Shown here one piece after another: positions 1 to 50,945 of a stretch of DNA of 50,945 nt. Source of the DNA: a virus. The notes under the pieces are model-generated. The model made no database searches, was not told the DNA's origin, and was given only the letters and a program-made list of their open reading frames with translations. Within the stretch, counting starts at the first letter, position 1. The number at the start of each line of letters is the position of its first letter. The stretch lies in IMG/VR virus record IMGVR_UViG_3300009314_000016, one strand, 5' to 3'. Both the position numbers and the translations under genes were made by a program.

Positions 1-119
1 CTTATTAGACCGGTTTACTAAAAAACTGCGAGATCGTGAAAACGGGTGCGAACCCAACGACATTTTTGTTATATATGAAATATATGATAGAACCTTTACA
101 TAAATGGTGTTATAAATAA
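1..119. repeat. Terminal direct repeat copy 1 (identical to 50827-50945); circular-assembly overlap or short terminal redundancy
   Basis: Bases 1-119 recur base-for-base as the last 119 bases of the window. Confidence 0.95.
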
Positions 120-1004
120 CCAACTTCCATCACTTAATTTTTTTATCATACGGTCATATGTGTAATATGTAGTTTCTTCACACACAATAAAACCCAATTG
201 ATCTCGAGTATATACTTTAAATGAATCCATCATAACAGATAAGTCTTTGTTATGTTTGTAAACTAGATATTTTCTCTCTTCTGGCGATTTTTCTGGCTCT
301 GTTTTTACATTTATGTAGATATCTATATTCTTTTTTACAATATTAAATATTTCTTTTTGTAATTCAAAACTAGTGATACCAGCACTGTTCAATTTATTCA
401 ATATAGTTTTGAACAGGTTGTAGGTGTACACTTTAGTTTTTAACTCATTAACTATAGTAGAACTGCTTTTCGCGTAGAATTTACTAATCTGTCCATAATC
501 TTTTATGACAGCAGTAATGAATAAATTAGATATTTTAATATCTTCCTCTGTTAATAGTTCTGGATTCATACTACATAATCTATCAATATTAGAAACCTTT
601 GTATACAAATATTTTTCACCCTGCAGTATAATACTATACCATCCGTTCAAATGTGATTTATTTTCTTTAACAGTTTCTAAACGTACTAACATTCCTGGTT
701 TTAACTCGCCCGGCTCTTTAACTACTATATATTTTCTAATATAATCCTCAGAATCTTCTTCCGGTAAATCTTCTTCCGGTAAATCTTCTTCCGGTAAATC
801 TTCTTCCGGTAAATCTTCTTCCGGAAGAAATAAACTACCGTGAATTACTGGAAATTCAAAAGTAAATCCGTCTTTCATTCTTAAACTAGCTACTGATCTA
901 TTTTCCGATAATATAACCTTTTCTACATCATCTAACCTATACTTTGTAGGTTTCTTTTTACGTTCCAGCAAAAGAAACGCGGCTAACCTTTCCATATTAG
1001 TCAT
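96..1004 (-). CDS. Hypothetical protein with five tandem LPEED repeats
   Basis: Track ORF 96-1076. Start moved to ATG 1002-1004, 6 nt downstream of GGAGG (complement of 1011-1015). TAA stop. Confidence 0.8.
   Translation of the reverse strand: MTNMERLAAFLLLERKKKPTKYRLDDVEKVILSENRSVASLRMKDGFTFEFPVIHGSLFLPEEDLPEEDLPEEDLPEEDLPEEDSEDYIRKYIVVKEPGELKPGMLVRLETVKENKSHLNGWYSIILQGEKYLYTKVSNIDRLCSMNPELLTEEDIKISNLFITAVIKDYGQISKFYAKSSSTIVNELKTKVYTYNLFKTILNKLNSAGITSFELQKEIFNIVKKNIDIYINVKTEPEKSPEERKYLVYKHNKDLSVMMDSFKVYTRDQLGFIVCEETTYYTYDRMIKKLSDGSWLFITPFM
753..827. repeat. 15-bp tandem repeat x5 (atcttcttccggtaa) encoding (LPEED)5
   Basis: Five consecutive 15-bp units read directly; the last unit is slightly diverged. 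Confidence 0.95.
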
Positions 1005-1116
1005 TGTTACCCTCCTCTGATTTTTCATCCTTGCAGCTACAGTCAGAACACATACCCTCGTAGTATATAAACTCACTGTTAGGTATTATCTTTTTACATT
1101 TCTTACATAAACGCAT
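997..1116 (-). CDS. 39-aa zinc-ribbon-like microprotein (MRLCKKCKK...CSDCSC...)
   Basis: Hand translation. GGAG upstream of the ATG, two CxxC pairs, and the stop overlaps the next gene's start. Below the track's size cutoff. Confidence 0.6.
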   Translation of the reverse strand: MRLCKKCKKIIPNSEFIYYEGMCSDCSCKDEKSEEGNND

Positions 1117-1135
1117 AGTTTAACTCCTTCTGTAT

Positions 1136-1411
1136 TTAAGTTTCGTCTTTTATTAGTTCTCCAGATCGTATTTTATATTCTATTATTTTATTTATATATG
1201 CCGTAACATAAGCTAATGCAAACATAGCTAAAGTTATGTTTAACCAGGGTATACATAAAAATACAGTCATTATACTTCTTCTTAATTTTTTTCTTTCTGT
1301 GATAGGATTAGCTTTTTTCAGGTTTCTGTTACCGTACTCCTCCTCTAAATATTCTGTTATTCTTCGAGTACAGATACCTGTAATTATTATATGAACTATA
1401 AACGTTAGCAT
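1136..1411 (-). CDS. Small membrane protein (two hydrophobic helices)
   Basis: Track ORF, GGAG before the ATG, hydrophobic segments LTFIVHIIITGIC and IMTVFLCIPWLNITLAMFALAYVTAYI. Confidence 0.7.
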   Translation of the reverse strand: MLTFIVHIIITGICTRRITEYLEEEYGNRNLKKANPITERKKLRRSIMTVFLCIPWLNITLAMFALAYVTAYINKIIEYKIRSGELIKDET

Positions 1412-1425
1412 AAGTTATATTCTCC

Positions 1426-2166
1426 TTACAAGTAATTTTTTAGATTTTCTATAGTTTCTGATACCTGTGAATCAGACAAACCGTAAACATTAACTAGCTC
1501 ACTCATTATCCGGTCTGTCAATTCTCTTAGATCTACTTTTACTTCAGATCTATATATCACTTTTTCCTCTGCCTTTTCACCTCTAAGAATTCGTATCACC
1601 TGGTCAGGTTTTTCTACTATACTTTTTATAGTGTAAAGCTTATTATCATCACTTTCTAGTTCATCAGCTTGAAAAGTATGGTCTGTAGCTGGTGGGCATA
1701 AATATGAAGTTTTTACTTTACCGTAAACATTTACGCCTTCGAAACACTGTTTAATATAGTACCCATGATCGTCTCCTTCAAGTTCTTTTCTTTGTATGAC
1801 TTTAACTATTTGACCTATCTCTACATAGACCTTTTCGTTTTTCTTGAATGAAAGTACATTACCTATCCTTGCCATATTCTTTTTAACCTCCTGTTTTTCT
1901 TTTAAGTTAGTTATAAATTCTGTAACCGCGTAAGCTCCTGTAATAGATCTGACTATCTTTAGATCAGACCTATCATATGTATTATTCCTGTCTAATACCT
2001 TAGATTTTATCTGGTAACCTGTTTTAGGGTTTTTGTCTAAATCAGCTATGATAGCGTAAATCTGCTTACCACAGTCACCTCTTAATTTTATGTAGTAGCC
2101 TTCTCGGCTGCTCTTTTTATATTTACCCTGTATCTCCACTATTTCGCCCTGATAAGGTGTTGTCAT
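1426..2166 (-). CDS. Hypothetical protein with an internal duplication of a GYYIK-containing module
   Basis: Track ORF, AGGAGG before the ATG. Both halves contain ...G.IV.(I/V)...GYYIK... Confidence 0.75.
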   Translation of the reverse strand: MTTPYQGEIVEIQGKYKKSSREGYYIKLRGDCGKQIYAIIADLDKNPKTGYQIKSKVLDRNNTYDRSDLKIVRSITGAYAVTEFITNLKEKQEVKKNMARIGNVLSFKKNEKVYVEIGQIVKVIQRKELEGDDHGYYIKQCFEGVNVYGKVKTSYLCPPATDHTFQADELESDDNKLYTIKSIVEKPDQVIRILRGEKAEEKVIYRSEVKVDLRELTDRIMSELVNVYGLSDSQVSETIENLKNYL

Positions 2167-2175
2167 GATATCCTC

Positions 2176-2766
2176 CTATAAATCCAAAGTTTCCTGAAAT
2201 GTGACATCTTCAGCATCTTCTACCCCGAGTTTACCGCCTTTAATAAAATACTGGTGGATCAGAGTGTTTATGCTTCTAGCACCTACAGTATTATTGTCAT
2301 AGTTTTTAGTTATAAAATCTTTTACCGTTTCTATAACTTCAGTTTTGTTTACTTTACTGAATATTTTTAAGTAATCATTTAGTAAACTGCTATTATCTAA
2401 AATCTCACATAGATCTTTAAGCGATAGTTTTTCTGTATTGTAAATAAGACCTACTCGGCCTAAAAACTCAGTTTTAACTCCAAATTTTCTTAATTTATCT
2501 AAATTTATGTGCGGATCATTATTAAAAGCCCCTGCGAAAATAAACAGTGTTTTACTTATATCTATATCATTGTATTTACCGTAGTCTCCGAAAACCTGCG
2601 TGGTAGGTGCCTCTAAGAGTTTCAAAAACTCATTTTGCACTCCTGTGGTTACCTCATTAGCTAACTCCCCGTTGTTACCCGATATATAAAGTTTATCCCA
2701 TTCATCTACGAATATGATCAGCGGCAATCCTGTATACTTTCCAGCTGAAGCTAAAACTTTACTCAA
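2176..2766 (-). CDS. ClpX/HslU-like AAA+ ATPase, downstream part (Walker B onward) of a frameshifted gene
   Basis: IIFVDEWDKL Walker B, LLKLLE, IFAGAF, EFLGRV motifs. The open frame extends upstream to 2861 without a start. Confidence 0.75.
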   Translation of the reverse strand: MSKVLASAGKYTGLPLIIFVDEWDKLYISGNNGELANEVTTGVQNEFLKLLEAPTTQVFGDYGKYNDIDISKTLFIFAGAFNNDPHINLDKLRKFGVKTEFLGRVGLIYNTEKLSLKDLCEILDNSSLLNDYLKIFSKVNKTEVIETVKDFITKNYDNNTVGARSINTLIHQYFIKGGKLGVEDAEDVTFQETLDL

Positions 2767-2852
2767 ACTATTACCGGAAGTACCTTCCTTGGTTATTTGT
2801 GCTGCATTTATTTCTATATAAGGTAGTTTTTTAGCTGCACAACATTCTTTAG

Positions 2853-2990
2853 TTATATATATGTTTTACCTGACCCAGATGGTCCTGCTAGTACGAAATG
2901 AGGTCTTACCGCACCCTTACCAGCTTTAAAAATATCTAAAACCCTGTTTAATTCCTCTGTTAATTTTTCCTGCCCTATCACTGTTTTCAT
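2853..2990 (-). CDS. ClpX-like AAA+ ATPase, N-terminal Walker A fragment (45 aa)
   Basis: GGAG + ATG at 2990. Hand translation MKTVIGQEKL...FVLAGPSGSGKTYI* stops right after the P-loop. Confidence 0.7.
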   Translation of the reverse strand: MKTVIGQEKLTEELNRVLDIFKAGKGAVRPHFVLAGPSGSGKTYI

Positions 2991-3020
2991 AAATTTTCTC
3001 CTTCAAAATTATTTTATAGT

Positions 3021-3425
3021 TTATTTAATCATATTCCTAATGTTTTCTTTTATGTCTTTAGCGCCTTCATCGTAAGCATTCAGTAGTATCTCAACTACAT
3101 TTTTACCATTTAAAATCCTGTTTATAGCATGGTCTGAAAAATGTTTAGATAACTTTTTTCTTAGTTCCAGTAAGTTTATCACAGTAATTAAATTAGTATC
3201 TATCTCCCGCCAATGTTCCACATTACCAATCACCTGTATAGTAAGTTCTACCTCAGAGCCTGTAGAGTAGAACTCCCGGAATCCGTTACAATCACTGCTA
3301 GGAACATCACCTAGATTTTCGTCCTCAGAAAATCCTTTTACGATAGTAATTTCAGTTGATTCTTTCTCTAAAAGATTATACAAAGAACCTGAAATTTTAA
3401 CTAAACTTTCCTGTTTCTCGTTCAT
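3021..3425 (-). CDS. Hypothetical protein
   Basis: Track ORF, GGAGG before the ATG, ATGA overlap with the upstream ORF. Confidence 0.7.
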   Translation of the reverse strand: MNEKQESLVKISGSLYNLLEKESTEITIVKGFSEDENLGDVPSSDCNGFREFYSTGSEVELTIQVIGNVEHWREIDTNLITVINLLELRKKLSKHFSDHAINRILNGKNVVEILLNAYDEGAKDIKENIRNMIK

Positions 3426-3619
3426 TTCTTACCTCCTTCGTCTGACACACAAATATCTATTTCTTTTAGTGACTTGTCTATATACTCTAGTTTTTTAGTC
3501 ACTTCTGTTTTCCACTTAATTATACGTCTCTTTCTCAGTTCAAAAGATTTTCGTACTGCCGGAATATATTTTCTTAATTCCGGCCTAATAAAATGGCGTA
3601 TAGTTACTTTACCTAACAA
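3422..3619 (-). CDS. Hypothetical basic protein; possibly the 3' part of a gene interrupted by in-frame stops
   Basis: Track ORF starts at TTG with no good SD. It shares a frame with upstream mini-ORFs at 3781 and 3718. Confidence 0.45.
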   Translation of the reverse strand: MLGKVTIRHFIRPELRKYIPAVRKSFELRKRRIIKWKTEVTKKLEYIDKSLKEIDICVSDEGGKK

Positions 3620-3790
3620 TTTGTAATTAGTTAGTTTTTCCTGCTACTCTTCTATCAGATCACCCTCTTCTTTTATCTGTTCAGCTAATTCGTATTCCTC
3701 GCACAAACAATGATCCATTATTAAATCTTATAGATCATCTAAAGCCTCGCTTAGCATAATTTTAAATTCTTTTTCGTTCATAAAAACCTC

Positions 3791-4003
3791 CTAACCCTGA
3801 TAAGGTTTTATACTCACTTTATCCTGATTATCATTATTACCTACATTATTCAAAAGTCCTCTTTCAGGTCCTATATTTACAAAAGAAAATCCGTTAAGTT
3901 TACCTTTTATATAATATCCGTGTGTGTAAGTATCACCAGCCCATTTTACTGATATTTTAGTACCTACTTCTAGATTATTAGCTTCATTTTGTGTTAAATA
4001 CAT
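3791..4003 (-). CDS. Hypothetical protein with a GYYIK module (paralog of the repeats in 1426-2166)
   Basis: Track ORF, GGAGG before the ATG, motif THGYYIKGK. Confidence 0.7.
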   Translation of the reverse strand: MYLTQNEANNLEVGTKISVKWAGDTYTHGYYIKGKLNGFSFVNIGPERGLLNNVGNNDNQDKVSIKPYQG

Positions 4004-4014
4004 CTTAAAACCTC

Positions 4015-4272
4015 CTAGTTAAATTCTTCTAGACTATTTATTTCTACGTAGCCTTTCCTACGTAGTTTACTTTTATCTTCCTCTAAAAGTATATCTCCAG
4101 TTATGTCTTTACCTAACTCTAATATCTGTACTTTACCGCAAACAGTACATTTTTTAATCTTATATAGATGCAGGTATTTCATAGACTTAGATATTTCATT
4201 TTCTTTTACTATAAAAACCCTCATATCTTTGAAACTATGATCACAGAAAACTTTTTTCATAAAATTAATCAT
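4015..4272 (-). CDS. Hypothetical Cys/His-containing protein
   Basis: Track ORF, GGAGG before the ATG, C..H...CxxC pattern. Confidence 0.7.
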   Translation of the reverse strand: MINFMKKVFCDHSFKDMRVFIVKENEISKSMKYLHLYKIKKCTVCGKVQILELGKDITGDILLEEDKSKLRRKGYVEINSLEEFN

Positions 4273-5005
4273 AGAATTCCTCCGTAGGTCTGTAGTATAC
4301 CATTACACCGTTTTTTACATAGATTTTACTATTCACAGGTATTAATTCTTCTTTGATAGTTAATTCCGCTGATCCTTCATTACTCACTCCGTGTAAATTT
4401 AAAAGTCTTTGAGCTTGAAAAAGCTTATCTTTTTCGTAAGTAATTATATGCATATCATCGACTATCGTCAAATAAGCGTCCTCTAAAGTTAACTCCTCAC
4501 CTAAACCCTCTAAGATAGTCGTTTTATCAAACATAATACTGTTAGCTATATTTTCAGCGTATGAGGTATACTGTTTCTTACTAGATTCTACGCTAAACTC
4601 ACTGTATGTAAATTTATTTCTTTTTAATCTTTTTTCTAAAACCTTATCGTTAGTTTTTAAAAGAACTATTTTTATATCGTAAAATTCTCTAAGACAGTTC
4701 AACTGTTCGGCTAACAGATCGAAATGTATTTTAAAATCATAATTTTTATAACCTAAATCACAGTAAACTTTTTCTGACACAAAACTTCTATCTAATATAA
4801 ACTGTGAATTTAAGCTTCTATTAACGTTTATTAAATGTAACCATGAAGTGTGATAAAAAAATACATCTGTATCATTACTGTCTTTAGGTAATCCATTCAA
4901 TCTTAAAAGTGTGCTATGGGGGACATATTCCCTTAAATAGTTAGTTAATATAGATTTACCTGACCCCTGCGGACCTTCTACAATTATTAATTTAGGTTTA
5001 GCCAT
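4265..5005 (-). CDS. P-loop (deoxy)nucleotide/nucleoside kinase-like protein
   Basis: N-terminal LIIVEGPQGSGKS P-loop as in thymidylate/dNMP kinases. GGAGG before the ATG. Confidence 0.6.
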   Translation of the reverse strand: MAKPKLIIVEGPQGSGKSILTNYLREYVPHSTLLRLNGLPKDSNDTDVFFYHTSWLHLINVNRSLNSQFILDRSFVSEKVYCDLGYKNYDFKIHFDLLAEQLNCLREFYDIKIVLLKTNDKVLEKRLKRNKFTYSEFSVESSKKQYTSYAENIANSIMFDKTTILEGLGEELTLEDAYLTIVDDMHIITYEKDKLFQAQRLLNLHGVSNEGSAELTIKEELIPVNSKIYVKNGVMVYYRPTEEFYD

Positions 5006-5195
5006 CTGCTTCCTCCAATTTTCTGTATTTAAATTCTCTGTAAATTACGCTGCTCTCTGTGATAGCTCTAAATCCAGTAACCTTTGTAGTATATTTAACA
5101 GATAAAATATCTTTAAAAACTCGTACAAGTATGTTAGTACCTGTTATTTTGTAAACTTTATTTTCCGGTAATTTTTTATAATCTTTTAATAACAT
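4998..5195 (-). CDS. Hypothetical protein
   Basis: Track ORF 4998-5219. Start moved to ATG 5193-5195, preceded by AGGAGG. Confidence 0.65.
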   Translation of the reverse strand: MLLKDYKKLPENKVYKITGTNILVRVFKDILSVKYTTKVTGFRAITESSVIYREFKYRKLEEADG

Positions 5196-5203
5196 ATGTC
5201 CTC

Positions 5204-5329
5204 CTATTTTATATCGCAAGTAGCTAGCCCTTGCGATTCACAGCATTTGCAGCATATGTTTTTACAGAAATGTTCTTCTTCATGTAAAACTATATCTGCA
5301 CTACAGTTTTGGCAATTAAATTCTCTCAT
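5204..5329 (-). CDS. 41-aa Cys-rich microprotein (CxxC...CxxxCCxCC)
   Basis: Hand translation MREFNCQNCSADIVLHEEEHFCKNICCKCCESQGLATCDIK. AAGGAG before the ATG. First gene after the 5363-5439 promoter. Confidence 0.6.
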   Translation of the reverse strand: MREFNCQNCSADIVLHEEEHFCKNICCKCCESQGLATCDIK

Positions 5330-5362
5330 TTAAATCAGCTCCTTAATCTTTATTACTCCCAG

Positions 5363-5439
5363 AGTATACCATAAAAGATAGTTTATGTCTACACTTTTTT
5401 TAACTTTTTTTAACTTTTTTTAACTTTTTTAACTTTTTA
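5363..5439 (-). promoter_or_regulatory. Leftward sigma70-type promoter with phased A-tract upstream element
   Basis: Minus strand: (AAAAAAAGTT)n, GTG, TAGACA (5386-5391), 17 nt, TGgTATACT (-10 at 5363-5368). Confidence 0.65.
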
Positions 5440-5453
5440 TTTATTTATAAAAT

Positions 5454-5478
5454 AAAAGCCTGATTATATCAGGCTTTT
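5454..5478 (-). terminator. Rho-independent terminator after the primase-helicase gene
   Basis: aaaagcctga-ttatat-tcaggctttt hairpin followed by a U-rich tail on the minus strand. Confidence 0.7.
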
Positions 5479-7859
5479 ATCGTTACCAATCTCGGTCTTT
5501 CTCCGTTATCTTTTTGAACTCTTTTCTCTTTTAAATTATCTCGACCTAGCAGATATTTTATAAATGTACGCTGCTTTACAGCAGAATATTCTTCATTGTT
5601 ACACCACTGTTTATATGCTACGAATAAGCTGGTTTTAGGTACTCCACCTTCTTTTTTAGTACCTTCTTGAATAAACCTTAATCCCTCAAATCCCAACCAT
5701 TCGTAAACATTAGAATTGAATTCCTGAACTTTAGTTATATTATCTTTATAATTAGATAAGTAATAATTACTTAGATCACAAAAATTAAGTTTTATTAACT
5801 CCATCAAACCTTGCAGCATAAACCCTACCAAACTATCCGTATCATCTGAAAACATCTGTTCATAATCATGTGATGGTAGGTCAGGTCGTGCTATCTCCTC
5901 GCTTAAAGGGAAAACCGCCAGCCTTCTAGTTACCCCACCGTCGGCAGATATTTTTGGTATGTCGTTAGACATAGCTACATGTTTCGCTAAAGGTATTTCA
6001 TATCTGTGATTTTCGAATTTAGCTTCTACCTTCCAACGTTCCCTAGATATAACCGACTTGAACGCCTCTGAGTTAATCCTGTCATCTAACTCAGTAGTTA
6101 TATTTAACAGTGCTTTAGACAGACTACCTCCGCCAAACTTATCATCTAGAGATGATAAAGGAAACGCCGTTATCATAGAATTAGATCCTATGTCAAATAT
6201 GTTACTGAGGCTTTTAGCTAAAGTAGATTTTCCCATACTACCTTTATATGAATACAAACATAGCATAATGGATGGACTGTAAGACGGTACTAAAAGATTA
6301 CCGAAAAATATTTTTATGAATCTTAATGCGTCCTCGTCAAATTTAGTCTTAAACCAATCTAATATGATCGAATCCTCTTTTATCTTCATGATTTCAGGCC
6401 GGAAATTAGTCTGTAAACTGTATAAAGCCTTGTCATGAGAGTCAAAATCTTTAGTGAATGTAAAACTAGCATCTTTATTTATGTACATAGTACCATTTTT
6501 AAATACTATCGGTATCTTACTATGATAAGTTCTGTCTCTTATAATATCATAAGATAAATAATTATCGTAAGCGGAGTCATTCGCAAATATTCTTGAATAT
6601 ATATCAAAAGTATCTCTGAGTGTTTTAAAGTCCTCAGGTTTCAAAACCTTAGCCAATTTGTTTTTATAATAAGCACCTAATGTGAGGTTGAATACTTCTG
6701 ATTCTAAATAAACATAACAGTTGAAATTTGTATCGTAATAATATATGGCTCCGTGAACTACTAAAACAAACTTGAAAAGAGCTGTCATATGATATAATAT
6801 AAAATCTTCTATCATATCCTGTTTAGTGTTCTTTTCTTTTGTGGGCTTAACTAAAGCACCTATTTTATTAAGTCGTTTCCGTGCATCTGAACCCAAAATA
6901 ATAGTATCATTTCTGTAAAGCTCTAACCATTTTTCAGGATATTTCGCCCACTGCTTATAATACCTATCATCATACTGACTTATGTTTTTTAAAAATTCCT
7001 CATTTTTTTCAAATAAAACCATAACAGGCATAATATTATGCCTGATATAGTCGTATGTACTAGATCTACTTATTTTATCCCAGTCCCTATTGGTAGATCC
7101 GCTTATAAAGTTTTCGTACTCTGTCCAGTCTCTTATAATTTTCTTAAAAGCACTATTATCGAAAACAAAGTCCTCTTTTATCTGTATTTTGTTATCTAAT
7201 TCTTTTATATCTTCCTCTTTATTGAATTTAAGGCAAAAATGATCTAGGTCTATATTTGACATGTATAAATCTGTACAATGCATTAAATCCACGCAATTGT
7301 AATCAGATTTTAAAGGTTTATAACCTATAGAGGGTGCCATAGCTATAAACCTATTACTTGAAAATATTTCTATTTCTATACCTGTTTCTATAAAAAGTTT
7401 TTTCTGCGGATACACATTATTAGATGTTAAAAAGATGTGATAACCACCAGAAACGGTTTGTTCTGATAAAGCTAATATTATATCTCTATCTATTTTTAAA
7501 GTATCTACTAAATAATCTACTACATCGTCAAAAACTTCTTTACCCTTAACCGGGTCTTTTTTACAATCTATATCGATAACTATAATTTTTTTATCCGTTA
7601 TCGATATTCCCGTACCTTTTTTTAATATAAAACCTACCAGCGGGTACGGCACAGTAGAAGGTTTTAAAATAGCTTTTTTGGCCATAACCCGGTTACACAC
7701 CATCGACGAAGGCTCTGTAAAATCTTTAGCTTCTTGGATAGGTATTTTCATTACCTTACCTTTTTTATCCTTTTTATTTATAGCAAATAAATAATCAAAT
7801 TTCAGCATTTTTTGTAACAATAAAAAATTAGTTAAGTCTATAGTAGTTATGCCCGCCAT
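5469..7859 (-). CDS. Bifunctional primase-polymerase (AEP) / SF3 D5-P4-like helicase
   Basis: VIDIDCKKD and SGGYHIF prim-pol motifs at the N-terminus. GSMGKSTLAKS Walker A in the C-terminal half. 796 aa. Confidence 0.85.
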   Translation of the reverse strand: MAGITTIDLTNFLLLQKMLKFDYLFAINKKDKKGKVMKIPIQEAKDFTEPSSMVCNRVMAKKAILKPSTVPYPLVGFILKKGTGISITDKKIIVIDIDCKKDPVKGKEVFDDVVDYLVDTLKIDRDIILALSEQTVSGGYHIFLTSNNVYPQKKLFIETGIEIEIFSSNRFIAMAPSIGYKPLKSDYNCVDLMHCTDLYMSNIDLDHFCLKFNKEEDIKELDNKIQIKEDFVFDNSAFKKIIRDWTEYENFISGSTNRDWDKISRSSTYDYIRHNIMPVMVLFEKNEEFLKNISQYDDRYYKQWAKYPEKWLELYRNDTIILGSDARKRLNKIGALVKPTKEKNTKQDMIEDFILYHMTALFKFVLVVHGAIYYYDTNFNCYVYLESEVFNLTLGAYYKNKLAKVLKPEDFKTLRDTFDIYSRIFANDSAYDNYLSYDIIRDRTYHSKIPIVFKNGTMYINKDASFTFTKDFDSHDKALYSLQTNFRPEIMKIKEDSIILDWFKTKFDEDALRFIKIFFGNLLVPSYSPSIMLCLYSYKGSMGKSTLAKSLSNIFDIGSNSMITAFPLSSLDDKFGGGSLSKALLNITTELDDRINSEAFKSVISRERWKVEAKFENHRYEIPLAKHVAMSNDIPKISADGGVTRRLAVFPLSEEIARPDLPSHDYEQMFSDDTDSLVGFMLQGLMELIKLNFCDLSNYYLSNYKDNITKVQEFNSNVYEWLGFEGLRFIQEGTKKEGGVPKTSLFVAYKQWCNNEEYSAVKQRTFIKYLLGRDNLKEKRVQKDNGERPRLVTIKA

Positions 7860-7866
7860 GTGTTTA

Positions 7867-10032
7867 TTACCCCTTTTTTACTTTCTCTGCCCATTCATAA
7901 TAGTCATATTTATCAGCCCAGCCGTTACTATCACCTATATTAAAAACGTCGTGAGGATCAGCTATTTCTGGTTCAGCCAAATGACTAACTAGCTGCTGCT
8001 CTGTTATATCTTTCTCCATACATTCTTTTAATTTTGAAACTATAGAGTTAATATCATCTACAGAGATATCTGTTACATTTATTTCGAAAGCTATTTCATC
8101 ATGTATAGTAGCTACTAATTTTACTTTACTTATATCGAGTGAACCGTCTATGTAACTGTCATAGATCCTATTAAGAGCCATTTTAGTTACGTCAGCTGCA
8201 GTACCTTGTATCGGCGTATTTCTAGCTTTTCTTTCATCAGAATATTTAAGAAAATCGTCTTTACTATTTATTCTATACAAAGGTCTACGATAACCTAACA
8301 TCGTTTCTACGTAACCGGTATCCTCAGCGAATTTTACAATGTTTTCCGCAAAATCCTCCATACCTGGATACGCATGGGACAAAGAATCTATCCTTTGTTG
8401 ACAGGTTTTTTTAGGTAAATAAATACCACTCTCTTTATATTTAGTTTGTAAAGCAGCTCCACCTCCTCCATACGAGGCTGTAAAGTAAATAGGCTTGGCA
8501 GGGTTTCTATACTCTTTACTGACCTTACTACCGTCTGTCAAATCGATATCCAGACCGAATGCACTTTTCGCAGTAAAGCTGTGCATATCCCAGCCCTTTT
8601 TAATGATATTTATCATAGTATCATCTTTAAATAATTCCGCTGCAATCCTAACTTCTTGTGCGGCGTAATCTATCAATACTAATATGTTTCCAGGGGCTGG
8701 CTGATACAGATTTCTTACTTTCAGTTTATCATTAGCTACGTTAGGTATGTTCTGGGCATTAGGTTTTGAACTGTTAAACCGGCTAGTTTCTGTATACATG
8801 AAATAATTGCTATGGATTCTTTTAGTAACTATATTTAAATGTTTAAGTCTCCCATCTATATGTGAGTTTATCATAGTGCCGTTTTTCTGTACTACCGATA
8901 TAGCATTTAATAAAACTATTAAATCATCTTTGAAGGGGTGCGGCTCACCTAAATCTTTTTTCATAGTTTTATAAGTCTCTCCGCAATACAATTCTTTCTT
9001 GTTAGTTAGATTGTTCTCTAACATGTGGATCATATCTGATATGGATTCAGCGTCCAAAGAAGGATCACCGGTTTTTCCTGATACGTTAGATACAGGACAA
9101 TTTAATAATCTGAATAACAGATCTTTTACCACCTTAGTTTTACCGGTCTTACCTACTTTATCTTTACCGTCTAAAGTAAATTTTCTACCATGTTTAGCAG
9201 CTATGTATATAATTTTTTCTTTAGCTTCCAGCTGTTCATATAAGGCTTTATTTTTCCTTGAATCTGCATCTAATGTATTATAGTATAATCCGTTATACTC
9301 CATCAAACCAATTGATTTTATCGCAGGCATTTCTACGTTATGTAAAAATTCCCAGTAATTTTTATAAGGTCTAGGACCTATATGCATACCGTTGCATAGT
9401 TCAGGTATTTTTATATCTTCTAAAAGTTTTTTATATACCTTAAACAGTTTTAAAGCCTGTATAGTATCGTCAGCTACATAATCAGCTGATACTTCTATAT
9501 CAGTGTCATTGAAATGACCTTCACCCACAGTATCAGAGAATTCTAACATAGTGTGGTTGAAATGTTCTAACGCCATGGTTTTCAGGCCTAACCCTTTAAG
9601 GATAAACCCGTTATCTAAAAGATTAGGTTTTTCTATCTGTCGATATCTCACTATCATATGCATAGGATCAGCGACATTTTTAAACAGAGAACCAAATCTA
9701 AAACACTGTTTCTGTTCGAAAGCTAGGTTGTAAGCTATTTTAGTTATGTCTTTGTCTTTGAAAATATCATGAAAAATTTCAAAGACTTCTTTACCTGTTA
9801 TGTCTATATTTTTTCCTACTTTATGTGTTATCGGCACCACATAAGATATAGTTTCATCGAAACAAAAAGCTATAGTGGTTATATCCGATTTATGTGGGTC
9901 TAAAGCTGCTTTCGGGAATTCCCTGAATCGTTCTAAAGGGCTAGTTTCTAAATCAAAAGAAAAAACTGTACCTCTGTTTTCTAAAACTTCTAGTAATCTT
10001 TTTTTAGTATAAATTATTTCTCGTTTTACCAT
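7867..10032 (-). CDS. Family A DNA polymerase with 3'-5' exonuclease domain
   Basis: FSFDLETS (Exo I), DYAAQEVRIAA (motif A), RNPAKPIYFTASYGGG (motif B), IHDEI (motif C). Start set to the ATG 8 nt after AGGGGAG (the track GTG at 10041 is also possible). Confidence 0.9.
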   Translation of the reverse strand: MVKREIIYTKKRLLEVLENRGTVFSFDLETSPLERFREFPKAALDPHKSDITTIAFCFDETISYVVPITHKVGKNIDITGKEVFEIFHDIFKDKDITKIAYNLAFEQKQCFRFGSLFKNVADPMHMIVRYRQIEKPNLLDNGFILKGLGLKTMALEHFNHTMLEFSDTVGEGHFNDTDIEVSADYVADDTIQALKLFKVYKKLLEDIKIPELCNGMHIGPRPYKNYWEFLHNVEMPAIKSIGLMEYNGLYYNTLDADSRKNKALYEQLEAKEKIIYIAAKHGRKFTLDGKDKVGKTGKTKVVKDLLFRLLNCPVSNVSGKTGDPSLDAESISDMIHMLENNLTNKKELYCGETYKTMKKDLGEPHPFKDDLIVLLNAISVVQKNGTMINSHIDGRLKHLNIVTKRIHSNYFMYTETSRFNSSKPNAQNIPNVANDKLKVRNLYQPAPGNILVLIDYAAQEVRIAAELFKDDTMINIIKKGWDMHSFTAKSAFGLDIDLTDGSKVSKEYRNPAKPIYFTASYGGGGAALQTKYKESGIYLPKKTCQQRIDSLSHAYPGMEDFAENIVKFAEDTGYVETMLGYRRPLYRINSKDDFLKYSDERKARNTPIQGTAADVTKMALNRIYDSYIDGSLDISKVKLVATIHDEIAFEINVTDISVDDINSIVSKLKECMEKDITEQQLVSHLAEPEIADPHDVFNIGDSNGWADKYDYYEWAEKVKKG

Positions 10033-10045
10033 GAGTTCCACTCCC

Positions 10046-10627
10046 CTATAATATATTGTTCAAAAACCATGTTTTTACACTAGCTTTCAGACCTTTTAAT
10101 AAATACATAGTAGATACAGTCCCCTGATATACCAGATATTCATTATCACTTAATTTTTTTACGGCTAATATATTTTCCACCGATACTTTACCTGTTTTTC
10201 TTACTTTTATGTGTCCGTAGAGATCATCATATATTTTTATATAATAAGTTCCTCCATTTCTTAAAACATCAAAATCGTTTATTTTAGTATATTCTTGATG
10301 TAAAAAATAAACCTCCTGTTTCGAGAAAAAATTTAAGGCCGAATCTCTCACCTCTTCTATGAATTCTAAATCTATGTAAGATTTAACGTACTCGGCTAAC
10401 GGTACTGCGTCTTTTAGTTGGACTTCATTGGTAGACTTTAAAGGAATTTCATTAGCTTTTTCGTCTAATTCAATAGGTTTAACTCTGTAACATATTACAT
10501 CTAAACTACGATTATCAGCCATCTCATCGTTTTTCTTTCTTACATAAGCAGTAGCTGTTTTTTTATTACTGAAAATAAAAATATCAGGTTCTTTTATATT
10601 GCCACCCATTACCGAAAATAATTTCAT
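10046..10627 (-). CDS. Hypothetical protein
   Basis: Track ORF, AAGGAG before the ATG. Confidence 0.7.
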   Translation of the reverse strand: MKLFSVMGGNIKEPDIFIFSNKKTATAYVRKKNDEMADNRSLDVICYRVKPIELDEKANEIPLKSTNEVQLKDAVPLAEYVKSYIDLEFIEEVRDSALNFFSKQEVYFLHQEYTKINDFDVLRNGGTYYIKIYDDLYGHIKVRKTGKVSVENILAVKKLSDNEYLVYQGTVSTMYLLKGLKASVKTWFLNNIL

Positions 10628-10651
10628 CTTAAATCTCCTTTATAATACTTT

Positions 10652-10750
10652 TTAACTCTTTGTCAGTTTACTTATAGTATAAATATTACAAATATTAACT
10701 ATTATCGTCGCTATATTAACACATACAAGTAATTTCTCTGTAATTGTCAT
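10652..10750 (-). CDS. 32-aa hydrophobic microprotein
   Basis: Hand translation MTITEKLLVCVNIATIIVNICNIYTISKLTKS. GGAGG before the ATG, abutting the upstream stop. Confidence 0.5.
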   Translation of the reverse strand: MTITEKLLVCVNIATIIVNICNIYTISKLTKS

Positions 10751-11521
10751 TTAATCCTCCTCAAATCTGTTTTTAAATTTTTTAAGGTTTCTTTTAGATA
10801 ACCCGCTAGATTTATTTTTAAATTTTTCTTTTTTTCTTCTTTTCTTTTCTCTGATAACATCCGTTTTTGTATTAAAATGATTTACTAATTCACTTCTTAA
10901 TTTTATGAATTTATTCAAAACTTTCTTAAAGTAAACCTGGTCATTTTTAGACAATTCATTTTCGTGTATAACGTCTTTTAATATCTCAGTAGCTAAAATT
11001 ATGTCGTAAACGATAGAGCTTTCCTGTTTAGTCAAGAACCATAGATCTCGTCCTTCAGTAAATACTCCTAAATCTATTTCCTTAGCTTTTTTCTCATAAA
11101 GATCAGTAATAAATTTACGTTGAGTGTCTGGAAAAACTTTATTTTCGTAAGCAGCTATTCTATTGGACATGTTTTTTATCCAAGTATAATTTTTATCGTA
11201 AAATTTTCTTATAATATTATACGAAACATTATTATCAGAATCTCCTCTTACTTCTTTTAATTTATCCTCAGCACCTTTTTTATACCTATTAAAAACACTA
11301 TCAGGTAAGTATGAAAATATTTCTTTATTAAACTCACCCACAAAGTAACAAACTGCTACTAAAATGTTAGTGTAGACACCATCAATTATATTGATAGTAT
11401 CTACAGTAGATAATTCTTGAGTTACCTTTGCTTTTTCTAGAAATACTTTCTTTTGTACTTTTTTAGTTAACTTAGATTTATTTTTTCGTTTTCTTTTCTC
11501 AGAGTCCAACTTTCTGACCAT
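10751..11521 (-). CDS. Hypothetical protein with strongly basic N- and C-termini
   Basis: Track ORF, GAGGAG before the ATG, K/R-rich ends. Confidence 0.7.
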   Translation of the reverse strand: MVRKLDSEKRKRKNKSKLTKKVQKKVFLEKAKVTQELSTVDTINIIDGVYTNILVAVCYFVGEFNKEIFSYLPDSVFNRYKKGAEDKLKEVRGDSDNNVSYNIIRKFYDKNYTWIKNMSNRIAAYENKVFPDTQRKFITDLYEKKAKEIDLGVFTEGRDLWFLTKQESSIVYDIILATEILKDVIHENELSKNDQVYFKKVLNKFIKLRSELVNHFNTKTDVIREKKRRKKEKFKNKSSGLSKRNLKKFKNRFEED

Positions 11522-11523
11522 GG

Positions 11524-11697
11524 TTACTCCTCTAGACCGAAGAATTGATATCTATTACACCTGCTACACATAGTTTCTCTGCCTTTATGTCTGCATACAT
11601 TACATAATTTACTAGACAAGACTTTAATAAGCTTATTTCTTTTTACTATTTCCTGCAGTAATCTCCTGTTCTCCAGTCTTAAATTAGTTTCCTTCAT
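11524..11697 (-). CDS. 57-aa zinc-ribbon-like microprotein (CNVC...CSRC)
   Basis: Hand translation MKETNLRLENRRLLQEIVKRNKLIKVLSSKLCNVCRHKGRETMCSRCNRYQFFGLEE. GGAGG 6 nt before the ATG. Confidence 0.6.
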   Translation of the reverse strand: MKETNLRLENRRLLQEIVKRNKLIKVLSSKLCNVCRHKGRETMCSRCNRYQFFGLEE

Positions 11698-11947
11698 TTA
11701 AAGCCTCCAAAATTTTAGCTTTTAATCTTTGCGCCAGCATATTAGCCGACTTAGTAACACTATCCCCGTCAAATATATCATCTATAAACAGACCGAAACC
11801 AATTTCACATAAACACGATAGACTATAAAAAGCCTCTACGGGTTGTACTCTGTTACAATCTATGTTCTCGATATCAACTATAAGTTCCTTGTTAGTTTTT
11901 GTAGAATCCTTTATAGTTAAAACTATGTTATCCTCTTCTTTTTCCAC
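11684..11947 (-). CDS. Hypothetical protein
   Basis: Track ORF, GTG start 10 nt after GGAGG. Confidence 0.65.
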   Translation of the reverse strand: MEKEEDNIVLTIKDSTKTNKELIVDIENIDCNRVQPVEAFYSLSCLCEIGFGLFIDDIFDGDSVTKSANMLAQRLKAKILEALNEGN

Positions 11948-11952
11948 TAAAA

Positions 11953-12222
11953 TCAGTCCTCCAGTTTTTTAAAATACAGTATTTTTACTAATGTTTTAGA
12001 TAGCATTTCCTCTATTCTTATTACATTTTTTAAATCAGCTTCTAAATCACCTTTCTTAACTTTTATAAATTCAGTTTTAATATTTGTAGTCACTAAATAA
12101 GTATTTATTTCAATTTCTTCTTTTTCTTCTATTTTTTTACTTTCTTCTATCTGTTTAATTTCTTCTATCTGTTTAATTTCTTCTAGCACGTCATGGATTA
12201 TTTTTTTACTTTCTTCTAACAT
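11953..12222 (-). CDS. Hypothetical coiled-coil protein with IKQIEE repeat
   Basis: Track ORF 11953-12231. The second ATG (12222) has better spacing from GGAGG. Contains an 18-bp tandem repeat at 12142-12185. Confidence 0.65.
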   Translation of the reverse strand: MLEESKKIIHDVLEEIKQIEEIKQIEESKKIEEKEEIEINTYLVTTNIKTEFIKVKKGDLEADLKNVIRIEEMLSKTLVKILYFKKLED

Positions 12223-12271
12223 TTTAACCATCCTCCTTAGATTCAGTAGTAATTTCCTGGACCATGTTAGA

Positions 12272-13645
12272 CTACTTTAAACTCATAGCCATAATTTCAT
12301 TATCTTTTATTTCATCGAAATTATCCGCTTTATCTAAATCATGCCTAAAATCATCAAACCTCGCATACAGCAAGCTTTTATTACCATGCTTATCTTCTGA
12401 TATACCGTTGCATTTTACATCAACTAATGTGTATAAATAACTAGCCTGATTATCCCATATCTTTTTTCTTAGTGCATCACTTACGCCAGCTGCTGCTGTT
12501 TTAACTATACCGTCATAGGATTCCAGAATAAGGGAACCTAAATTATGTTTATATTTATTTTTACCTTCTTTGTAACCTACTATTTTAAGTGTGCATTTCA
12601 TTTCTAATTTCATTTTCACCTGATAGCTAGGTTTCCCATCCTTCCATTTACCGTCGAAAGTTTTCAGAACTGCTCCCTCTTCTCCTCTTACTAGGTAATC
12701 TTTAAAAACTTTCATAGCTTCTTCTTTTGAATTAACTATCTCGTACCCTGTCTGAATTATAGATCCTCTAGTGTTAACTGCGTTTAATGTATCTTCTAGC
12801 AGCTTCAATCTACTCTGTCTATCAGAAATACCTTTTTTCAGAAGAAACTCATCCAAGGGTATTACATCCCAAGCTATTATATATAACTTATCTTCCACAG
12901 ATCCCGTTGTCATCTGATAATTATTATAAAAATCTTTATAAGTTTCTCCGCTTCCATCCTCATTAGTTTCTATTAAACTAGCTATTATTCCATTAGCTGT
13001 TTTTCTTTCAAAACCTTCTAACATTAACTCACCGTTTAAAACCATGTCCTGCCCTACATGTTTTCGTAATCTCTTTAACACGTTTAGAAGCGGACCTTCT
13101 ATAGTTTGTAGATGACCTGACCTGCTCTGCAAGAAAGGTTTTTCTGTTATATAAGCGTTTGTATACATTCCGTCGTTTTTTACCTCGCAATAAGCGGGAT
13201 ATTTAAAATTCTGTATTAATTTTTTAGTGTAAGACTTGCAGCCCATATAAGGAGCTAAGAAAATCTCGTCATACAGCTCAACAACATTGTTGTATCCTTT
13301 AGCACCTATACCTAGTTTAAGTGCGTTACACACTATTTTTTCAGCTATATCGTTATTTTCAGGTAATAAATTTACAAACTTTTTTATACTGGCTATATTA
13401 TTATCAGTTATTTCCATAGTATTCATAAACTGCAACACATGATCTAAATCTTCGAATTTAGTAAAACAGTGACTATCTACTTTTTTGTATCGTTTTTCTC
13501 CTATCCCTGTTACTATCAAAGGGTTTAGTATAAATTTAAGTAAAGACACAAAACTACTGTTTGTCTTATGTTTTGATATAAAACCCTCCTTATTTTTTGA
13601 TCCTTTAAGTTCTTTTAATTCTTTTAACATTTGCAATCTTTTCAT
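12272..13645 (-). CDS. ATP-dependent DNA ligase
   Basis: EVKNDGM (KxDG adenylation motif I), LNGELML, EGAVLK, YQVKMK motifs in the canonical order. Confidence 0.85.
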   Translation of the reverse strand: MKRLQMLKELKELKGSKNKEGFISKHKTNSSFVSLLKFILNPLIVTGIGEKRYKKVDSHCFTKFEDLDHVLQFMNTMEITDNNIASIKKFVNLLPENNDIAEKIVCNALKLGIGAKGYNNVVELYDEIFLAPYMGCKSYTKKLIQNFKYPAYCEVKNDGMYTNAYITEKPFLQSRSGHLQTIEGPLLNVLKRLRKHVGQDMVLNGELMLEGFERKTANGIIASLIETNEDGSGETYKDFYNNYQMTTGSVEDKLYIIAWDVIPLDEFLLKKGISDRQSRLKLLEDTLNAVNTRGSIIQTGYEIVNSKEEAMKVFKDYLVRGEEGAVLKTFDGKWKDGKPSYQVKMKLEMKCTLKIVGYKEGKNKYKHNLGSLILESYDGIVKTAAAGVSDALRKKIWDNQASYLYTLVDVKCNGISEDKHGNKSLLYARFDDFRHDLDKADNFDEIKDNEIMAMSLK

Positions 13646-13899
13646 TAACGCCTCCTATTTTTTCTTCTACTTTTTTTCTGTATTTTTTCTTTAGATTTCT
13701 TTTTACTAGATCTTCTGTTTTTAACTATTTTTACACCGTCCCTGAAATAGCTTACTTCTTTAGTTAAATCCTCAACAGAGCCGTGAACAGCTTCTAAATC
13801 CTTTAAAGACTCTTTTAAATTACCTACTATATTTTCGGCGGTTTTAGTGCACTCACGCCCTGACGCAAATTTTCTGATTTTTATTTTATCTTGATCCAT
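13645..13899 (-). CDS. Hypothetical protein with basic C-terminus
   Basis: Track ORF, GGAGG before the ATG. Confidence 0.65.
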   Translation of the reverse strand: MDQDKIKIRKFASGRECTKTAENIVGNLKESLKDLEAVHGSVEDLTKEVSYFRDGVKIVKNRRSSKKKSKEKIQKKSRRKNRRR

Positions 13900-14243
13900 T
13901 AATCTACTACCTCCTCTATTTTTATTCCGTAAATCTCTCCTTCCTTATGACCTTCTTCAAAACCTTCATTGTTTTCTATACACATCTCTACCTGATTTTT
14001 AGGTATATCTAACTCATCGTAAGCATTTTGAACCTGTTTAGGAGTGTTGAGAACCATTAGTTCCGTACCGGTCATGGTTTTCTTTTCTTCTGCAAACTTC
14101 TTAGCTAAACCAGAAGAAAAACCCAAGCAGTAGCTAAAGATGAAACCCTTATTGTTACCGGGCCTGAACAGAGAATTAAACCGGGCTTTATCATAAGATT
14201 TTTTAGCTGTTTTTCTAATGTAAGGTATCAGAATCTCTAACAT
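13899..14243 (-). CDS. C-terminal part of a DUF2786-type protein (split by a frameshift at an A7 run)
   Basis: The frame is open upstream to 14300 and joins the 14279-14581 frame if one A is added to the A7 run. Confidence 0.6.
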   Translation of the reverse strand: MLEILIPYIRKTAKKSYDKARFNSLFRPGNNKGFIFSYCLGFSSGLAKKFAEEKKTMTGTELMVLNTPKQVQNAYDELDIPKNQVEMCIENNEGFEEGHKEGEIYGIKIEEVVD

Positions 14244-14278
14244 CTGATCTACTATCTTTATATGTGTTTCTAGTCCGA

Positions 14279-14581
14279 TTAAACAAGGTTTATTTTTTTC
14301 TTACCAGAAACTGACTGATAAACTACCTTACATTTAAAATTTTCAGATAAAACCCGTACTAAGGTTAGTACCCAGCTATCTGGTTTGAAAGAATACTTAT
14401 CGAGAACTGCAGTTAGGACCTCTGCGTTTAACTCTTCCAGGTCCTTATCTGATATGTCATGAGCTAACATAAGTTTCTGCGCTAACGCAGCTGCCGCCAT
14501 AACCTCAGTTTCAGGAGAACCATTTTCTATAGTCTTGTTTAATAGATTTTTTATCTTTTTGGCTACTTTCGCTTTACTCAT
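14279..14581 (-). CDS. DUF2786-like N-terminal domain protein (5' part of a split gene)
   Basis: KKIKNLLNKT...ETEVMAAAALAQKLMLAHDI resembles the DUF2786 N-terminal signature. GGAGG before the ATG. Confidence 0.6.
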   Translation of the reverse strand: MSKAKVAKKIKNLLNKTIENGSPETEVMAAAALAQKLMLAHDISDKDLEELNAEVLTAVLDKYSFKPDSWVLTLVRVLSENFKCKVVYQSVSGKKKINLV

Positions 14582-14786
14582 TTGAACCTCCTATTTCTTT
14601 TAATATATAATATCTACCTTGTGAAAAACTGTAAAACTGGTTAGGGTTCAGTATACCCCGTTTACAGTTTTTCAAAGCTTCTTCGCAGGCTTTCTTTAAA
14701 GATTCTAAATCAATTGTGCCTTCGATTCTTTTAATAAGTATGTCGTTATATCCCGGACCTGTGACCATAAAATCGAATACTAACAT
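14574..14786 (-). CDS. Hypothetical protein
   Basis: Track ORF, AAGGAG upstream. First gene after the 14843-14898 promoter. Confidence 0.65.
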   Translation of the reverse strand: MLVFDFMVTGPGYNDILIKRIEGTIDLESLKKACEEALKNCKRGILNPNQFYSFSQGRYYILKEIGGSNE

Positions 14787-14842
14787 ATCATAAACACTCC
14801 TTTTATAACTTAAAATAAGTTACGTACACTTTTAGTATATAC

Positions 14843-14898
14843 AGTATATCATATAAAAAGTTTTATGTATACACTTTTTTTAACTTTTTTTAACTTTT
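14843..14898 (-). promoter_or_regulatory. Leftward sigma70-type promoter with A-tract upstream element
   Basis: Minus strand: AAAAGTTAAAAAAAGTTAAAAAAGTG, TATACA (14866-14871), 17 nt, TATACT (14843-14848). Confidence 0.6.
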
Positions 14899-14994
14899 CA
14901 CTTACCTAATTCAGTAACTAAAAAAAGAATTTTGTACTTTTAGGTAACTGACCTATCGATAAAAGTATACAAAAATTCTTTTTAAAATTTAATC

Positions 14995-15105
14995 TTACTC
15001 ACATGTGTCTTTTTCTCCGCAGCATTCGCAGCATATTTCTTTATCGCAACTGCTGTAGATAGCTGCTACGGGTTCTATATTTTTTCCACAACATTTACAT
15101 TCCAT
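14995..15105 (-). CDS. 36-aa Cys-rich microprotein (paralog of 5204-5329)
   Basis: Track ORF 14995-15201. Start moved to the ATG 5 nt after AAAGGAGG. Product MECKCCGKNIEPVAAIYSSCDKEICCECCGEKDTCE. Confidence 0.6.
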   Translation of the reverse strand: MECKCCGKNIEPVAAIYSSCDKEICCECCGEKDTCE

Positions 15106-15190
15106 GCTAACCTCCTTTGTACTCTCGCCTGATATCGTTACATATATCACTATAATTAATAGGTATACTACAAACCATGGTATCTTACGG

Positions 15191-15436
15191 TTATCTATCA
15201 TTTTCTTTAGAATTTCTTCTCTTTAGACTTTCTTCTCTCTGTGCTCTCCAATCTTTTGCACAAAAGTTACCAGGCAAAAACATCTTTGTGCCATAAATTT
15301 CTTCTTTAAAATTATAAAATTTTATAAACTCGATTCTAAGTTCCTCCGAAGTATCTTCAGATAAAAGAAGTTCGTCGGTTTCTTTATCTAAAACCAGCTC
15401 CACAAATTTACCTCCATTTATATGATATCTACCCAT
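15191..15436 (-). CDS. Hypothetical protein
   Basis: Track ORF 15191-15451. Start moved to ATG 15434-15436 after GGAGGTG. Confidence 0.65.
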   Translation of the reverse strand: MGRYHINGGKFVELVLDKETDELLLSEDTSEELRIEFIKFYNFKEEIYGTKMFLPGNFCAKDWRAQREESLKRRNSKENDR

Positions 15437-15602
15437 TATCATCACCTCCACTAATAACAGGGTTTTCGTAATCTAACAGTGCTTTAATTTCTCCACATCT
15501 ACATACAGGTAGACCGCATCCGCAGTCGTAGTCGTCCATTCCATGATCTTCAGCAGCTGCTCCTATATTCTCTTCATGCTCTTCGCTGTCTGTACTATAC
15601 AT
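15429..15602 (-). CDS. 57-aa acidic Cys-rich microprotein (DCGCGLPVCRCG)
   Basis: Hand translation. GGAGG before the ATG, stop overlaps the next start (ATGGGTAG). Confidence 0.55.
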   Translation of the reverse strand: MYSTDSEEHEENIGAAAEDHGMDDYDCGCGLPVCRCGEIKALLDYENPVISGGDDNG

Positions 15603-15681
15603 TATTATACCTCCTTATTAAACTAACTGTTAACTACTGTCTTAATTTCGATCCTATAAAGATTTTAGTAGTACCATATAC

Positions 15682-16179
15682 CTACGAAATCGTAGGTATA
15701 TGGTCAGAAAAGTACTTCATGGAAATTTTTTCGAGGTGCCTCAAATCGCTATACCCACCCTTTGTGTACGTTACATTGAGCTCCTCCACAGGAGTGATTA
15801 TCTCAGTAGCAGGATCTACATGTACTGCTATTTTATTCACTACATCATAATAGTAATACCCATATCCTAACTTTTTCACCGACGTGATTGCAGCTTGCTT
15901 ATTAGCGGCTATTTTTACAAGGTTACTGTCTGGTATTTTATGGAAGGGTTTCTTTAAACGATTGAGTATATCGGAGTCAGTCGTTAACCTGCTGCTTTCT
16001 TCTTTGTGAATAATATAATCAAATAGATACGTCTGTAACTCAGAGTCAAGCACAAATGTATCATCCCACATATCATATCCGTCAGCGTAGTCATCCGCAC
16101 CGAATAGATCCCCCATAAATCCTGGCATACTGTACTCAGGAGTACTTAGGAGTACTCCCGCAAGGTACCAAACTTCCAT
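15682..16179 (-). CDS. Hypothetical D/Y-rich protein; 5' end uncertain
   Basis: Track ORF with no convincing SD. The same frame stays open upstream across a TAG at 16204-16206. Confidence 0.5.
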   Translation of the reverse strand: MEVWYLAGVLLSTPEYSMPGFMGDLFGADDYADGYDMWDDTFVLDSELQTYLFDYIIHKEESSRLTTDSDILNRLKKPFHKIPDSNLVKIAANKQAAITSVKKLGYGYYYYDVVNKIAVHVDPATEIITPVEELNVTYTKGGYSDLRHLEKISMKYFSDHIPTIS

Positions 16180-16354
16180 AACGCCTTTATACGTATGGTC
16201 GTCCTATATATAGACGTTGTAATCTTCTTCATTTTGATACTCACCGTCGTAATATAATACATACTGTATAATCAAAGTGTTTTGTGTTATTGCCTTCTTG
16301 ATTCTTCTTTTAAGTCTGTTTCTTTTTACCTATGATAACTTTACCTCCTCAGTA

Positions 16355-16558
16355 TTATAAATCTAAAATTCTGTACTTAGAATCTACGTAAAATTTAGAA
16401 CCTAAAAGTTCAAACAAGTGTAATGTTATTGGGTAACAATCGTAGATACTGTTAGGTATGTGGTCTATATGTACTACAGCGATAATGTTGTCTTTTCTCA
16501 CTTTTTTGAACATATTAGTTATGTATTCAACTTCTTTTTCATCATCTATGTCCATCAT
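16355..16558 (-). CDS. Hypothetical protein; 5' end disrupted by a 13-bp tandem duplication
   Basis: Track ORF with no SD before the ATGATG. An upstream ATG at 16607 becomes in-frame if one 13-bp unit is removed. Confidence 0.55.
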   Translation of the reverse strand: MMDIDDEKEVEYITNMFKKVRKDNIIAVVHIDHIPNSIYDCYPITLHLFELLGSKFYVDSKYRILDL

Positions 16559-16566
16559 CTATGTCC
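16541..16566. repeat. Perfect 13-bp tandem duplication (atcatctatgtcc x2)
   Basis: Read directly; the unit length is not a multiple of 3. Confidence 0.95.
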
Positions 16567-16626
16567 ACACTTGTTATGTCATAGTTAGATAAACATGTCT
16601 CAACCATGCTTTTCTGTCCTGCCATC

Positions 16627-16836
16627 CTATCCTGGGCAAAAGGTATACCCGTTTTTTTCTTTTAATATATCAATTAATTTGTAATCCATATCGATTTTGA
16701 TAATTTCCTTTTTCGATTCACGTATTAAATATATCGAATTCCTAATATAATGCTGCATCCTACGAGTTTCAAGATTTACAGCCACTTGCGTCCAATCTTC
16801 GTCAAACCTCTGTTCTAATATCTTTGTATTTTTCAT
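16627..16836 (-). CDS. Hypothetical protein
   Basis: Track ORF, GGAGG before the ATG. Confidence 0.65.
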   Translation of the reverse strand: MKNTKILEQRFDEDWTQVAVNLETRRMQHYIRNSIYLIRESKKEIIKIDMDYKLIDILKEKNGYTFCPG

Positions 16837-16865
16837 CTCTTTACCTCCATTTTATAGTATTAATT

Positions 16866-17075
16866 CTATAAACTTTCAGCTTTTATTATATACAGCTCAG
16901 CTCTTTCAGCTGCTGTACTTGACAATGCTTTTCTTCTGAAATCATCCTCTCCTTTTACTGCAGCTGCCCATAGTTCCGATTCTTCCAGATGTGTTTTAGC
17001 TATAGCTATCAATCTAGTAGCCTCGTTTCTCTGACCTTCATACTTTTTCTCTAATGCCTCGATTCTGTTATCCAT
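16866..17075 (-). CDS. Hypothetical coiled-coil protein
   Basis: Track ORF 16866-17117. Start moved to ATG 17073-17075 after AGGAGG. Confidence 0.65.
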   Translation of the reverse strand: MDNRIEALEKKYEGQRNEATRLIAIAKTHLEESELWAAAVKGEDDFRRKALSSTAAERAELYIIKAESL

Positions 17076-17295
17076 TATTATACCTCCTAAGGCTATCTCT
17101 TCAGTACAAGGAGCCAACCCTTGCAGACTGCCGCAGCGGTTTCGAAATTTTAGTAATCTATAAAAGTATTAAACATTCTTTTATACGCTTCAGCTAGCTT
17201 ATCATGATTATGTTTAACAAAATCCATTACGTTGCATGGAAGGTATGTCATATTTAGTTAACATGGCTACCTCCTTTAATTTCTGTAATATTTAT

Positions 17296-17324
17296 GGTTA
17301 GGGTACAGCCCTTGTACCCTAACC
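17296..17324 (-). terminator. 12-bp stem hairpin downstream of gene 17353-17613 (possible terminator)
   Basis: ggttagggtaca-gccct-tgtaccctaacc. The downstream U-tract on the minus strand is weak. Confidence 0.4.
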
Positions 17325-17352
17325 CTTTACCTGTTACCCGTTACAAACATAA

Positions 17353-17613
17353 TCAGGTAAGTCTGTTATATTCCTTTAATTCAGCACCCTTGATCTGTGC
17401 TGCGAACCAGTTAAGCTCTTGGATACTTTCTTTTACGTAGTACTCTTTACACTCTATATCATACTCTGAATAATCATTCTCTATAGCTTCTATGTAATCA
17501 GATAATACATGTATAATATCTGATACTTTAAATCTAAAACATTGCTTTATACTCGCTCTCTTCTCTCTGTAAATTTCTAACAATTCTTTTAATGGTCTTA
17601 TTTCTCTAGTCAT
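17353..17613 (-). CDS. Hypothetical protein
   Basis: Track ORF, AAGGAG before the ATG. Confidence 0.65.
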   Translation of the reverse strand: MTREIRPLKELLEIYREKRASIKQCFRFKVSDIIHVLSDYIEAIENDYSEYDIECKEYYVKESIQELNWFAAQIKGAELKEYNRLT

Positions 17614-17626
17614 TTTCGATCACTCC

Positions 17627-17818
17627 TTAGAATTTTAAGTTATTAAGTTTTGATAATTCAGTAGCGGTTAACTCTCTTACAGGTTCTTCTTTTCGCTCTT
17701 TTTTACTGTAGTCTACGTCATCAAATTCCACCACACCATCAAGTATGAATATCGATACTCCTCTATCTTTCGCCTGTTGAACTCTTTCCTCTCTAGTCAT
17801 TATAGTTAATTTAGTCAT
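17627..17818 (-). CDS. Hypothetical protein
   Basis: Track ORF 17627-17875. The only SD (AAAGGAG) abuts the ATG at 17818, so the start is uncertain. Confidence 0.5.
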   Translation of the reverse strand: MTKLTIMTREERVQQAKDRGVSIFILDGVVEFDDVDYSKKERKEEPVRELTATELSKLNNLKF

Positions 17819-17837
17819 CTCCTTTATAGGTTTCGGA

Positions 17838-18050
17838 TTAATTATTTTCCATAAACTGATGTATTTCGTCAGCATTGAAATCTTTGAACATATGATACTG
17901 CTTTCTTGAAAGATCTCTCATACTGCTCTCGATAAATTTACACCATTCTATGATTAGATTGAAATCCAACTGCGTCTTGATTTCATACATTTGACTTAAC
18001 ATATTATAACTCATCATAAATCTTTCTTTTAATCTACCTGTTTTTACCAC
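17838..18050 (-). CDS. Hypothetical protein, first gene of the leftward arm from the 18076 promoter
   Basis: Track ORF, GTG start after AGAGGTGA. Confidence 0.6.
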   Translation of the reverse strand: MVKTGRLKERFMMSYNMLSQMYEIKTQLDFNLIIEWCKFIESSMRDLSRKQYHMFKDFNADEIHQFMENN

Positions 18051-18075
18051 TTATATCACCTCTTGATCTGATATA

Positions 18076-18152
18076 AGTATAGCATAGAAATATAAAAAAG
18101 TCTACACTTTTTTTAACTTTTTTTAACTTTTTTTAACTTTTTTTAACTTTTT
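18076..18152 (-). promoter_or_regulatory. Leftward sigma70-type promoter with four phased A-tract repeats
   Basis: Minus strand: (GTTAAAAAAA)x4, GTG, TAGACT (18099-18104), 17 nt, TATACT (18076-18081). Confidence 0.65.
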
Positions 18153-18159
18153 ATGGATA

Positions 18160-18188
18160 TTAACATTTTACTTGAATTATGTTAAACT
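18160..18188 (+). promoter_or_regulatory. Candidate rightward promoter for the late operon
   Basis: TTAACA, 17 nt, TAAACT, about 30 nt upstream of terS. A weak match. Confidence 0.3.
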
Positions 18189-18216
18189 TAATTTAAGTTT
18201 AAACAGGAGTGATATT

Positions 18217-19188
18217 ATGAGTAAAGACAATAAGAAAAAGCAAGCTAGAAAATTATATGAAAGTCCTGATAACTCTCTATATACTTTAGAGGATGTAGCA
18301 GATCATTTAGACTGTTCTGTAAGTTGTATAAAAAAATATGCAGCTGAAGACAGTAGAAACGGTCATAAATGGAAAAAAGTACCTAGATTAAGAAATAGCA
18401 AGAAACAAAATGATAATAGTTTTGAAAAAGATGTGCTGAAGGGTAACCATAGACAGCCTGCCTCGTCTAACCATTCTGACGGTAAAGTAACTGTCAGAAA
18501 AACATACGTAGACGGCGAGGCTGTCAAGGACATTCTAGGGTTTAACCCCCTAGACGAGACTTTTAAAGCCCCCGATCTAACAGATAGAGAGAAAATGTTC
18601 TGTTATTTCTTTTTAGAAACTTTCAGTGTGAAAAATGCTGCTGTAAAAGCAGGTTATGCACCTAAAAATGCAGCTATAATGGGGGCTAGGGTTATGTCTA
18701 GACCAGCCGTCACCGCTGAAATTAACAGACTAAAAGAAATAATAGCTCACAATTGTTTTGTAAGCATAGACAGAATTATAAACAAACACGCATCTATAGC
18801 CTTCAGTGATCTATCAGATTACGTAGACTACGGACATAAATCAGAATTAGTAGAGGTCTATGATGAGGACGGTAATGTGGTAGACTATGAAGAGAAAAAA
18901 GTGGGGTATTTCAATATAAAACCGTTAGCAGAGGTAGACGGATCTATTATAAAAGAAGTTAAGCAAGGGAAATACGGTATGGAAATTAAATTAGAGGATA
19001 GACAGAAATCATTGGATTTCTTAGCTAACTTTATAGCCGTACCTAAAAAAATCGATCAGGATAAACTGGATATAGTTAAAGCCAAATTGAACTTAGATAA
19101 GGAGACTACTTTAGAAGAAATGCTTGAAATGGTAAGAAATTTATCAGACGACGGTATGGAGGAGTTTATCAATGGGTTACAAGAATAA
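18217..19188 (+). CDS. terS: Terminase small subunit
   Basis: FCYFFLETFSVKNAAVKAGYAPKNAAIMGARVMSRPAVTAEINRLKE resembles the Terminase_2 core. AGGAG before ATG 18217. Lies immediately upstream of terL. Confidence 0.8.
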   Translation: MSKDNKKKQARKLYESPDNSLYTLEDVADHLDCSVSCIKKYAAEDSRNGHKWKKVPRLRNSKKQNDNSFEKDVLKGNHRQPASSNHSDGKVTVRKTYVDGEAVKDILGFNPLDETFKAPDLTDREKMFCYFFLETFSVKNAAVKAGYAPKNAAIMGARVMSRPAVTAEINRLKEIIAHNCFVSIDRIINKHASIAFSDLSDYVDYGHKSELVEVYDEDGNVVDYEEKKVGYFNIKPLAEVDGSIIKEVKQGKYGMEIKLEDRQKSLDFLANFIAVPKKIDQDKLDIVKAKLNLDKETTLEEMLEMVRNLSDDGMEEFINGLQE

Positions 19189-20638
19189 CTTACATAAATT
19201 AGCTGTATTTAGTAACAATTATCTAAAAGAGAGAAAACAGGCTAGAACTAGTTTCAAGCATTATATAATTTTCATGAAAAAACATACATATGAGATGTCG
19301 TGGTTTCATGAGGTTATAATAGATGAATTAAATGATTTTATATTAAATGACGTAAAAAAACTAATGTTGTTTGCACCTCCGCAACATGGTAAAAGCGAAC
19401 TATCGTCGAGGCTGGCACCTAGTTTCATATTAGGTGTTAACCCATCCTTGAAATTAGCGATAGTTTGCTATGCCAAAACAATTGCAGAGGATTTCAGTAG
19501 TGATGTACAAGAGATAATAAGCTCGCAGAAGTATGGAGAACTTTTCCCTAACACAAAAATCGATGGTGTCAGAGGGGTAAAAAGAGGGACTCTAAAGAGA
19601 AACAATTATATAGTAAAAACTTCTGAGGGTGGTTATTTGATATCGGTAGGGGTGGGCGGTCCGCTAACCTCAAAATCGGTAGATATCGCTATTATAGATG
19701 ATTTATACAAGTCAAAAGAGGACGCCTGGTCGTCACTCTACAGAAACAAAGTATGGAACTGGTATTTCTATGTTTTAGAAAGAAGATTACATAGAAACAG
19801 TAAAATACTGATTCTATACACCAGGTGGCATGAGGAAGATTTGGCCGGTAAGCTGTTAGCCAGAGAGCAGGAAAACTGGCGAAAAGTTGTTTTCGAGATA
19901 CTGAAAACCGGTAAAATAACAGATAAAAGAGACGTTAGAGAAGTAGGGGAGGCCCTATGGCCTACTAAACACACAAAAGAGTCTGCTGAAAGATGGAAAA
20001 AACTTGACCCTATAAGCTTTGAGGGTCTGGGTCAACAAAATCCTAAACTCGAAAAAGGTAAGATGTATCCTCGGCATAAGGTATATGTTGAGTTGCCTGA
20101 TTTTTCGGATTATCATCATATATACAAGGCCTATGGGGATACAGCCGATGAAGGGGCCGACTACCTGGCAACTGGATCTTACATAGAGTGTGATGGTTAC
20201 TGTTATATAACAGAGATATTATACACTCAAGATCCTATGGAAGTTACAGAACCTTTAACAGCAGCTTTGTATGACAGGAATAATGTGAAACAGGCTTTGA
20301 TAGAAAGCAATAATGGTGGTAAAGGTTTCGCTAGAGAGGTTAGAAGACATCTAAAAACCGACCATAGCAATAATGACTGTGCGGTCAATTGGTTTCATCA
20401 AAGCGATAATAAACAGGCTCGTATCTGGTCAAATGCTGCGAAAGTAATGAATCGTGTAATCTTTCCGGACGGTTGGAAAGACAAATATCCAGACGCTTAC
20501 GCCAGTTTTGTGAACTTTATGAGGGTGGGAAAAAATGAACATGACGATTTTCAGGACTTTTTAACCGGTATAGTAGAGAATATAGAGACTATACCAGATG
20601 ATGATATAGGGGTATATTTTGATAATGAAATGGTATAA
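19172..20638 (+). CDS. terL: Terminase large subunit
   Basis: FAPPQHGKSE Walker A-like motif, IAIIDD Walker B. 488 aa, sits between terS and portal. Confidence 0.85.
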   Translation: MGYKNNLHKLAVFSNNYLKERKQARTSFKHYIIFMKKHTYEMSWFHEVIIDELNDFILNDVKKLMLFAPPQHGKSELSSRLAPSFILGVNPSLKLAIVCYAKTIAEDFSSDVQEIISSQKYGELFPNTKIDGVRGVKRGTLKRNNYIVKTSEGGYLISVGVGGPLTSKSVDIAIIDDLYKSKEDAWSSLYRNKVWNWYFYVLERRLHRNSKILILYTRWHEEDLAGKLLAREQENWRKVVFEILKTGKITDKRDVREVGEALWPTKHTKESAERWKKLDPISFEGLGQQNPKLEKGKMYPRHKVYVELPDFSDYHHIYKAYGDTADEGADYLATGSYIECDGYCYITEILYTQDPMEVTEPLTAALYDRNNVKQALIESNNGGKGFAREVRRHLKTDHSNNDCAVNWFHQSDNKQARIWSNAAKVMNRVIFPDGWKDKYPDAYASFVNFMRVGKNEHDDFQDFLTGIVENIETIPDDDIGVYFDNEMV

Positions 20639-20640
20639 TA
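20632..20640 (+). promoter_or_regulatory. Extended -10 element TGGTATAAT abutting the left end of the palindromic element
   Basis: Same TGGTATAAT as the -10 of the 46603 promoter. No clear -35. Lies in the last codons of terL. Confidence 0.35.
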
Positions 20641-20644
20641 TTAC

Positions 20645-21132
20645 TTTATTTTTTCGAAAAAAGTCGCCCTCAGAGAAAACGATCTTGTTGTGCGTAAGGA
20701 GACGCCGGTATTGAAAGGTATTTAGATAGTAGATTTTACAAGTTCTTTCGAAGAGGCTTGCGCCGGTGGTTAACAATTGTTAGTTATTTGCATTCCTGGT
20801 GACTCAAGGAAATGGTTTTTAGATTATTATAACTGTTATTTAATGTATTCCAGCTAACTCAAGGAAATGGTTTAGATATATTTCAGGTACATTATTTTTA
20901 TACATTTTCATTTCCTTGAGTCACCAGAAACGTAAATATACTATGTATATATTATTACAAAACCATTTCCTTGAGTCACCAGGAACACAAAGAAATAATT
21001 GTTAACCACATTGGTACTTACAGGTCCAGGATTTTAAGGATTTTTAGGGCAAAATATAAGGTTCAGACCCGGCGTCTCCTTACGCACAACAAGATCGTTT
21101 TCTCTGAGGGCGACTTTTTTCGAAAAAATAAA
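20645..21132. repeat. 488-bp mirror-symmetric modular element (perfect 64-bp terminal inverted repeats, nested mirrored boxes, GTAC centre)
   Basis: 20645-20708 is the exact reverse complement of 21069-21132. Inner mirrored blocks lie at 20767-20778/20997-21008, 20793-20819/20959-20985 and 20849-20873/20909-20927. GTAC at 20887-20890 is the exact midpoint. Confidence 0.95.
20793..20985. repeat. Four copies of a ~25-nt box (TCCTGGTGACTCAAGGAAATGGTTT), two forward and two reverse, about 30 nt apart
   Basis: Boxes at 20794-20818 (+), 20849-20873 (+, diverged), 20909-20927 (-), 20960-20984 (-, identical to the first). Confidence 0.9.
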
Positions 21133-21167
21133 TATATATTAAAATACAGTACTTTTGTAAGTGGGAG

Positions 21168-22460
21168 GTGATAAAGATTTTTAAAAAAATTAGAAAAGCA
21201 GTTTCGGAAGCTTTAAAAAAACCTTGGGGTATGGTCAGAACCTCTACTTATCAGCAGTATAGTGTGAACTTTGAAGCCTTTAAGAAAGAAGCATATAACA
21301 ACCCTTTTTTCGCTGCACCCATCAATGAAATAGTAAGAACATTTAATGCAGCAGAAATAGGTGTCTATAGAAAGGTAAAGACATCTGAAGGTGGTACTAA
21401 ACTAGAAAAGGTTGAGAATCACAAGGTCAACAAATGGTTAAAAAAACCTAATTCAGGTCTTACTCAATCGACTTTTCAGAAATACTACCTGGTATGGAAG
21501 TATATCCAAGGGGGATGTCTACTTTACAAGTCTCTAGGGGTAGAAACTAGACAATTGTATATATATTCACCTGATTCTTTTAAGATAAAAAGAGACACTA
21601 ATAATTTTATGATAACAGGTATCAAAATAGGTGAGAATACCATCACTGATCCTGACGAGTTAGCTCAATATCATTTAGTAAGGGAATTTAACATCAATGA
21701 TAAAATAGCGGGGCTAGACGAGAAGTTCGCGCCTGTTATATCTCCTCTAGCTAAAGTAGGTGATATGAGTAACTTTGGTTTTACCCACCAAAACTCACAA
21801 CTTGCTAATTCAGGTAAAAGGGTAGGTATAGTAGAGTATAAGAAAAACCTAGGAGAGGCTAAAGCTGAGGAGTTAAACAGAAAGTTTAATGAATTAGGTA
21901 AAGGTGCGGATAACGCGGGTAACGTAGCTACAGTACATGGAGAGGATTTTAAGTTTACTCCTATGGATGTAACCCCTCAAGAAATGGACTGGTTATCTTC
22001 TATGAAATTTGTTAGGGAGTTAATAGCCTCTACGATAGGGGTTCCTGTGCAGCTAATATCTACGGAAGGTACTACTTATAACAATGTAAAAGAATTTAAG
22101 AAAAAACTGTATTCAGACATAACTGAGCCAGAATTAAAAGCATACAGCCAAGATATGACAGCATTTTTAGTTGATGACCTATCAGACGACGAATTTATCT
22201 GGTACGACTTATCAGGAGTAGAAGAATTGAAAACTAATGCAGCCGATATCGTAGAGCAGCTTAACAAGGCTTTAGAGGGTAAAGTGACTATTAACGAGTT
22301 CAGAAACATAGTAAACACACTGTTAGGAGAATCTATTCAGGTTAAGCTAGAACCTATCCCTGATAAACTAGCTGATCAGGTTTTAGTGTCTACGTCCTTG
22401 ATGCCTTTATCTGATTTAGGTATATCACTAGGTACGGACGGTCCAACCGATGAAGATTAA
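21168..22460 (+). CDS. Portal protein
   Basis: 430 aa, positioned after terL and before the Mu-F-like gene. GTG start abuts GGGAGG, so the exact start is uncertain. Confidence 0.7.
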   Translation: MIKIFKKIRKAVSEALKKPWGMVRTSTYQQYSVNFEAFKKEAYNNPFFAAPINEIVRTFNAAEIGVYRKVKTSEGGTKLEKVENHKVNKWLKKPNSGLTQSTFQKYYLVWKYIQGGCLLYKSLGVETRQLYIYSPDSFKIKRDTNNFMITGIKIGENTITDPDELAQYHLVREFNINDKIAGLDEKFAPVISPLAKVGDMSNFGFTHQNSQLANSGKRVGIVEYKKNLGEAKAEELNRKFNELGKGADNAGNVATVHGEDFKFTPMDVTPQEMDWLSSMKFVRELIASTIGVPVQLISTEGTTYNNVKEFKKKLYSDITEPELKAYSQDMTAFLVDDLSDDEFIWYDLSGVEELKTNAADIVEQLNKALEGKVTINEFRNIVNTLLGESIQVKLEPIPDKLADQVLVSTSLMPLSDLGISLGTDGPTDED

Positions 22461-23190
22461 AGGTAATCAATTGAAATTCGTTAAAAGAAGAGCAGCTAGA
22501 ATAGTAGCTGCTAAGGACAGGGAATATAACAAATTACAAAAGAGACTAGAAAATGTGTATAAATTGTGGATAAACAAAGAGTTTGATCAAATAAATAAGA
22601 TAACTATAAATTCATTTGCGTGGAAGCAGCTTGAAAAAGTTATTACAGATACAGTATTATCAGACTCCAGAATATTTGTTAGAAATACAATTAATTTTCT
22701 AAATTCTTACGAGGGCTACGGATTGACTCCACTACAGGTCGAAGTATTGACTACAAGGGTGTTAGGCAGAACTCAAGAAACTCTTAAAAAAGACGCTGCC
22801 AGGAATGTCAATACTATGAAAAAGAATATAGGTAAAGTGATAAATGCAGCAGGAGAGATAACTGAGGAGGAGCTGGCACAGCTGCTAAGAGATAAAATGA
22901 TCAAACAGTCTGTGACTAGATCGAAAGCCTTGGCTTTTCCAGCAGCAGGATCTTTAAATAGTATATCTTACGACGCAACAGCTAAAAAAGCCCGTAGAGA
23001 TATGAAGATATGGATCTATACTTTTTTAGCCAGAACGCCTCGACCCGGTCATTTAGCTTTAGATGGAGAGGCTATTAAACTGAATGAGAAATTTGATGTA
23101 AACGGTTATCAGGCGAGATATCCGCACGACGCCCAAAACTTACCTATCAGTGAACGGGCTAACTGTCATTGTGTAGTATATTACGCTTAG
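22450..23190 (+). CDS. Head morphogenesis protein (Mu F / SPP1 gp7 family)
   Basis: Position after the portal gene. C-terminal ...PGHLALDGE...RANCHCVV resembles the Mu-F family C-terminus. Confidence 0.65.
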   Translation: MKIKGNQLKFVKRRAARIVAAKDREYNKLQKRLENVYKLWINKEFDQINKITINSFAWKQLEKVITDTVLSDSRIFVRNTINFLNSYEGYGLTPLQVEVLTTRVLGRTQETLKKDAARNVNTMKKNIGKVINAAGEITEEELAQLLRDKMIKQSVTRSKALAFPAAGSLNSISYDATAKKARRDMKIWIYTFLARTPRPGHLALDGEAIKLNEKFDVNGYQARYPHDAQNLPISERANCHCVVYYA

Positions 23191-23212
23191 AATAAAAATG
23201 GAGGTATGTAAA

Positions 23213-23743
23213 TTGAGTAAATTAACCAAAGACGAATTATTGTTAGAAAATGAAGAACTAAGTAAAAAGAATGAATTACTGAAAGCAGAAAAAGAAGGCT
23301 TAAAATCAGAGAATGAAAAGTACGCTGCTGAAAGAGAAGAATTAAAAAAAGAGAACACTGAACTAAAAGATAATATAGCTGAGTATGAAGATATAGAATC
23401 TATGTACGCAGCTTATAAGGAAGCTACTGATAAGAGGATAAAGGATCTGGAAGAACAAATAAAACCAGTAGAGGAAAAGACACAACTATCTTTTAACGAT
23501 GTAGTGCAGCTGCTTCAGGACAGTGAAGAAAAAGAAGGGTTAGCATATACCAGACCTAATTGGCCTAAAAACAAGAAAGTTGTAAAGAGAAAAAGCAGGG
23601 TCATGATCATGGAGAACGGTAGATATTCATTCTTCAGCGACACTACTGGAGAGATTACTAAAAAAGATTGGGTTAAATGGGAGTCACCTAGAAAAAAATT
23701 AACTAAAAAATTAGCTGGTGTAGTAAAGACAGTAGAGGGGTAG
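23213..23743 (+). CDS. Coiled-coil protein (possible scaffold-like or decoration protein)
   Basis: Track ORF 23198-23743. The TTG at 23213 lies 8 nt after GGAGG. E/K-rich heptad-like N-terminal half. Confidence 0.55.
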   Translation: MSKLTKDELLLENEELSKKNELLKAEKEGLKSENEKYAAEREELKKENTELKDNIAEYEDIESMYAAYKEATDKRIKDLEEQIKPVEEKTQLSFNDVVQLLQDSEEKEGLAYTRPNWPKNKKVVKRKSRVMIMENGRYSFFSDTTGEITKKDWVKWESPRKKLTKKLAGVVKTVEG

Positions 23744-23752
23744 TGATTTTAA

Positions 23753-25528
23753 ATGCCGAAAAAAGTAGCTGATATATTCAGCAAATCATTCAATTTGATA
23801 CACAAATCTGACTCTGATATATATGAATTCGAGGGAGTAGCCACAGAAGAAGGCACTGCGGATAAAGCAGGTGAGGTCTTCGCTATAGGTGCTTTCAATG
23901 ATCAAATAGGCAAGACCGTAGTAGTACAAGTTATGCACAAAGGTATATCTACTATCATAGGATCAGGGGTATTAAGTAAAAACGGTAGCAGAGTGATGAT
24001 TAAAGGTAAATTATACAAAGAAGTAGAAGCAGCAAAGGCGATAGCTTTAGCTAAATCAGACGGAGCACAATTTAATTTAAGTATAGGCGGTAAGCGGTTG
24101 GAATGGTCCTGGGTGACTGACGATGCTTCAGGTGCTACTTACTTAAAAACTGAAAAAGCAAGCATTAGAGAGGTAAGTTTTACAGGAGAAGATCAGCAAG
24201 CACATCCAGATGCAATAGTAACTAAAACAGACAAGGGAGAGGATAACATGGACAAAGCAATGGAAGAACTGTTAAAAGCGATATTAGAAGGTACTAAAAA
24301 TACATCAGTTTCAATCGGGGATTTAGCTAAAAATCTAGAGTCAGCTGATTTAGATGAAGTAAAAAAATCTGTAGGTTCAGTAAAAGAGGACCTAACAAAA
24401 GTAAACCAACTGGTAGCAGATAGCGAAGAAAAATTTGCAAAAGTAGATGAGTTAAAAGAAGTAAAAGAAACTTTAGTTAAAATGGATGCAATAGTTAATA
24501 AATTGTCAGGACCTGCTAGGGGGGTTAACAATCTAGAGAAAACTATGGATGAGAGTGTGGAAGCTTTCAACAAGTATTTAAAAGCTGGTAAGTTACAGTA
24601 CTTAAAAGCTGGAGAAGAGTTAAACGAATTCTCTGCGGACTATAAGAAAACTATCTCTACTGACACTGCTTCAGCAGGTTATTTAATTCCACAGATCTTA
24701 GAAAGAGAAATCCTAAAAGATCTTAAAGAAAACAACAGCTTCTTTGCGGATGCTAAAATGTATACAGGAAAAGGTAAGTCAATAGACATCCCTGTAAGAG
24801 ATGCATGGACTAACACCGTACTAAATGCCACTGAAGGTAGTGGAGTTACAAATGGTGACATCACATGGTCGTTAATTACTTTAGAAGCTGGTATACTTCA
24901 GTCTCAAATTCCTATCACGGACGAAATCAGAGACGACGCAGCATTTGATGTAGCTGCGGAAGTTATGGAAGCTGTATCAGAAGATTTTAACGCTAAAATA
25001 TCTGAAGATATCGTAAACGGTGTCGTAGCTGCTGATCAGAAGTTCGAAGGATTCACAACAAATGCTACATTAATAGCTAACGCTATAGAATCAGTAAATG
25101 CCGTAGGTGGAGGAACATTAGTTCTTACATACAATGATTTCGTTAACCTGGAAATAGCTCTTAAAAAACATGATAGAAAGAATGCAAAGTTTTATGTTTC
25201 TAGAGACGCTTATAGAGCTATGAAATTAATGCAAGACAACGAAGGTAGACCATTATGGCTGCAAGGTTTAACATCTTCTGCTCCGTCAACATTTATGGGT
25301 TATCCAGTAGAAGAGGTATTCAACATGGATGACTTATCTACAGCAGGTAACTACCCAGTATTATTTGCTAACTTCGGTAAAATGTACGGAATATTCGATA
25401 GAAAAGGTATCATGTCTGAAATTGATAGACAAGTAGCTAACAGAATCGATTTACACGTTACAAATGCTAGAATGGGGGGTAAAACTATCAGACCATGGGC
25501 AGGGGTTATGTTAGAAGCGAAAGCTTAA
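23753..25528 (+). CDS. Fused HK97-type prohead protease (S78) - linker - major capsid protein
   Basis: N-terminus: FEGVATEEGTADKAGEVFAIGAF...VQVMHKG...FNLSIGGKR (protease His/Ser blocks). A coiled-coil middle. C-terminus: SAGYLIPQILEREILK... HK97-type capsid. 591 aa. Confidence 0.8.
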   Translation: MPKKVADIFSKSFNLIHKSDSDIYEFEGVATEEGTADKAGEVFAIGAFNDQIGKTVVVQVMHKGISTIIGSGVLSKNGSRVMIKGKLYKEVEAAKAIALAKSDGAQFNLSIGGKRLEWSWVTDDASGATYLKTEKASIREVSFTGEDQQAHPDAIVTKTDKGEDNMDKAMEELLKAILEGTKNTSVSIGDLAKNLESADLDEVKKSVGSVKEDLTKVNQLVADSEEKFAKVDELKEVKETLVKMDAIVNKLSGPARGVNNLEKTMDESVEAFNKYLKAGKLQYLKAGEELNEFSADYKKTISTDTASAGYLIPQILEREILKDLKENNSFFADAKMYTGKGKSIDIPVRDAWTNTVLNATEGSGVTNGDITWSLITLEAGILQSQIPITDEIRDDAAFDVAAEVMEAVSEDFNAKISEDIVNGVVAADQKFEGFTTNATLIANAIESVNAVGGGTLVLTYNDFVNLEIALKKHDRKNAKFYVSRDAYRAMKLMQDNEGRPLWLQGLTSSAPSTFMGYPVEEVFNMDDLSTAGNYPVLFANFGKMYGIFDRKGIMSEIDRQVANRIDLHVTNARMGGKTIRPWAGVMLEAKA

Positions 25529-25537
25529 TTATAAATT

Positions 25538-25564
25538 AGAACAGAGACCTTAGGTCTCTGTTCT
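25538..25564 (+). terminator. Stem-loop after the capsid gene (attenuator or stabiliser; weak U-tract)
   Basis: agaacagagacc-tta-ggtctctgttct perfect 12-bp stem. Confidence 0.5.
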
Positions 25565-25581
25565 TGAACGTGAGGTGCTAA

Positions 25582-26151
25582 ATGAGTAACTTGTTACTTG
25601 ACCCAGTTATACAAACTAAAATAGAAAGCCTTTTAGGTTATATACCCTCTGACGAGTGGTTAGATGTAGCCTGGAGTTTTCTAAAAAATATACTAGGTTA
25701 CGATCCTTCTTTCGGAAGTAAATTAGACAAGAAATATGGAAACAATAGTGATGTATTATATCTAACCTCAAGACCGGTAAAAACTCTTAATTCTGTTACT
25801 ATAAGTGAATCAGTGAAAGATATAAACGATTTTGACATTAAGGATGAGAGAGCTGTAGAGTATCTTACCTCTAAATTCTATAAAAATCCTGTATGCCAGT
25901 CGGTTTCTCTAATCGGATTAACTCCGCGTTATCGGACAGACAGGATTATTGTAGATTATGACGCAGGATATACAGCTGAAGAGTTTCCTGACGATATGTT
26001 ATATGCAGTTATCCGAATGGTAACTAGCCTGACTCAGACTATCGACAAGGGTCACGTTGAGCAGTACAAAATAGATGAACTTAGTTACAAATTAAAATCA
26101 GATATGGTTTTTAAAAAAAGTATAGAAGATATGCTTTATAACTATATTTAA
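25582..26151 (+). CDS. Head-tail connector (gp6-like) protein
   Basis: Position immediately after the capsid gene; GAGGTG before the ATG. Confidence 0.45.
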   Translation: MSNLLLDPVIQTKIESLLGYIPSDEWLDVAWSFLKNILGYDPSFGSKLDKKYGNNSDVLYLTSRPVKTLNSVTISESVKDINDFDIKDERAVEYLTSKFYKNPVCQSVSLIGLTPRYRTDRIIVDYDAGYTAEEFPDDMLYAVIRMVTSLTQTIDKGHVEQYKIDELSYKLKSDMVFKKSIEDMLYNYI

Positions 26152-26162
26152 GGGGTGGTAGT

Positions 26163-26498
26163 ATGGACGAATATATATTAGTTTTTAAGTTAGTTAATAC
26201 AGTCACTGTATATACCCCAGGAACTACCGACCCTGATTACGGAAAAAAATCTAATTTTACTAACGCACCTGCGAAATGTAGGATATTTGGTAAAAGGGAT
26301 AGACTGCAGATAACCGGTCCGAAGGTGGATTATGATTATAAGATTTATATGAAAACAGCACCTAGTGAAGATTCTAGAATTTATATCGGAGAGACAGCTG
26401 AGACAGATCCTGATAAGGTGAAAGCTGCTGCTATTAAGTTTATAAAACCGTTATTCGGTATCAGCGGGGCTATAGAAGGCTATAAGGTGCATATATAA
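26163..26498 (+). CDS. Head closure / head-tail adaptor protein
   Basis: Size and synteny; AAGGGG before the ATG. Confidence 0.45.
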   Translation: MDEYILVFKLVNTVTVYTPGTTDPDYGKKSNFTNAPAKCRIFGKRDRLQITGPKVDYDYKIYMKTAPSEDSRIYIGETAETDPDKVKAAAIKFIKPLFGISGAIEGYKVHI

Positions 26499-26911
26499 TG
26501 GGGCGAGATGTAGAAATGACTTTCGATAATCTAGGTATAATCCTAGATAACGTAGCCGACATACCTGATAAAGTAGAAATGGAGTCAGTCAGGGCTTTAG
26601 CTAGAGTTGTAAGAACAGCTTTAAAAGACGATATAATACCTGTCACCCCTATGTCACCACCTGATTCAGGCACTTCTGGAAATTTAAGAAGATCCGGTAA
26701 GGTTAGAGTCGAAAGAAACAATTATAAAGTAGATGGAATAATAAGCTTTGGTAACGCAGAGGTAAATTATGCCAGTTACGTCCATGAAATGCCTGACAGC
26801 ACAAATTGGACGACACCCGGTACAGGTAACAAATATGTTGAAAAACCTCTGCGAATTCACAGTACCAAATACATGAAAATGATAGCAGATTGGTTAAGGA
26901 GGTCTTTGTAA
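26498..26911 (+). CDS. HK97 gp10-family tail component
   Basis: SGNLRRSGKV...NYASYVHE resembles HK97 gp10 family blocks; synteny. Confidence 0.6.
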   Translation: MGRDVEMTFDNLGIILDNVADIPDKVEMESVRALARVVRTALKDDIIPVTPMSPPDSGTSGNLRRSGKVRVERNNYKVDGIISFGNAEVNYASYVHEMPDSTNWTTPGTGNKYVEKPLRIHSTKYMKMIADWLRRSL

Positions 26912-27363
26912 TGAATGTATATAAAGATACAAAAGATTATTTACTTTATTATCTAGGTAATCCTATAACCTTTGAGACATTCAGTACGTTCGAGGAATAC
27001 AACTCATTCGGGCAGAATGATTCTGATATAGATTTTGTGATACAAATAGGCCGGCAACCAGACAAAGAGAACTCAGTAACATTGATACCTACCGCGGGAT
27101 TAGGTACTGACGAGGGCCGGGGCGGTACTAAAAGGTCAGGTTTACAGATATTAGTAAATCATTCAGACTATGCTAAATGTCTAGATATTATAGAGCAAAT
27201 AGATTTTATATTAGATAACACCAGAGGAGATAATTTAAAGGTAGTTAAACCTGATTCTAAAGTATACGGTTATAGATTAACTGGAAGCGCTATCGATTTA
27301 GGTGAGGATTCCAACGATAGAACTACTATGTCAGTAAATTATCTTATATATCAGAATAAATAA
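26911..27363 (+). CDS. Tail completion / terminator-like protein
   Basis: Track ORF 26890-27363. Start moved to ATG 26911 after AGGAGG. Call is by synteny only. Confidence 0.4.
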   Translation: MNVYKDTKDYLLYYLGNPITFETFSTFEEYNSFGQNDSDIDFVIQIGRQPDKENSVTLIPTAGLGTDEGRGGTKRSGLQILVNHSDYAKCLDIIEQIDFILDNTRGDNLKVVKPDSKVYGYRLTGSAIDLGEDSNDRTTMSVNYLIYQNK

Positions 27364-27373
27364 GGAGGCACAA

Positions 27374-27808
27374 ATGAATGATAATAATGCAAGAAGAGCA
27401 CAGGACATAGTAAAACTTTCTATAGCAGATTCAGTAGGAGGAACACTAGCGGCCGTAGTTCACTGGACAGATATTCAAAGAAACAGTAACAGAGGGAGTA
27501 TTTCTGTTAGGGATGCCCAATCAGGCGGTTATGATGATAGTATAGCAGGAGATGAAAAAATTACTTATACTATTACATTAAATTATCAGGATGATAACGG
27601 AGCAGATGCCGGGGCTGACAACTTGATGGCTATTTCGCAGTCAGGGATTAAAACTGATTACGAATATATAAAAGAATTAGGTGCCGGCTTACCAGTAGAA
27701 ACTGGAGAGGGTTTCATAACTCAAGCTACGGATTCTAACGGAGATCCTGTTTCAGAAAGTTATACGTTAGAGGTTAGATGTAAACCTACCTACAGGGTAC
27801 AAGTTTAA
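27374..27808 (+). CDS. Major tail protein
   Basis: Lies directly upstream of the G/GT chaperone pair and tape measure; AAGGAGG before the ATG. Confidence 0.55.
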   Translation: MNDNNARRAQDIVKLSIADSVGGTLAAVVHWTDIQRNSNRGSISVRDAQSGGYDDSIAGDEKITYTITLNYQDDNGADAGADNLMAISQSGIKTDYEYIKELGAGLPVETGEGFITQATDSNGDPVSESYTLEVRCKPTYRVQV

Positions 27809-27836
27809 TAATTGAAAGCATGCGGAGGTGCGAATA

Positions 27837-28286
27837 TTGAGTAAAGAAAAAATAAAAAATTTGGAAGAAATGCAGGATAAAATAACTAAAGAAAATGAAG
27901 CTATAATAAATTCAATAAAAAAAGACGTAAACGGAAACGTGTTAGTAACCTTAGCAGACGGAGACCATACTTTAGTTTATGATTACAATGCTATAGCTAC
28001 GGCGGAAGAAATGTCAGGTCAGACTATATTTCAACTGATAGATAGGACAGAGAAGAATTCACTAGATTTCATAGCTATGAGACATTTATTAGCAGCTGGT
28101 TTGTGTCATGAGAGGATAGTTAAAGAAGAACCTGAGTATTCTATAGTAGAAATAAAGAAAATGTTAGTAGGGATAAATCCTTTTAAGGTTATGACCGCGG
28201 TAGGTTTAGCAGTGGGAAAGCTTATAACCCAATTCCTCACAGATACCCAGAATACAAAAACCCTAGAAATTCAAGACAAAAAATAG
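27837..28286 (+). CDS. Tail assembly chaperone (G-like)
   Basis: Position before the tape measure. TTG 8 nt after GGAGG. Ends in GAC AAA AAA TAG. Confidence 0.7.
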   Translation: MSKEKIKNLEEMQDKITKENEAIINSIKKDVNGNVLVTLADGDHTLVYDYNAIATAEEMSGQTIFQLIDRTEKNSLDFIAMRHLLAAGLCHERIVKEEPEYSIVEIKKMLVGINPFKVMTAVGLAVGKLITQFLTDTQNTKTLEIQDKK

Positions 28287-28297
28287 ATTGGGGTAAC

Positions 28298-28618
28298 TTG
28301 TTAATAAAGGCTTTCAGCCTTGGAATAACTGAAAAAGAATTCTGGTCGATGACTCCTTTTAAATTTTACTTACGTTCGAGAGGTTTCGAAGAGAAGGTAA
28401 GACTGGAATCAGCAGTTAATCTATTACTGGTAAACACAGTTAGAAGTCTAGGGAAAAATAACGCTCCTATACAGTTTGAAGAACTATTAGGGGTAATGAC
28501 TTTGAAGGATATGAATTTTAAAACTAGAAAACATTTCTTTAAAGATGGTAAAACTGACTGGGAGGGTTGGCATAATTATGTAAAAACAGTAATAAATCCT
28601 TGGAAAGAAGGGAGGTAA
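28298..28618 (+). CDS. Tail assembly chaperone frameshift extension (GT-like, reached by -1 slip)
   Basis: The -1 frame is open from 28229. No SD or ATG of its own. A6 run at 28278-28283. Confidence 0.65.
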   Translation: MLIKAFSLGITEKEFWSMTPFKFYLRSRGFEEKVRLESAVNLLLVNTVRSLGKNNAPIQFEELLGVMTLKDMNFKTRKHFFKDGKTDWEGWHNYVKTVINPWKEGR

Positions 28619-28621
28619 CCA

Positions 28622-30829
28622 ATGGCAGAACAGGTAGGTACGTTAGAAGGTCGTATAAGATTACGTACCGACAGGTTACGGGATGATACCCGGAGAGCTT
28701 CTGGGATGTTCCGGAACTTAAGTAATTCAGGTAGAATGTCTGCTAGAAATATGTCAGCAGGTTTTAAGGCTGCCTTAGTAGCTATCACAGTAGCTTTAGT
28801 TAAACTAGGTAAAGAACTTATAGAAATAGCGAGCGATGCCGAGGAAACTAGAAACAAGTTTCTTACTGCGTTTAAAGGTATAGAGGATAAGGCCTTAGCG
28901 ACAGCGAGGACGCTAGCACAAGCTTATAAAATGTCTAAACTGGAAGCCGAAAAGCTTTTAGCAGGCACCGGAGATCTGCTAAAAGGTTTCGGTTTTTCTT
29001 CTGAATCAGCCTTGCAATTATCTTTTCATGTACAGGCTTTAGCCGCTGACCTTGCGAGTTACAATAATCTACAAGGTGGAACGGCTAGAGCTAGTGAGAT
29101 ACTTACTAAAGCACTATTAGGGGAAAGAGACTCATTAGTAGCTTTAGGTGTTAAATTATCTGAAGCAGATGTAAAAGCTAAATTGTTAGAAATGGGTATG
29201 GATAAGTTAGAAGGTCAAGCACTATTAGCAGCGAAAGCCCAAGCTACTTATGCACTTGTTTTAGAACAAACTGGAGATGCACAAGGTGATATCGCCCGAT
29301 CAGGTGAGTCTTACGCTAATCAGATGAAAGAATTTAAAGCTAATGTTAATGATTTAGCGGTGGCGTTAGGTAAAAATCTTTTACCTGTGGCAAATGCAGT
29401 AGTAAAAAGTTTTAACAATATGTTTCAGTTCTTTGAAGATAGACGAATAAACAGCTTACAGAGCAGGTTAGAAGCTTTAACGGAGCAACAAAGACGATGG
29501 AATCGTGAACTAATCGGATTTAAGCAGAAAGGTTTAGAACAATCGGTACAAATCGTTTTACGGAATTTAGACCGTGTAGGCACTGAATTAAAAGAAGTTC
29601 AGGATGAGTTAAAAGATGCTAAAAAAGATGCAGAGACTGTAGAGATAGAGCCTATAGAATTCGAGTTAGTAGCCAATGTGGATACCATAGTAAGTGATAC
29701 GGAGGAATCTTTGAAAGATGCCTTCAAAGGATTTAGGCTAGAACCTGGTTTATTCGAAGGATTTAGAACAGGTTTCAAAGAGATCTTTGGTAAAACACCT
29801 GGCGAAGATATAGCGGAAGCTACTATAAGAGGTGTATCAGGTGCCGGAGGCGGTGGGTTCGCTGAAGCGGTAGGAGGTACTGAACCGTTGCGTGATTTCG
29901 TGCAGGTTGTAGAGCAGGTAAACGAAACTTCGCGTGATTTGGATTCTGAACTAAAAGAAGTCGAAGAATCTGCTAAAAAAGCTGCTGAAGCTAACTTCAG
30001 ATACAGCGTGGCTACTTTCGGGGTAGAGGATGCTATAAAACAGTTTACTGGAGAAATTATAAACAGTTTACCCTTCGTTTCCGAGTTCACTACAGGCATG
30101 AAAGCGGCTAGGGACCGAGAAGCAGAGAGAGTAACTAAATTAGCTTTAGGTGCTGGATTAGGTGAAGAAGCTGCTGCAGAGAAAGGCGAAGAAGCTGCTA
30201 AATCACTGTCAGTGTTAAAAACCGTAGCCTCTGGAGCGGCCTCTGTTCTGTCCAACATGGTACAGAATTCTGTATCTTTCAGTAAGTTTATGGAGGATAT
30301 ATCACCTTCTTTAGAATCTATAACAGATATTATAGGTAACACCTTAACTCCAGTTTTCGGTATCTTAGAAATAACATTAGAAACATTCGCTCGTATCATA
30401 GGTTGGATAAATGACACCGTTTTAGTACCTGTAGGTAATATCTTCATAGACCTATTTAATGCAGTAGCGGATATCATAAAAACTATTACGTTCGGTGCAG
30501 TTAAAATAGGGAAATTAGACGCTTTCAGAACTACTGAAGAACTACGGGAACTTAGAGAAGAAACTAGCAAAACTACGGAAGCTATGTCAGGTTTAGGTAA
30601 TATATCTGATGTAGGTCTAGCTGCTATCAGACAGTCTACTGTAACAGGTAGTTTAAGTAGTAGCCCTAGAAACAGGTTACCTGCAGGGGAACACCCTATG
30701 TTAGCTAAAAGAGGACCTAATCAGGTTATAGTACAAAATGTATCATTACCTAATGTACAAAACGGAGATCAATTTGTTAATCAATTGTTGAATAGAAGTG
30801 TGAATAAATTTGGAGTATTAGGAGGTTAG
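28622..30829 (+). CDS. Tape measure protein
   Basis: 735 aa, Ala/Leu/Glu-rich helical protein directly after the G/GT pair. Confidence 0.85.
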   Translation: MAEQVGTLEGRIRLRTDRLRDDTRRASGMFRNLSNSGRMSARNMSAGFKAALVAITVALVKLGKELIEIASDAEETRNKFLTAFKGIEDKALATARTLAQAYKMSKLEAEKLLAGTGDLLKGFGFSSESALQLSFHVQALAADLASYNNLQGGTARASEILTKALLGERDSLVALGVKLSEADVKAKLLEMGMDKLEGQALLAAKAQATYALVLEQTGDAQGDIARSGESYANQMKEFKANVNDLAVALGKNLLPVANAVVKSFNNMFQFFEDRRINSLQSRLEALTEQQRRWNRELIGFKQKGLEQSVQIVLRNLDRVGTELKEVQDELKDAKKDAETVEIEPIEFELVANVDTIVSDTEESLKDAFKGFRLEPGLFEGFRTGFKEIFGKTPGEDIAEATIRGVSGAGGGGFAEAVGGTEPLRDFVQVVEQVNETSRDLDSELKEVEESAKKAAEANFRYSVATFGVEDAIKQFTGEIINSLPFVSEFTTGMKAARDREAERVTKLALGAGLGEEAAAEKGEEAAKSLSVLKTVASGAASVLSNMVQNSVSFSKFMEDISPSLESITDIIGNTLTPVFGILEITLETFARIIGWINDTVLVPVGNIFIDLFNAVADIIKTITFGAVKIGKLDAFRTTEELRELREETSKTTEAMSGLGNISDVGLAAIRQSTVTGSLSSSPRNRLPAGEHPMLAKRGPNQVIVQNVSLPNVQNGDQFVNQLLNRSVNKFGVLGG

Positions 30830-30831
30830 AA

Positions 30832-31191
30832 ATGTCAGCTTTAGGTTATATTATAAGATCGTATGATCAGGAAAAACTGTATTTAACGGGTAAATTTACG
30901 ACTGATGTTACAGACGTAGTACCTAATGTCGCCAGAACGGCCGGTAGAGTAGCTAGGAGGTCTGTTATAGACGGATCACCTACTATACATGTACTTGAAT
31001 TTAGGCCGAGAGAAATTAAAGATTTTAAAAGAATCTATAATTACTTAAAATCTAAAGCCTGGGGTCCTGAGGAAATTTTCCTAGAATTCTATAACGGGGT
31101 AAGAACCTATTATCCTTTAATAGAGAGTGATCAGAATTTAGGCGGACTAGAAAATAGACAGAACTATAGATTAGTTTTAGAGGAGGTGTAA
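30832..31191 (+). CDS. Tail tip / distal tail component (small)
   Basis: Synteny after the tape measure; GGAGG before the ATG. Confidence 0.4.
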   Translation: MSALGYIIRSYDQEKLYLTGKFTTDVTDVVPNVARTAGRVARRSVIDGSPTIHVLEFRPREIKDFKRIYNYLKSKAWGPEEIFLEFYNGVRTYYPLIESDQNLGGLENRQNYRLVLEEV

Positions 31192-31192
31192 A

Positions 31193-32023
31193 GTGGGCAG
31201 ACAAAAAGTGAACTGGTCAGCTAATGACAAAATTTTAATAGATGCTAGAGCAGATTTGTATGATATATTAACTGAACTTGGCGTTCAAGAAACCGGGGAC
31301 GTATCTTTTGTTACTACGTCTGGTGCAGCTAACAGTTTAGTTAGAACCGGAGCCTCTGGCGAACTAGTGTTATTAGGCGCTAGTGTATCTAGGTATGCAG
31401 GTAACGCTGGCCAGGTATTTTTATCCAGACAGAGCGACGGTCTAAAAAATATAGGTATACGATGTAAAGCAGCGGAAAATACCCTAGACTTCGTTAATCA
31501 GAGTGGTGGAGGTTCTTTTACTTGGGGGGACGGAACTACTGATATAATGAGCTTAAACGGGTTAAACGGTAACCTAGGCATAAACGGCGGGCTTACCGCA
31601 GGCGGAGATTCTTTGATCAAAGTTACATCATCTAGTGCTTTTAAAGTGCAGAATGGCGCAGGCATTGACATTTTAAAAGTAGATACTACTAACGAGTTAA
31701 TAAAGTTTAATAGAAAAACCGCTAGCAGCGACTTAACAGAGTTAACAATTTTTGCGGGATCTATAGATATAACCGGAGACTGGCATGTTATAGATACTCA
31801 AGATAATCTCGCCACTGATGAACTAGATACAATCAATGGCGGAGTTAATGGTCAGACTTTATACTTAACTCAGGTGTCACCTTCAAGAGTGACCACTTTT
31901 AAGAGTGGCACTGGAAACATGATACTTTCTGGAGGATCTGATTACACTCCTTCTGTAGAAAAAGAAATATTAACACTTAAATTCACTGGCTCAAACTGGT
32001 ACGAAGTTAGTAGAGGAGTTTAA
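31193..32023 (+). CDS. Tail / baseplate-associated protein
   Basis: GTG after GAGGAGG; Gly/Ser/Thr/Asn-rich; synteny. Confidence 0.45.
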   Translation: MGRQKVNWSANDKILIDARADLYDILTELGVQETGDVSFVTTSGAANSLVRTGASGELVLLGASVSRYAGNAGQVFLSRQSDGLKNIGIRCKAAENTLDFVNQSGGGSFTWGDGTTDIMSLNGLNGNLGINGGLTAGGDSLIKVTSSSAFKVQNGAGIDILKVDTTNELIKFNRKTASSDLTELTIFAGSIDITGDWHVIDTQDNLATDELDTINGGVNGQTLYLTQVSPSRVTTFKSGTGNMILSGGSDYTPSVEKEILTLKFTGSNWYEVSRGV

Positions 32024-32040
32024 AACTAAAGGAGGGTATA

Positions 32041-32310
32041 ATGGGTTTAAAGTTAAAAGATAAAGATGTTTTTATGCAGGACATAGAATATTGGAAGATA
32101 GATTATTTCGAATACGTAAAAGGAAAACTTAGAATCAAACTGGATGGTTATAAAAATAGAAAGTCTAGTATAGAAGGCGCAGAACCTAGCGATAAAGAGA
32201 TTATAACTATCGCTTACGATAAAACTTCTGTAAGTTTTAAACAATTGTATAAAGCTGTTAAAAAGATAACTAAATTCACTACGGCAGAAGATGTAATAGA
32301 AGAAAAATGA
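32041..32310 (+). CDS. Hypothetical protein in the tail module
   Basis: Track ORF, AAGGAGGG before the ATG. Confidence 0.6.
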   Translation: MGLKLKDKDVFMQDIEYWKIDYFEYVKGKLRIKLDGYKNRKSSIEGAEPSDKEIITIAYDKTSVSFKQLYKAVKKITKFTTAEDVIEEK

Positions 32311-32320
32311 GGGGGCCGGT

Positions 32321-35300
32321 ATGCTATTTGATAAATATGAACAAAGGGTCCATCAGACGCGGTTAATAGTATACCGCGCTGATGGAACACTGGTTGAAAT
32401 CACTGAATTTGTAAAAAACTGGTCAGTGGATTTAGGTAACACCGCAGGTTTAGGTAATACAGGGGCTGACGGAGTAGTACAGCAGCTAAATTTAGTTTTA
32501 TATAATGATATTTACAATAGTTTAGCTCCTAAGGTTAAAAAAGGTGTCTTAGTTCCTGAAATGATTAGTTTTACAGGTGACGGCGGAAGCTCTTACCCTA
32601 ATTATAAAACTGACATACTACCTAGAACAGTAGCTTTACAGGATATATATAAAACAGTAGCTTTTAATAGTTACTCTACTTTTTCTGATTTTTCAACCTT
32701 CGGTGAAGTTTTAGCAGAGGCTACGAACGACGCAGATTTTGATATAAGATTAAGCTCAGATAAATCTAACTTTTTAACTAGTAGACCTATCGATACAAGA
32801 GATACCGTTTTAGTGGGTTATTCGAGATGGGATATCACTCAGCTTAATAGTTGGAACTGGCATAATGGAGTTTACGAACCATTGTTAAAAGATGATGCTA
32901 AGATAGAATTTTATCTTAGTGTAGAGAATATAGGCGAAGATACTCAACTTATAGTTAGTGACGGTAGTTTACGTTACTCAGTGACGACTAGTGATAGTAT
33001 TTTACCTAGAACTCCTGCAGTTATAGAGCATATAGCGGTAGATCCTTTAGAAAATAACACACATTTTCCGGATGTTTTATATGATGTAGATACTAATGAA
33101 TGGGTTTTCACTTCTAACATAGACCCTGGAGAGAGCTACCTGATAGGTTTTTCCTCTTTTACTCAAGAACCTGAGTTACTTTTTTCAGGTTATTTAGGTG
33201 ATGATATAAACTTATCTACTGATAACTTAGAAATAAGTATATCGTGCAGAGACAAGAGTAAAATATTGATGGAAACATATTTAGAGGGTGATGACTATGC
33301 TTTAAGAAGTTACCCTTCTGCTGATATAAACGTAGTTACTTTCATACAAAATAGTTTAGATGATACCTTAGGTACAGGTCTAGTGGTTTTCAAAAACCCT
33401 GACGGAATATCTTATGATATAAAGTTAGCTGCTGATATCTACATAGGTAGATCACTTCATGATATGATACAGCAGCAGATAAGTCTTAAAGGAGACTGGG
33501 CGGGTTACGAATACAATGAGACTACAAATGATTTTGAACTAACCGGTAGAATTATCCCCCGAGATAACACAGACACATCTTTTGAGATAGATTATTCTAC
33601 TGACATGTATCTTATGAGTCAAAAGTATTCTTCTCTGACTAAGTACAATGTTATAAATGTTTTGTATTACGAAGATAATGGAACAGGTGAAGCAGAATTA
33701 AAAAGAGTAAAATATCCGGAAGATACTTCGGGTATAGTAGGAAGAATTAGGCCCGGGGTCGTACCAGCTGAGGAGACTATGGGTATAAATACCCCTGAGT
33801 TAGCTCTAGATATGGCACAAAAAATATGGAAAGATCTACAGAGGGTGAAAGACGGTACAAAAGTAGTGACGCCTTTGTTTTTTAAAAACCCGGATACAGG
33901 TGATAGATTAAGACTGTTTGATAGGTTTACTATTAATAATCCTTATATAACTGACGGAGCTGAATTTTATTCAATTAATTCTATCCGGTATTCTGGTAAC
34001 AATGAGACTTTGGAATTTAACACTGAAATAGGGGCTGACGTAGATTCAGTAGTAGGAGGGATCTATAAATGGCAAGGTTCAGTTATAAGGCCAGGATCTT
34101 ACAGACAAATAACAGCCCGGAAATTAAATAATATACAGAGGTTACCGAAAGTAACTAATCTTACAGTTACTTCTACAGGTTTAACAGCTCAGAATCTAGC
34201 CCCTAGGGCCTTCGCTGTACTTGAGTGGGAAAGACCTGACGGTGAATATCCATACGAGTATGGTTTAGAGGTCACAGAGACCTCTGATACGGAATATGCA
34301 GATGCTGAGTACTACAGCGTGAAGGCTAAAACGGTTTCTGGTGCTGAAGTTAGTAATAGAAAAGTAATTTTAGACCCTCAAAAAAGTTACATATGGCAGG
34401 TAACCGCTATTAGTATAGAAAATCTAAAAGGGGAGGTGAGCGATGAAGGCACAATCAGTCAAATTGGTGATAGTACTATACCTGACCCTCCTAGTAGCCT
34501 GTCAGTAATAGGCCTGAATGAAAGTTTACAAGTAGACTTCGATCCTGGGCCAGACGCAGACATATTAGGTTACGTAATATATGCTAGAAAAGATAATCCG
34601 CCTGTGCCAGATAGCTCTTTTGGCGCAAAAGATGGTACGTATGACAAAAGAAAGCAAACGGGGTCTTTAACTACGGTCTTATCAGGCCTAGGTACAGATC
34701 CTGGGGTTTACTATGTAGGGGTGTCTAGCTACGATACTAGTGGAAATGAAAGTATAATGACCTCTGCGGTTAGTATAGAGATATCACCAAAGTTAGTTTT
34801 AAGAACGCAGCAGCAGGTAGATAGCTGGTTAGCAGAAGTAGTAAGTGCTACCGCAGTAATTCCTGATTATGAAACAGCACACGTTTGGGCTGGAGATTAT
34901 AATCTAGGATCTGCTGTCAGTAAACTGGATAACCCTATAAATATATCTAAAAAGAAGTTCAGACTGATAGGTATCGGGGATGTAAAATTTAACGTTTACA
35001 GCGAAAAAGCTGACTTAATAGTGATGAATTCTAATGATTTTATACTTGACAATATAGATGTAGATATGATAGATGTAGATGAACCTGTAATAAACGTAGT
35101 AACTGTCAAGGGTTATGATTCTTCCGTAGGACGTTACGAAATAAGAAACTGTAATATCTTTGGTACTAATAAACCTACAACCTTGTTTTCTCATGGCATA
35201 GACCCAGTGGATCTGACTAACAAAGATGTTAGAATAAAGAACTGTTATATTGACGGATCTGATGCAGCTGTATATATCTATAATACTTTTCGAAAAATAG

Positions 35301-35971
35301 TTATAGACAATTTGGATATAAATATGTATTCTAGTAAGTACATATCTATGCAATTTTTTGCGGCTAAATCTAAAAATCTAGATATAAAGAACTGTAGATT
35401 AACTAATGGGTATATCTGGATTAATGGCGCTGATAATACTCGTATAAACAATAACGATTTCGTTTATAATACAGACATATCCACCCTGTTTACAGAACTT
35501 ATAAGAGTAGTCGGAGCAGATGTATTAGACAATTTCGAGGCTAGCGGTAATACCATTAGCTATGATCCAGGATCTATAACCAATGGATTAACGTTTATTA
35601 GTCCGTTCCAAGTAGGTACAGCAGTGACTATCACCAATAATAAGGTGAAAGGTTTGATTTTATCTAGTTACAATATTATAGAAAGATGGACGTATGATTC
35701 ATTGTTAGGCGGGTCTGACGTAATAACCGTAGCAGGTACCACTGTAACTGGTGTAGGTACTACATTCTTAGCTACTTATAACATAGGAGATACTGTATTA
35801 CTTACCACAGGTGGTGTAGCTCCTTACGCTACTAGGAAGGTTAGAAACATATTAAGTAATACTAATATAGAATTAGATTTCGCAGTTACTATAGCAGCTA
35901 CTACAATGATATCTTTCAGCCCTGAATTGACAGTTAACAATAATTCAGTATCTAAGTATCAGGAGAACTAA
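32321..35971 (+). CDS. Large tail tip / tailspike-like protein with FN3-like domains and a C-terminal parallel beta-helix
   Basis: 1216 aa. PDPPSSLSVIGLNESLQVDFDPGPDADILGYVIY is FN3-like. Repeated NC.I/IKNC...DG/N turns (IRNCNIFG, IKNCYIDG, IKNCRLTNG) are typical of pectate-lyase-fold repeats. Confidence 0.7.
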   Translation: MLFDKYEQRVHQTRLIVYRADGTLVEITEFVKNWSVDLGNTAGLGNTGADGVVQQLNLVLYNDIYNSLAPKVKKGVLVPEMISFTGDGGSSYPNYKTDILPRTVALQDIYKTVAFNSYSTFSDFSTFGEVLAEATNDADFDIRLSSDKSNFLTSRPIDTRDTVLVGYSRWDITQLNSWNWHNGVYEPLLKDDAKIEFYLSVENIGEDTQLIVSDGSLRYSVTTSDSILPRTPAVIEHIAVDPLENNTHFPDVLYDVDTNEWVFTSNIDPGESYLIGFSSFTQEPELLFSGYLGDDINLSTDNLEISISCRDKSKILMETYLEGDDYALRSYPSADINVVTFIQNSLDDTLGTGLVVFKNPDGISYDIKLAADIYIGRSLHDMIQQQISLKGDWAGYEYNETTNDFELTGRIIPRDNTDTSFEIDYSTDMYLMSQKYSSLTKYNVINVLYYEDNGTGEAELKRVKYPEDTSGIVGRIRPGVVPAEETMGINTPELALDMAQKIWKDLQRVKDGTKVVTPLFFKNPDTGDRLRLFDRFTINNPYITDGAEFYSINSIRYSGNNETLEFNTEIGADVDSVVGGIYKWQGSVIRPGSYRQITARKLNNIQRLPKVTNLTVTSTGLTAQNLAPRAFAVLEWERPDGEYPYEYGLEVTETSDTEYADAEYYSVKAKTVSGAEVSNRKVILDPQKSYIWQVTAISIENLKGEVSDEGTISQIGDSTIPDPPSSLSVIGLNESLQVDFDPGPDADILGYVIYARKDNPPVPDSSFGAKDGTYDKRKQTGSLTTVLSGLGTDPGVYYVGVSSYDTSGNESIMTSAVSIEISPKLVLRTQQQVDSWLAEVVSATAVIPDYETAHVWAGDYNLGSAVSKLDNPINISKKKFRLIGIGDVKFNVYSEKADLIVMNSNDFILDNIDVDMIDVDEPVINVVTVKGYDSSVGRYEIRNCNIFGTNKPTTLFSHGIDPVDLTNKDVRIKNCYIDGSDAAVYIYNTFRKIVIDNLDINMYSSKYISMQFFAAKSKNLDIKNCRLTNGYIWINGADNTRINNNDFVYNTDISTLFTELIRVVGADVLDNFEASGNTISYDPGSITNGLTFISPFQVGTAVTITNNKVKGLILSSYNIIERWTYDSLLGGSDVITVAGTTVTGVGTTFLATYNIGDTVLLTTGGVAPYATRKVRNILSNTNIELDFAVTIAATTMISFSPELTVNNNSVSKYQEN

Positions 35972-35986
35972 AGGGGTGATGAACAT

Positions 35987-36523
35987 ATGAATGCGGAAAT
36001 GATGCAAGCCCCTTTAGGTGCTTTAGGGATTTTTGCAGTAATGACTATAATAAAGCAATTGTTTGATTATTTTAAAAAGGATAAGGCATCTGACAATGCT
36101 ATACTAGAGAAGGTGCTAGACGAAATATCTAAAAGCAATAAAAGCGAAAGTAAGTTAGTAGGTGAGCTGATGCGATCTAATGTAAACAATGTGAACGCTT
36201 TGTCCAGTAAGATAGACAAACTGGTGGGGACTATACAAGAAAATAACGTAGTTTTGGCCCAAATGGTGGTTAAAGAAGATCAAACTAAAACACTGCTAAT
36301 GCAGGGTTTTGCTGATACTAAATCCAGCTTATTACATATTACAGAAAAATGGGATAAAAACATTTCAAAAATACATGACAGGTTAGATAATGTAGCTGAG
36401 AAAGACCGCTTCGATCAGGTTATTGAAAATATACAGTATATTAAGGTGGCTATGGAAGAATGCCGGGCTAACTCATTAGATAAAGTTAGTCAGGAGGATA
36501 TAGACAGAATCGTTAAGGGTTAA
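35987..36523 (+). CDS. Membrane-anchored coiled-coil protein (holin/XhlA-like lysis candidate)
   Basis: Single N-terminal hydrophobic helix APLGALGIFAVMTIIKQLF. Immediately upstream of the endolysin. Confidence 0.4.
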   Translation: MNAEMMQAPLGALGIFAVMTIIKQLFDYFKKDKASDNAILEKVLDEISKSNKSESKLVGELMRSNVNNVNALSSKIDKLVGTIQENNVVLAQMVVKEDQTKTLLMQGFADTKSSLLHITEKWDKNISKIHDRLDNVAEKDRFDQVIENIQYIKVAMEECRANSLDKVSQEDIDRIVKG

Positions 36524-36537
36524 TAAGGGGGTTTCAT

Positions 36538-37137
36538 ATGTCATTCGAATTGGCTTTTCAGAAAACTATTATGGAGCATGAGGGCGGCTCTAAAGTAACA
36601 GATTATAAATACGACGGTCACATAACTAAGTATGGAATAACTCAATACTTGTTAGATAGTTATAAAATAAATAGATCTGTAAAAGATTTTACAAAACATG
36701 ACGCTAAAAATTTTTATAAGGAATTTTTCTGGACTAAACTTAGATGTTATCGAATAATAAATTTTAACATAGCTTACTCCTTGTTTGACTTCGCGGTTAA
36801 CCAAGGTCACAAAACAGCTGTGAAAAGAATTCAAGAATCTGTTAACGAGTTTAAGAAAAGAAATGTATTAAAAGTAGACGGCATTATAGGTCACAATACT
36901 GAAAAAGCTATAAACGATATAATAGATTATACTGGATTTTGTAAAATATATTCTAAATATAAGTTATATGAATACAATAAAGATTTAACTAATAGATTAC
37001 TTAACAAAATAGATTCTATTATGTCTAATGACTTATTAAATAATAATGAAAAACAGGTTATGCTAGAAAAAAACACTAAAAAATGGTTTAATATACACAT
37101 AGGTTGGATAAACAGGACCTACGACACTATATGCTGA
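36538..37137 (+). CDS. Endolysin, GH108-type lysozyme with PG_binding_3-like C-terminal region
   Basis: MEHEGGSKVTDYKYDGHITKYGIT matches the GH108 EGG...D.GG.T.yGI signature. LKVDGIIGHNTEKAIN resembles PG_binding_3. Confidence 0.75.
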   Translation: MSFELAFQKTIMEHEGGSKVTDYKYDGHITKYGITQYLLDSYKINRSVKDFTKHDAKNFYKEFFWTKLRCYRIINFNIAYSLFDFAVNQGHKTAVKRIQESVNEFKKRNVLKVDGIIGHNTEKAINDIIDYTGFCKIYSKYKLYEYNKDLTNRLLNKIDSIMSNDLLNNNEKQVMLEKNTKKWFNIHIGWINRTYDTIC

Positions 37138-37151
37138 AAGGAGGAATTGAA

Positions 37152-37370
37152 ATGAAATTTAAAAAATTATTAAAAGGTGCCAGTACTGTATGGGAATTAT
37201 CCAGAACTACTCTAGATAAAAAGAAAATAGTATCCTATGTAAAAGGAGTAAACCCTTTGTATGTACCTTTTGTGGAAAAGATTTTGAACGATGTAGATGA
37301 AAACAGCGACGGTAAATTGTCAATGATAGAAATAGCCAAATATTTAGTAGAAAAATTTAAAAAAGACTAG
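37152..37370 (+). CDS. 73-aa protein with one canonical EF-hand Ca-binding loop
   Basis: Track ORF 37104-37370. Start moved to ATG 37152 after AAGGAGG. Loop DENSDGKLSMIE fits D-x-[DNS]-x-[DNS]-G-x-[ILV]-x-x-x-E. Confidence 0.65.
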   Translation: MKFKKLLKGASTVWELSRTTLDKKKIVSYVKGVNPLYVPFVEKILNDVDENSDGKLSMIEIAKYLVEKFKKD

Positions 37371-37383
37371 GAGGTTTTTCAAT

Positions 37384-37665
37384 ATGAGAGAATTTGACGT
37401 GTACGACCAGGGGGTTAACACTGATGATCCAGCCCCTTTAGATTATTCAGCTGTAAAAAAGAATCTAAAAAAACTATCTCTACAAAATTTTTCTAGTGAT
37501 AAAACGTTCACAGTAGAGATAGTTTGCCATAACGGTGCTACTTTTACATGGAAGTGTACTGAGTCAGCAGGGTTAAATAGTAGAACTTACCCGGATATAG
37601 CTACTTTAACTATAAACAATAGTGGTGGTGCTGAGTATGGGTTCATACTAGAAGAATTAATTTAG
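37384..37665 (+). CDS. Hypothetical protein
   Basis: Track ORF, AGGAGG before the ATG. Confidence 0.65.
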   Translation: MREFDVYDQGVNTDDPAPLDYSAVKKNLKKLSLQNFSSDKTFTVEIVCHNGATFTWKCTESAGLNSRTYPDIATLTINNSGGAEYGFILEELI

Positions 37666-37669
37666 CACT

Positions 37670-37697
37670 ATAGAGCGTAGAAATTTACGCTCTATTT
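37670..37697 (+). terminator. Rho-independent terminator closing the structural/lysis operon
   Basis: tagagcgta-gaaatt-tacgctcta followed by TTTC. Confidence 0.6.
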
Positions 37698-37717
37698 CAA
37701 TTAAAAAGGAGGTTTTT

Positions 37718-39730
37718 ATGGGTAATCCGTTTACAAGTCCTAACATAATACCGGTACCTGATCTTTATGACGCAGCGGTCAAAGGCGAGAATTTAACTAT
37801 CTTTCCGAGTCCTTCAGGTGCTATAGGTATACCTAGTGCAGGTGATTTCGATCCTCAATCATTACCGTTCTCAGCCTGGTATAATATAGAAGAAGCGTCT
37901 ACTGTAGATAATACCACTGATTTAGTAGTACAGGATTTTAGCGGAAAAGCTGACGGTCCTGCCACATTCCTGCAAGCTGATAAGCCTACATATGAGAATG
38001 ACGGTCTAACTTTTAACGGTTCTAGTAACTGGGGTAGCTTACCCGCTAACTGTAAAGGAGCAGCGTTTTATATCGTATATGAAAATATAGGTAACGGATA
38101 TGAGCCTTTCCTGTCAGCGAATGACACCGTGAATTTCAAACAGGTGGACGTGGCTAGAGGTAGTGCTACTGCCTTATCATTAGATGGTACCTGGTTTAAC
38201 GATAATATACAAGGTCGTGGTCTTGTGTCCGGTGGGAAAATGTCCACTGTTGATAATGATCCTACTATAGCTACTTCAGGAGACTATGAAAGAACTGATA
38301 ACGCAAAGTGGATGTATGCTGATTATAGCCTGGATGATTCACCAGCCTACAGTGACTATTTAGACTTTGGTGAGATAGGTCGTCGTTATGGAGGCGCTGG
38401 TGGGCAGTATTTTGAAGGTCATATAAAACAAATAATGATTTTTGAAAGACCCCTGACAGAAACAGAGCTAAGAAATTTAATGTGCTGGTACGAAGAACAA
38501 AGAAACTGGTTATCGGTATGTGTGTTAGGTAGCTCAGTAGCGGTCGGAGTAGCTACCACTAATGGTAATCAAAGTTGGGCATGGCATGCTTACGGTAATA
38601 AATCAGATGTTATTTACAGTAATATAGGTGATCCAGGTAAAGGTACCCAACATTGGATAGATAACGTAGATTTAGCTTTAGAAAGATATGTGCAAACTAT
38701 TCATATGTCACTAGGTTTAGGGAATGACTCAGAAAATACAACTACTTATCTAGCAAATACTGCAATATTATTACAATTGTTAAGCAATAGAAAGGTAGTT
38801 TTATCTAATAATTATTGTAAAAGAGGCGCTGGAAATGATCAAAGAAGATTTGATACCAATAAAACCATGGATATAGATTTTAGTGATCAGTACTTAGTGG
38901 TCAATATGATGGGTCAGTGGGCTACTAACAGTGATGATTTTATAGCAGCTCTGAACAGTAATACTAACCCTACTTATGATGATGACGGTACTCACGGAAA
39001 CGACAATGCTAATATACAAACAGGTAAAACTATAAGTGTAACACAGATTAAAAACTACCAGTACGGAATATTATCCGCTAGTAAGTTACCTAACTCTGTA
39101 GTAAATACATCTAGTTCTTTCTATAAACCTGACGCAACTACACTAAATCCACTATTGGTAACTACTAGAGATTTACCAGCTACGTGTACTGAGTTTAGAC
39201 TAGCTTGTACAAGTGATTTAACCGGTAAAGTATTAGCTAGTTTTAATAATACAGGTTTAACATGGGAGATGTTTTTAGACGCGGATAATATAGTTAAGGT
39301 CACGGATGGTACCGACACTTTCAGTACTAGTATAACTAACTTAACTTTAGATAACAGAAATGTCTACTCTTTCAATCTCAATGACTGGAGGGCTTTAGAT
39401 GTTTGGGTTAATGGAGTTAAAGAAATTACATTTGACTATACATCCCCTGGTAACAAAACGCTTTCAGGTAACAGTAACATAGTTTTGGGTGGTAAATACG
39501 GAGATAACTCCAATGACGCTGTAGACGTTTACGTAGATAACATAATATTACACGCTGCACCTAATGACCCTGATAGGTTAGCTGAATCAGGTGTAGATGG
39601 TTTTATAGTGGCTGCTTCTATGGACTTATATGTAACAGGTGACAATCTAGTTATCGATAACCTAGCACAAAACCCCGATAATATCGCAGTAATCAATGAT
39701 AATAATATAACAATACAAAATCAAGTGTAG
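37718..39730 (+). CDS. LamG/ConA-like - SGNH(GDSL)-like hydrolase - LamG-like multidomain protein
   Basis: GHIKQIMIFERPLTETELRNL is a LamG_3-type end. VCVLGSSVAVG is like SGNH block I and DDDGTHGND like block V. VDVYVDNIILHAAP marks a second LamG-like domain. Confidence 0.6.
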   Translation: MGNPFTSPNIIPVPDLYDAAVKGENLTIFPSPSGAIGIPSAGDFDPQSLPFSAWYNIEEASTVDNTTDLVVQDFSGKADGPATFLQADKPTYENDGLTFNGSSNWGSLPANCKGAAFYIVYENIGNGYEPFLSANDTVNFKQVDVARGSATALSLDGTWFNDNIQGRGLVSGGKMSTVDNDPTIATSGDYERTDNAKWMYADYSLDDSPAYSDYLDFGEIGRRYGGAGGQYFEGHIKQIMIFERPLTETELRNLMCWYEEQRNWLSVCVLGSSVAVGVATTNGNQSWAWHAYGNKSDVIYSNIGDPGKGTQHWIDNVDLALERYVQTIHMSLGLGNDSENTTTYLANTAILLQLLSNRKVVLSNNYCKRGAGNDQRRFDTNKTMDIDFSDQYLVVNMMGQWATNSDDFIAALNSNTNPTYDDDGTHGNDNANIQTGKTISVTQIKNYQYGILSASKLPNSVVNTSSSFYKPDATTLNPLLVTTRDLPATCTEFRLACTSDLTGKVLASFNNTGLTWEMFLDADNIVKVTDGTDTFSTSITNLTLDNRNVYSFNLNDWRALDVWVNGVKEITFDYTSPGNKTLSGNSNIVLGGKYGDNSNDAVDVYVDNIILHAAPNDPDRLAESGVDGFIVAASMDLYVTGDNLVIDNLAQNPDNIAVINDNNITIQNQV

Positions 39731-39739
39731 GAGGAGTTT

Positions 39740-40705
39740 ATGAAAAAACTAATATTATTTTTACTGGTGTCACTAAATGTATTCGCTTACAATATTAATC
39801 AGTATGCACCGAAATCAGGTAGAATACTAAAAGAAGACAATACTATCGTGAATCAGGCTGATATAATGAGAAACATGGAGTATACCACTTTTAAGTTAAG
39901 GGTGGCTACTTTCCAAATACCTGGGTATTCTTGGATAGATAAATTTGGAAAAAATCCAGATTTAGACACCGCAGACCAGCCGGAAGAGATATGGGAACTA
40001 GGCGGCGAGTATCCTTGGGGCAATGACTTAGGTGAGACCTTATATGTGTCTAGTTCAGATGATTTAGATAATCAGGAAATAGAATTCTCTTGCTTAACGA
40101 TTGACGGGAATGGGAATTGGAACAAAGAAACTTTTACGCAGGTGATAAATGGTCAAACAAAGACTGCTTTAATTCCGCCGTCTGGTAACCCTGTCGTAAG
40201 ATGCAATCGTATGGAGAGTTTAGCTAATTTCGGTGATGACATTCTAGGAATAGTTTATGCTTATTACGACACTACGGTTAGCTCAGGTACGCCAGACGAT
40301 ATAACTAAAGTTTTATCTGCTATAGTTAATGGGTCTAACCAAACAAAACAATTAACTTACACGGTGCCTACAGGCTACGTAGGTTTTCTTATGCGGGGAG
40401 AGGCTGGGATAGGCCGAGGTTCTGGTACTGATCAGGTAGATATGGCGTACAAAAGTCGTAGATTTGGTAAGGTTTTTAAAAGCAAAAAAGATTTTACTCT
40501 TATGACCTCGGGTAATTCTACCTATAAGGACGAAAGAATGGTATGGGATCCAGTGCCGTCTAGAACAGATTTGTCTGTACAAAGCACTCTAGTAACTGGC
40601 AATAATATGACTTCGTGGGGCACGTTTGATATATTATTGATAGAAGAGGATTATTTATCGGATGCATTTTTAGCGATTATTGGACAAGTTAAAAGAGTTG
40701 ACTGA
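39740..40705 (+). CDS. Secreted protein of unknown function (Sec signal peptide)
   Basis: MKKLILFLLVSLNVFAYN has an n-region, an h-region and an A-x-x cleavage-like site. AGGAGG before the ATG. Confidence 0.65.
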   Translation: MKKLILFLLVSLNVFAYNINQYAPKSGRILKEDNTIVNQADIMRNMEYTTFKLRVATFQIPGYSWIDKFGKNPDLDTADQPEEIWELGGEYPWGNDLGETLYVSSSDDLDNQEIEFSCLTIDGNGNWNKETFTQVINGQTKTALIPPSGNPVVRCNRMESLANFGDDILGIVYAYYDTTVSSGTPDDITKVLSAIVNGSNQTKQLTYTVPTGYVGFLMRGEAGIGRGSGTDQVDMAYKSRRFGKVFKSKKDFTLMTSGNSTYKDERMVWDPVPSRTDLSVQSTLVTGNNMTSWGTFDILLIEEDYLSDAFLAIIGQVKRVD

Positions 40706-40735
40706 AAAAGGACTCCATAGGAGTCCTTTTTATTT
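40705..40735. terminator. Bidirectional rho-independent terminator between the convergent late and early arms
   Basis: aaaaaggactcc-ata-ggagtccttttt, with an A-run on one side and a T-run on the other. Confidence 0.8.
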
Positions 40736-41148
40736 TATAAACCTCTTCCAGAAGAGTTACATTTACTGTCTTTTCTATCGTTTATTATTTCGGGGACGAA
40801 TTCAGCTCGTATGAAACTTTTTATAACCAGCTGACACAATCTATCACCTTTTTCACATATTATAGAGTGATCTTTTACATTATGGATAAAAACTGAAATC
40901 TCGCCTGTATACCCTGGGTCTATAGGCGGATTACATACTACAATACCATCCAGCAGACAACCTGTTCTGGACCTTAGCTGACCTTCGAAACCATGGGGTA
41001 TTTCTATAGAAATACCTAAAGGAACTACGTTTATACCGGGTTCTAAGATGATGTCCTCAGGTATAGGAATATCAGCCCCTACATCCATATCCTTGCTGTA
41101 CACAGGGGTGTAAGATGATTCTTTAATCTTAGTTATTTTTATTTTCAA
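40735..41148 (-). CDS. dut: dUTP diphosphatase (trimeric dUTPase)
   Basis: VGADI, RSRTG, PIDPGYTGEI and GDRLCQLVI match dUTPase motifs 1-4. TTG start after AGAGGTGA. Confidence 0.85.
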   Translation of the reverse strand: MKIKITKIKESSYTPVYSKDMDVGADIPIPEDIILEPGINVVPLGISIEIPHGFEGQLRSRTGCLLDGIVVCNPPIDPGYTGEISVFIHNVKDHSIICEKGDRLCQLVIKSFIRAEFVPEIINDRKDSKCNSSGRGL

Positions 41149-41159
41149 AATATCACCTC

Positions 41160-41648
41160 TTAAACTTTCGAAACTGTATGAAATGATCTTTTTCTCTGTT
41201 GCAGTTCAAAACCTAGAAGTTCCCATACCTTAGATTCTATTTTGTCTAAACATATTCTGATCCCTAATGCTTCATCATAATTAGCAGGGTCTACGCAGCT
41301 GGATGATTCTACTATTTCAAATCCATTTCTTAACCTAGCTTTTATTATAGTAGTTTTAGGGCCTGACTGTATTTTCTCCCAGCCAGCTATATTATCGATA
41401 ATAGCATCTTTTGTGACTTTGTTAGGTATCTCAGTAACTTTTATGATAGCTACATCATTAGGTTTATGAATTAATTTCATATCTTCATTATAATTATCTA
41501 AATAATATTTCAATTTATTTTTAATAGAATGATTAAAATTAAATATAATTTCAGGAAGTGAATTACCTTTAATTAAAACTTGCACTTCCATATCAGAACC
41601 ATTTTTCAGAATTTTTCCTACCTGTTTTTTAAAAATTTCTTTTCTCAA
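41160..41648 (-). CDS. Gp49-like (N4 gp49 / Sf6 gp66 family) protein
   Basis: C-terminal KARLRNGFEIVESSSCVDPANYDEALGIRICLDKIESKVWELLGF. Track ORF extends to 41693; the TTG at 41648 follows GGAG, so the start is uncertain. Confidence 0.55.
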   Translation of the reverse strand: MRKEIFKKQVGKILKNGSDMEVQVLIKGNSLPEIIFNFNHSIKNKLKYYLDNYNEDMKLIHKPNDVAIIKVTEIPNKVTKDAIIDNIAGWEKIQSGPKTTIIKARLRNGFEIVESSSCVDPANYDEALGIRICLDKIESKVWELLGFELQQRKRSFHTVSKV

Positions 41649-41760
41649 TTTTCTGATTCTCCTTTTTATTATTTTTATCACCATATATAGCATCTGTTAT
41701 TATCTTAGTAATAACTACTGCAGTTAAACATATAGTACATAGTATCGCGTATATTAACAT
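41629..41760 (-). CDS. 43-aa membrane microprotein
   Basis: Hand translation MLIYAILCTICLTAVVITKIITDAIYGDKNNKKENQKIEKRNF. Weak SD (AAAGGG). Confidence 0.45.
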   Translation of the reverse strand: MLIYAILCTICLTAVVITKIITDAIYGDKNNKKENQKIEKRNF

Positions 41761-41768
41761 ATAACCCT

Positions 41769-41897
41769 TTATTTTAACTCTATGAGTAACCCCTGCCCAT
41801 TAATAGTATAAGCAGTGTCGCAACTGAAACAGTAAAAATATGTTCCTTCTATCCCTAGATCTGTACCACATTTAGTGCATAAATCTTTTTTATTCAT
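41769..41897 (-). CDS. 42-aa zinc-ribbon microprotein (CTKC...CFSC)
   Basis: Hand translation MNKKDLCTKCGTDLGIEGTYFYCFSCDTAYTINGQGLLIELK. AGAGGTG before the ATG. Confidence 0.6.
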   Translation of the reverse strand: MNKKDLCTKCGTDLGIEGTYFYCFSCDTAYTINGQGLLIELK

Positions 41898-41908
41898 AAA
41901 CACCTCTT

Positions 41909-42379
41909 TCATTGATATTTTATATATAAAATATTCACTATAGCCTTAGTTCGGTGCAAAACAGGTTCGTACAAAGTATCTAGTATACTCCTGTAATGCC
42001 CTTGTTTATGTTTAACTATCTCAGTATTAACAGTTGCATTACTAGATTCGTATGATTTCCAGTTTGATATAAAACTGAAGTAAACCCGGCTAATATCTTC
42101 GCTTAATAGTTTTCTTAATTCAAACATAGAAATAGCTGGTTTTCTATCTGTATTACCGTATATATAGCCAGCCAGTAAATTACAAAATAAAAGTATATCT
42201 ACTTTAAGATTTTTATATTTTTCAATAACCGTTTTAAACCAGTTGTACCCGTGTGTTTCTTCCGGTTCTAGATAGACTACCTCTACTTTAAAACCATATT
42301 TTTCGTATCTTTCACGATCTCTGCTAACTCTATTCAATTTACCTGTATTTTCTACACCTTCATAAACTTCCACCAGCAT
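41909..42379 (-). CDS. Hypothetical protein
   Basis: Track ORF, GGAGG before the ATG. Confidence 0.7.
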   Translation of the reverse strand: MLVEVYEGVENTGKLNRVSRDRERYEKYGFKVEVVYLEPEETHGYNWFKTVIEKYKNLKVDILLFCNLLAGYIYGNTDRKPAISMFELRKLLSEDISRVYFSFISNWKSYESSNATVNTEIVKHKQGHYRSILDTLYEPVLHRTKAIVNILYIKYQ

Positions 42380-42389
42380 TGAGTACCTC

Positions 42390-43883
42390 CTAAAACAGAC
42401 CTGGAAACATTTTATCTAGATACTCGTCTGTATTTACTTTAGCTTTTTTAGATACTTTTATACCTAATCGCTTATACACCTTGCTTCTAGAATACCATTG
42501 ACTTTTCAGTATTCCGTTATCGTAATCTACGTAATCGTAGACCGTAGCCACCTTACCCGGGTTAGCAGGGTCATACCTCATAACACGCCCTATTTCCTGT
42601 TCTATAGCTGCACCATCTTTATTCTTACCGGTGTCACCTCGCTTCGGAGTAATCAGGTATAATTGATTCAGGTTAGGTAGGTCCAAACCTTCCCTAGCCA
42701 GTTTAGTAGCTAGCAGTAAATCTATTTTGTTTTCAGCGAAGTCTTTTAATATAGAAGCTCTTTCTTTTTTATTTACTTTACCGTGAATGAATTCTATTCT
42801 AGCTGTTCTGTTCAGTACTTTTTCTAAAGTAGCTTTTATTTTTTCTCCGTATGCTACCCATTCCACTAATGCTAGTGATTTCTTACCTTTATAAGTATTT
42901 ATTATATCATTCACTATGTATTCTAGTCTATCCTCGCAACTAGTCAGTAACTCAACTAGTTTATGCCAATCGGAACCGTCACCACCTATATCTACTGATT
43001 TAGTATCTTCGAAAGCTGTAGATTTCTTGAAAGGTGTGTATCTTACTTCTAGCTGAGGTATTACTAGTTTTTTAGTGTTATATAATATAGATCTGTCTAT
43101 CTCAATCAGTTTAGGCCCGATACTGGCGTACATGATAGCCTGTAAACCATCCTTTCTGTCCGGTGTAGCGGTTAGACCTATTTTTCTAAAAGGTTTTAAA
43201 CCGTTCAAAACTTTATCAAACATAGAAGACGGTACATGATGTGATTCATCTACTATAACTAAACCTACATCATTAAATTCTTTTAAAAGATCTGGATTTC
43301 TGACTAGAGTTTGTACCGTAGCTATAGTCAGGTTTCGGCCTAATTGTTTTTTACCGTCTCCTATAAAACCAGATGTAGTATTTAAACATTGTTCAGCTCT
43401 TTCCGCCGACTGGTACATTAAATCCTTAGTATGGGTTAACCACAGAGTTTTTACCCCCATTTTCTTTATGATGTTCATACCTATTATAGTTTTACCGCCT
43501 CCAGCTGGTACTACTATACAACCTGATTTTTCTAAACCTTTAGAAACGCAATCCTCCTGGTAATCCCTTAATTTAAACTTTTCATTCCATTTATATGTAA
43601 CTCTAAAACCTGAATTTAACGAGTTTAAAACCTTATATAGTACATTAAGTTCTTCTAATGAGTTTAAAACGTCATTTAACTGACCTGTATCAAAAGTTAG
43701 ATCTTTGTTTTCTGATAATTTAAACAGGTATAATATTTTAGGTGTACCGAAGGTTTTTAATTTTAATCTCTGTTTTTTTATATAAACTGGATTAGGTATC
43801 CAGAATTTTTTACAGCAGTGGGTTACCAGGTTTTTAGGAGCGTCTTTTACTATAAGTTTTTTACCTAACATAACATGGGTCAT
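42390..43883 (-). CDS. SF2 DEXH-box DNA helicase
   Basis: VPAGGGKT (motif I), VDESHH (II), LTATP (III), QEIGRVMR (VI). Confidence 0.85.
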   Translation of the reverse strand: MTHVMLGKKLIVKDAPKNLVTHCCKKFWIPNPVYIKKQRLKLKTFGTPKILYLFKLSENKDLTFDTGQLNDVLNSLEELNVLYKVLNSLNSGFRVTYKWNEKFKLRDYQEDCVSKGLEKSGCIVVPAGGGKTIIGMNIIKKMGVKTLWLTHTKDLMYQSAERAEQCLNTTSGFIGDGKKQLGRNLTIATVQTLVRNPDLLKEFNDVGLVIVDESHHVPSSMFDKVLNGLKPFRKIGLTATPDRKDGLQAIMYASIGPKLIEIDRSILYNTKKLVIPQLEVRYTPFKKSTAFEDTKSVDIGGDGSDWHKLVELLTSCEDRLEYIVNDIINTYKGKKSLALVEWVAYGEKIKATLEKVLNRTARIEFIHGKVNKKERASILKDFAENKIDLLLATKLAREGLDLPNLNQLYLITPKRGDTGKNKDGAAIEQEIGRVMRYDPANPGKVATVYDYVDYDNGILKSQWYSRSKVYKRLGIKVSKKAKVNTDEYLDKMFPGLF

Positions 43884-43887
43884 TTAA

Positions 43888-44349
43888 TCACTCCTTAGTT
43901 TTTAATTCGTATAGAAATTCCTCAAACCGGCTTAAATCGTATAAACCATCTATCATATCAGCGAAAAAAACACATTTTAACTTAGGTATATCACTAAAAT
44001 ATAGATTAGACGTATTATTTTTCTTGCAATAATCTAATAAATCGTATAATCGTACTATTATAGCTGATTTATACATAAAAAATTCTATAGACACCAATCC
44101 GTAGCAGTCGGTGAATTTCTTTTCGAATTCTATAAGTGATTTCATTTGATGAGGTTTAATATTACGTATGTTAAAGTAATCAGCCGCAGTACTTTTAAGC
44201 TCATTAAAAACCCTAAAATCTTTAAAATCTATCCGCTCGTCTGCGGGTCTTTCCGCGCCAGTATCCACTAGATTAGCTCTGATTAGATTTATATTTGAGG
44301 CGGCCCAGCTTTTCGCCAGTACCGCCTCAAATTTTTTACCTATATTCAT
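43888..44349 (-). CDS. PD-(D/E)XK nuclease, RecU-like Holliday junction resolvase candidate
   Basis: D...(DF)...ELK arrangement (ADERIDFKDFRVFNELKST). Size and position beside the helicase. Confidence 0.45.
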   Translation of the reverse strand: MNIGKKFEAVLAKSWAASNINLIRANLVDTGAERPADERIDFKDFRVFNELKSTAADYFNIRNIKPHQMKSLIEFEKKFTDCYGLVSIEFFMYKSAIIVRLYDLLDYCKKNNTSNLYFSDIPKLKCVFFADMIDGLYDLSRFEEFLYELKTKE

Positions 44350-44754
44350 TTACTTAATTATTACACTCAGCATTTGAGCTTTTATTTGCTGAGCCTGGTT
44401 AACGATTTCCGCAGCTTTAGTTTCCTGTTCTGCTATATATTTTTTCAATAAAAGTTTATTCATATCAATATCATTTAATATATTACTAGCTTTGTTTTTT
44501 ACTGTATCTAAATCTGTTTTTATTTGTACTATCTCAGCTGATTCTTTTTTAGTCTCACTAGCTATCAAAGCTTTTCTTTCGTCAGCATTTTTAGCTTTGA
44601 TATCTCCTTTTGCTATTTTAACAGTGATATCTGTTTCCCTGTTCATCAGGTTGAATTTAGCTTGCGACATTTTTCTGTTAAGTATATCAGACTCACAGTT
44701 CAACTTGTTTAATTCTTCATAACATAATCTTATATCTCTTTCAAATGTTTGCAT
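44350..44754 (-). CDS. Hypothetical coiled-coil protein
   Basis: Track ORF, GGAGG before the ATG. Confidence 0.65.
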   Translation of the reverse strand: MQTFERDIRLCYEELNKLNCESDILNRKMSQAKFNLMNRETDITVKIAKGDIKAKNADERKALIASETKKESAEIVQIKTDLDTVKNKASNILNDIDMNKLLLKKYIAEQETKAAEIVNQAQQIKAQMLSVIIK

Positions 44755-44782
44755 TTATATTTTCCTCCGTTTTTATTTTAAA

Positions 44783-45397
44783 TTAAATTTTTTCTATAAG
44801 TTCAAATGATACCGCGTTCCAGTGGTTTTTTTCATATGACATAGCTACTGTAGAGATTCTAGTTAAAACTTCTTGAAGTCCTAGATCTTTATCTAAGTAA
44901 ATAGATTTACTGTATTTACCGAAATTTTTCTTACTGCTTTTACTCATGTTAACAGCATATAGTTTACCCTCTGCAGTCATGAAAGTAATGATATATCTTT
45001 GTGCTATATCAGATTTATCGTATAACTGTCCAAACATCTCTACTGATCCATTAGCGGCTATTTCTTCGAACTGTTCCTCTGCTTCTTCTTGAGTCTTTTG
45101 TGATATTAATAATTTACCTTCTTCAGGAGTTTCTTCTTTCCCCCATAAAACAAATTGAGGTTCCCCTGAAACTATTACTGCATCTAACGAGTCATAAATC
45201 TTTTTATCGTCATCTGCTTCGTAAAATTGACCCTTAGAATTGATTTTTAAGTATGTTCCCATATCTACATAATCTAAATCAAATCCCTTGTTCTTTTCCT
45301 TAAAATCTTTCATTTTTGCTGCGTAATCGAAATTACTGATTACTGTTACCTCTTTTGCCGGTGATAAAGCCAAGTCCATTTTAGTTTCCTGTGTCAT
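44783..45397 (-). CDS. Hypothetical protein in the replication/recombination module (SSB or annealing role not demonstrable)
   Basis: Track ORF, GGAGGAG before the ATG. Confidence 0.65.
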   Translation of the reverse strand: MTQETKMDLALSPAKEVTVISNFDYAAKMKDFKEKNKGFDLDYVDMGTYLKINSKGQFYEADDDKKIYDSLDAVIVSGEPQFVLWGKEETPEEGKLLISQKTQEEAEEQFEEIAANGSVEMFGQLYDKSDIAQRYIITFMTAEGKLYAVNMSKSSKKNFGKYSKSIYLDKDLGLQEVLTRISTVAMSYEKNHWNAVSFELIEKI

Positions 45398-46275
45398 TAA
45401 TAATCTCCTCCATTTTCTTTTTTGTATTCTTTTATTATTGAATTAAATTGTAACTGCTGTATTAAAGTAAAAAATTCCTGTTTAGGTTCAGTAACTTCTG
45501 CATCTTTTAAATCTAACTTTAAATCTATATTAGAATACAAATAAGTCAATTGTCTACTAATAAAAGCATCCTGATAACCGGCTTGCATCTTTTCTTTAAG
45601 TTTTCCTTTTAAACAATTTACGTTCTTATAAATATTTTCTAAAGTACCGTACTCGCTAAGAAGTTTTAAAGCTGTTTTTACTCCCACGCCTTTTACACCC
45701 GGTATTCCATCTGAAGCATCACCCATTAACCCGAAAAGGTCCGGTATAACTTCAGGGGTCACTCCTATGTAATTATATACCTCTTCATGATTAGATATTT
45801 TAATTACATTATCTTTTCTTAAAAGCAAAGCTGTAACACTGTTTTCTTCATTTATCAGTTGTAAAAGATCTTTATCACCTGTTACAATGAATTTTTCATA
45901 ATCTTTATCTAGGACATTTGTAACTAAGGTAGCTATCACATCATCTGCCTCGTAACCTTCCGAAGTTAGATAAGGTACGTTAAGGTACTTCATCATTGTT
46001 TTTATGGTAGCTAACTGGTCTAAAAGTTCCTCAGGTGTTTCTTTTCTTCCAGATTTGTAATTTTCATATACATCTTTTCTTTTTAACCTAGCTTTCAGGT
46101 CAGATGCAGCTATCACGTAATCAGGGTTAACGTCTTTTAACATCTTTCTATACGTTTTTAAAAACCCGTAGATAGCCCCTGTCGGTATCCCTCCAGTTGT
46201 GGCCATCATCCTTAAAGGAAAATAACTACGATAAGCTATAGCGTTTACATCTAATATTAATATTTTTTTACTCAA
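45397..46275 (-). CDS. 5'-3' exonuclease / flap endonuclease (Pol I N-terminal domain family)
   Basis: LDVNAIAYRSYF, EGYEADDVIATL, TGDKDLLQL and GDASDGIPGVKGVGVKTALKLL (H3TH). The TTG at 46275 follows GGAGGTG (track start 46290). Confidence 0.85.
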   Translation of the reverse strand: MSKKILILDVNAIAYRSYFPLRMMATTGGIPTGAIYGFLKTYRKMLKDVNPDYVIAASDLKARLKRKDVYENYKSGRKETPEELLDQLATIKTMMKYLNVPYLTSEGYEADDVIATLVTNVLDKDYEKFIVTGDKDLLQLINEENSVTALLLRKDNVIKISNHEEVYNYIGVTPEVIPDLFGLMGDASDGIPGVKGVGVKTALKLLSEYGTLENIYKNVNCLKGKLKEKMQAGYQDAFISRQLTYLYSNIDLKLDLKDAEVTEPKQEFFTLIQQLQFNSIIKEYKKENGGDY

Positions 46276-46295
46276 GTTTTGCACCTCCACATGCT

Positions 46296-46571
46296 TTACG
46301 AGTATTCTTCTATAAGAGCTTTTCTTATAAATTGTTTTCTAATTTTAATATGTTTCCATTTTTCTTCACCCTCTTTTGTGTACTTTATTTCTTTCTTTTT
46401 CAAAAGAGAAGGTACTGTATGGTAACTTACTCCGAATATTTCAGCGATATTTTTTCTAGTTAAAATTTCATCATAATCTTTTAATATATCGTCTACTATT
46501 ATTTCTACTTCTGTAAGCTCATTAACCTCACCTGTTACTAGTTTATTTTCTTCTATCACATTCTCCTCCAT
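46296..46571 (-). CDS. Helix-turn-helix DNA-binding protein
   Basis: RKNIAEIFGVSYHTVPSLLKKKEI is HTH-like. First gene after the 46603 promoter. Confidence 0.55.
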   Translation of the reverse strand: MEENVIEENKLVTGEVNELTEVEIIVDDILKDYDEILTRKNIAEIFGVSYHTVPSLLKKKEIKYTKEGEEKWKHIKIRKQFIRKALIEEYS

Positions 46572-46602
46572 GGTATAATATCACCTCCTAAATATAGTAC
46601 AT

Positions 46603-46648
46603 ATTATACCATATTTTCATAGTTTTGTATAGTTTTTTTAAGTTTTTT
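46603..46648 (-). promoter_or_regulatory. Leftward sigma70-type promoter with A-tracts
   Basis: Minus strand: AAAAAACTTAAAAAAAC, TATACA (46626-46631), 17 nt, TGgTATAAT (-10 at 46603-46608). Confidence 0.65.
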
Positions 46649-47534
46649 ACAGTTTTATATATTCTAAAACTTTAGTCTTAATATTACCAGGTACTCCATG
46701 TTTTTTAAATATATAATTCACTACTTCTTCAGAAGTAAATATATCTGACATACTACCTAAAGTATCGTCCATGATCTGTTTTATATTTTCTTTTTTCTTT
46801 TCTATTAATTCTTTGTCGAAAGAATCTCTTAAATTTAAATTTATCCTTTCCAACATGTTTGTATTAGTTTCGTAAATACCTACCTCTACTTCTCTGCCCA
46901 TATCGTCTTTAGCAGCGGTCAGCCGTATCAGTGCCCCAGGGTTATAGATAATAGTATTAGATTTCGAGGTAACTAAAAACTTATTATGGTTATGCCCTGT
47001 TATTATTAAATCGGCCTGAGATACTACATCTTTAGCCAAGGATGTATCAAACATTTCAACGTTTTCTGATATCATAGTATGCGTTAATATTATATTTCTT
47101 TGCATACCCATCAAATCCATATCGAAATTATTATTTCCGTAAGCGTTGAATTTAGTTACTACATCTTTAGAAATTACCTTATTTTTATTTATTATAACTT
47201 TTAAGTTAGGTACGAGTTTATCTAGTATAGCTAAACTTGTATTTTCGTAAGAATTCAATGAGTTACCTATCATATCATGATTACCTACTACAGTATATAT
47301 AGTAGAGTCTGTCGGAAACATGTTCAGACATTTTTTAGCTAACAATAGTGTTTCGTTGGGTACTTTGGATTTGTCGAAAACATCACCTGTTAAAAATATA
47401 GTTTTTACTCTTTTTTCATCTAAAATCTCTGATACCTGTGTAAATTTTTCTATAAAAGTTTCTTTGATGTCATCTAATCTACTGACAGGGGTATTGATTC
47501 TGAAATGAATATCACCTATTATACCTATCTTCAT
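46647..47534 (-). CDS. SbcD/Mre11-like metallophosphoesterase nuclease
   Basis: IIGDIHF, GDVFD, GNHD and GHNH motifs in the canonical order. Confidence 0.8.
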   Translation of the reverse strand: MKIGIIGDIHFRINTPVSRLDDIKETFIEKFTQVSEILDEKRVKTIFLTGDVFDKSKVPNETLLLAKKCLNMFPTDSTIYTVVGNHDMIGNSLNSYENTSLAILDKLVPNLKVIINKNKVISKDVVTKFNAYGNNNFDMDLMGMQRNIILTHTMISENVEMFDTSLAKDVVSQADLIITGHNHNKFLVTSKSNTIIYNPGALIRLTAAKDDMGREVEVGIYETNTNMLERINLNLRDSFDKELIEKKKENIKQIMDDTLGSMSDIFTSEEVVNYIFKKHGVPGNIKTKVLEYIKL

Positions 47535-47838
47535 TTTTTACCTCCGTCTTTGTTAGTGTTATGCTTCTAGAATTCTGCTCTCTTATAAGCCTGCACATAG
47601 TATCATCCGATAAAGTATTCAACAGGTCTTTAGATATTTCAGGATAGTCAGGAGTTAATTTCACTAAATAGTGGATATCTCTTTGTACAGTAGTTAAATC
47701 ACGGCGATGTACACTGTATTTATCCTGTAAGTCGTAGTACTGTTTCTTATAAGTTTCTATATCTTTTTTTAACGGTAATCTACCTAAAAAATAAAAAACT
47801 AAAGCTATTAAAGCGTGAGTCAGTATCATGTTAATCAT
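47512..47838 (-). CDS. Membrane-anchored hypothetical protein
   Basis: Track ORF with an N-terminal hydrophobic helix. Confidence 0.6.
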   Translation of the reverse strand: MINMILTHALIALVFYFLGRLPLKKDIETYKKQYYDLQDKYSVHRRDLTTVQRDIHYLVKLTPDYPEISKDLLNTLSDDTMCRLIREQNSRSITLTKTEVKNEDRYNR

Positions 47839-48091
47839 AAGAATCGCCTAAAAAATCATCGGGAACTATAATACGCAGATTATCTATCTCTTGTATTTTT
47901 TCTACTACTTTACACAACAGTTTAACCAGGTTTTTAACTGATTTTCTTTTATCTCTTTTTAATTTCTCTAAAACATAACTTATTTCCTGGTTCAATATAG
48001 TGTCAGATCGTAACGGAACTAACATTTCTAAGTATTCTTTTTTCTCTCGAACTAACCTCTCTCTTTCCTTATGTATTTTTTCAAATGTCAT
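47831..48091 (-). CDS. Hypothetical protein
   Basis: Track ORF, GGAGG before the ATG. Confidence 0.65.
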   Translation of the reverse strand: MTFEKIHKERERLVREKKEYLEMLVPLRSDTILNQEISYVLEKLKRDKRKSVKNLVKLLCKVVEKIQEIDNLRIIVPDDFLGDSYD

Positions 48092-48305
48092 CTCTCAGAA
48101 CCTCCTTAGATAAAAGGTTGACTGAGTCATCTTTTATCTCGAAAAATTCAAATCTAACGGTTTCTAGTTGACCTTCAAAACCTGATAAAGAAAGTTTTTC
48201 AGCTTCTTTTTTAGTATACAGTTTATTAAGAACTTCAGAATCTTTCTGCCAACCACCGAATGTTTTTCTATTTACTTTTTTAACAGCCAGTATATTTTTA
48301 ATCAT
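48081..48305 (-). CDS. Hypothetical protein
   Basis: Track ORF, GGAGG before the ATG. Confidence 0.65.
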   Translation of the reverse strand: MIKNILAVKKVNRKTFGGWQKDSEVLNKLYTKKEAEKLSLSGFEGQLETVRFEFFEIKDDSVNLLSKEVLRDDI

Positions 48306-48307
48306 TT

Positions 48308-48925
48308 TTAATCCTCCATTCTCATAATATTTATTTTATTTGTTAATTTGTCGGTTCTGTAATCGTATTTTTTATGAGATATTAAAAGTATCTGTATATT
48401 TTTTTCTTCGGAAAATCTTTTTAAAAATTCTAAAAACCTGGTAGAGGCTTCTAGATCTACCATTTTCATAGTCTCGTCTAGTAATATGATCTTCTGTCTC
48501 TGTATATATACAGCAGATAGGTATAACAATAAACCTATGATAGTTATAATACCCCCTCCGTCTCCCTTGAAAGGATGTTTTAGGAGTAATTCATTTAAAT
48601 AAAAGTCAGGTTCTATCTTACCCCTTTTCAAAACAAAGTCCATAGAGAACTTTAATTCTTTTTCGGGATAAGTGTATTTCAGGCCTGAATTAACTATATT
48701 TTCTAACATAAAAATCTCTTGTTTTTTATAGTTAGAGATTTCCAGTATAATTTTCTTGGCTTCTTCTAAACTGTCTAGTTCTAAGCTATCTTTTAAAATT
48801 ACCCTAGCCAGAGACTTTACAGACCCTTTGATAGAGTTAATTCTGAAATCTCTCTGCATAATTATAGTATTAACTCTAGCTATGCAATCACATATCGACT
48901 TTTCTAAGTATTTCTTCTGATTCAT
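48308..48925 (-). CDS. Rad50/SbcC-like ATPase, C-terminal half (signature-like, Walker B, H-loop)
   Basis: GDGGGIITIIGLLLYLS, IILLDETMKMVD, ILLISHK. GGAGAG before the ATG. Confidence 0.65.
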   Translation of the reverse strand: MNQKKYLEKSICDCIARVNTIIMQRDFRINSIKGSVKSLARVILKDSLELDSLEEAKKIILEISNYKKQEIFMLENIVNSGLKYTYPEKELKFSMDFVLKRGKIEPDFYLNELLLKHPFKGDGGGIITIIGLLLYLSAVYIQRQKIILLDETMKMVDLEASTRFLEFLKRFSEEKNIQILLISHKKYDYRTDKLTNKINIMRMED

Positions 48926-49151
48926 CTAAATCACTCTCCAACTTAGTTAAAGAATCCTCTAAAAGCTTTTCCTGCTCCAAAATAACCTCATCTATATTAT
49001 CGCCGGTTACATGTATGTTTTTAGCTGCTAGAAGGTCTATTATCTCCTCAGCTTCTATCTGCTTCTGCTTCTGTAATGTTTTGGCTTGGATGATCCTCTC
49101 GTTAATCTGATCCTTTCTTTTTAACAGCTGTTGTATCTTTTCTTCTGTCAT
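48888..49151 (-). CDS. Rad50/SbcC-like coiled-coil segment (middle ORF of a split gene)
   Basis: 87-aa all-helical E/K/Q/L-rich ORF. Starts 2 nt after the stop of 49154-50326. Confidence 0.55.
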   Translation of the reverse strand: MTEEKIQQLLKRKDQINERIIQAKTLQKQKQIEAEEIIDLLAAKNIHVTGDNIDEVILEQEKLLEDSLTKLESDLDESEEILRKVDM

Positions 49152-49153
49152 TG

Positions 49154-50326
49154 TTAACCCCCTATTTGTTTTTTACACAAAGGACATGCCTGTCCTTTTA
49201 ATTCATTGTCTATGTCAGATAATTCATCCGAATAACCTGATAGTTCATCCTCTGATGCATGGTACATATTTATTTTCTTTTTTAAATTTCTAAGTGTTTT
49301 CACACTATCATAGATATCGCTAGATGAATCAGTTATTTTAGTTACTTCTATATTGCAATGTAAAAGTTTTTCTTTGTATTCTTTAAGTTTTTCTAATGTA
49401 AAATATTCTGCTGTAGAATTAATTCTATGTAAAGTAAAATCATATTTATTCAGACTTTTCAACTGGTTTAACATAGATAAAGACTTGTATATGCTTTCAC
49501 AGTCAGTAGACAATGAGTCTAGTAGTTTTATAGCATTTAGACTTATTTTTTCCTTATACCTGATAAGTTCTTTTAGTACAGATCGAATATCGTTAAGTTT
49601 AGCTACAGTGACTTTGCAGGTTAAATCTTTTATACTAGATAGAAATTTTATGTCTACAGACAGTCTATATAACCTGCTGAATATAGTAACGTCGTAATCT
49701 AGTTTATCAGGTATCACATGCTGTATTACTTTTAGATTTTTTAACAATAAATGCAAATTGTTTGATACTTCTAGTTCGCTTTTTATGATAGACCCGTCTA
49801 GGGTTATTTTCGATAAAGCGTCTAAATCATCTAATTTAGAATCTAACTTAACCTGATTACTATCTACAGAAGATTTGAGTGATGTTATATCTTTTGATAT
49901 GTCGGATAAACCTTTCTCTATATTCTCTATATCAAATAACTCGTTTAGTATGTTTATCCTCTCTCCAGGTTTATCTGATAACAGATAAATACTATCAAAC
50001 TGACTATACAAAACTAATTTTAAGTCTATTCTAATTAAATTTTCCAGAGGTTCTTTCGTGGTACCGACCTCTTTACCATCGAGATACACAAAATATTTAG
50101 TACCTTTGCAGTATCTTTCTACGGTAAACTTTTCAGTGATTATTTTTACAGAGCTTGAGTTCTCTCCGTCAGTGATAAAATTATTCTTACCGCCATGTAT
50201 AAGCCAATGGATCGCATGGAAGATAGCTGATTTACCGGAACCGTTAGTTCCTGTTAGAACAGCTAAACTGCTAAATGATATATCTAAGTTTCTGTGACAC
50301 ATGTAATTTTTTATAAGTATCTTCAT
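49154..50326 (-). CDS. Rad50/SbcC-like ATPase, N-terminal half with coiled coil ending at a CxxC zinc hook
   Basis: LTGTNGSGKSAIFHAI Walker A, a long coiled coil, then C-terminal GQACPLCKKQIGG*. Confidence 0.7.
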   Translation of the reverse strand: MKILIKNYMCHRNLDISFSSLAVLTGTNGSGKSAIFHAIHWLIHGGKNNFITDGENSSSVKIITEKFTVERYCKGTKYFVYLDGKEVGTTKEPLENLIRIDLKLVLYSQFDSIYLLSDKPGERINILNELFDIENIEKGLSDISKDITSLKSSVDSNQVKLDSKLDDLDALSKITLDGSIIKSELEVSNNLHLLLKNLKVIQHVIPDKLDYDVTIFSRLYRLSVDIKFLSSIKDLTCKVTVAKLNDIRSVLKELIRYKEKISLNAIKLLDSLSTDCESIYKSLSMLNQLKSLNKYDFTLHRINSTAEYFTLEKLKEYKEKLLHCNIEVTKITDSSSDIYDSVKTLRNLKKKINMYHASEDELSGYSDELSDIDNELKGQACPLCKKQIGG

Positions 50327-50355
50327 TTTTACTAATCACCTCCTAACAGTGAGTT

Positions 50356-50419
50356 ATTTTAACATAAAAAAGACTGTTTGTCTACACTTTTTTTAACTTT
50401 TTTTAACTTTTTTTAACTT
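50356..50419 (-). promoter_or_regulatory. Leftward sigma70-type promoter with three phased A-tract repeats
   Basis: Minus strand: (GTTAAAAAAA)x3, GTG, TAGACA (50379-50384), 17 nt, TAAAAT (50356-50361). Confidence 0.65.
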
Positions 50420-50439
50420 AACTACTCTTTCGTTTAGCA

Positions 50440-50826
50440 ATTGTAAGTATACTTATTTTTTTTCTTTTTTTTTTTTATTTATTTTTTCATTCCCTTGAGT
50501 CAATAGAAATGTATTATATTAAGTATATATGAAATATATGATACATATAGTAAAAGTGTAAATAATTTATAAAAAGTTAAGAAAAGTGTTTCTGTCGTTG
50601 AGTACATGTTTTTTACCTTTTTTAATTTTTTACTTTTTAAAACTTTTTTTTCTGGAAAAACTGGTACACAGATTTTCGAAGTTTAAGAAAAGTTAACAAA
50701 AGTTATAAAAACTATTCGTAAAAAGTTAATAAAAGTGTAAAAATACAGTAAAAGTGTGTACCACCTATGTACCACCTATGTACCACTTAGCTTTAAAATG
50801 TACCAGTTTTGAGGGTAAATGTACCA
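50440..50826. other. Non-coding origin-like / genome-end-like region
   Basis: No ORF with an SD. Contains a 32-nt poly-T tract (50456-50487), eight AAAAGT(G/T)(T/A) boxes, a 20-bp direct repeat and five TGTACCA(C/G) iterons. Confidence 0.5.
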
Positions 50827-50827
50827 C
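50757..50827 (+). repeat. Five TGTACCA(C/G) iterons, the first three as an 11-bp tandem repeat
   Basis: Copies at 50757, 50768, 50779, 50799 (TGTACCAG) and 50820. Confidence 0.9.
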
Positions 50828-50945
50828 TTATTAGACCGGTTTACTAAAAAACTGCGAGATCGTGAAAACGGGTGCGAACCCAACGACATTTTTGTTATAT
50901 ATGAAATATATGATAGAACCTTTACATAAATGGTGTTATAAATAA
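50827..50945. repeat. Terminal direct repeat copy 2 (identical to 1-119)
   Basis: Exact 119-nt identity with the start of the window. Confidence 0.95.

Follow-up and report, generated by a model that had tools for sequence, protein, structure and literature searches.

In phage T7, the R sites are RNase III processing hairpins that lie between blocks of phage genes, and the known sites are local hairpins of ~20–30 bp. The Correia (NEMIS) elements of Neisseria, which exist in hundreds of copies, are 100–155 bp long, have 26-bp ends and show a TA duplication; these elements can supply promoters, are co-transcribed with their neighbours, form a long hairpin that RNase III cleaves and can act as transcription terminators. 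The pac site of phage P1 spans 162 bp inside a terminase gene and consists of Dam-methylated hexamers that are repeated to either side of the cut; the origins oriL and oriS of herpes simplex virus are palindromes. The REP/BIME mosaics are built of imperfectly palindromic intergenic units of ~35 nt in alternating orientation, joined by linkers of set length; these units are highly repeated across the genome and are tied to RAYT transposases as well as to protein binding and the formation of transcript ends (PMC2817692, PMC3333891). In the PLE satellites, the inter-inverted-repeat (IIR) region is a non-coding region between inverted repeats that has been proposed to derive from a MITE; the IIR ncRNA, like the P1 C4 and P4 CI RNAs, pairs with the leaders of several genes of its own genome (PMC7567579).

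The element described here was found in a phage genome of 50,945 nucleotides (IMG/VR record IMGVR_UViG_3300009314_000016; the whole of this stretch is referred to as the window), among the genes for TerS, TerL, portal, a MuF-like protein and capsid. The gap of 529 nt between the terL stop (20638) and the start of the portal ORF (21168) is the sole large non-coding stretch of the late block in an otherwise very compact genome. The initial annotation reported a 488-bp mirror-symmetric element in this gap, and both its coordinates and its blocks are borne out. The features are as follows.

20645–20708, no strand assigned: left arm, with the palindrome TTTTTTCGAAAAAA at its start followed by a 46-nt GC-rich core (20663–20708)
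20657–20682, minus strand: mirror copy of the weak hairpin and U-run, reading leftwards
20709–20765, no strand assigned: unique segment U1L, 57 nt, unrelated to its mirror partner (p = 0.9)
20766–20781, no strand assigned: GTGGTTAACAATTGTT block, mirrored at 20994–21009
20782–20888, plus strand: units c1 and c2, with boxes at 20793–20819 and 20848–20873
20799–20827, plus strand: promoter-like site P1, GTGACT-17-GATTAT
20854–20882, plus strand: promoter-like site P2, CTAACT-17-TATATT
20889–20993, minus strand (opposite orientation): units c3 and c4, with boxes at 20908–20930 and 20959–20985
20916–20944, plus strand: promoter-like site P3, TTGAGT-17-TACTAT
20951–20979, minus strand: the sole leftward promoter-like site, GTGACT-17-AATAAT, preceded by TG
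20971–20999, plus strand: promoter-like site P4, TTGAGT-17-AATAAT; its left mirror copy is TTGAGT-20-AACAAT
21010–21068, plus strand: unique segment U1R, 59 nt, the predicted leader from the fourth promoter-like site to the right arm
21069–21132, no strand assigned: right arm, identical to the left arm in inverted orientation
21095–21120, plus strand: weak local hairpin UCGUUUUC-UCU-GAGGGCGA, then CUUUUUU; a terminator-like match
50471–50530, plus strand: fifth, diverged unit, between an early promoter (~50380) and the iteron cluster (50756–50827)

The arms are perfect inverted repeats, as had been claimed, with 20645–20708 matching the reverse complement of 21069–21132 at 64 of 64 positions, and the inverted repeat reaches 80 nt at 93% identity (20636–20715/21062–21141). 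The arms had also been described as visibly GC-rich, which holds for the 46-nt core (56.5%, 99.5th percentile) but not for the full arm (43.8%, 89th percentile); the GC content of the whole element is 34.6%, compared with 33.8% for the genome. The further mirrored blocks inside the element are likewise present, the GTGGTTAACAATTGTT pair being 16 nt long and 94% complementary, and so is the GTAC at the exact midpoint (20887–20890). The centre around it (20874–20908) is AT-rich and falls short of a perfect palindrome, and GC content at the centre of the element is 26–29%. The segments between the mirrored blocks are indeed unrelated (local alignment p ~0.9 for the 57- and 59-nt pair next to the arms), and the length difference of 14 versus 11 nt noted earlier corresponds to the 20-nt spacer in the left mirror copy of P4 as against the 17-nt spacer of P4 itself. 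The modules have sharp boundaries, and the non-mirrored segments of the two halves correspond in length.

Constant blocks alternating with unique inserts had been proposed as the architecture of each half; the boxes exist but they are parts of 55-nt tandem units, of which ~44 nt are similar. Each half contains two such units, which form a direct repeat with 55-nt spacing. The box TTCCTGGTGACTCAAGGAAATGG is present four times, on the plus strand at 20793 and 20848 and on the minus strand at 20908–20930 and 20963–20985, with zero occurrences expected by chance. The core of the unit, TGACTCA, is near-palindromic and yields a -35-like hexamer on both strands. The stretch 20892–20952 aligns with 50471–50530 (79% over 61 nt, E = 1.6e-8), so that the unit is represented outside the terL–portal locus as well. 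A CRISPR mini-array or solitary repeat was considered and rejected, given that the similarity covers ~44 nt of each 55-nt period and that no CRISPR-DR model matches the element. The composite motif TTCATTNNNTTGA was rejected as a general promoter class: its exact matches in the window are confined to two box units, namely c3 and the fifth unit.

The element cannot be attributed to an accident of assembly, because it is identical in an independent contig with another start: the JGI contig Ga0117909_1001627 (50,941 bp) starts at window position 19538, which makes it a different circular permutation of the same phage, and is identical to the window at 5,923 of the 5,923 bases compared, whole element included. 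A look-up of other contigs with an identical TerL returned none. Multiple displacement amplification (MDA) or mis-assembly can create palindromic junctions, but a chimeric palindrome is extremely unlikely here: a second contig, which starts elsewhere, has the same sequence, the element is internal, with intact terL and portal on both sides, and a snap-back would not make its unique non-mirrored segments.

The distribution of the -10-like hexamers differs between the strands. With a valid -10 defined by A at position 2, T at position 6 and at least four of six matches, such a hexamer lies exactly 17 nt after the box hexamer in 4/4 boxes on the plus strand, i.e. towards portal, and in 1/4 on the minus strand. 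Given a background of ~0.12 valid -10s per site, 4/4 has p ~2e-4 to 7e-4, in a test of strand asymmetry devised after the sequence had been inspected. The four -10s of the plus strand can be considered independent because each sits in a different non-mirrored spacer. Individually, P1–P4 are weak (8–9/12 matches, with 9/12 reached by P4 only), and a looser rule of at least 8/12 matches finds five sites on the plus strand and two on the minus strand of the scanned interval, compared with ~2.9 per strand in shuffles of the element, that is, chance density. The geometry of sigma-70/sigma-A promoters (-35 and -10 separated by 17 ± 1 nt) is found at all four sites, with 17-nt spacers throughout, and the signal resides in the 4/4 versus 1/4 asymmetry. 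This asymmetry is a direct observation, from which we infer that the sites fire; four portal-facing promoter-like sites would then be the main functional signal of the element, as predicted from its sequence, and none of the four hypotheses offered in the initial annotation covers it. Host-type expression signals are found elsewhere in this phage: four early promoters have in common A-tract repeats, GTGTAGACA, a spacer of 17 nt and TATACT, and a Shine-Dalgarno site with a start codon accompanies 67% of the ORFs, compared with 7% of random windows. The conserved box is probably also bound by a regulator, a prediction made because the conserved box extends past the -35 hexamer, and the same putative regulator may have a further site in the fifth copy near 50.5 kb. 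A candidate among the phage proteins is a 91-aa HTH protein encoded at 46296–46571.

The local hairpin of the arm is predicted to be stable solely in the outward-read RNA, because of three G-U pairs, and at -7.4 kcal/mol it is much weaker than the ordinary terminators of the phage (-13.8 to -18.8 kcal/mol). In contrast, the computed energy of the RNA duplex between the two arms is -117.9 kcal/mol, of which the 46-bp core before the U-run alone gives -95.8 kcal/mol. As a candidate intrinsic terminator, this duplex of -95.8 kcal/mol lies directly before U6, but its closure requires a 360-nt loop. The whole element folds as a rod (-235 kcal/mol, z = -22.8), whereas the half-transcripts fold at the level of the shuffles (z from -1.2 to +0.8). 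The perfect 64-bp stem of the predicted RNA is well above the at least ~20 bp of dsRNA required by RNase III. The proposal of a very long RNA hairpin acting as an RNase III or attenuation site is physically sound and is kept as one half of the model below, but a hairpin alone leaves the interior of the element unexplained.

Relatives of the phage mostly lack any insert at this junction, as observed directly at 16 loci that encode a related TerL or portal and whose junction is readable. In 12 of these, terL abuts portal with gaps of 0–13 nt (L006, L007, L009, L010, L012, L056, L057, L060, L092, L095, L096 and L098), and because of this the cassette is not essential to the phage group. Larger gaps are present in L097 (70 nt), L093 (163 nt) and L008 (~750 nt), and L011 has ~800 nt after terL without a large ORF or comparable repeats. 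A portal-facing sigma-70-like site was detected in the three relatives with a gap of at least 70 nt, namely L008 (TTGACC-18-TATAAT, 11/12), L097 (TTTACT-17-TATAAT with TG, 10/12) and L093 (TTGACG-17-CATCAT, followed by a 27-bp hairpin). The closest relative, L008, carries a different complex repeat insert at the junction that shares only short motifs with that of the window; one of these motifs, TTAACAATTG, is over-represented throughout L008, whereas no such excess exists in the window. With z = 1.2 for the arm and z = 3.2 for the box region, homology of the two inserts is not established. A correlation of the element with the type of TerS or with an extra TerS domain was ruled out by comparison of TerS among the relatives and a domain search.

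Copies of the element were sought in sequence collections. Blastn searches of INPHARED and PLSDB produced no match, and neither did pattern scans of IMG/VR with the box, the box pair, two arm seeds and both unique segments; a scan of GTDB genomes gave 5 matches, compared with ~4 expected by chance (an estimate), which extend over 19–21 nt only. The pattern scans required exact seeds, so that diverged copies could escape. No copy of the arm beyond these two was found within the window. Within these collections, the element is known only from this phage and is a lineage-specific singleton.

The reading preferred here, with a probability of about 40%, is that of an internal promoter cassette for the head genes in which pairing of the arms blocks or processes only the transcripts that read through from terL. 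Under this model, a lineage-specific, non-coding expression cassette would have been inserted at the terL–portal junction. Its interior would comprise four tandem promoters with predicted starts near 20834, 20889, 20951 and 21006 that drive portal and the head genes, an assignment made because the matching -10s at 17-nt spacing fit rightward transcription. Leftward starts would be few, apart from one near 20944. The two arms would tell transcripts apart by origin. An RNA that starts inside the element would carry the right arm only, meet the weak hairpin with its U-run and be able to read on into portal, whereas a read-through RNA from terS–terL would carry both arms, presumably pairing in vivo into a 46–64-bp duplex directly before U6, which would act both as a very strong terminator and as a substrate of RNase III. 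The model assigns no role to U1L and the left-hand units beyond carrying the left arm. The perfect identity of the arms (64/64) beside unrelated sequence suggests a recent duplication or gene conversion, which the promoter-cassette model does not explain. The fifth unit, in which direct reading of the sequence finds no valid -10 on either strand, counts against the model.

The same features of the arms are compatible with a non-autonomous mobile insertion, MITE-like or foldback-like, between terL and portal, with promoter or terminator activity only incidental, as with the Correia elements. Perfect 64-bp terminal inverted repeats flank unrelated internal sequence, the GC content of the arm core looks foreign, nearly all relatives are without the element at the same junction, and the different repeat insert of L008 points to a possible insertion hotspot. 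The element is non-coding, and neither of the mirror ORFs (20971–21171 on the plus strand and 20561–20776 on the minus strand) matches any family; with no Pfam match, ATG or Shine-Dalgarno site, both were treated as spurious. However, of the MITE suggested in the initial annotation only the inverted ends are present: there is no second copy in the genome, IMG/VR (four seeds), INPHARED or PLSDB and nothing beyond chance 19-mers in GTDB, no target-site duplication is visible at 20645/21132 or 20636/21141 (flanks ...ATATTAC on the left and TATATAT... on the right, AT-rich sequence that could hide a 2-bp TA duplication), no transposase or recombinase was detected among the phage proteins, and the fifth unit in the control region of the phage itself makes the interior look native. 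A mobile origin is improbable. With respect to an inverton, the element combines inverted repeats with promoter-like sites, a recombinase was not detected, and the orientation is the same in the two contigs. Repeated template-switch or inverted-duplication events in a recombination-active phage could also have left the element as a functionless, selectively neutral by-product. This origin would account for a singleton in all searches that relatives do without, for arms whose perfection suggests a very recent duplication and for units duplicated both in tandem and in inversion. Such a by-product is very doubtful given that this is the only large non-coding stretch of the late block in a very compact genome, that the asymmetric -10 pattern has p below 1e-3, and that sharply bounded modules are combined with length-matched non-mirrored segments.

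The symmetry of the interior, with two forward and two reverse boxes around a centre of 26–29% GC, could alternatively mark a protein-bound DNA site, i.e. a pac site with boxes around a central cut, a secondary replication origin with binding sites around an AT-rich centre, or a recombination/cruciform site for SbcCD-like and RecU-like nucleases. The box recurs near the iteron region, and the phage encodes SbcC/SbcD-like, RecU-like and P4-alpha/D5-like proteins. The packaging variant, which had been among the initial suggestions, is weakened by the location of the site downstream of terL, rather than in or near terS, and by three relatives (L093, L095 and L098) that encode a TerS of the same Terminase_2 type as this phage, whose own TerS is without an extra domain, but have junction gaps of 8–163 nt and no comparable element. 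The only iteron cluster of the genome, five copies of ATGTACCAC, lies at 50756–50827 and the strand asymmetry of the -10s is not expected of a symmetric protein-binding site. The dyad-site explanation is clearly improbable. A primary iteron-type origin in the element was rejected, even though the AT-rich centre is present, given the lack of ATGTACCAC there; a box-binding initiator of another type is still conceivable. A protelomerase target (tel site) was likewise rejected, as the centre 20874–20908 is not palindromic and Pfam and PHROG scans of the proteins searched revealed no protelomerase-like protein. At the RNA level, the halves had been proposed to be structured RNA genes with guide-like inserts. 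In the current form of this idea, two divergent small RNAs of ~110–115 nt would extend outward from starts near the inner boxes, through a unique segment of ~58 nt, to the arm hairpin and U-run; they would have their 3' scaffold in common but differ in their 5' seeds, which would be directed at host or rival targets. The outward orientation of the hairpin and U-run in both arms, with G-U pairs that make it stable in that direction only, and the position of P4, 7 nt upstream of U1R, agree with this, and an abundant ncRNA between inverted repeats in phage satellites is a precedent (PMC7567579). But the leftward partner has no usable promoter (a 20-nt spacer, or no -10), neither candidate RNA folds better than shuffles, and Rfam gave nothing at gathering thresholds over the whole window and, ranked by E-value over the region, only plant miRNA-hairpin models far below threshold. 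Furthermore, comparison of the unique segments with the phage genome revealed no unusual match or pairing, long matches included, no exact 20-mer from these segments was found in IMG/VR, and no significant pairing of the element RNAs with the 61 phage translation-initiation regions was found; guide or antisense action on the phage itself is thereby ruled out. No tRNA or tmRNA was found. Taken together, divergent small RNAs are a quite remote prospect, and a phage two-guide cassette of no described family, in which the halves combine a shared 64-nt 3' arm scaffold with unrelated, programmable 5' seeds of 58–60 nt against the host or competitors, is less probable still. Self-targets and a stable scaffold fold are the only parts of the two-guide reading that the tests excluded.

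If the promoter-cassette model is correct, one compact element would separate the expression of the terminase from that of the head genes, supplying new promoters while long-range pairing of the arms stops or cuts only transcripts that come from upstream. The near-palindromic core could act as a -35 on either strand, with the non-mirrored spacers setting the direction. This logic would be useful for the annotation of phage genomes and for the design of synthetic insulators, although its reach is limited, as the element is a singleton found in a phage that has not been cultured, is dispensable in relatives and has no bearing on a long-standing open question.

Compared with the described systems, the element resembles the REP/BIME mosaics in that its imperfectly palindromic units alternate in orientation between genes, but it differs from them in that its 55-nt unit is present just five times, and neither a RAYT nor an HUH protein was detected in the phage. 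Similarly to the PLE IIR, it is non-coding, lies in a phage-type genome and has inverted repeats at its borders, although, unlike the RNA of the IIR and the P1 C4 and P4 CI RNAs, it has no detected pairing with leaders. The layout is reminiscent of both the P1 pac site and the herpes simplex origins, and the short boxes are repeated on both sides of the centre as they are in P1 pac; unlike the latter, the element is located after terL, and relatives whose TerS belongs to the same family lack it. With the Correia elements and bacterial MITEs it shares a small size, an intergenic location, the lack of coding capacity and inverted-repeat ends, but it is 488 bp long, with 64-bp ends, no visible duplication, internal tandem units and a single copy. 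Like the T7 R sites, the element would place a long dsRNA stem in a predicted polycistronic transcript at the boundary of functional gene blocks; in contrast to these local hairpins, the stem is 64 bp long, encloses a 360-nt loop with promoter-like sites and is predicted to form only in read-through RNA.

The 488-bp element at 20645-21132 has the anatomy described in the initial annotation: all of the blocks lie where they had been placed, including the 64-bp outer arms (20645-20708 and 21069-21132), which are perfect reverse complements, the mirrored GTGGTTAACAATTGTT block and the GTAC at the midpoint. The segments between the mirrored blocks are unrelated and matched in length (57 versus 59 nt for the pair beside the arms, p ~0.9). 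The GC-richness ascribed to the arms is clear for a 46-nt core alone (56.5%, 99.5th percentile), and the GC content of the whole element is about the genome average. The interior repeats, or boxes, occur in four copies, with zero expected by chance, but do not stand alone: they are parts of 55-nt tandem units, two in each half. A fifth, diverged unit at 50471-50530 (79% over 61 nt, E=1.6e-8) is flanked by an early promoter and a five-iteron ATGTACCAC cluster.

The genome of this phage (~50.8 kb) is assembled as a circle, given the exact 119-bp terminal direct repeat (window 1-119 and 50827-50945). A chimeric artefact is very unlikely as the origin of the element because another JGI contig of this phage, with a different start in the circle, shows no difference from the window over 5,923 bases, the element included; its different permutation fits a genome that is circularly permuted or has circularised. 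The element lies among the following late features:

18172-19188, plus strand, TerS (Terminase_2)
19172-20638, plus strand, TerL
529 nt, terL-portal gap
21168-22460, plus strand, portal
downstream of portal in the late block, plus strand, MuF-like protein, then capsid

The listed terS ORF begins with TTG 18172; a good Shine-Dalgarno sequence (AGGAGTG) precedes ATG 18217, which is therefore probably the true start, giving 323 aa. The listed portal start, GTG 21168, falls within the Shine-Dalgarno sequence GGGAGGTGA (window 21163-21179), and only ATT 21177 (ATA in the closest relative, L008, at 3616-3632) is both in frame and normally spaced, which suggests that the two phages share a conserved portal start codon that is non-canonical and of low efficiency.

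Searches of INPHARED, PLSDB, IMG/VR and the GTDB representative genomes found nothing related to the arms, units or unique segments, the large collections being scanned by exact seeds only. The closest phages in the protein collection reach ~63% identity in TerL and ~65% in portal. Among 16 related loci with a readable terL-portal junction, 12 have terL abutting portal directly (gaps of 0-13 nt); the other four are gapped. The gap spans 70 nt in L097 and 163 nt in L093; L008 holds ~750 nt of different, repeat-rich sequence, for which homology to the element is not demonstrable, and L011 has ~800 nt past terL with neither a large ORF nor comparable repeats. Since most junctions abut and the others differ, the element has, by this comparison, been inserted into an ancestral layout that lacked it, and the phage group does not need it. 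In L008 (1-4782), TTAACAATTG (≤1 mismatch) has 14 copies across 4.8 kb versus 1.3 expected; two of them are upstream of terS and several within the terL-portal insert, so the motif probably has a regulatory role in that phage. The L093 TerL (1354-3837) has 827 aa with LAGLIDADG/Hom_end domains and so contains an inserted intein or homing endonuclease.

Sigma-70 models are appropriate for this genome because Shine-Dalgarno use is strong (67% of ORFs versus 7% of random windows) and the early promoters are of the classic sigma-70 type (A-tract repeats, GTGTAGACA, 17 nt, TATACT). Judged by TerL, Bacteroides B40-8-like phages are the closest in culture, with only 40% identity. Bacteroidota rarely use Shine-Dalgarno sites and, given their use here, the host is probably not a member of this phylum. 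Four strong early promoters of one family, all on the minus strand and leftward (5387-5440, 14867-14900, 18100-18152, 50380-50420), each carry 3-4 phased GTTAAAAAAA repeats with a 10-nt period that likely act as an UP element or bend the DNA, followed by GTGTAGACA, a 17-nt spacer with TATG, and TATACT or TAAAAT.

The box core, TGACTCA, is almost palindromic, so that on either strand each box can be read as a -35-like hexamer (GTGACT or CTAACT in one direction, TTGAGT in the opposite one). With a valid -10 defined as A at position 2, T at position 6 and at least 4/6 matches to TATAAT, all four boxes on the plus strand have one exactly 17 nt on (GATTAT, TATATT, TACTAT, AATAAT), compared with one of the four on the minus strand, the chance expectation. 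Given a background rate of ~0.12 at 16-18 nt, the plus-strand result has p ~2e-4 to 7e-4 in a test devised post hoc, with the sequence already inspected. The four plus-strand -10s occupy four different non-mirrored spacers, and the right-hand TTGAGT-17-AATAAT, compared with a 20-nt spacer in the left mirror copy, reflects the 14 versus 11 nt insert difference; on a simple reading, the non-mirrored inserts would thus set the direction of transcription. Each site is weak by itself (8-9/12 matches), and under a looser match rule such matches are common in AT-rich DNA. Every related junction gap of at least 70 nt that was detailed contains a portal-facing promoter-like site:

L008, TTGACC-18-TATAAT, 11/12 matches, within this locus's own repeated box
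L097, TTTACT-17-TATAAT with TG upstream, 10/12 matches
L093, TTGACG-17-CATCAT, with a 27-bp hairpin next

In the outward reading, each arm ends with a small stem-loop containing three G-U pairs and, after it, a U-run. This hairpin, at -7.4 kcal/mol, is far weaker than the ordinary terminators of the phage (-13.8 to -18.8 kcal/mol). Pairing between the two arm cores yields -95.8 kcal/mol directly ahead of the same U-run. From the anatomy, statistics and energies, which are direct results of this analysis, it can be inferred, with a probability of roughly 0.4, that the element is a promoter cassette with arm-pairing insulation, which would entail that the promoters fire, that the arms pair in vivo and that a protein binds. 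The interior would supply four tandem promoters driving the portal and head genes; a box-recognising regulator would probably bind there too, and the fifth unit may be a further site for it. RNA begun inside the element would contain the right arm only and could pass the weak hairpin; RNA from terS-terL would contain both arms, which would pair into a duplex of 46-64 bp ahead of U6 and so expose the transcript to termination or RNase III cleavage. The head operon would be insulated from the terminase operon.

The suggestion of two structured RNA genes was not supported: single halves, on either strand, fold no better than shuffles, and Rfam has no match for the element. The sole exceptional fold is that of the whole element as a single strand (-235 kcal/mol, z=-22.8), which argues against two such genes and points to something that the element does as a whole, in read-through RNA or single-stranded DNA. 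A check of the unique segments for guide-like behaviour found no unusual matches elsewhere in the genome, no unusual pairing with 61 translation-initiation regions of the phage and no exact 20-mer match in IMG/VR. Two divergent small RNAs would match the outward-facing hairpins but, with no left-hand promoter, stable fold or detectable target, are improbable, as is a neutral duplication scar.

A MITE-like or foldback-like mobile insertion explains why the ends are perfect, why the arm core is GC-rich and why relatives lack the element, but failed both the copy-number and the target-duplication tests and is rather unlikely. It would not exclude the promoter cassette, because Correia elements combine mobile insertion with a functional role. 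The layout likewise matches a symmetric protein-bound site (pac, secondary origin or recombination site), as initially proposed for pac; this is a doubtful reading, weakened by the strand asymmetry, the iteron location and the comparison of TerS, whose type shows no correlation with element presence among the related loci compared.

As the primary replication origin, the element was rejected: it contains no ATGTACCAC iterons, and those fitting the primase-helicase sit at 50756-50827 instead. There, five direct copies, the first three with an 11-nt period, adjoin DNA rich in AT and in A-tracts. With the P4-alpha/D5-like primase-helicase (5469-7859, DUF5906 and Pox_D5), they make the best candidate for the origin. 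The minus-strand blocks encode this protein, family-A DNA polymerase, helicase, ligase, 5'-3' exonuclease, and SbcC/SbcD-like and RecU-like proteins; no integrase or transposase was found among the phage's proteins. The SbcC-like ATPase is seemingly split into two ORFs ~228 nt apart:

49154-50326 and 48308-48925, minus strand, SbcC/Rad50-like ATPase
46647-47534, minus strand, SbcD/Mre11-like nuclease
43888-44349, minus strand, RecU-like resolvase

A 488-bp near-palindrome in a phage with hairpin-cutting enzymes is a notable pairing. Elsewhere on the minus strand, a perfect 15-nt tandem repeat, AATCTTCTTCCGGTA (x4.9, 752-824), translates as a pentapeptide repeat within a 326-aa protein that matches no family (ORF 96-1076), and an 18-nt repeat, TTTCTTCTATCTGTTTAA (x3.5, 12123-12185), lies in a small ORF (11953-12231).

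As a singleton in an uncultured phage, dispensable in relatives, the element is of limited reach. Membership in any family is not demonstrable, and the most fitting description is an intergenic expression cassette, elaborately mirrored and present as a single copy. In behaviour it comes closest to MITEs that carry promoters and form hairpins, Correia elements among them, and to the RNase III or terminator hairpins found where phage operons meet.
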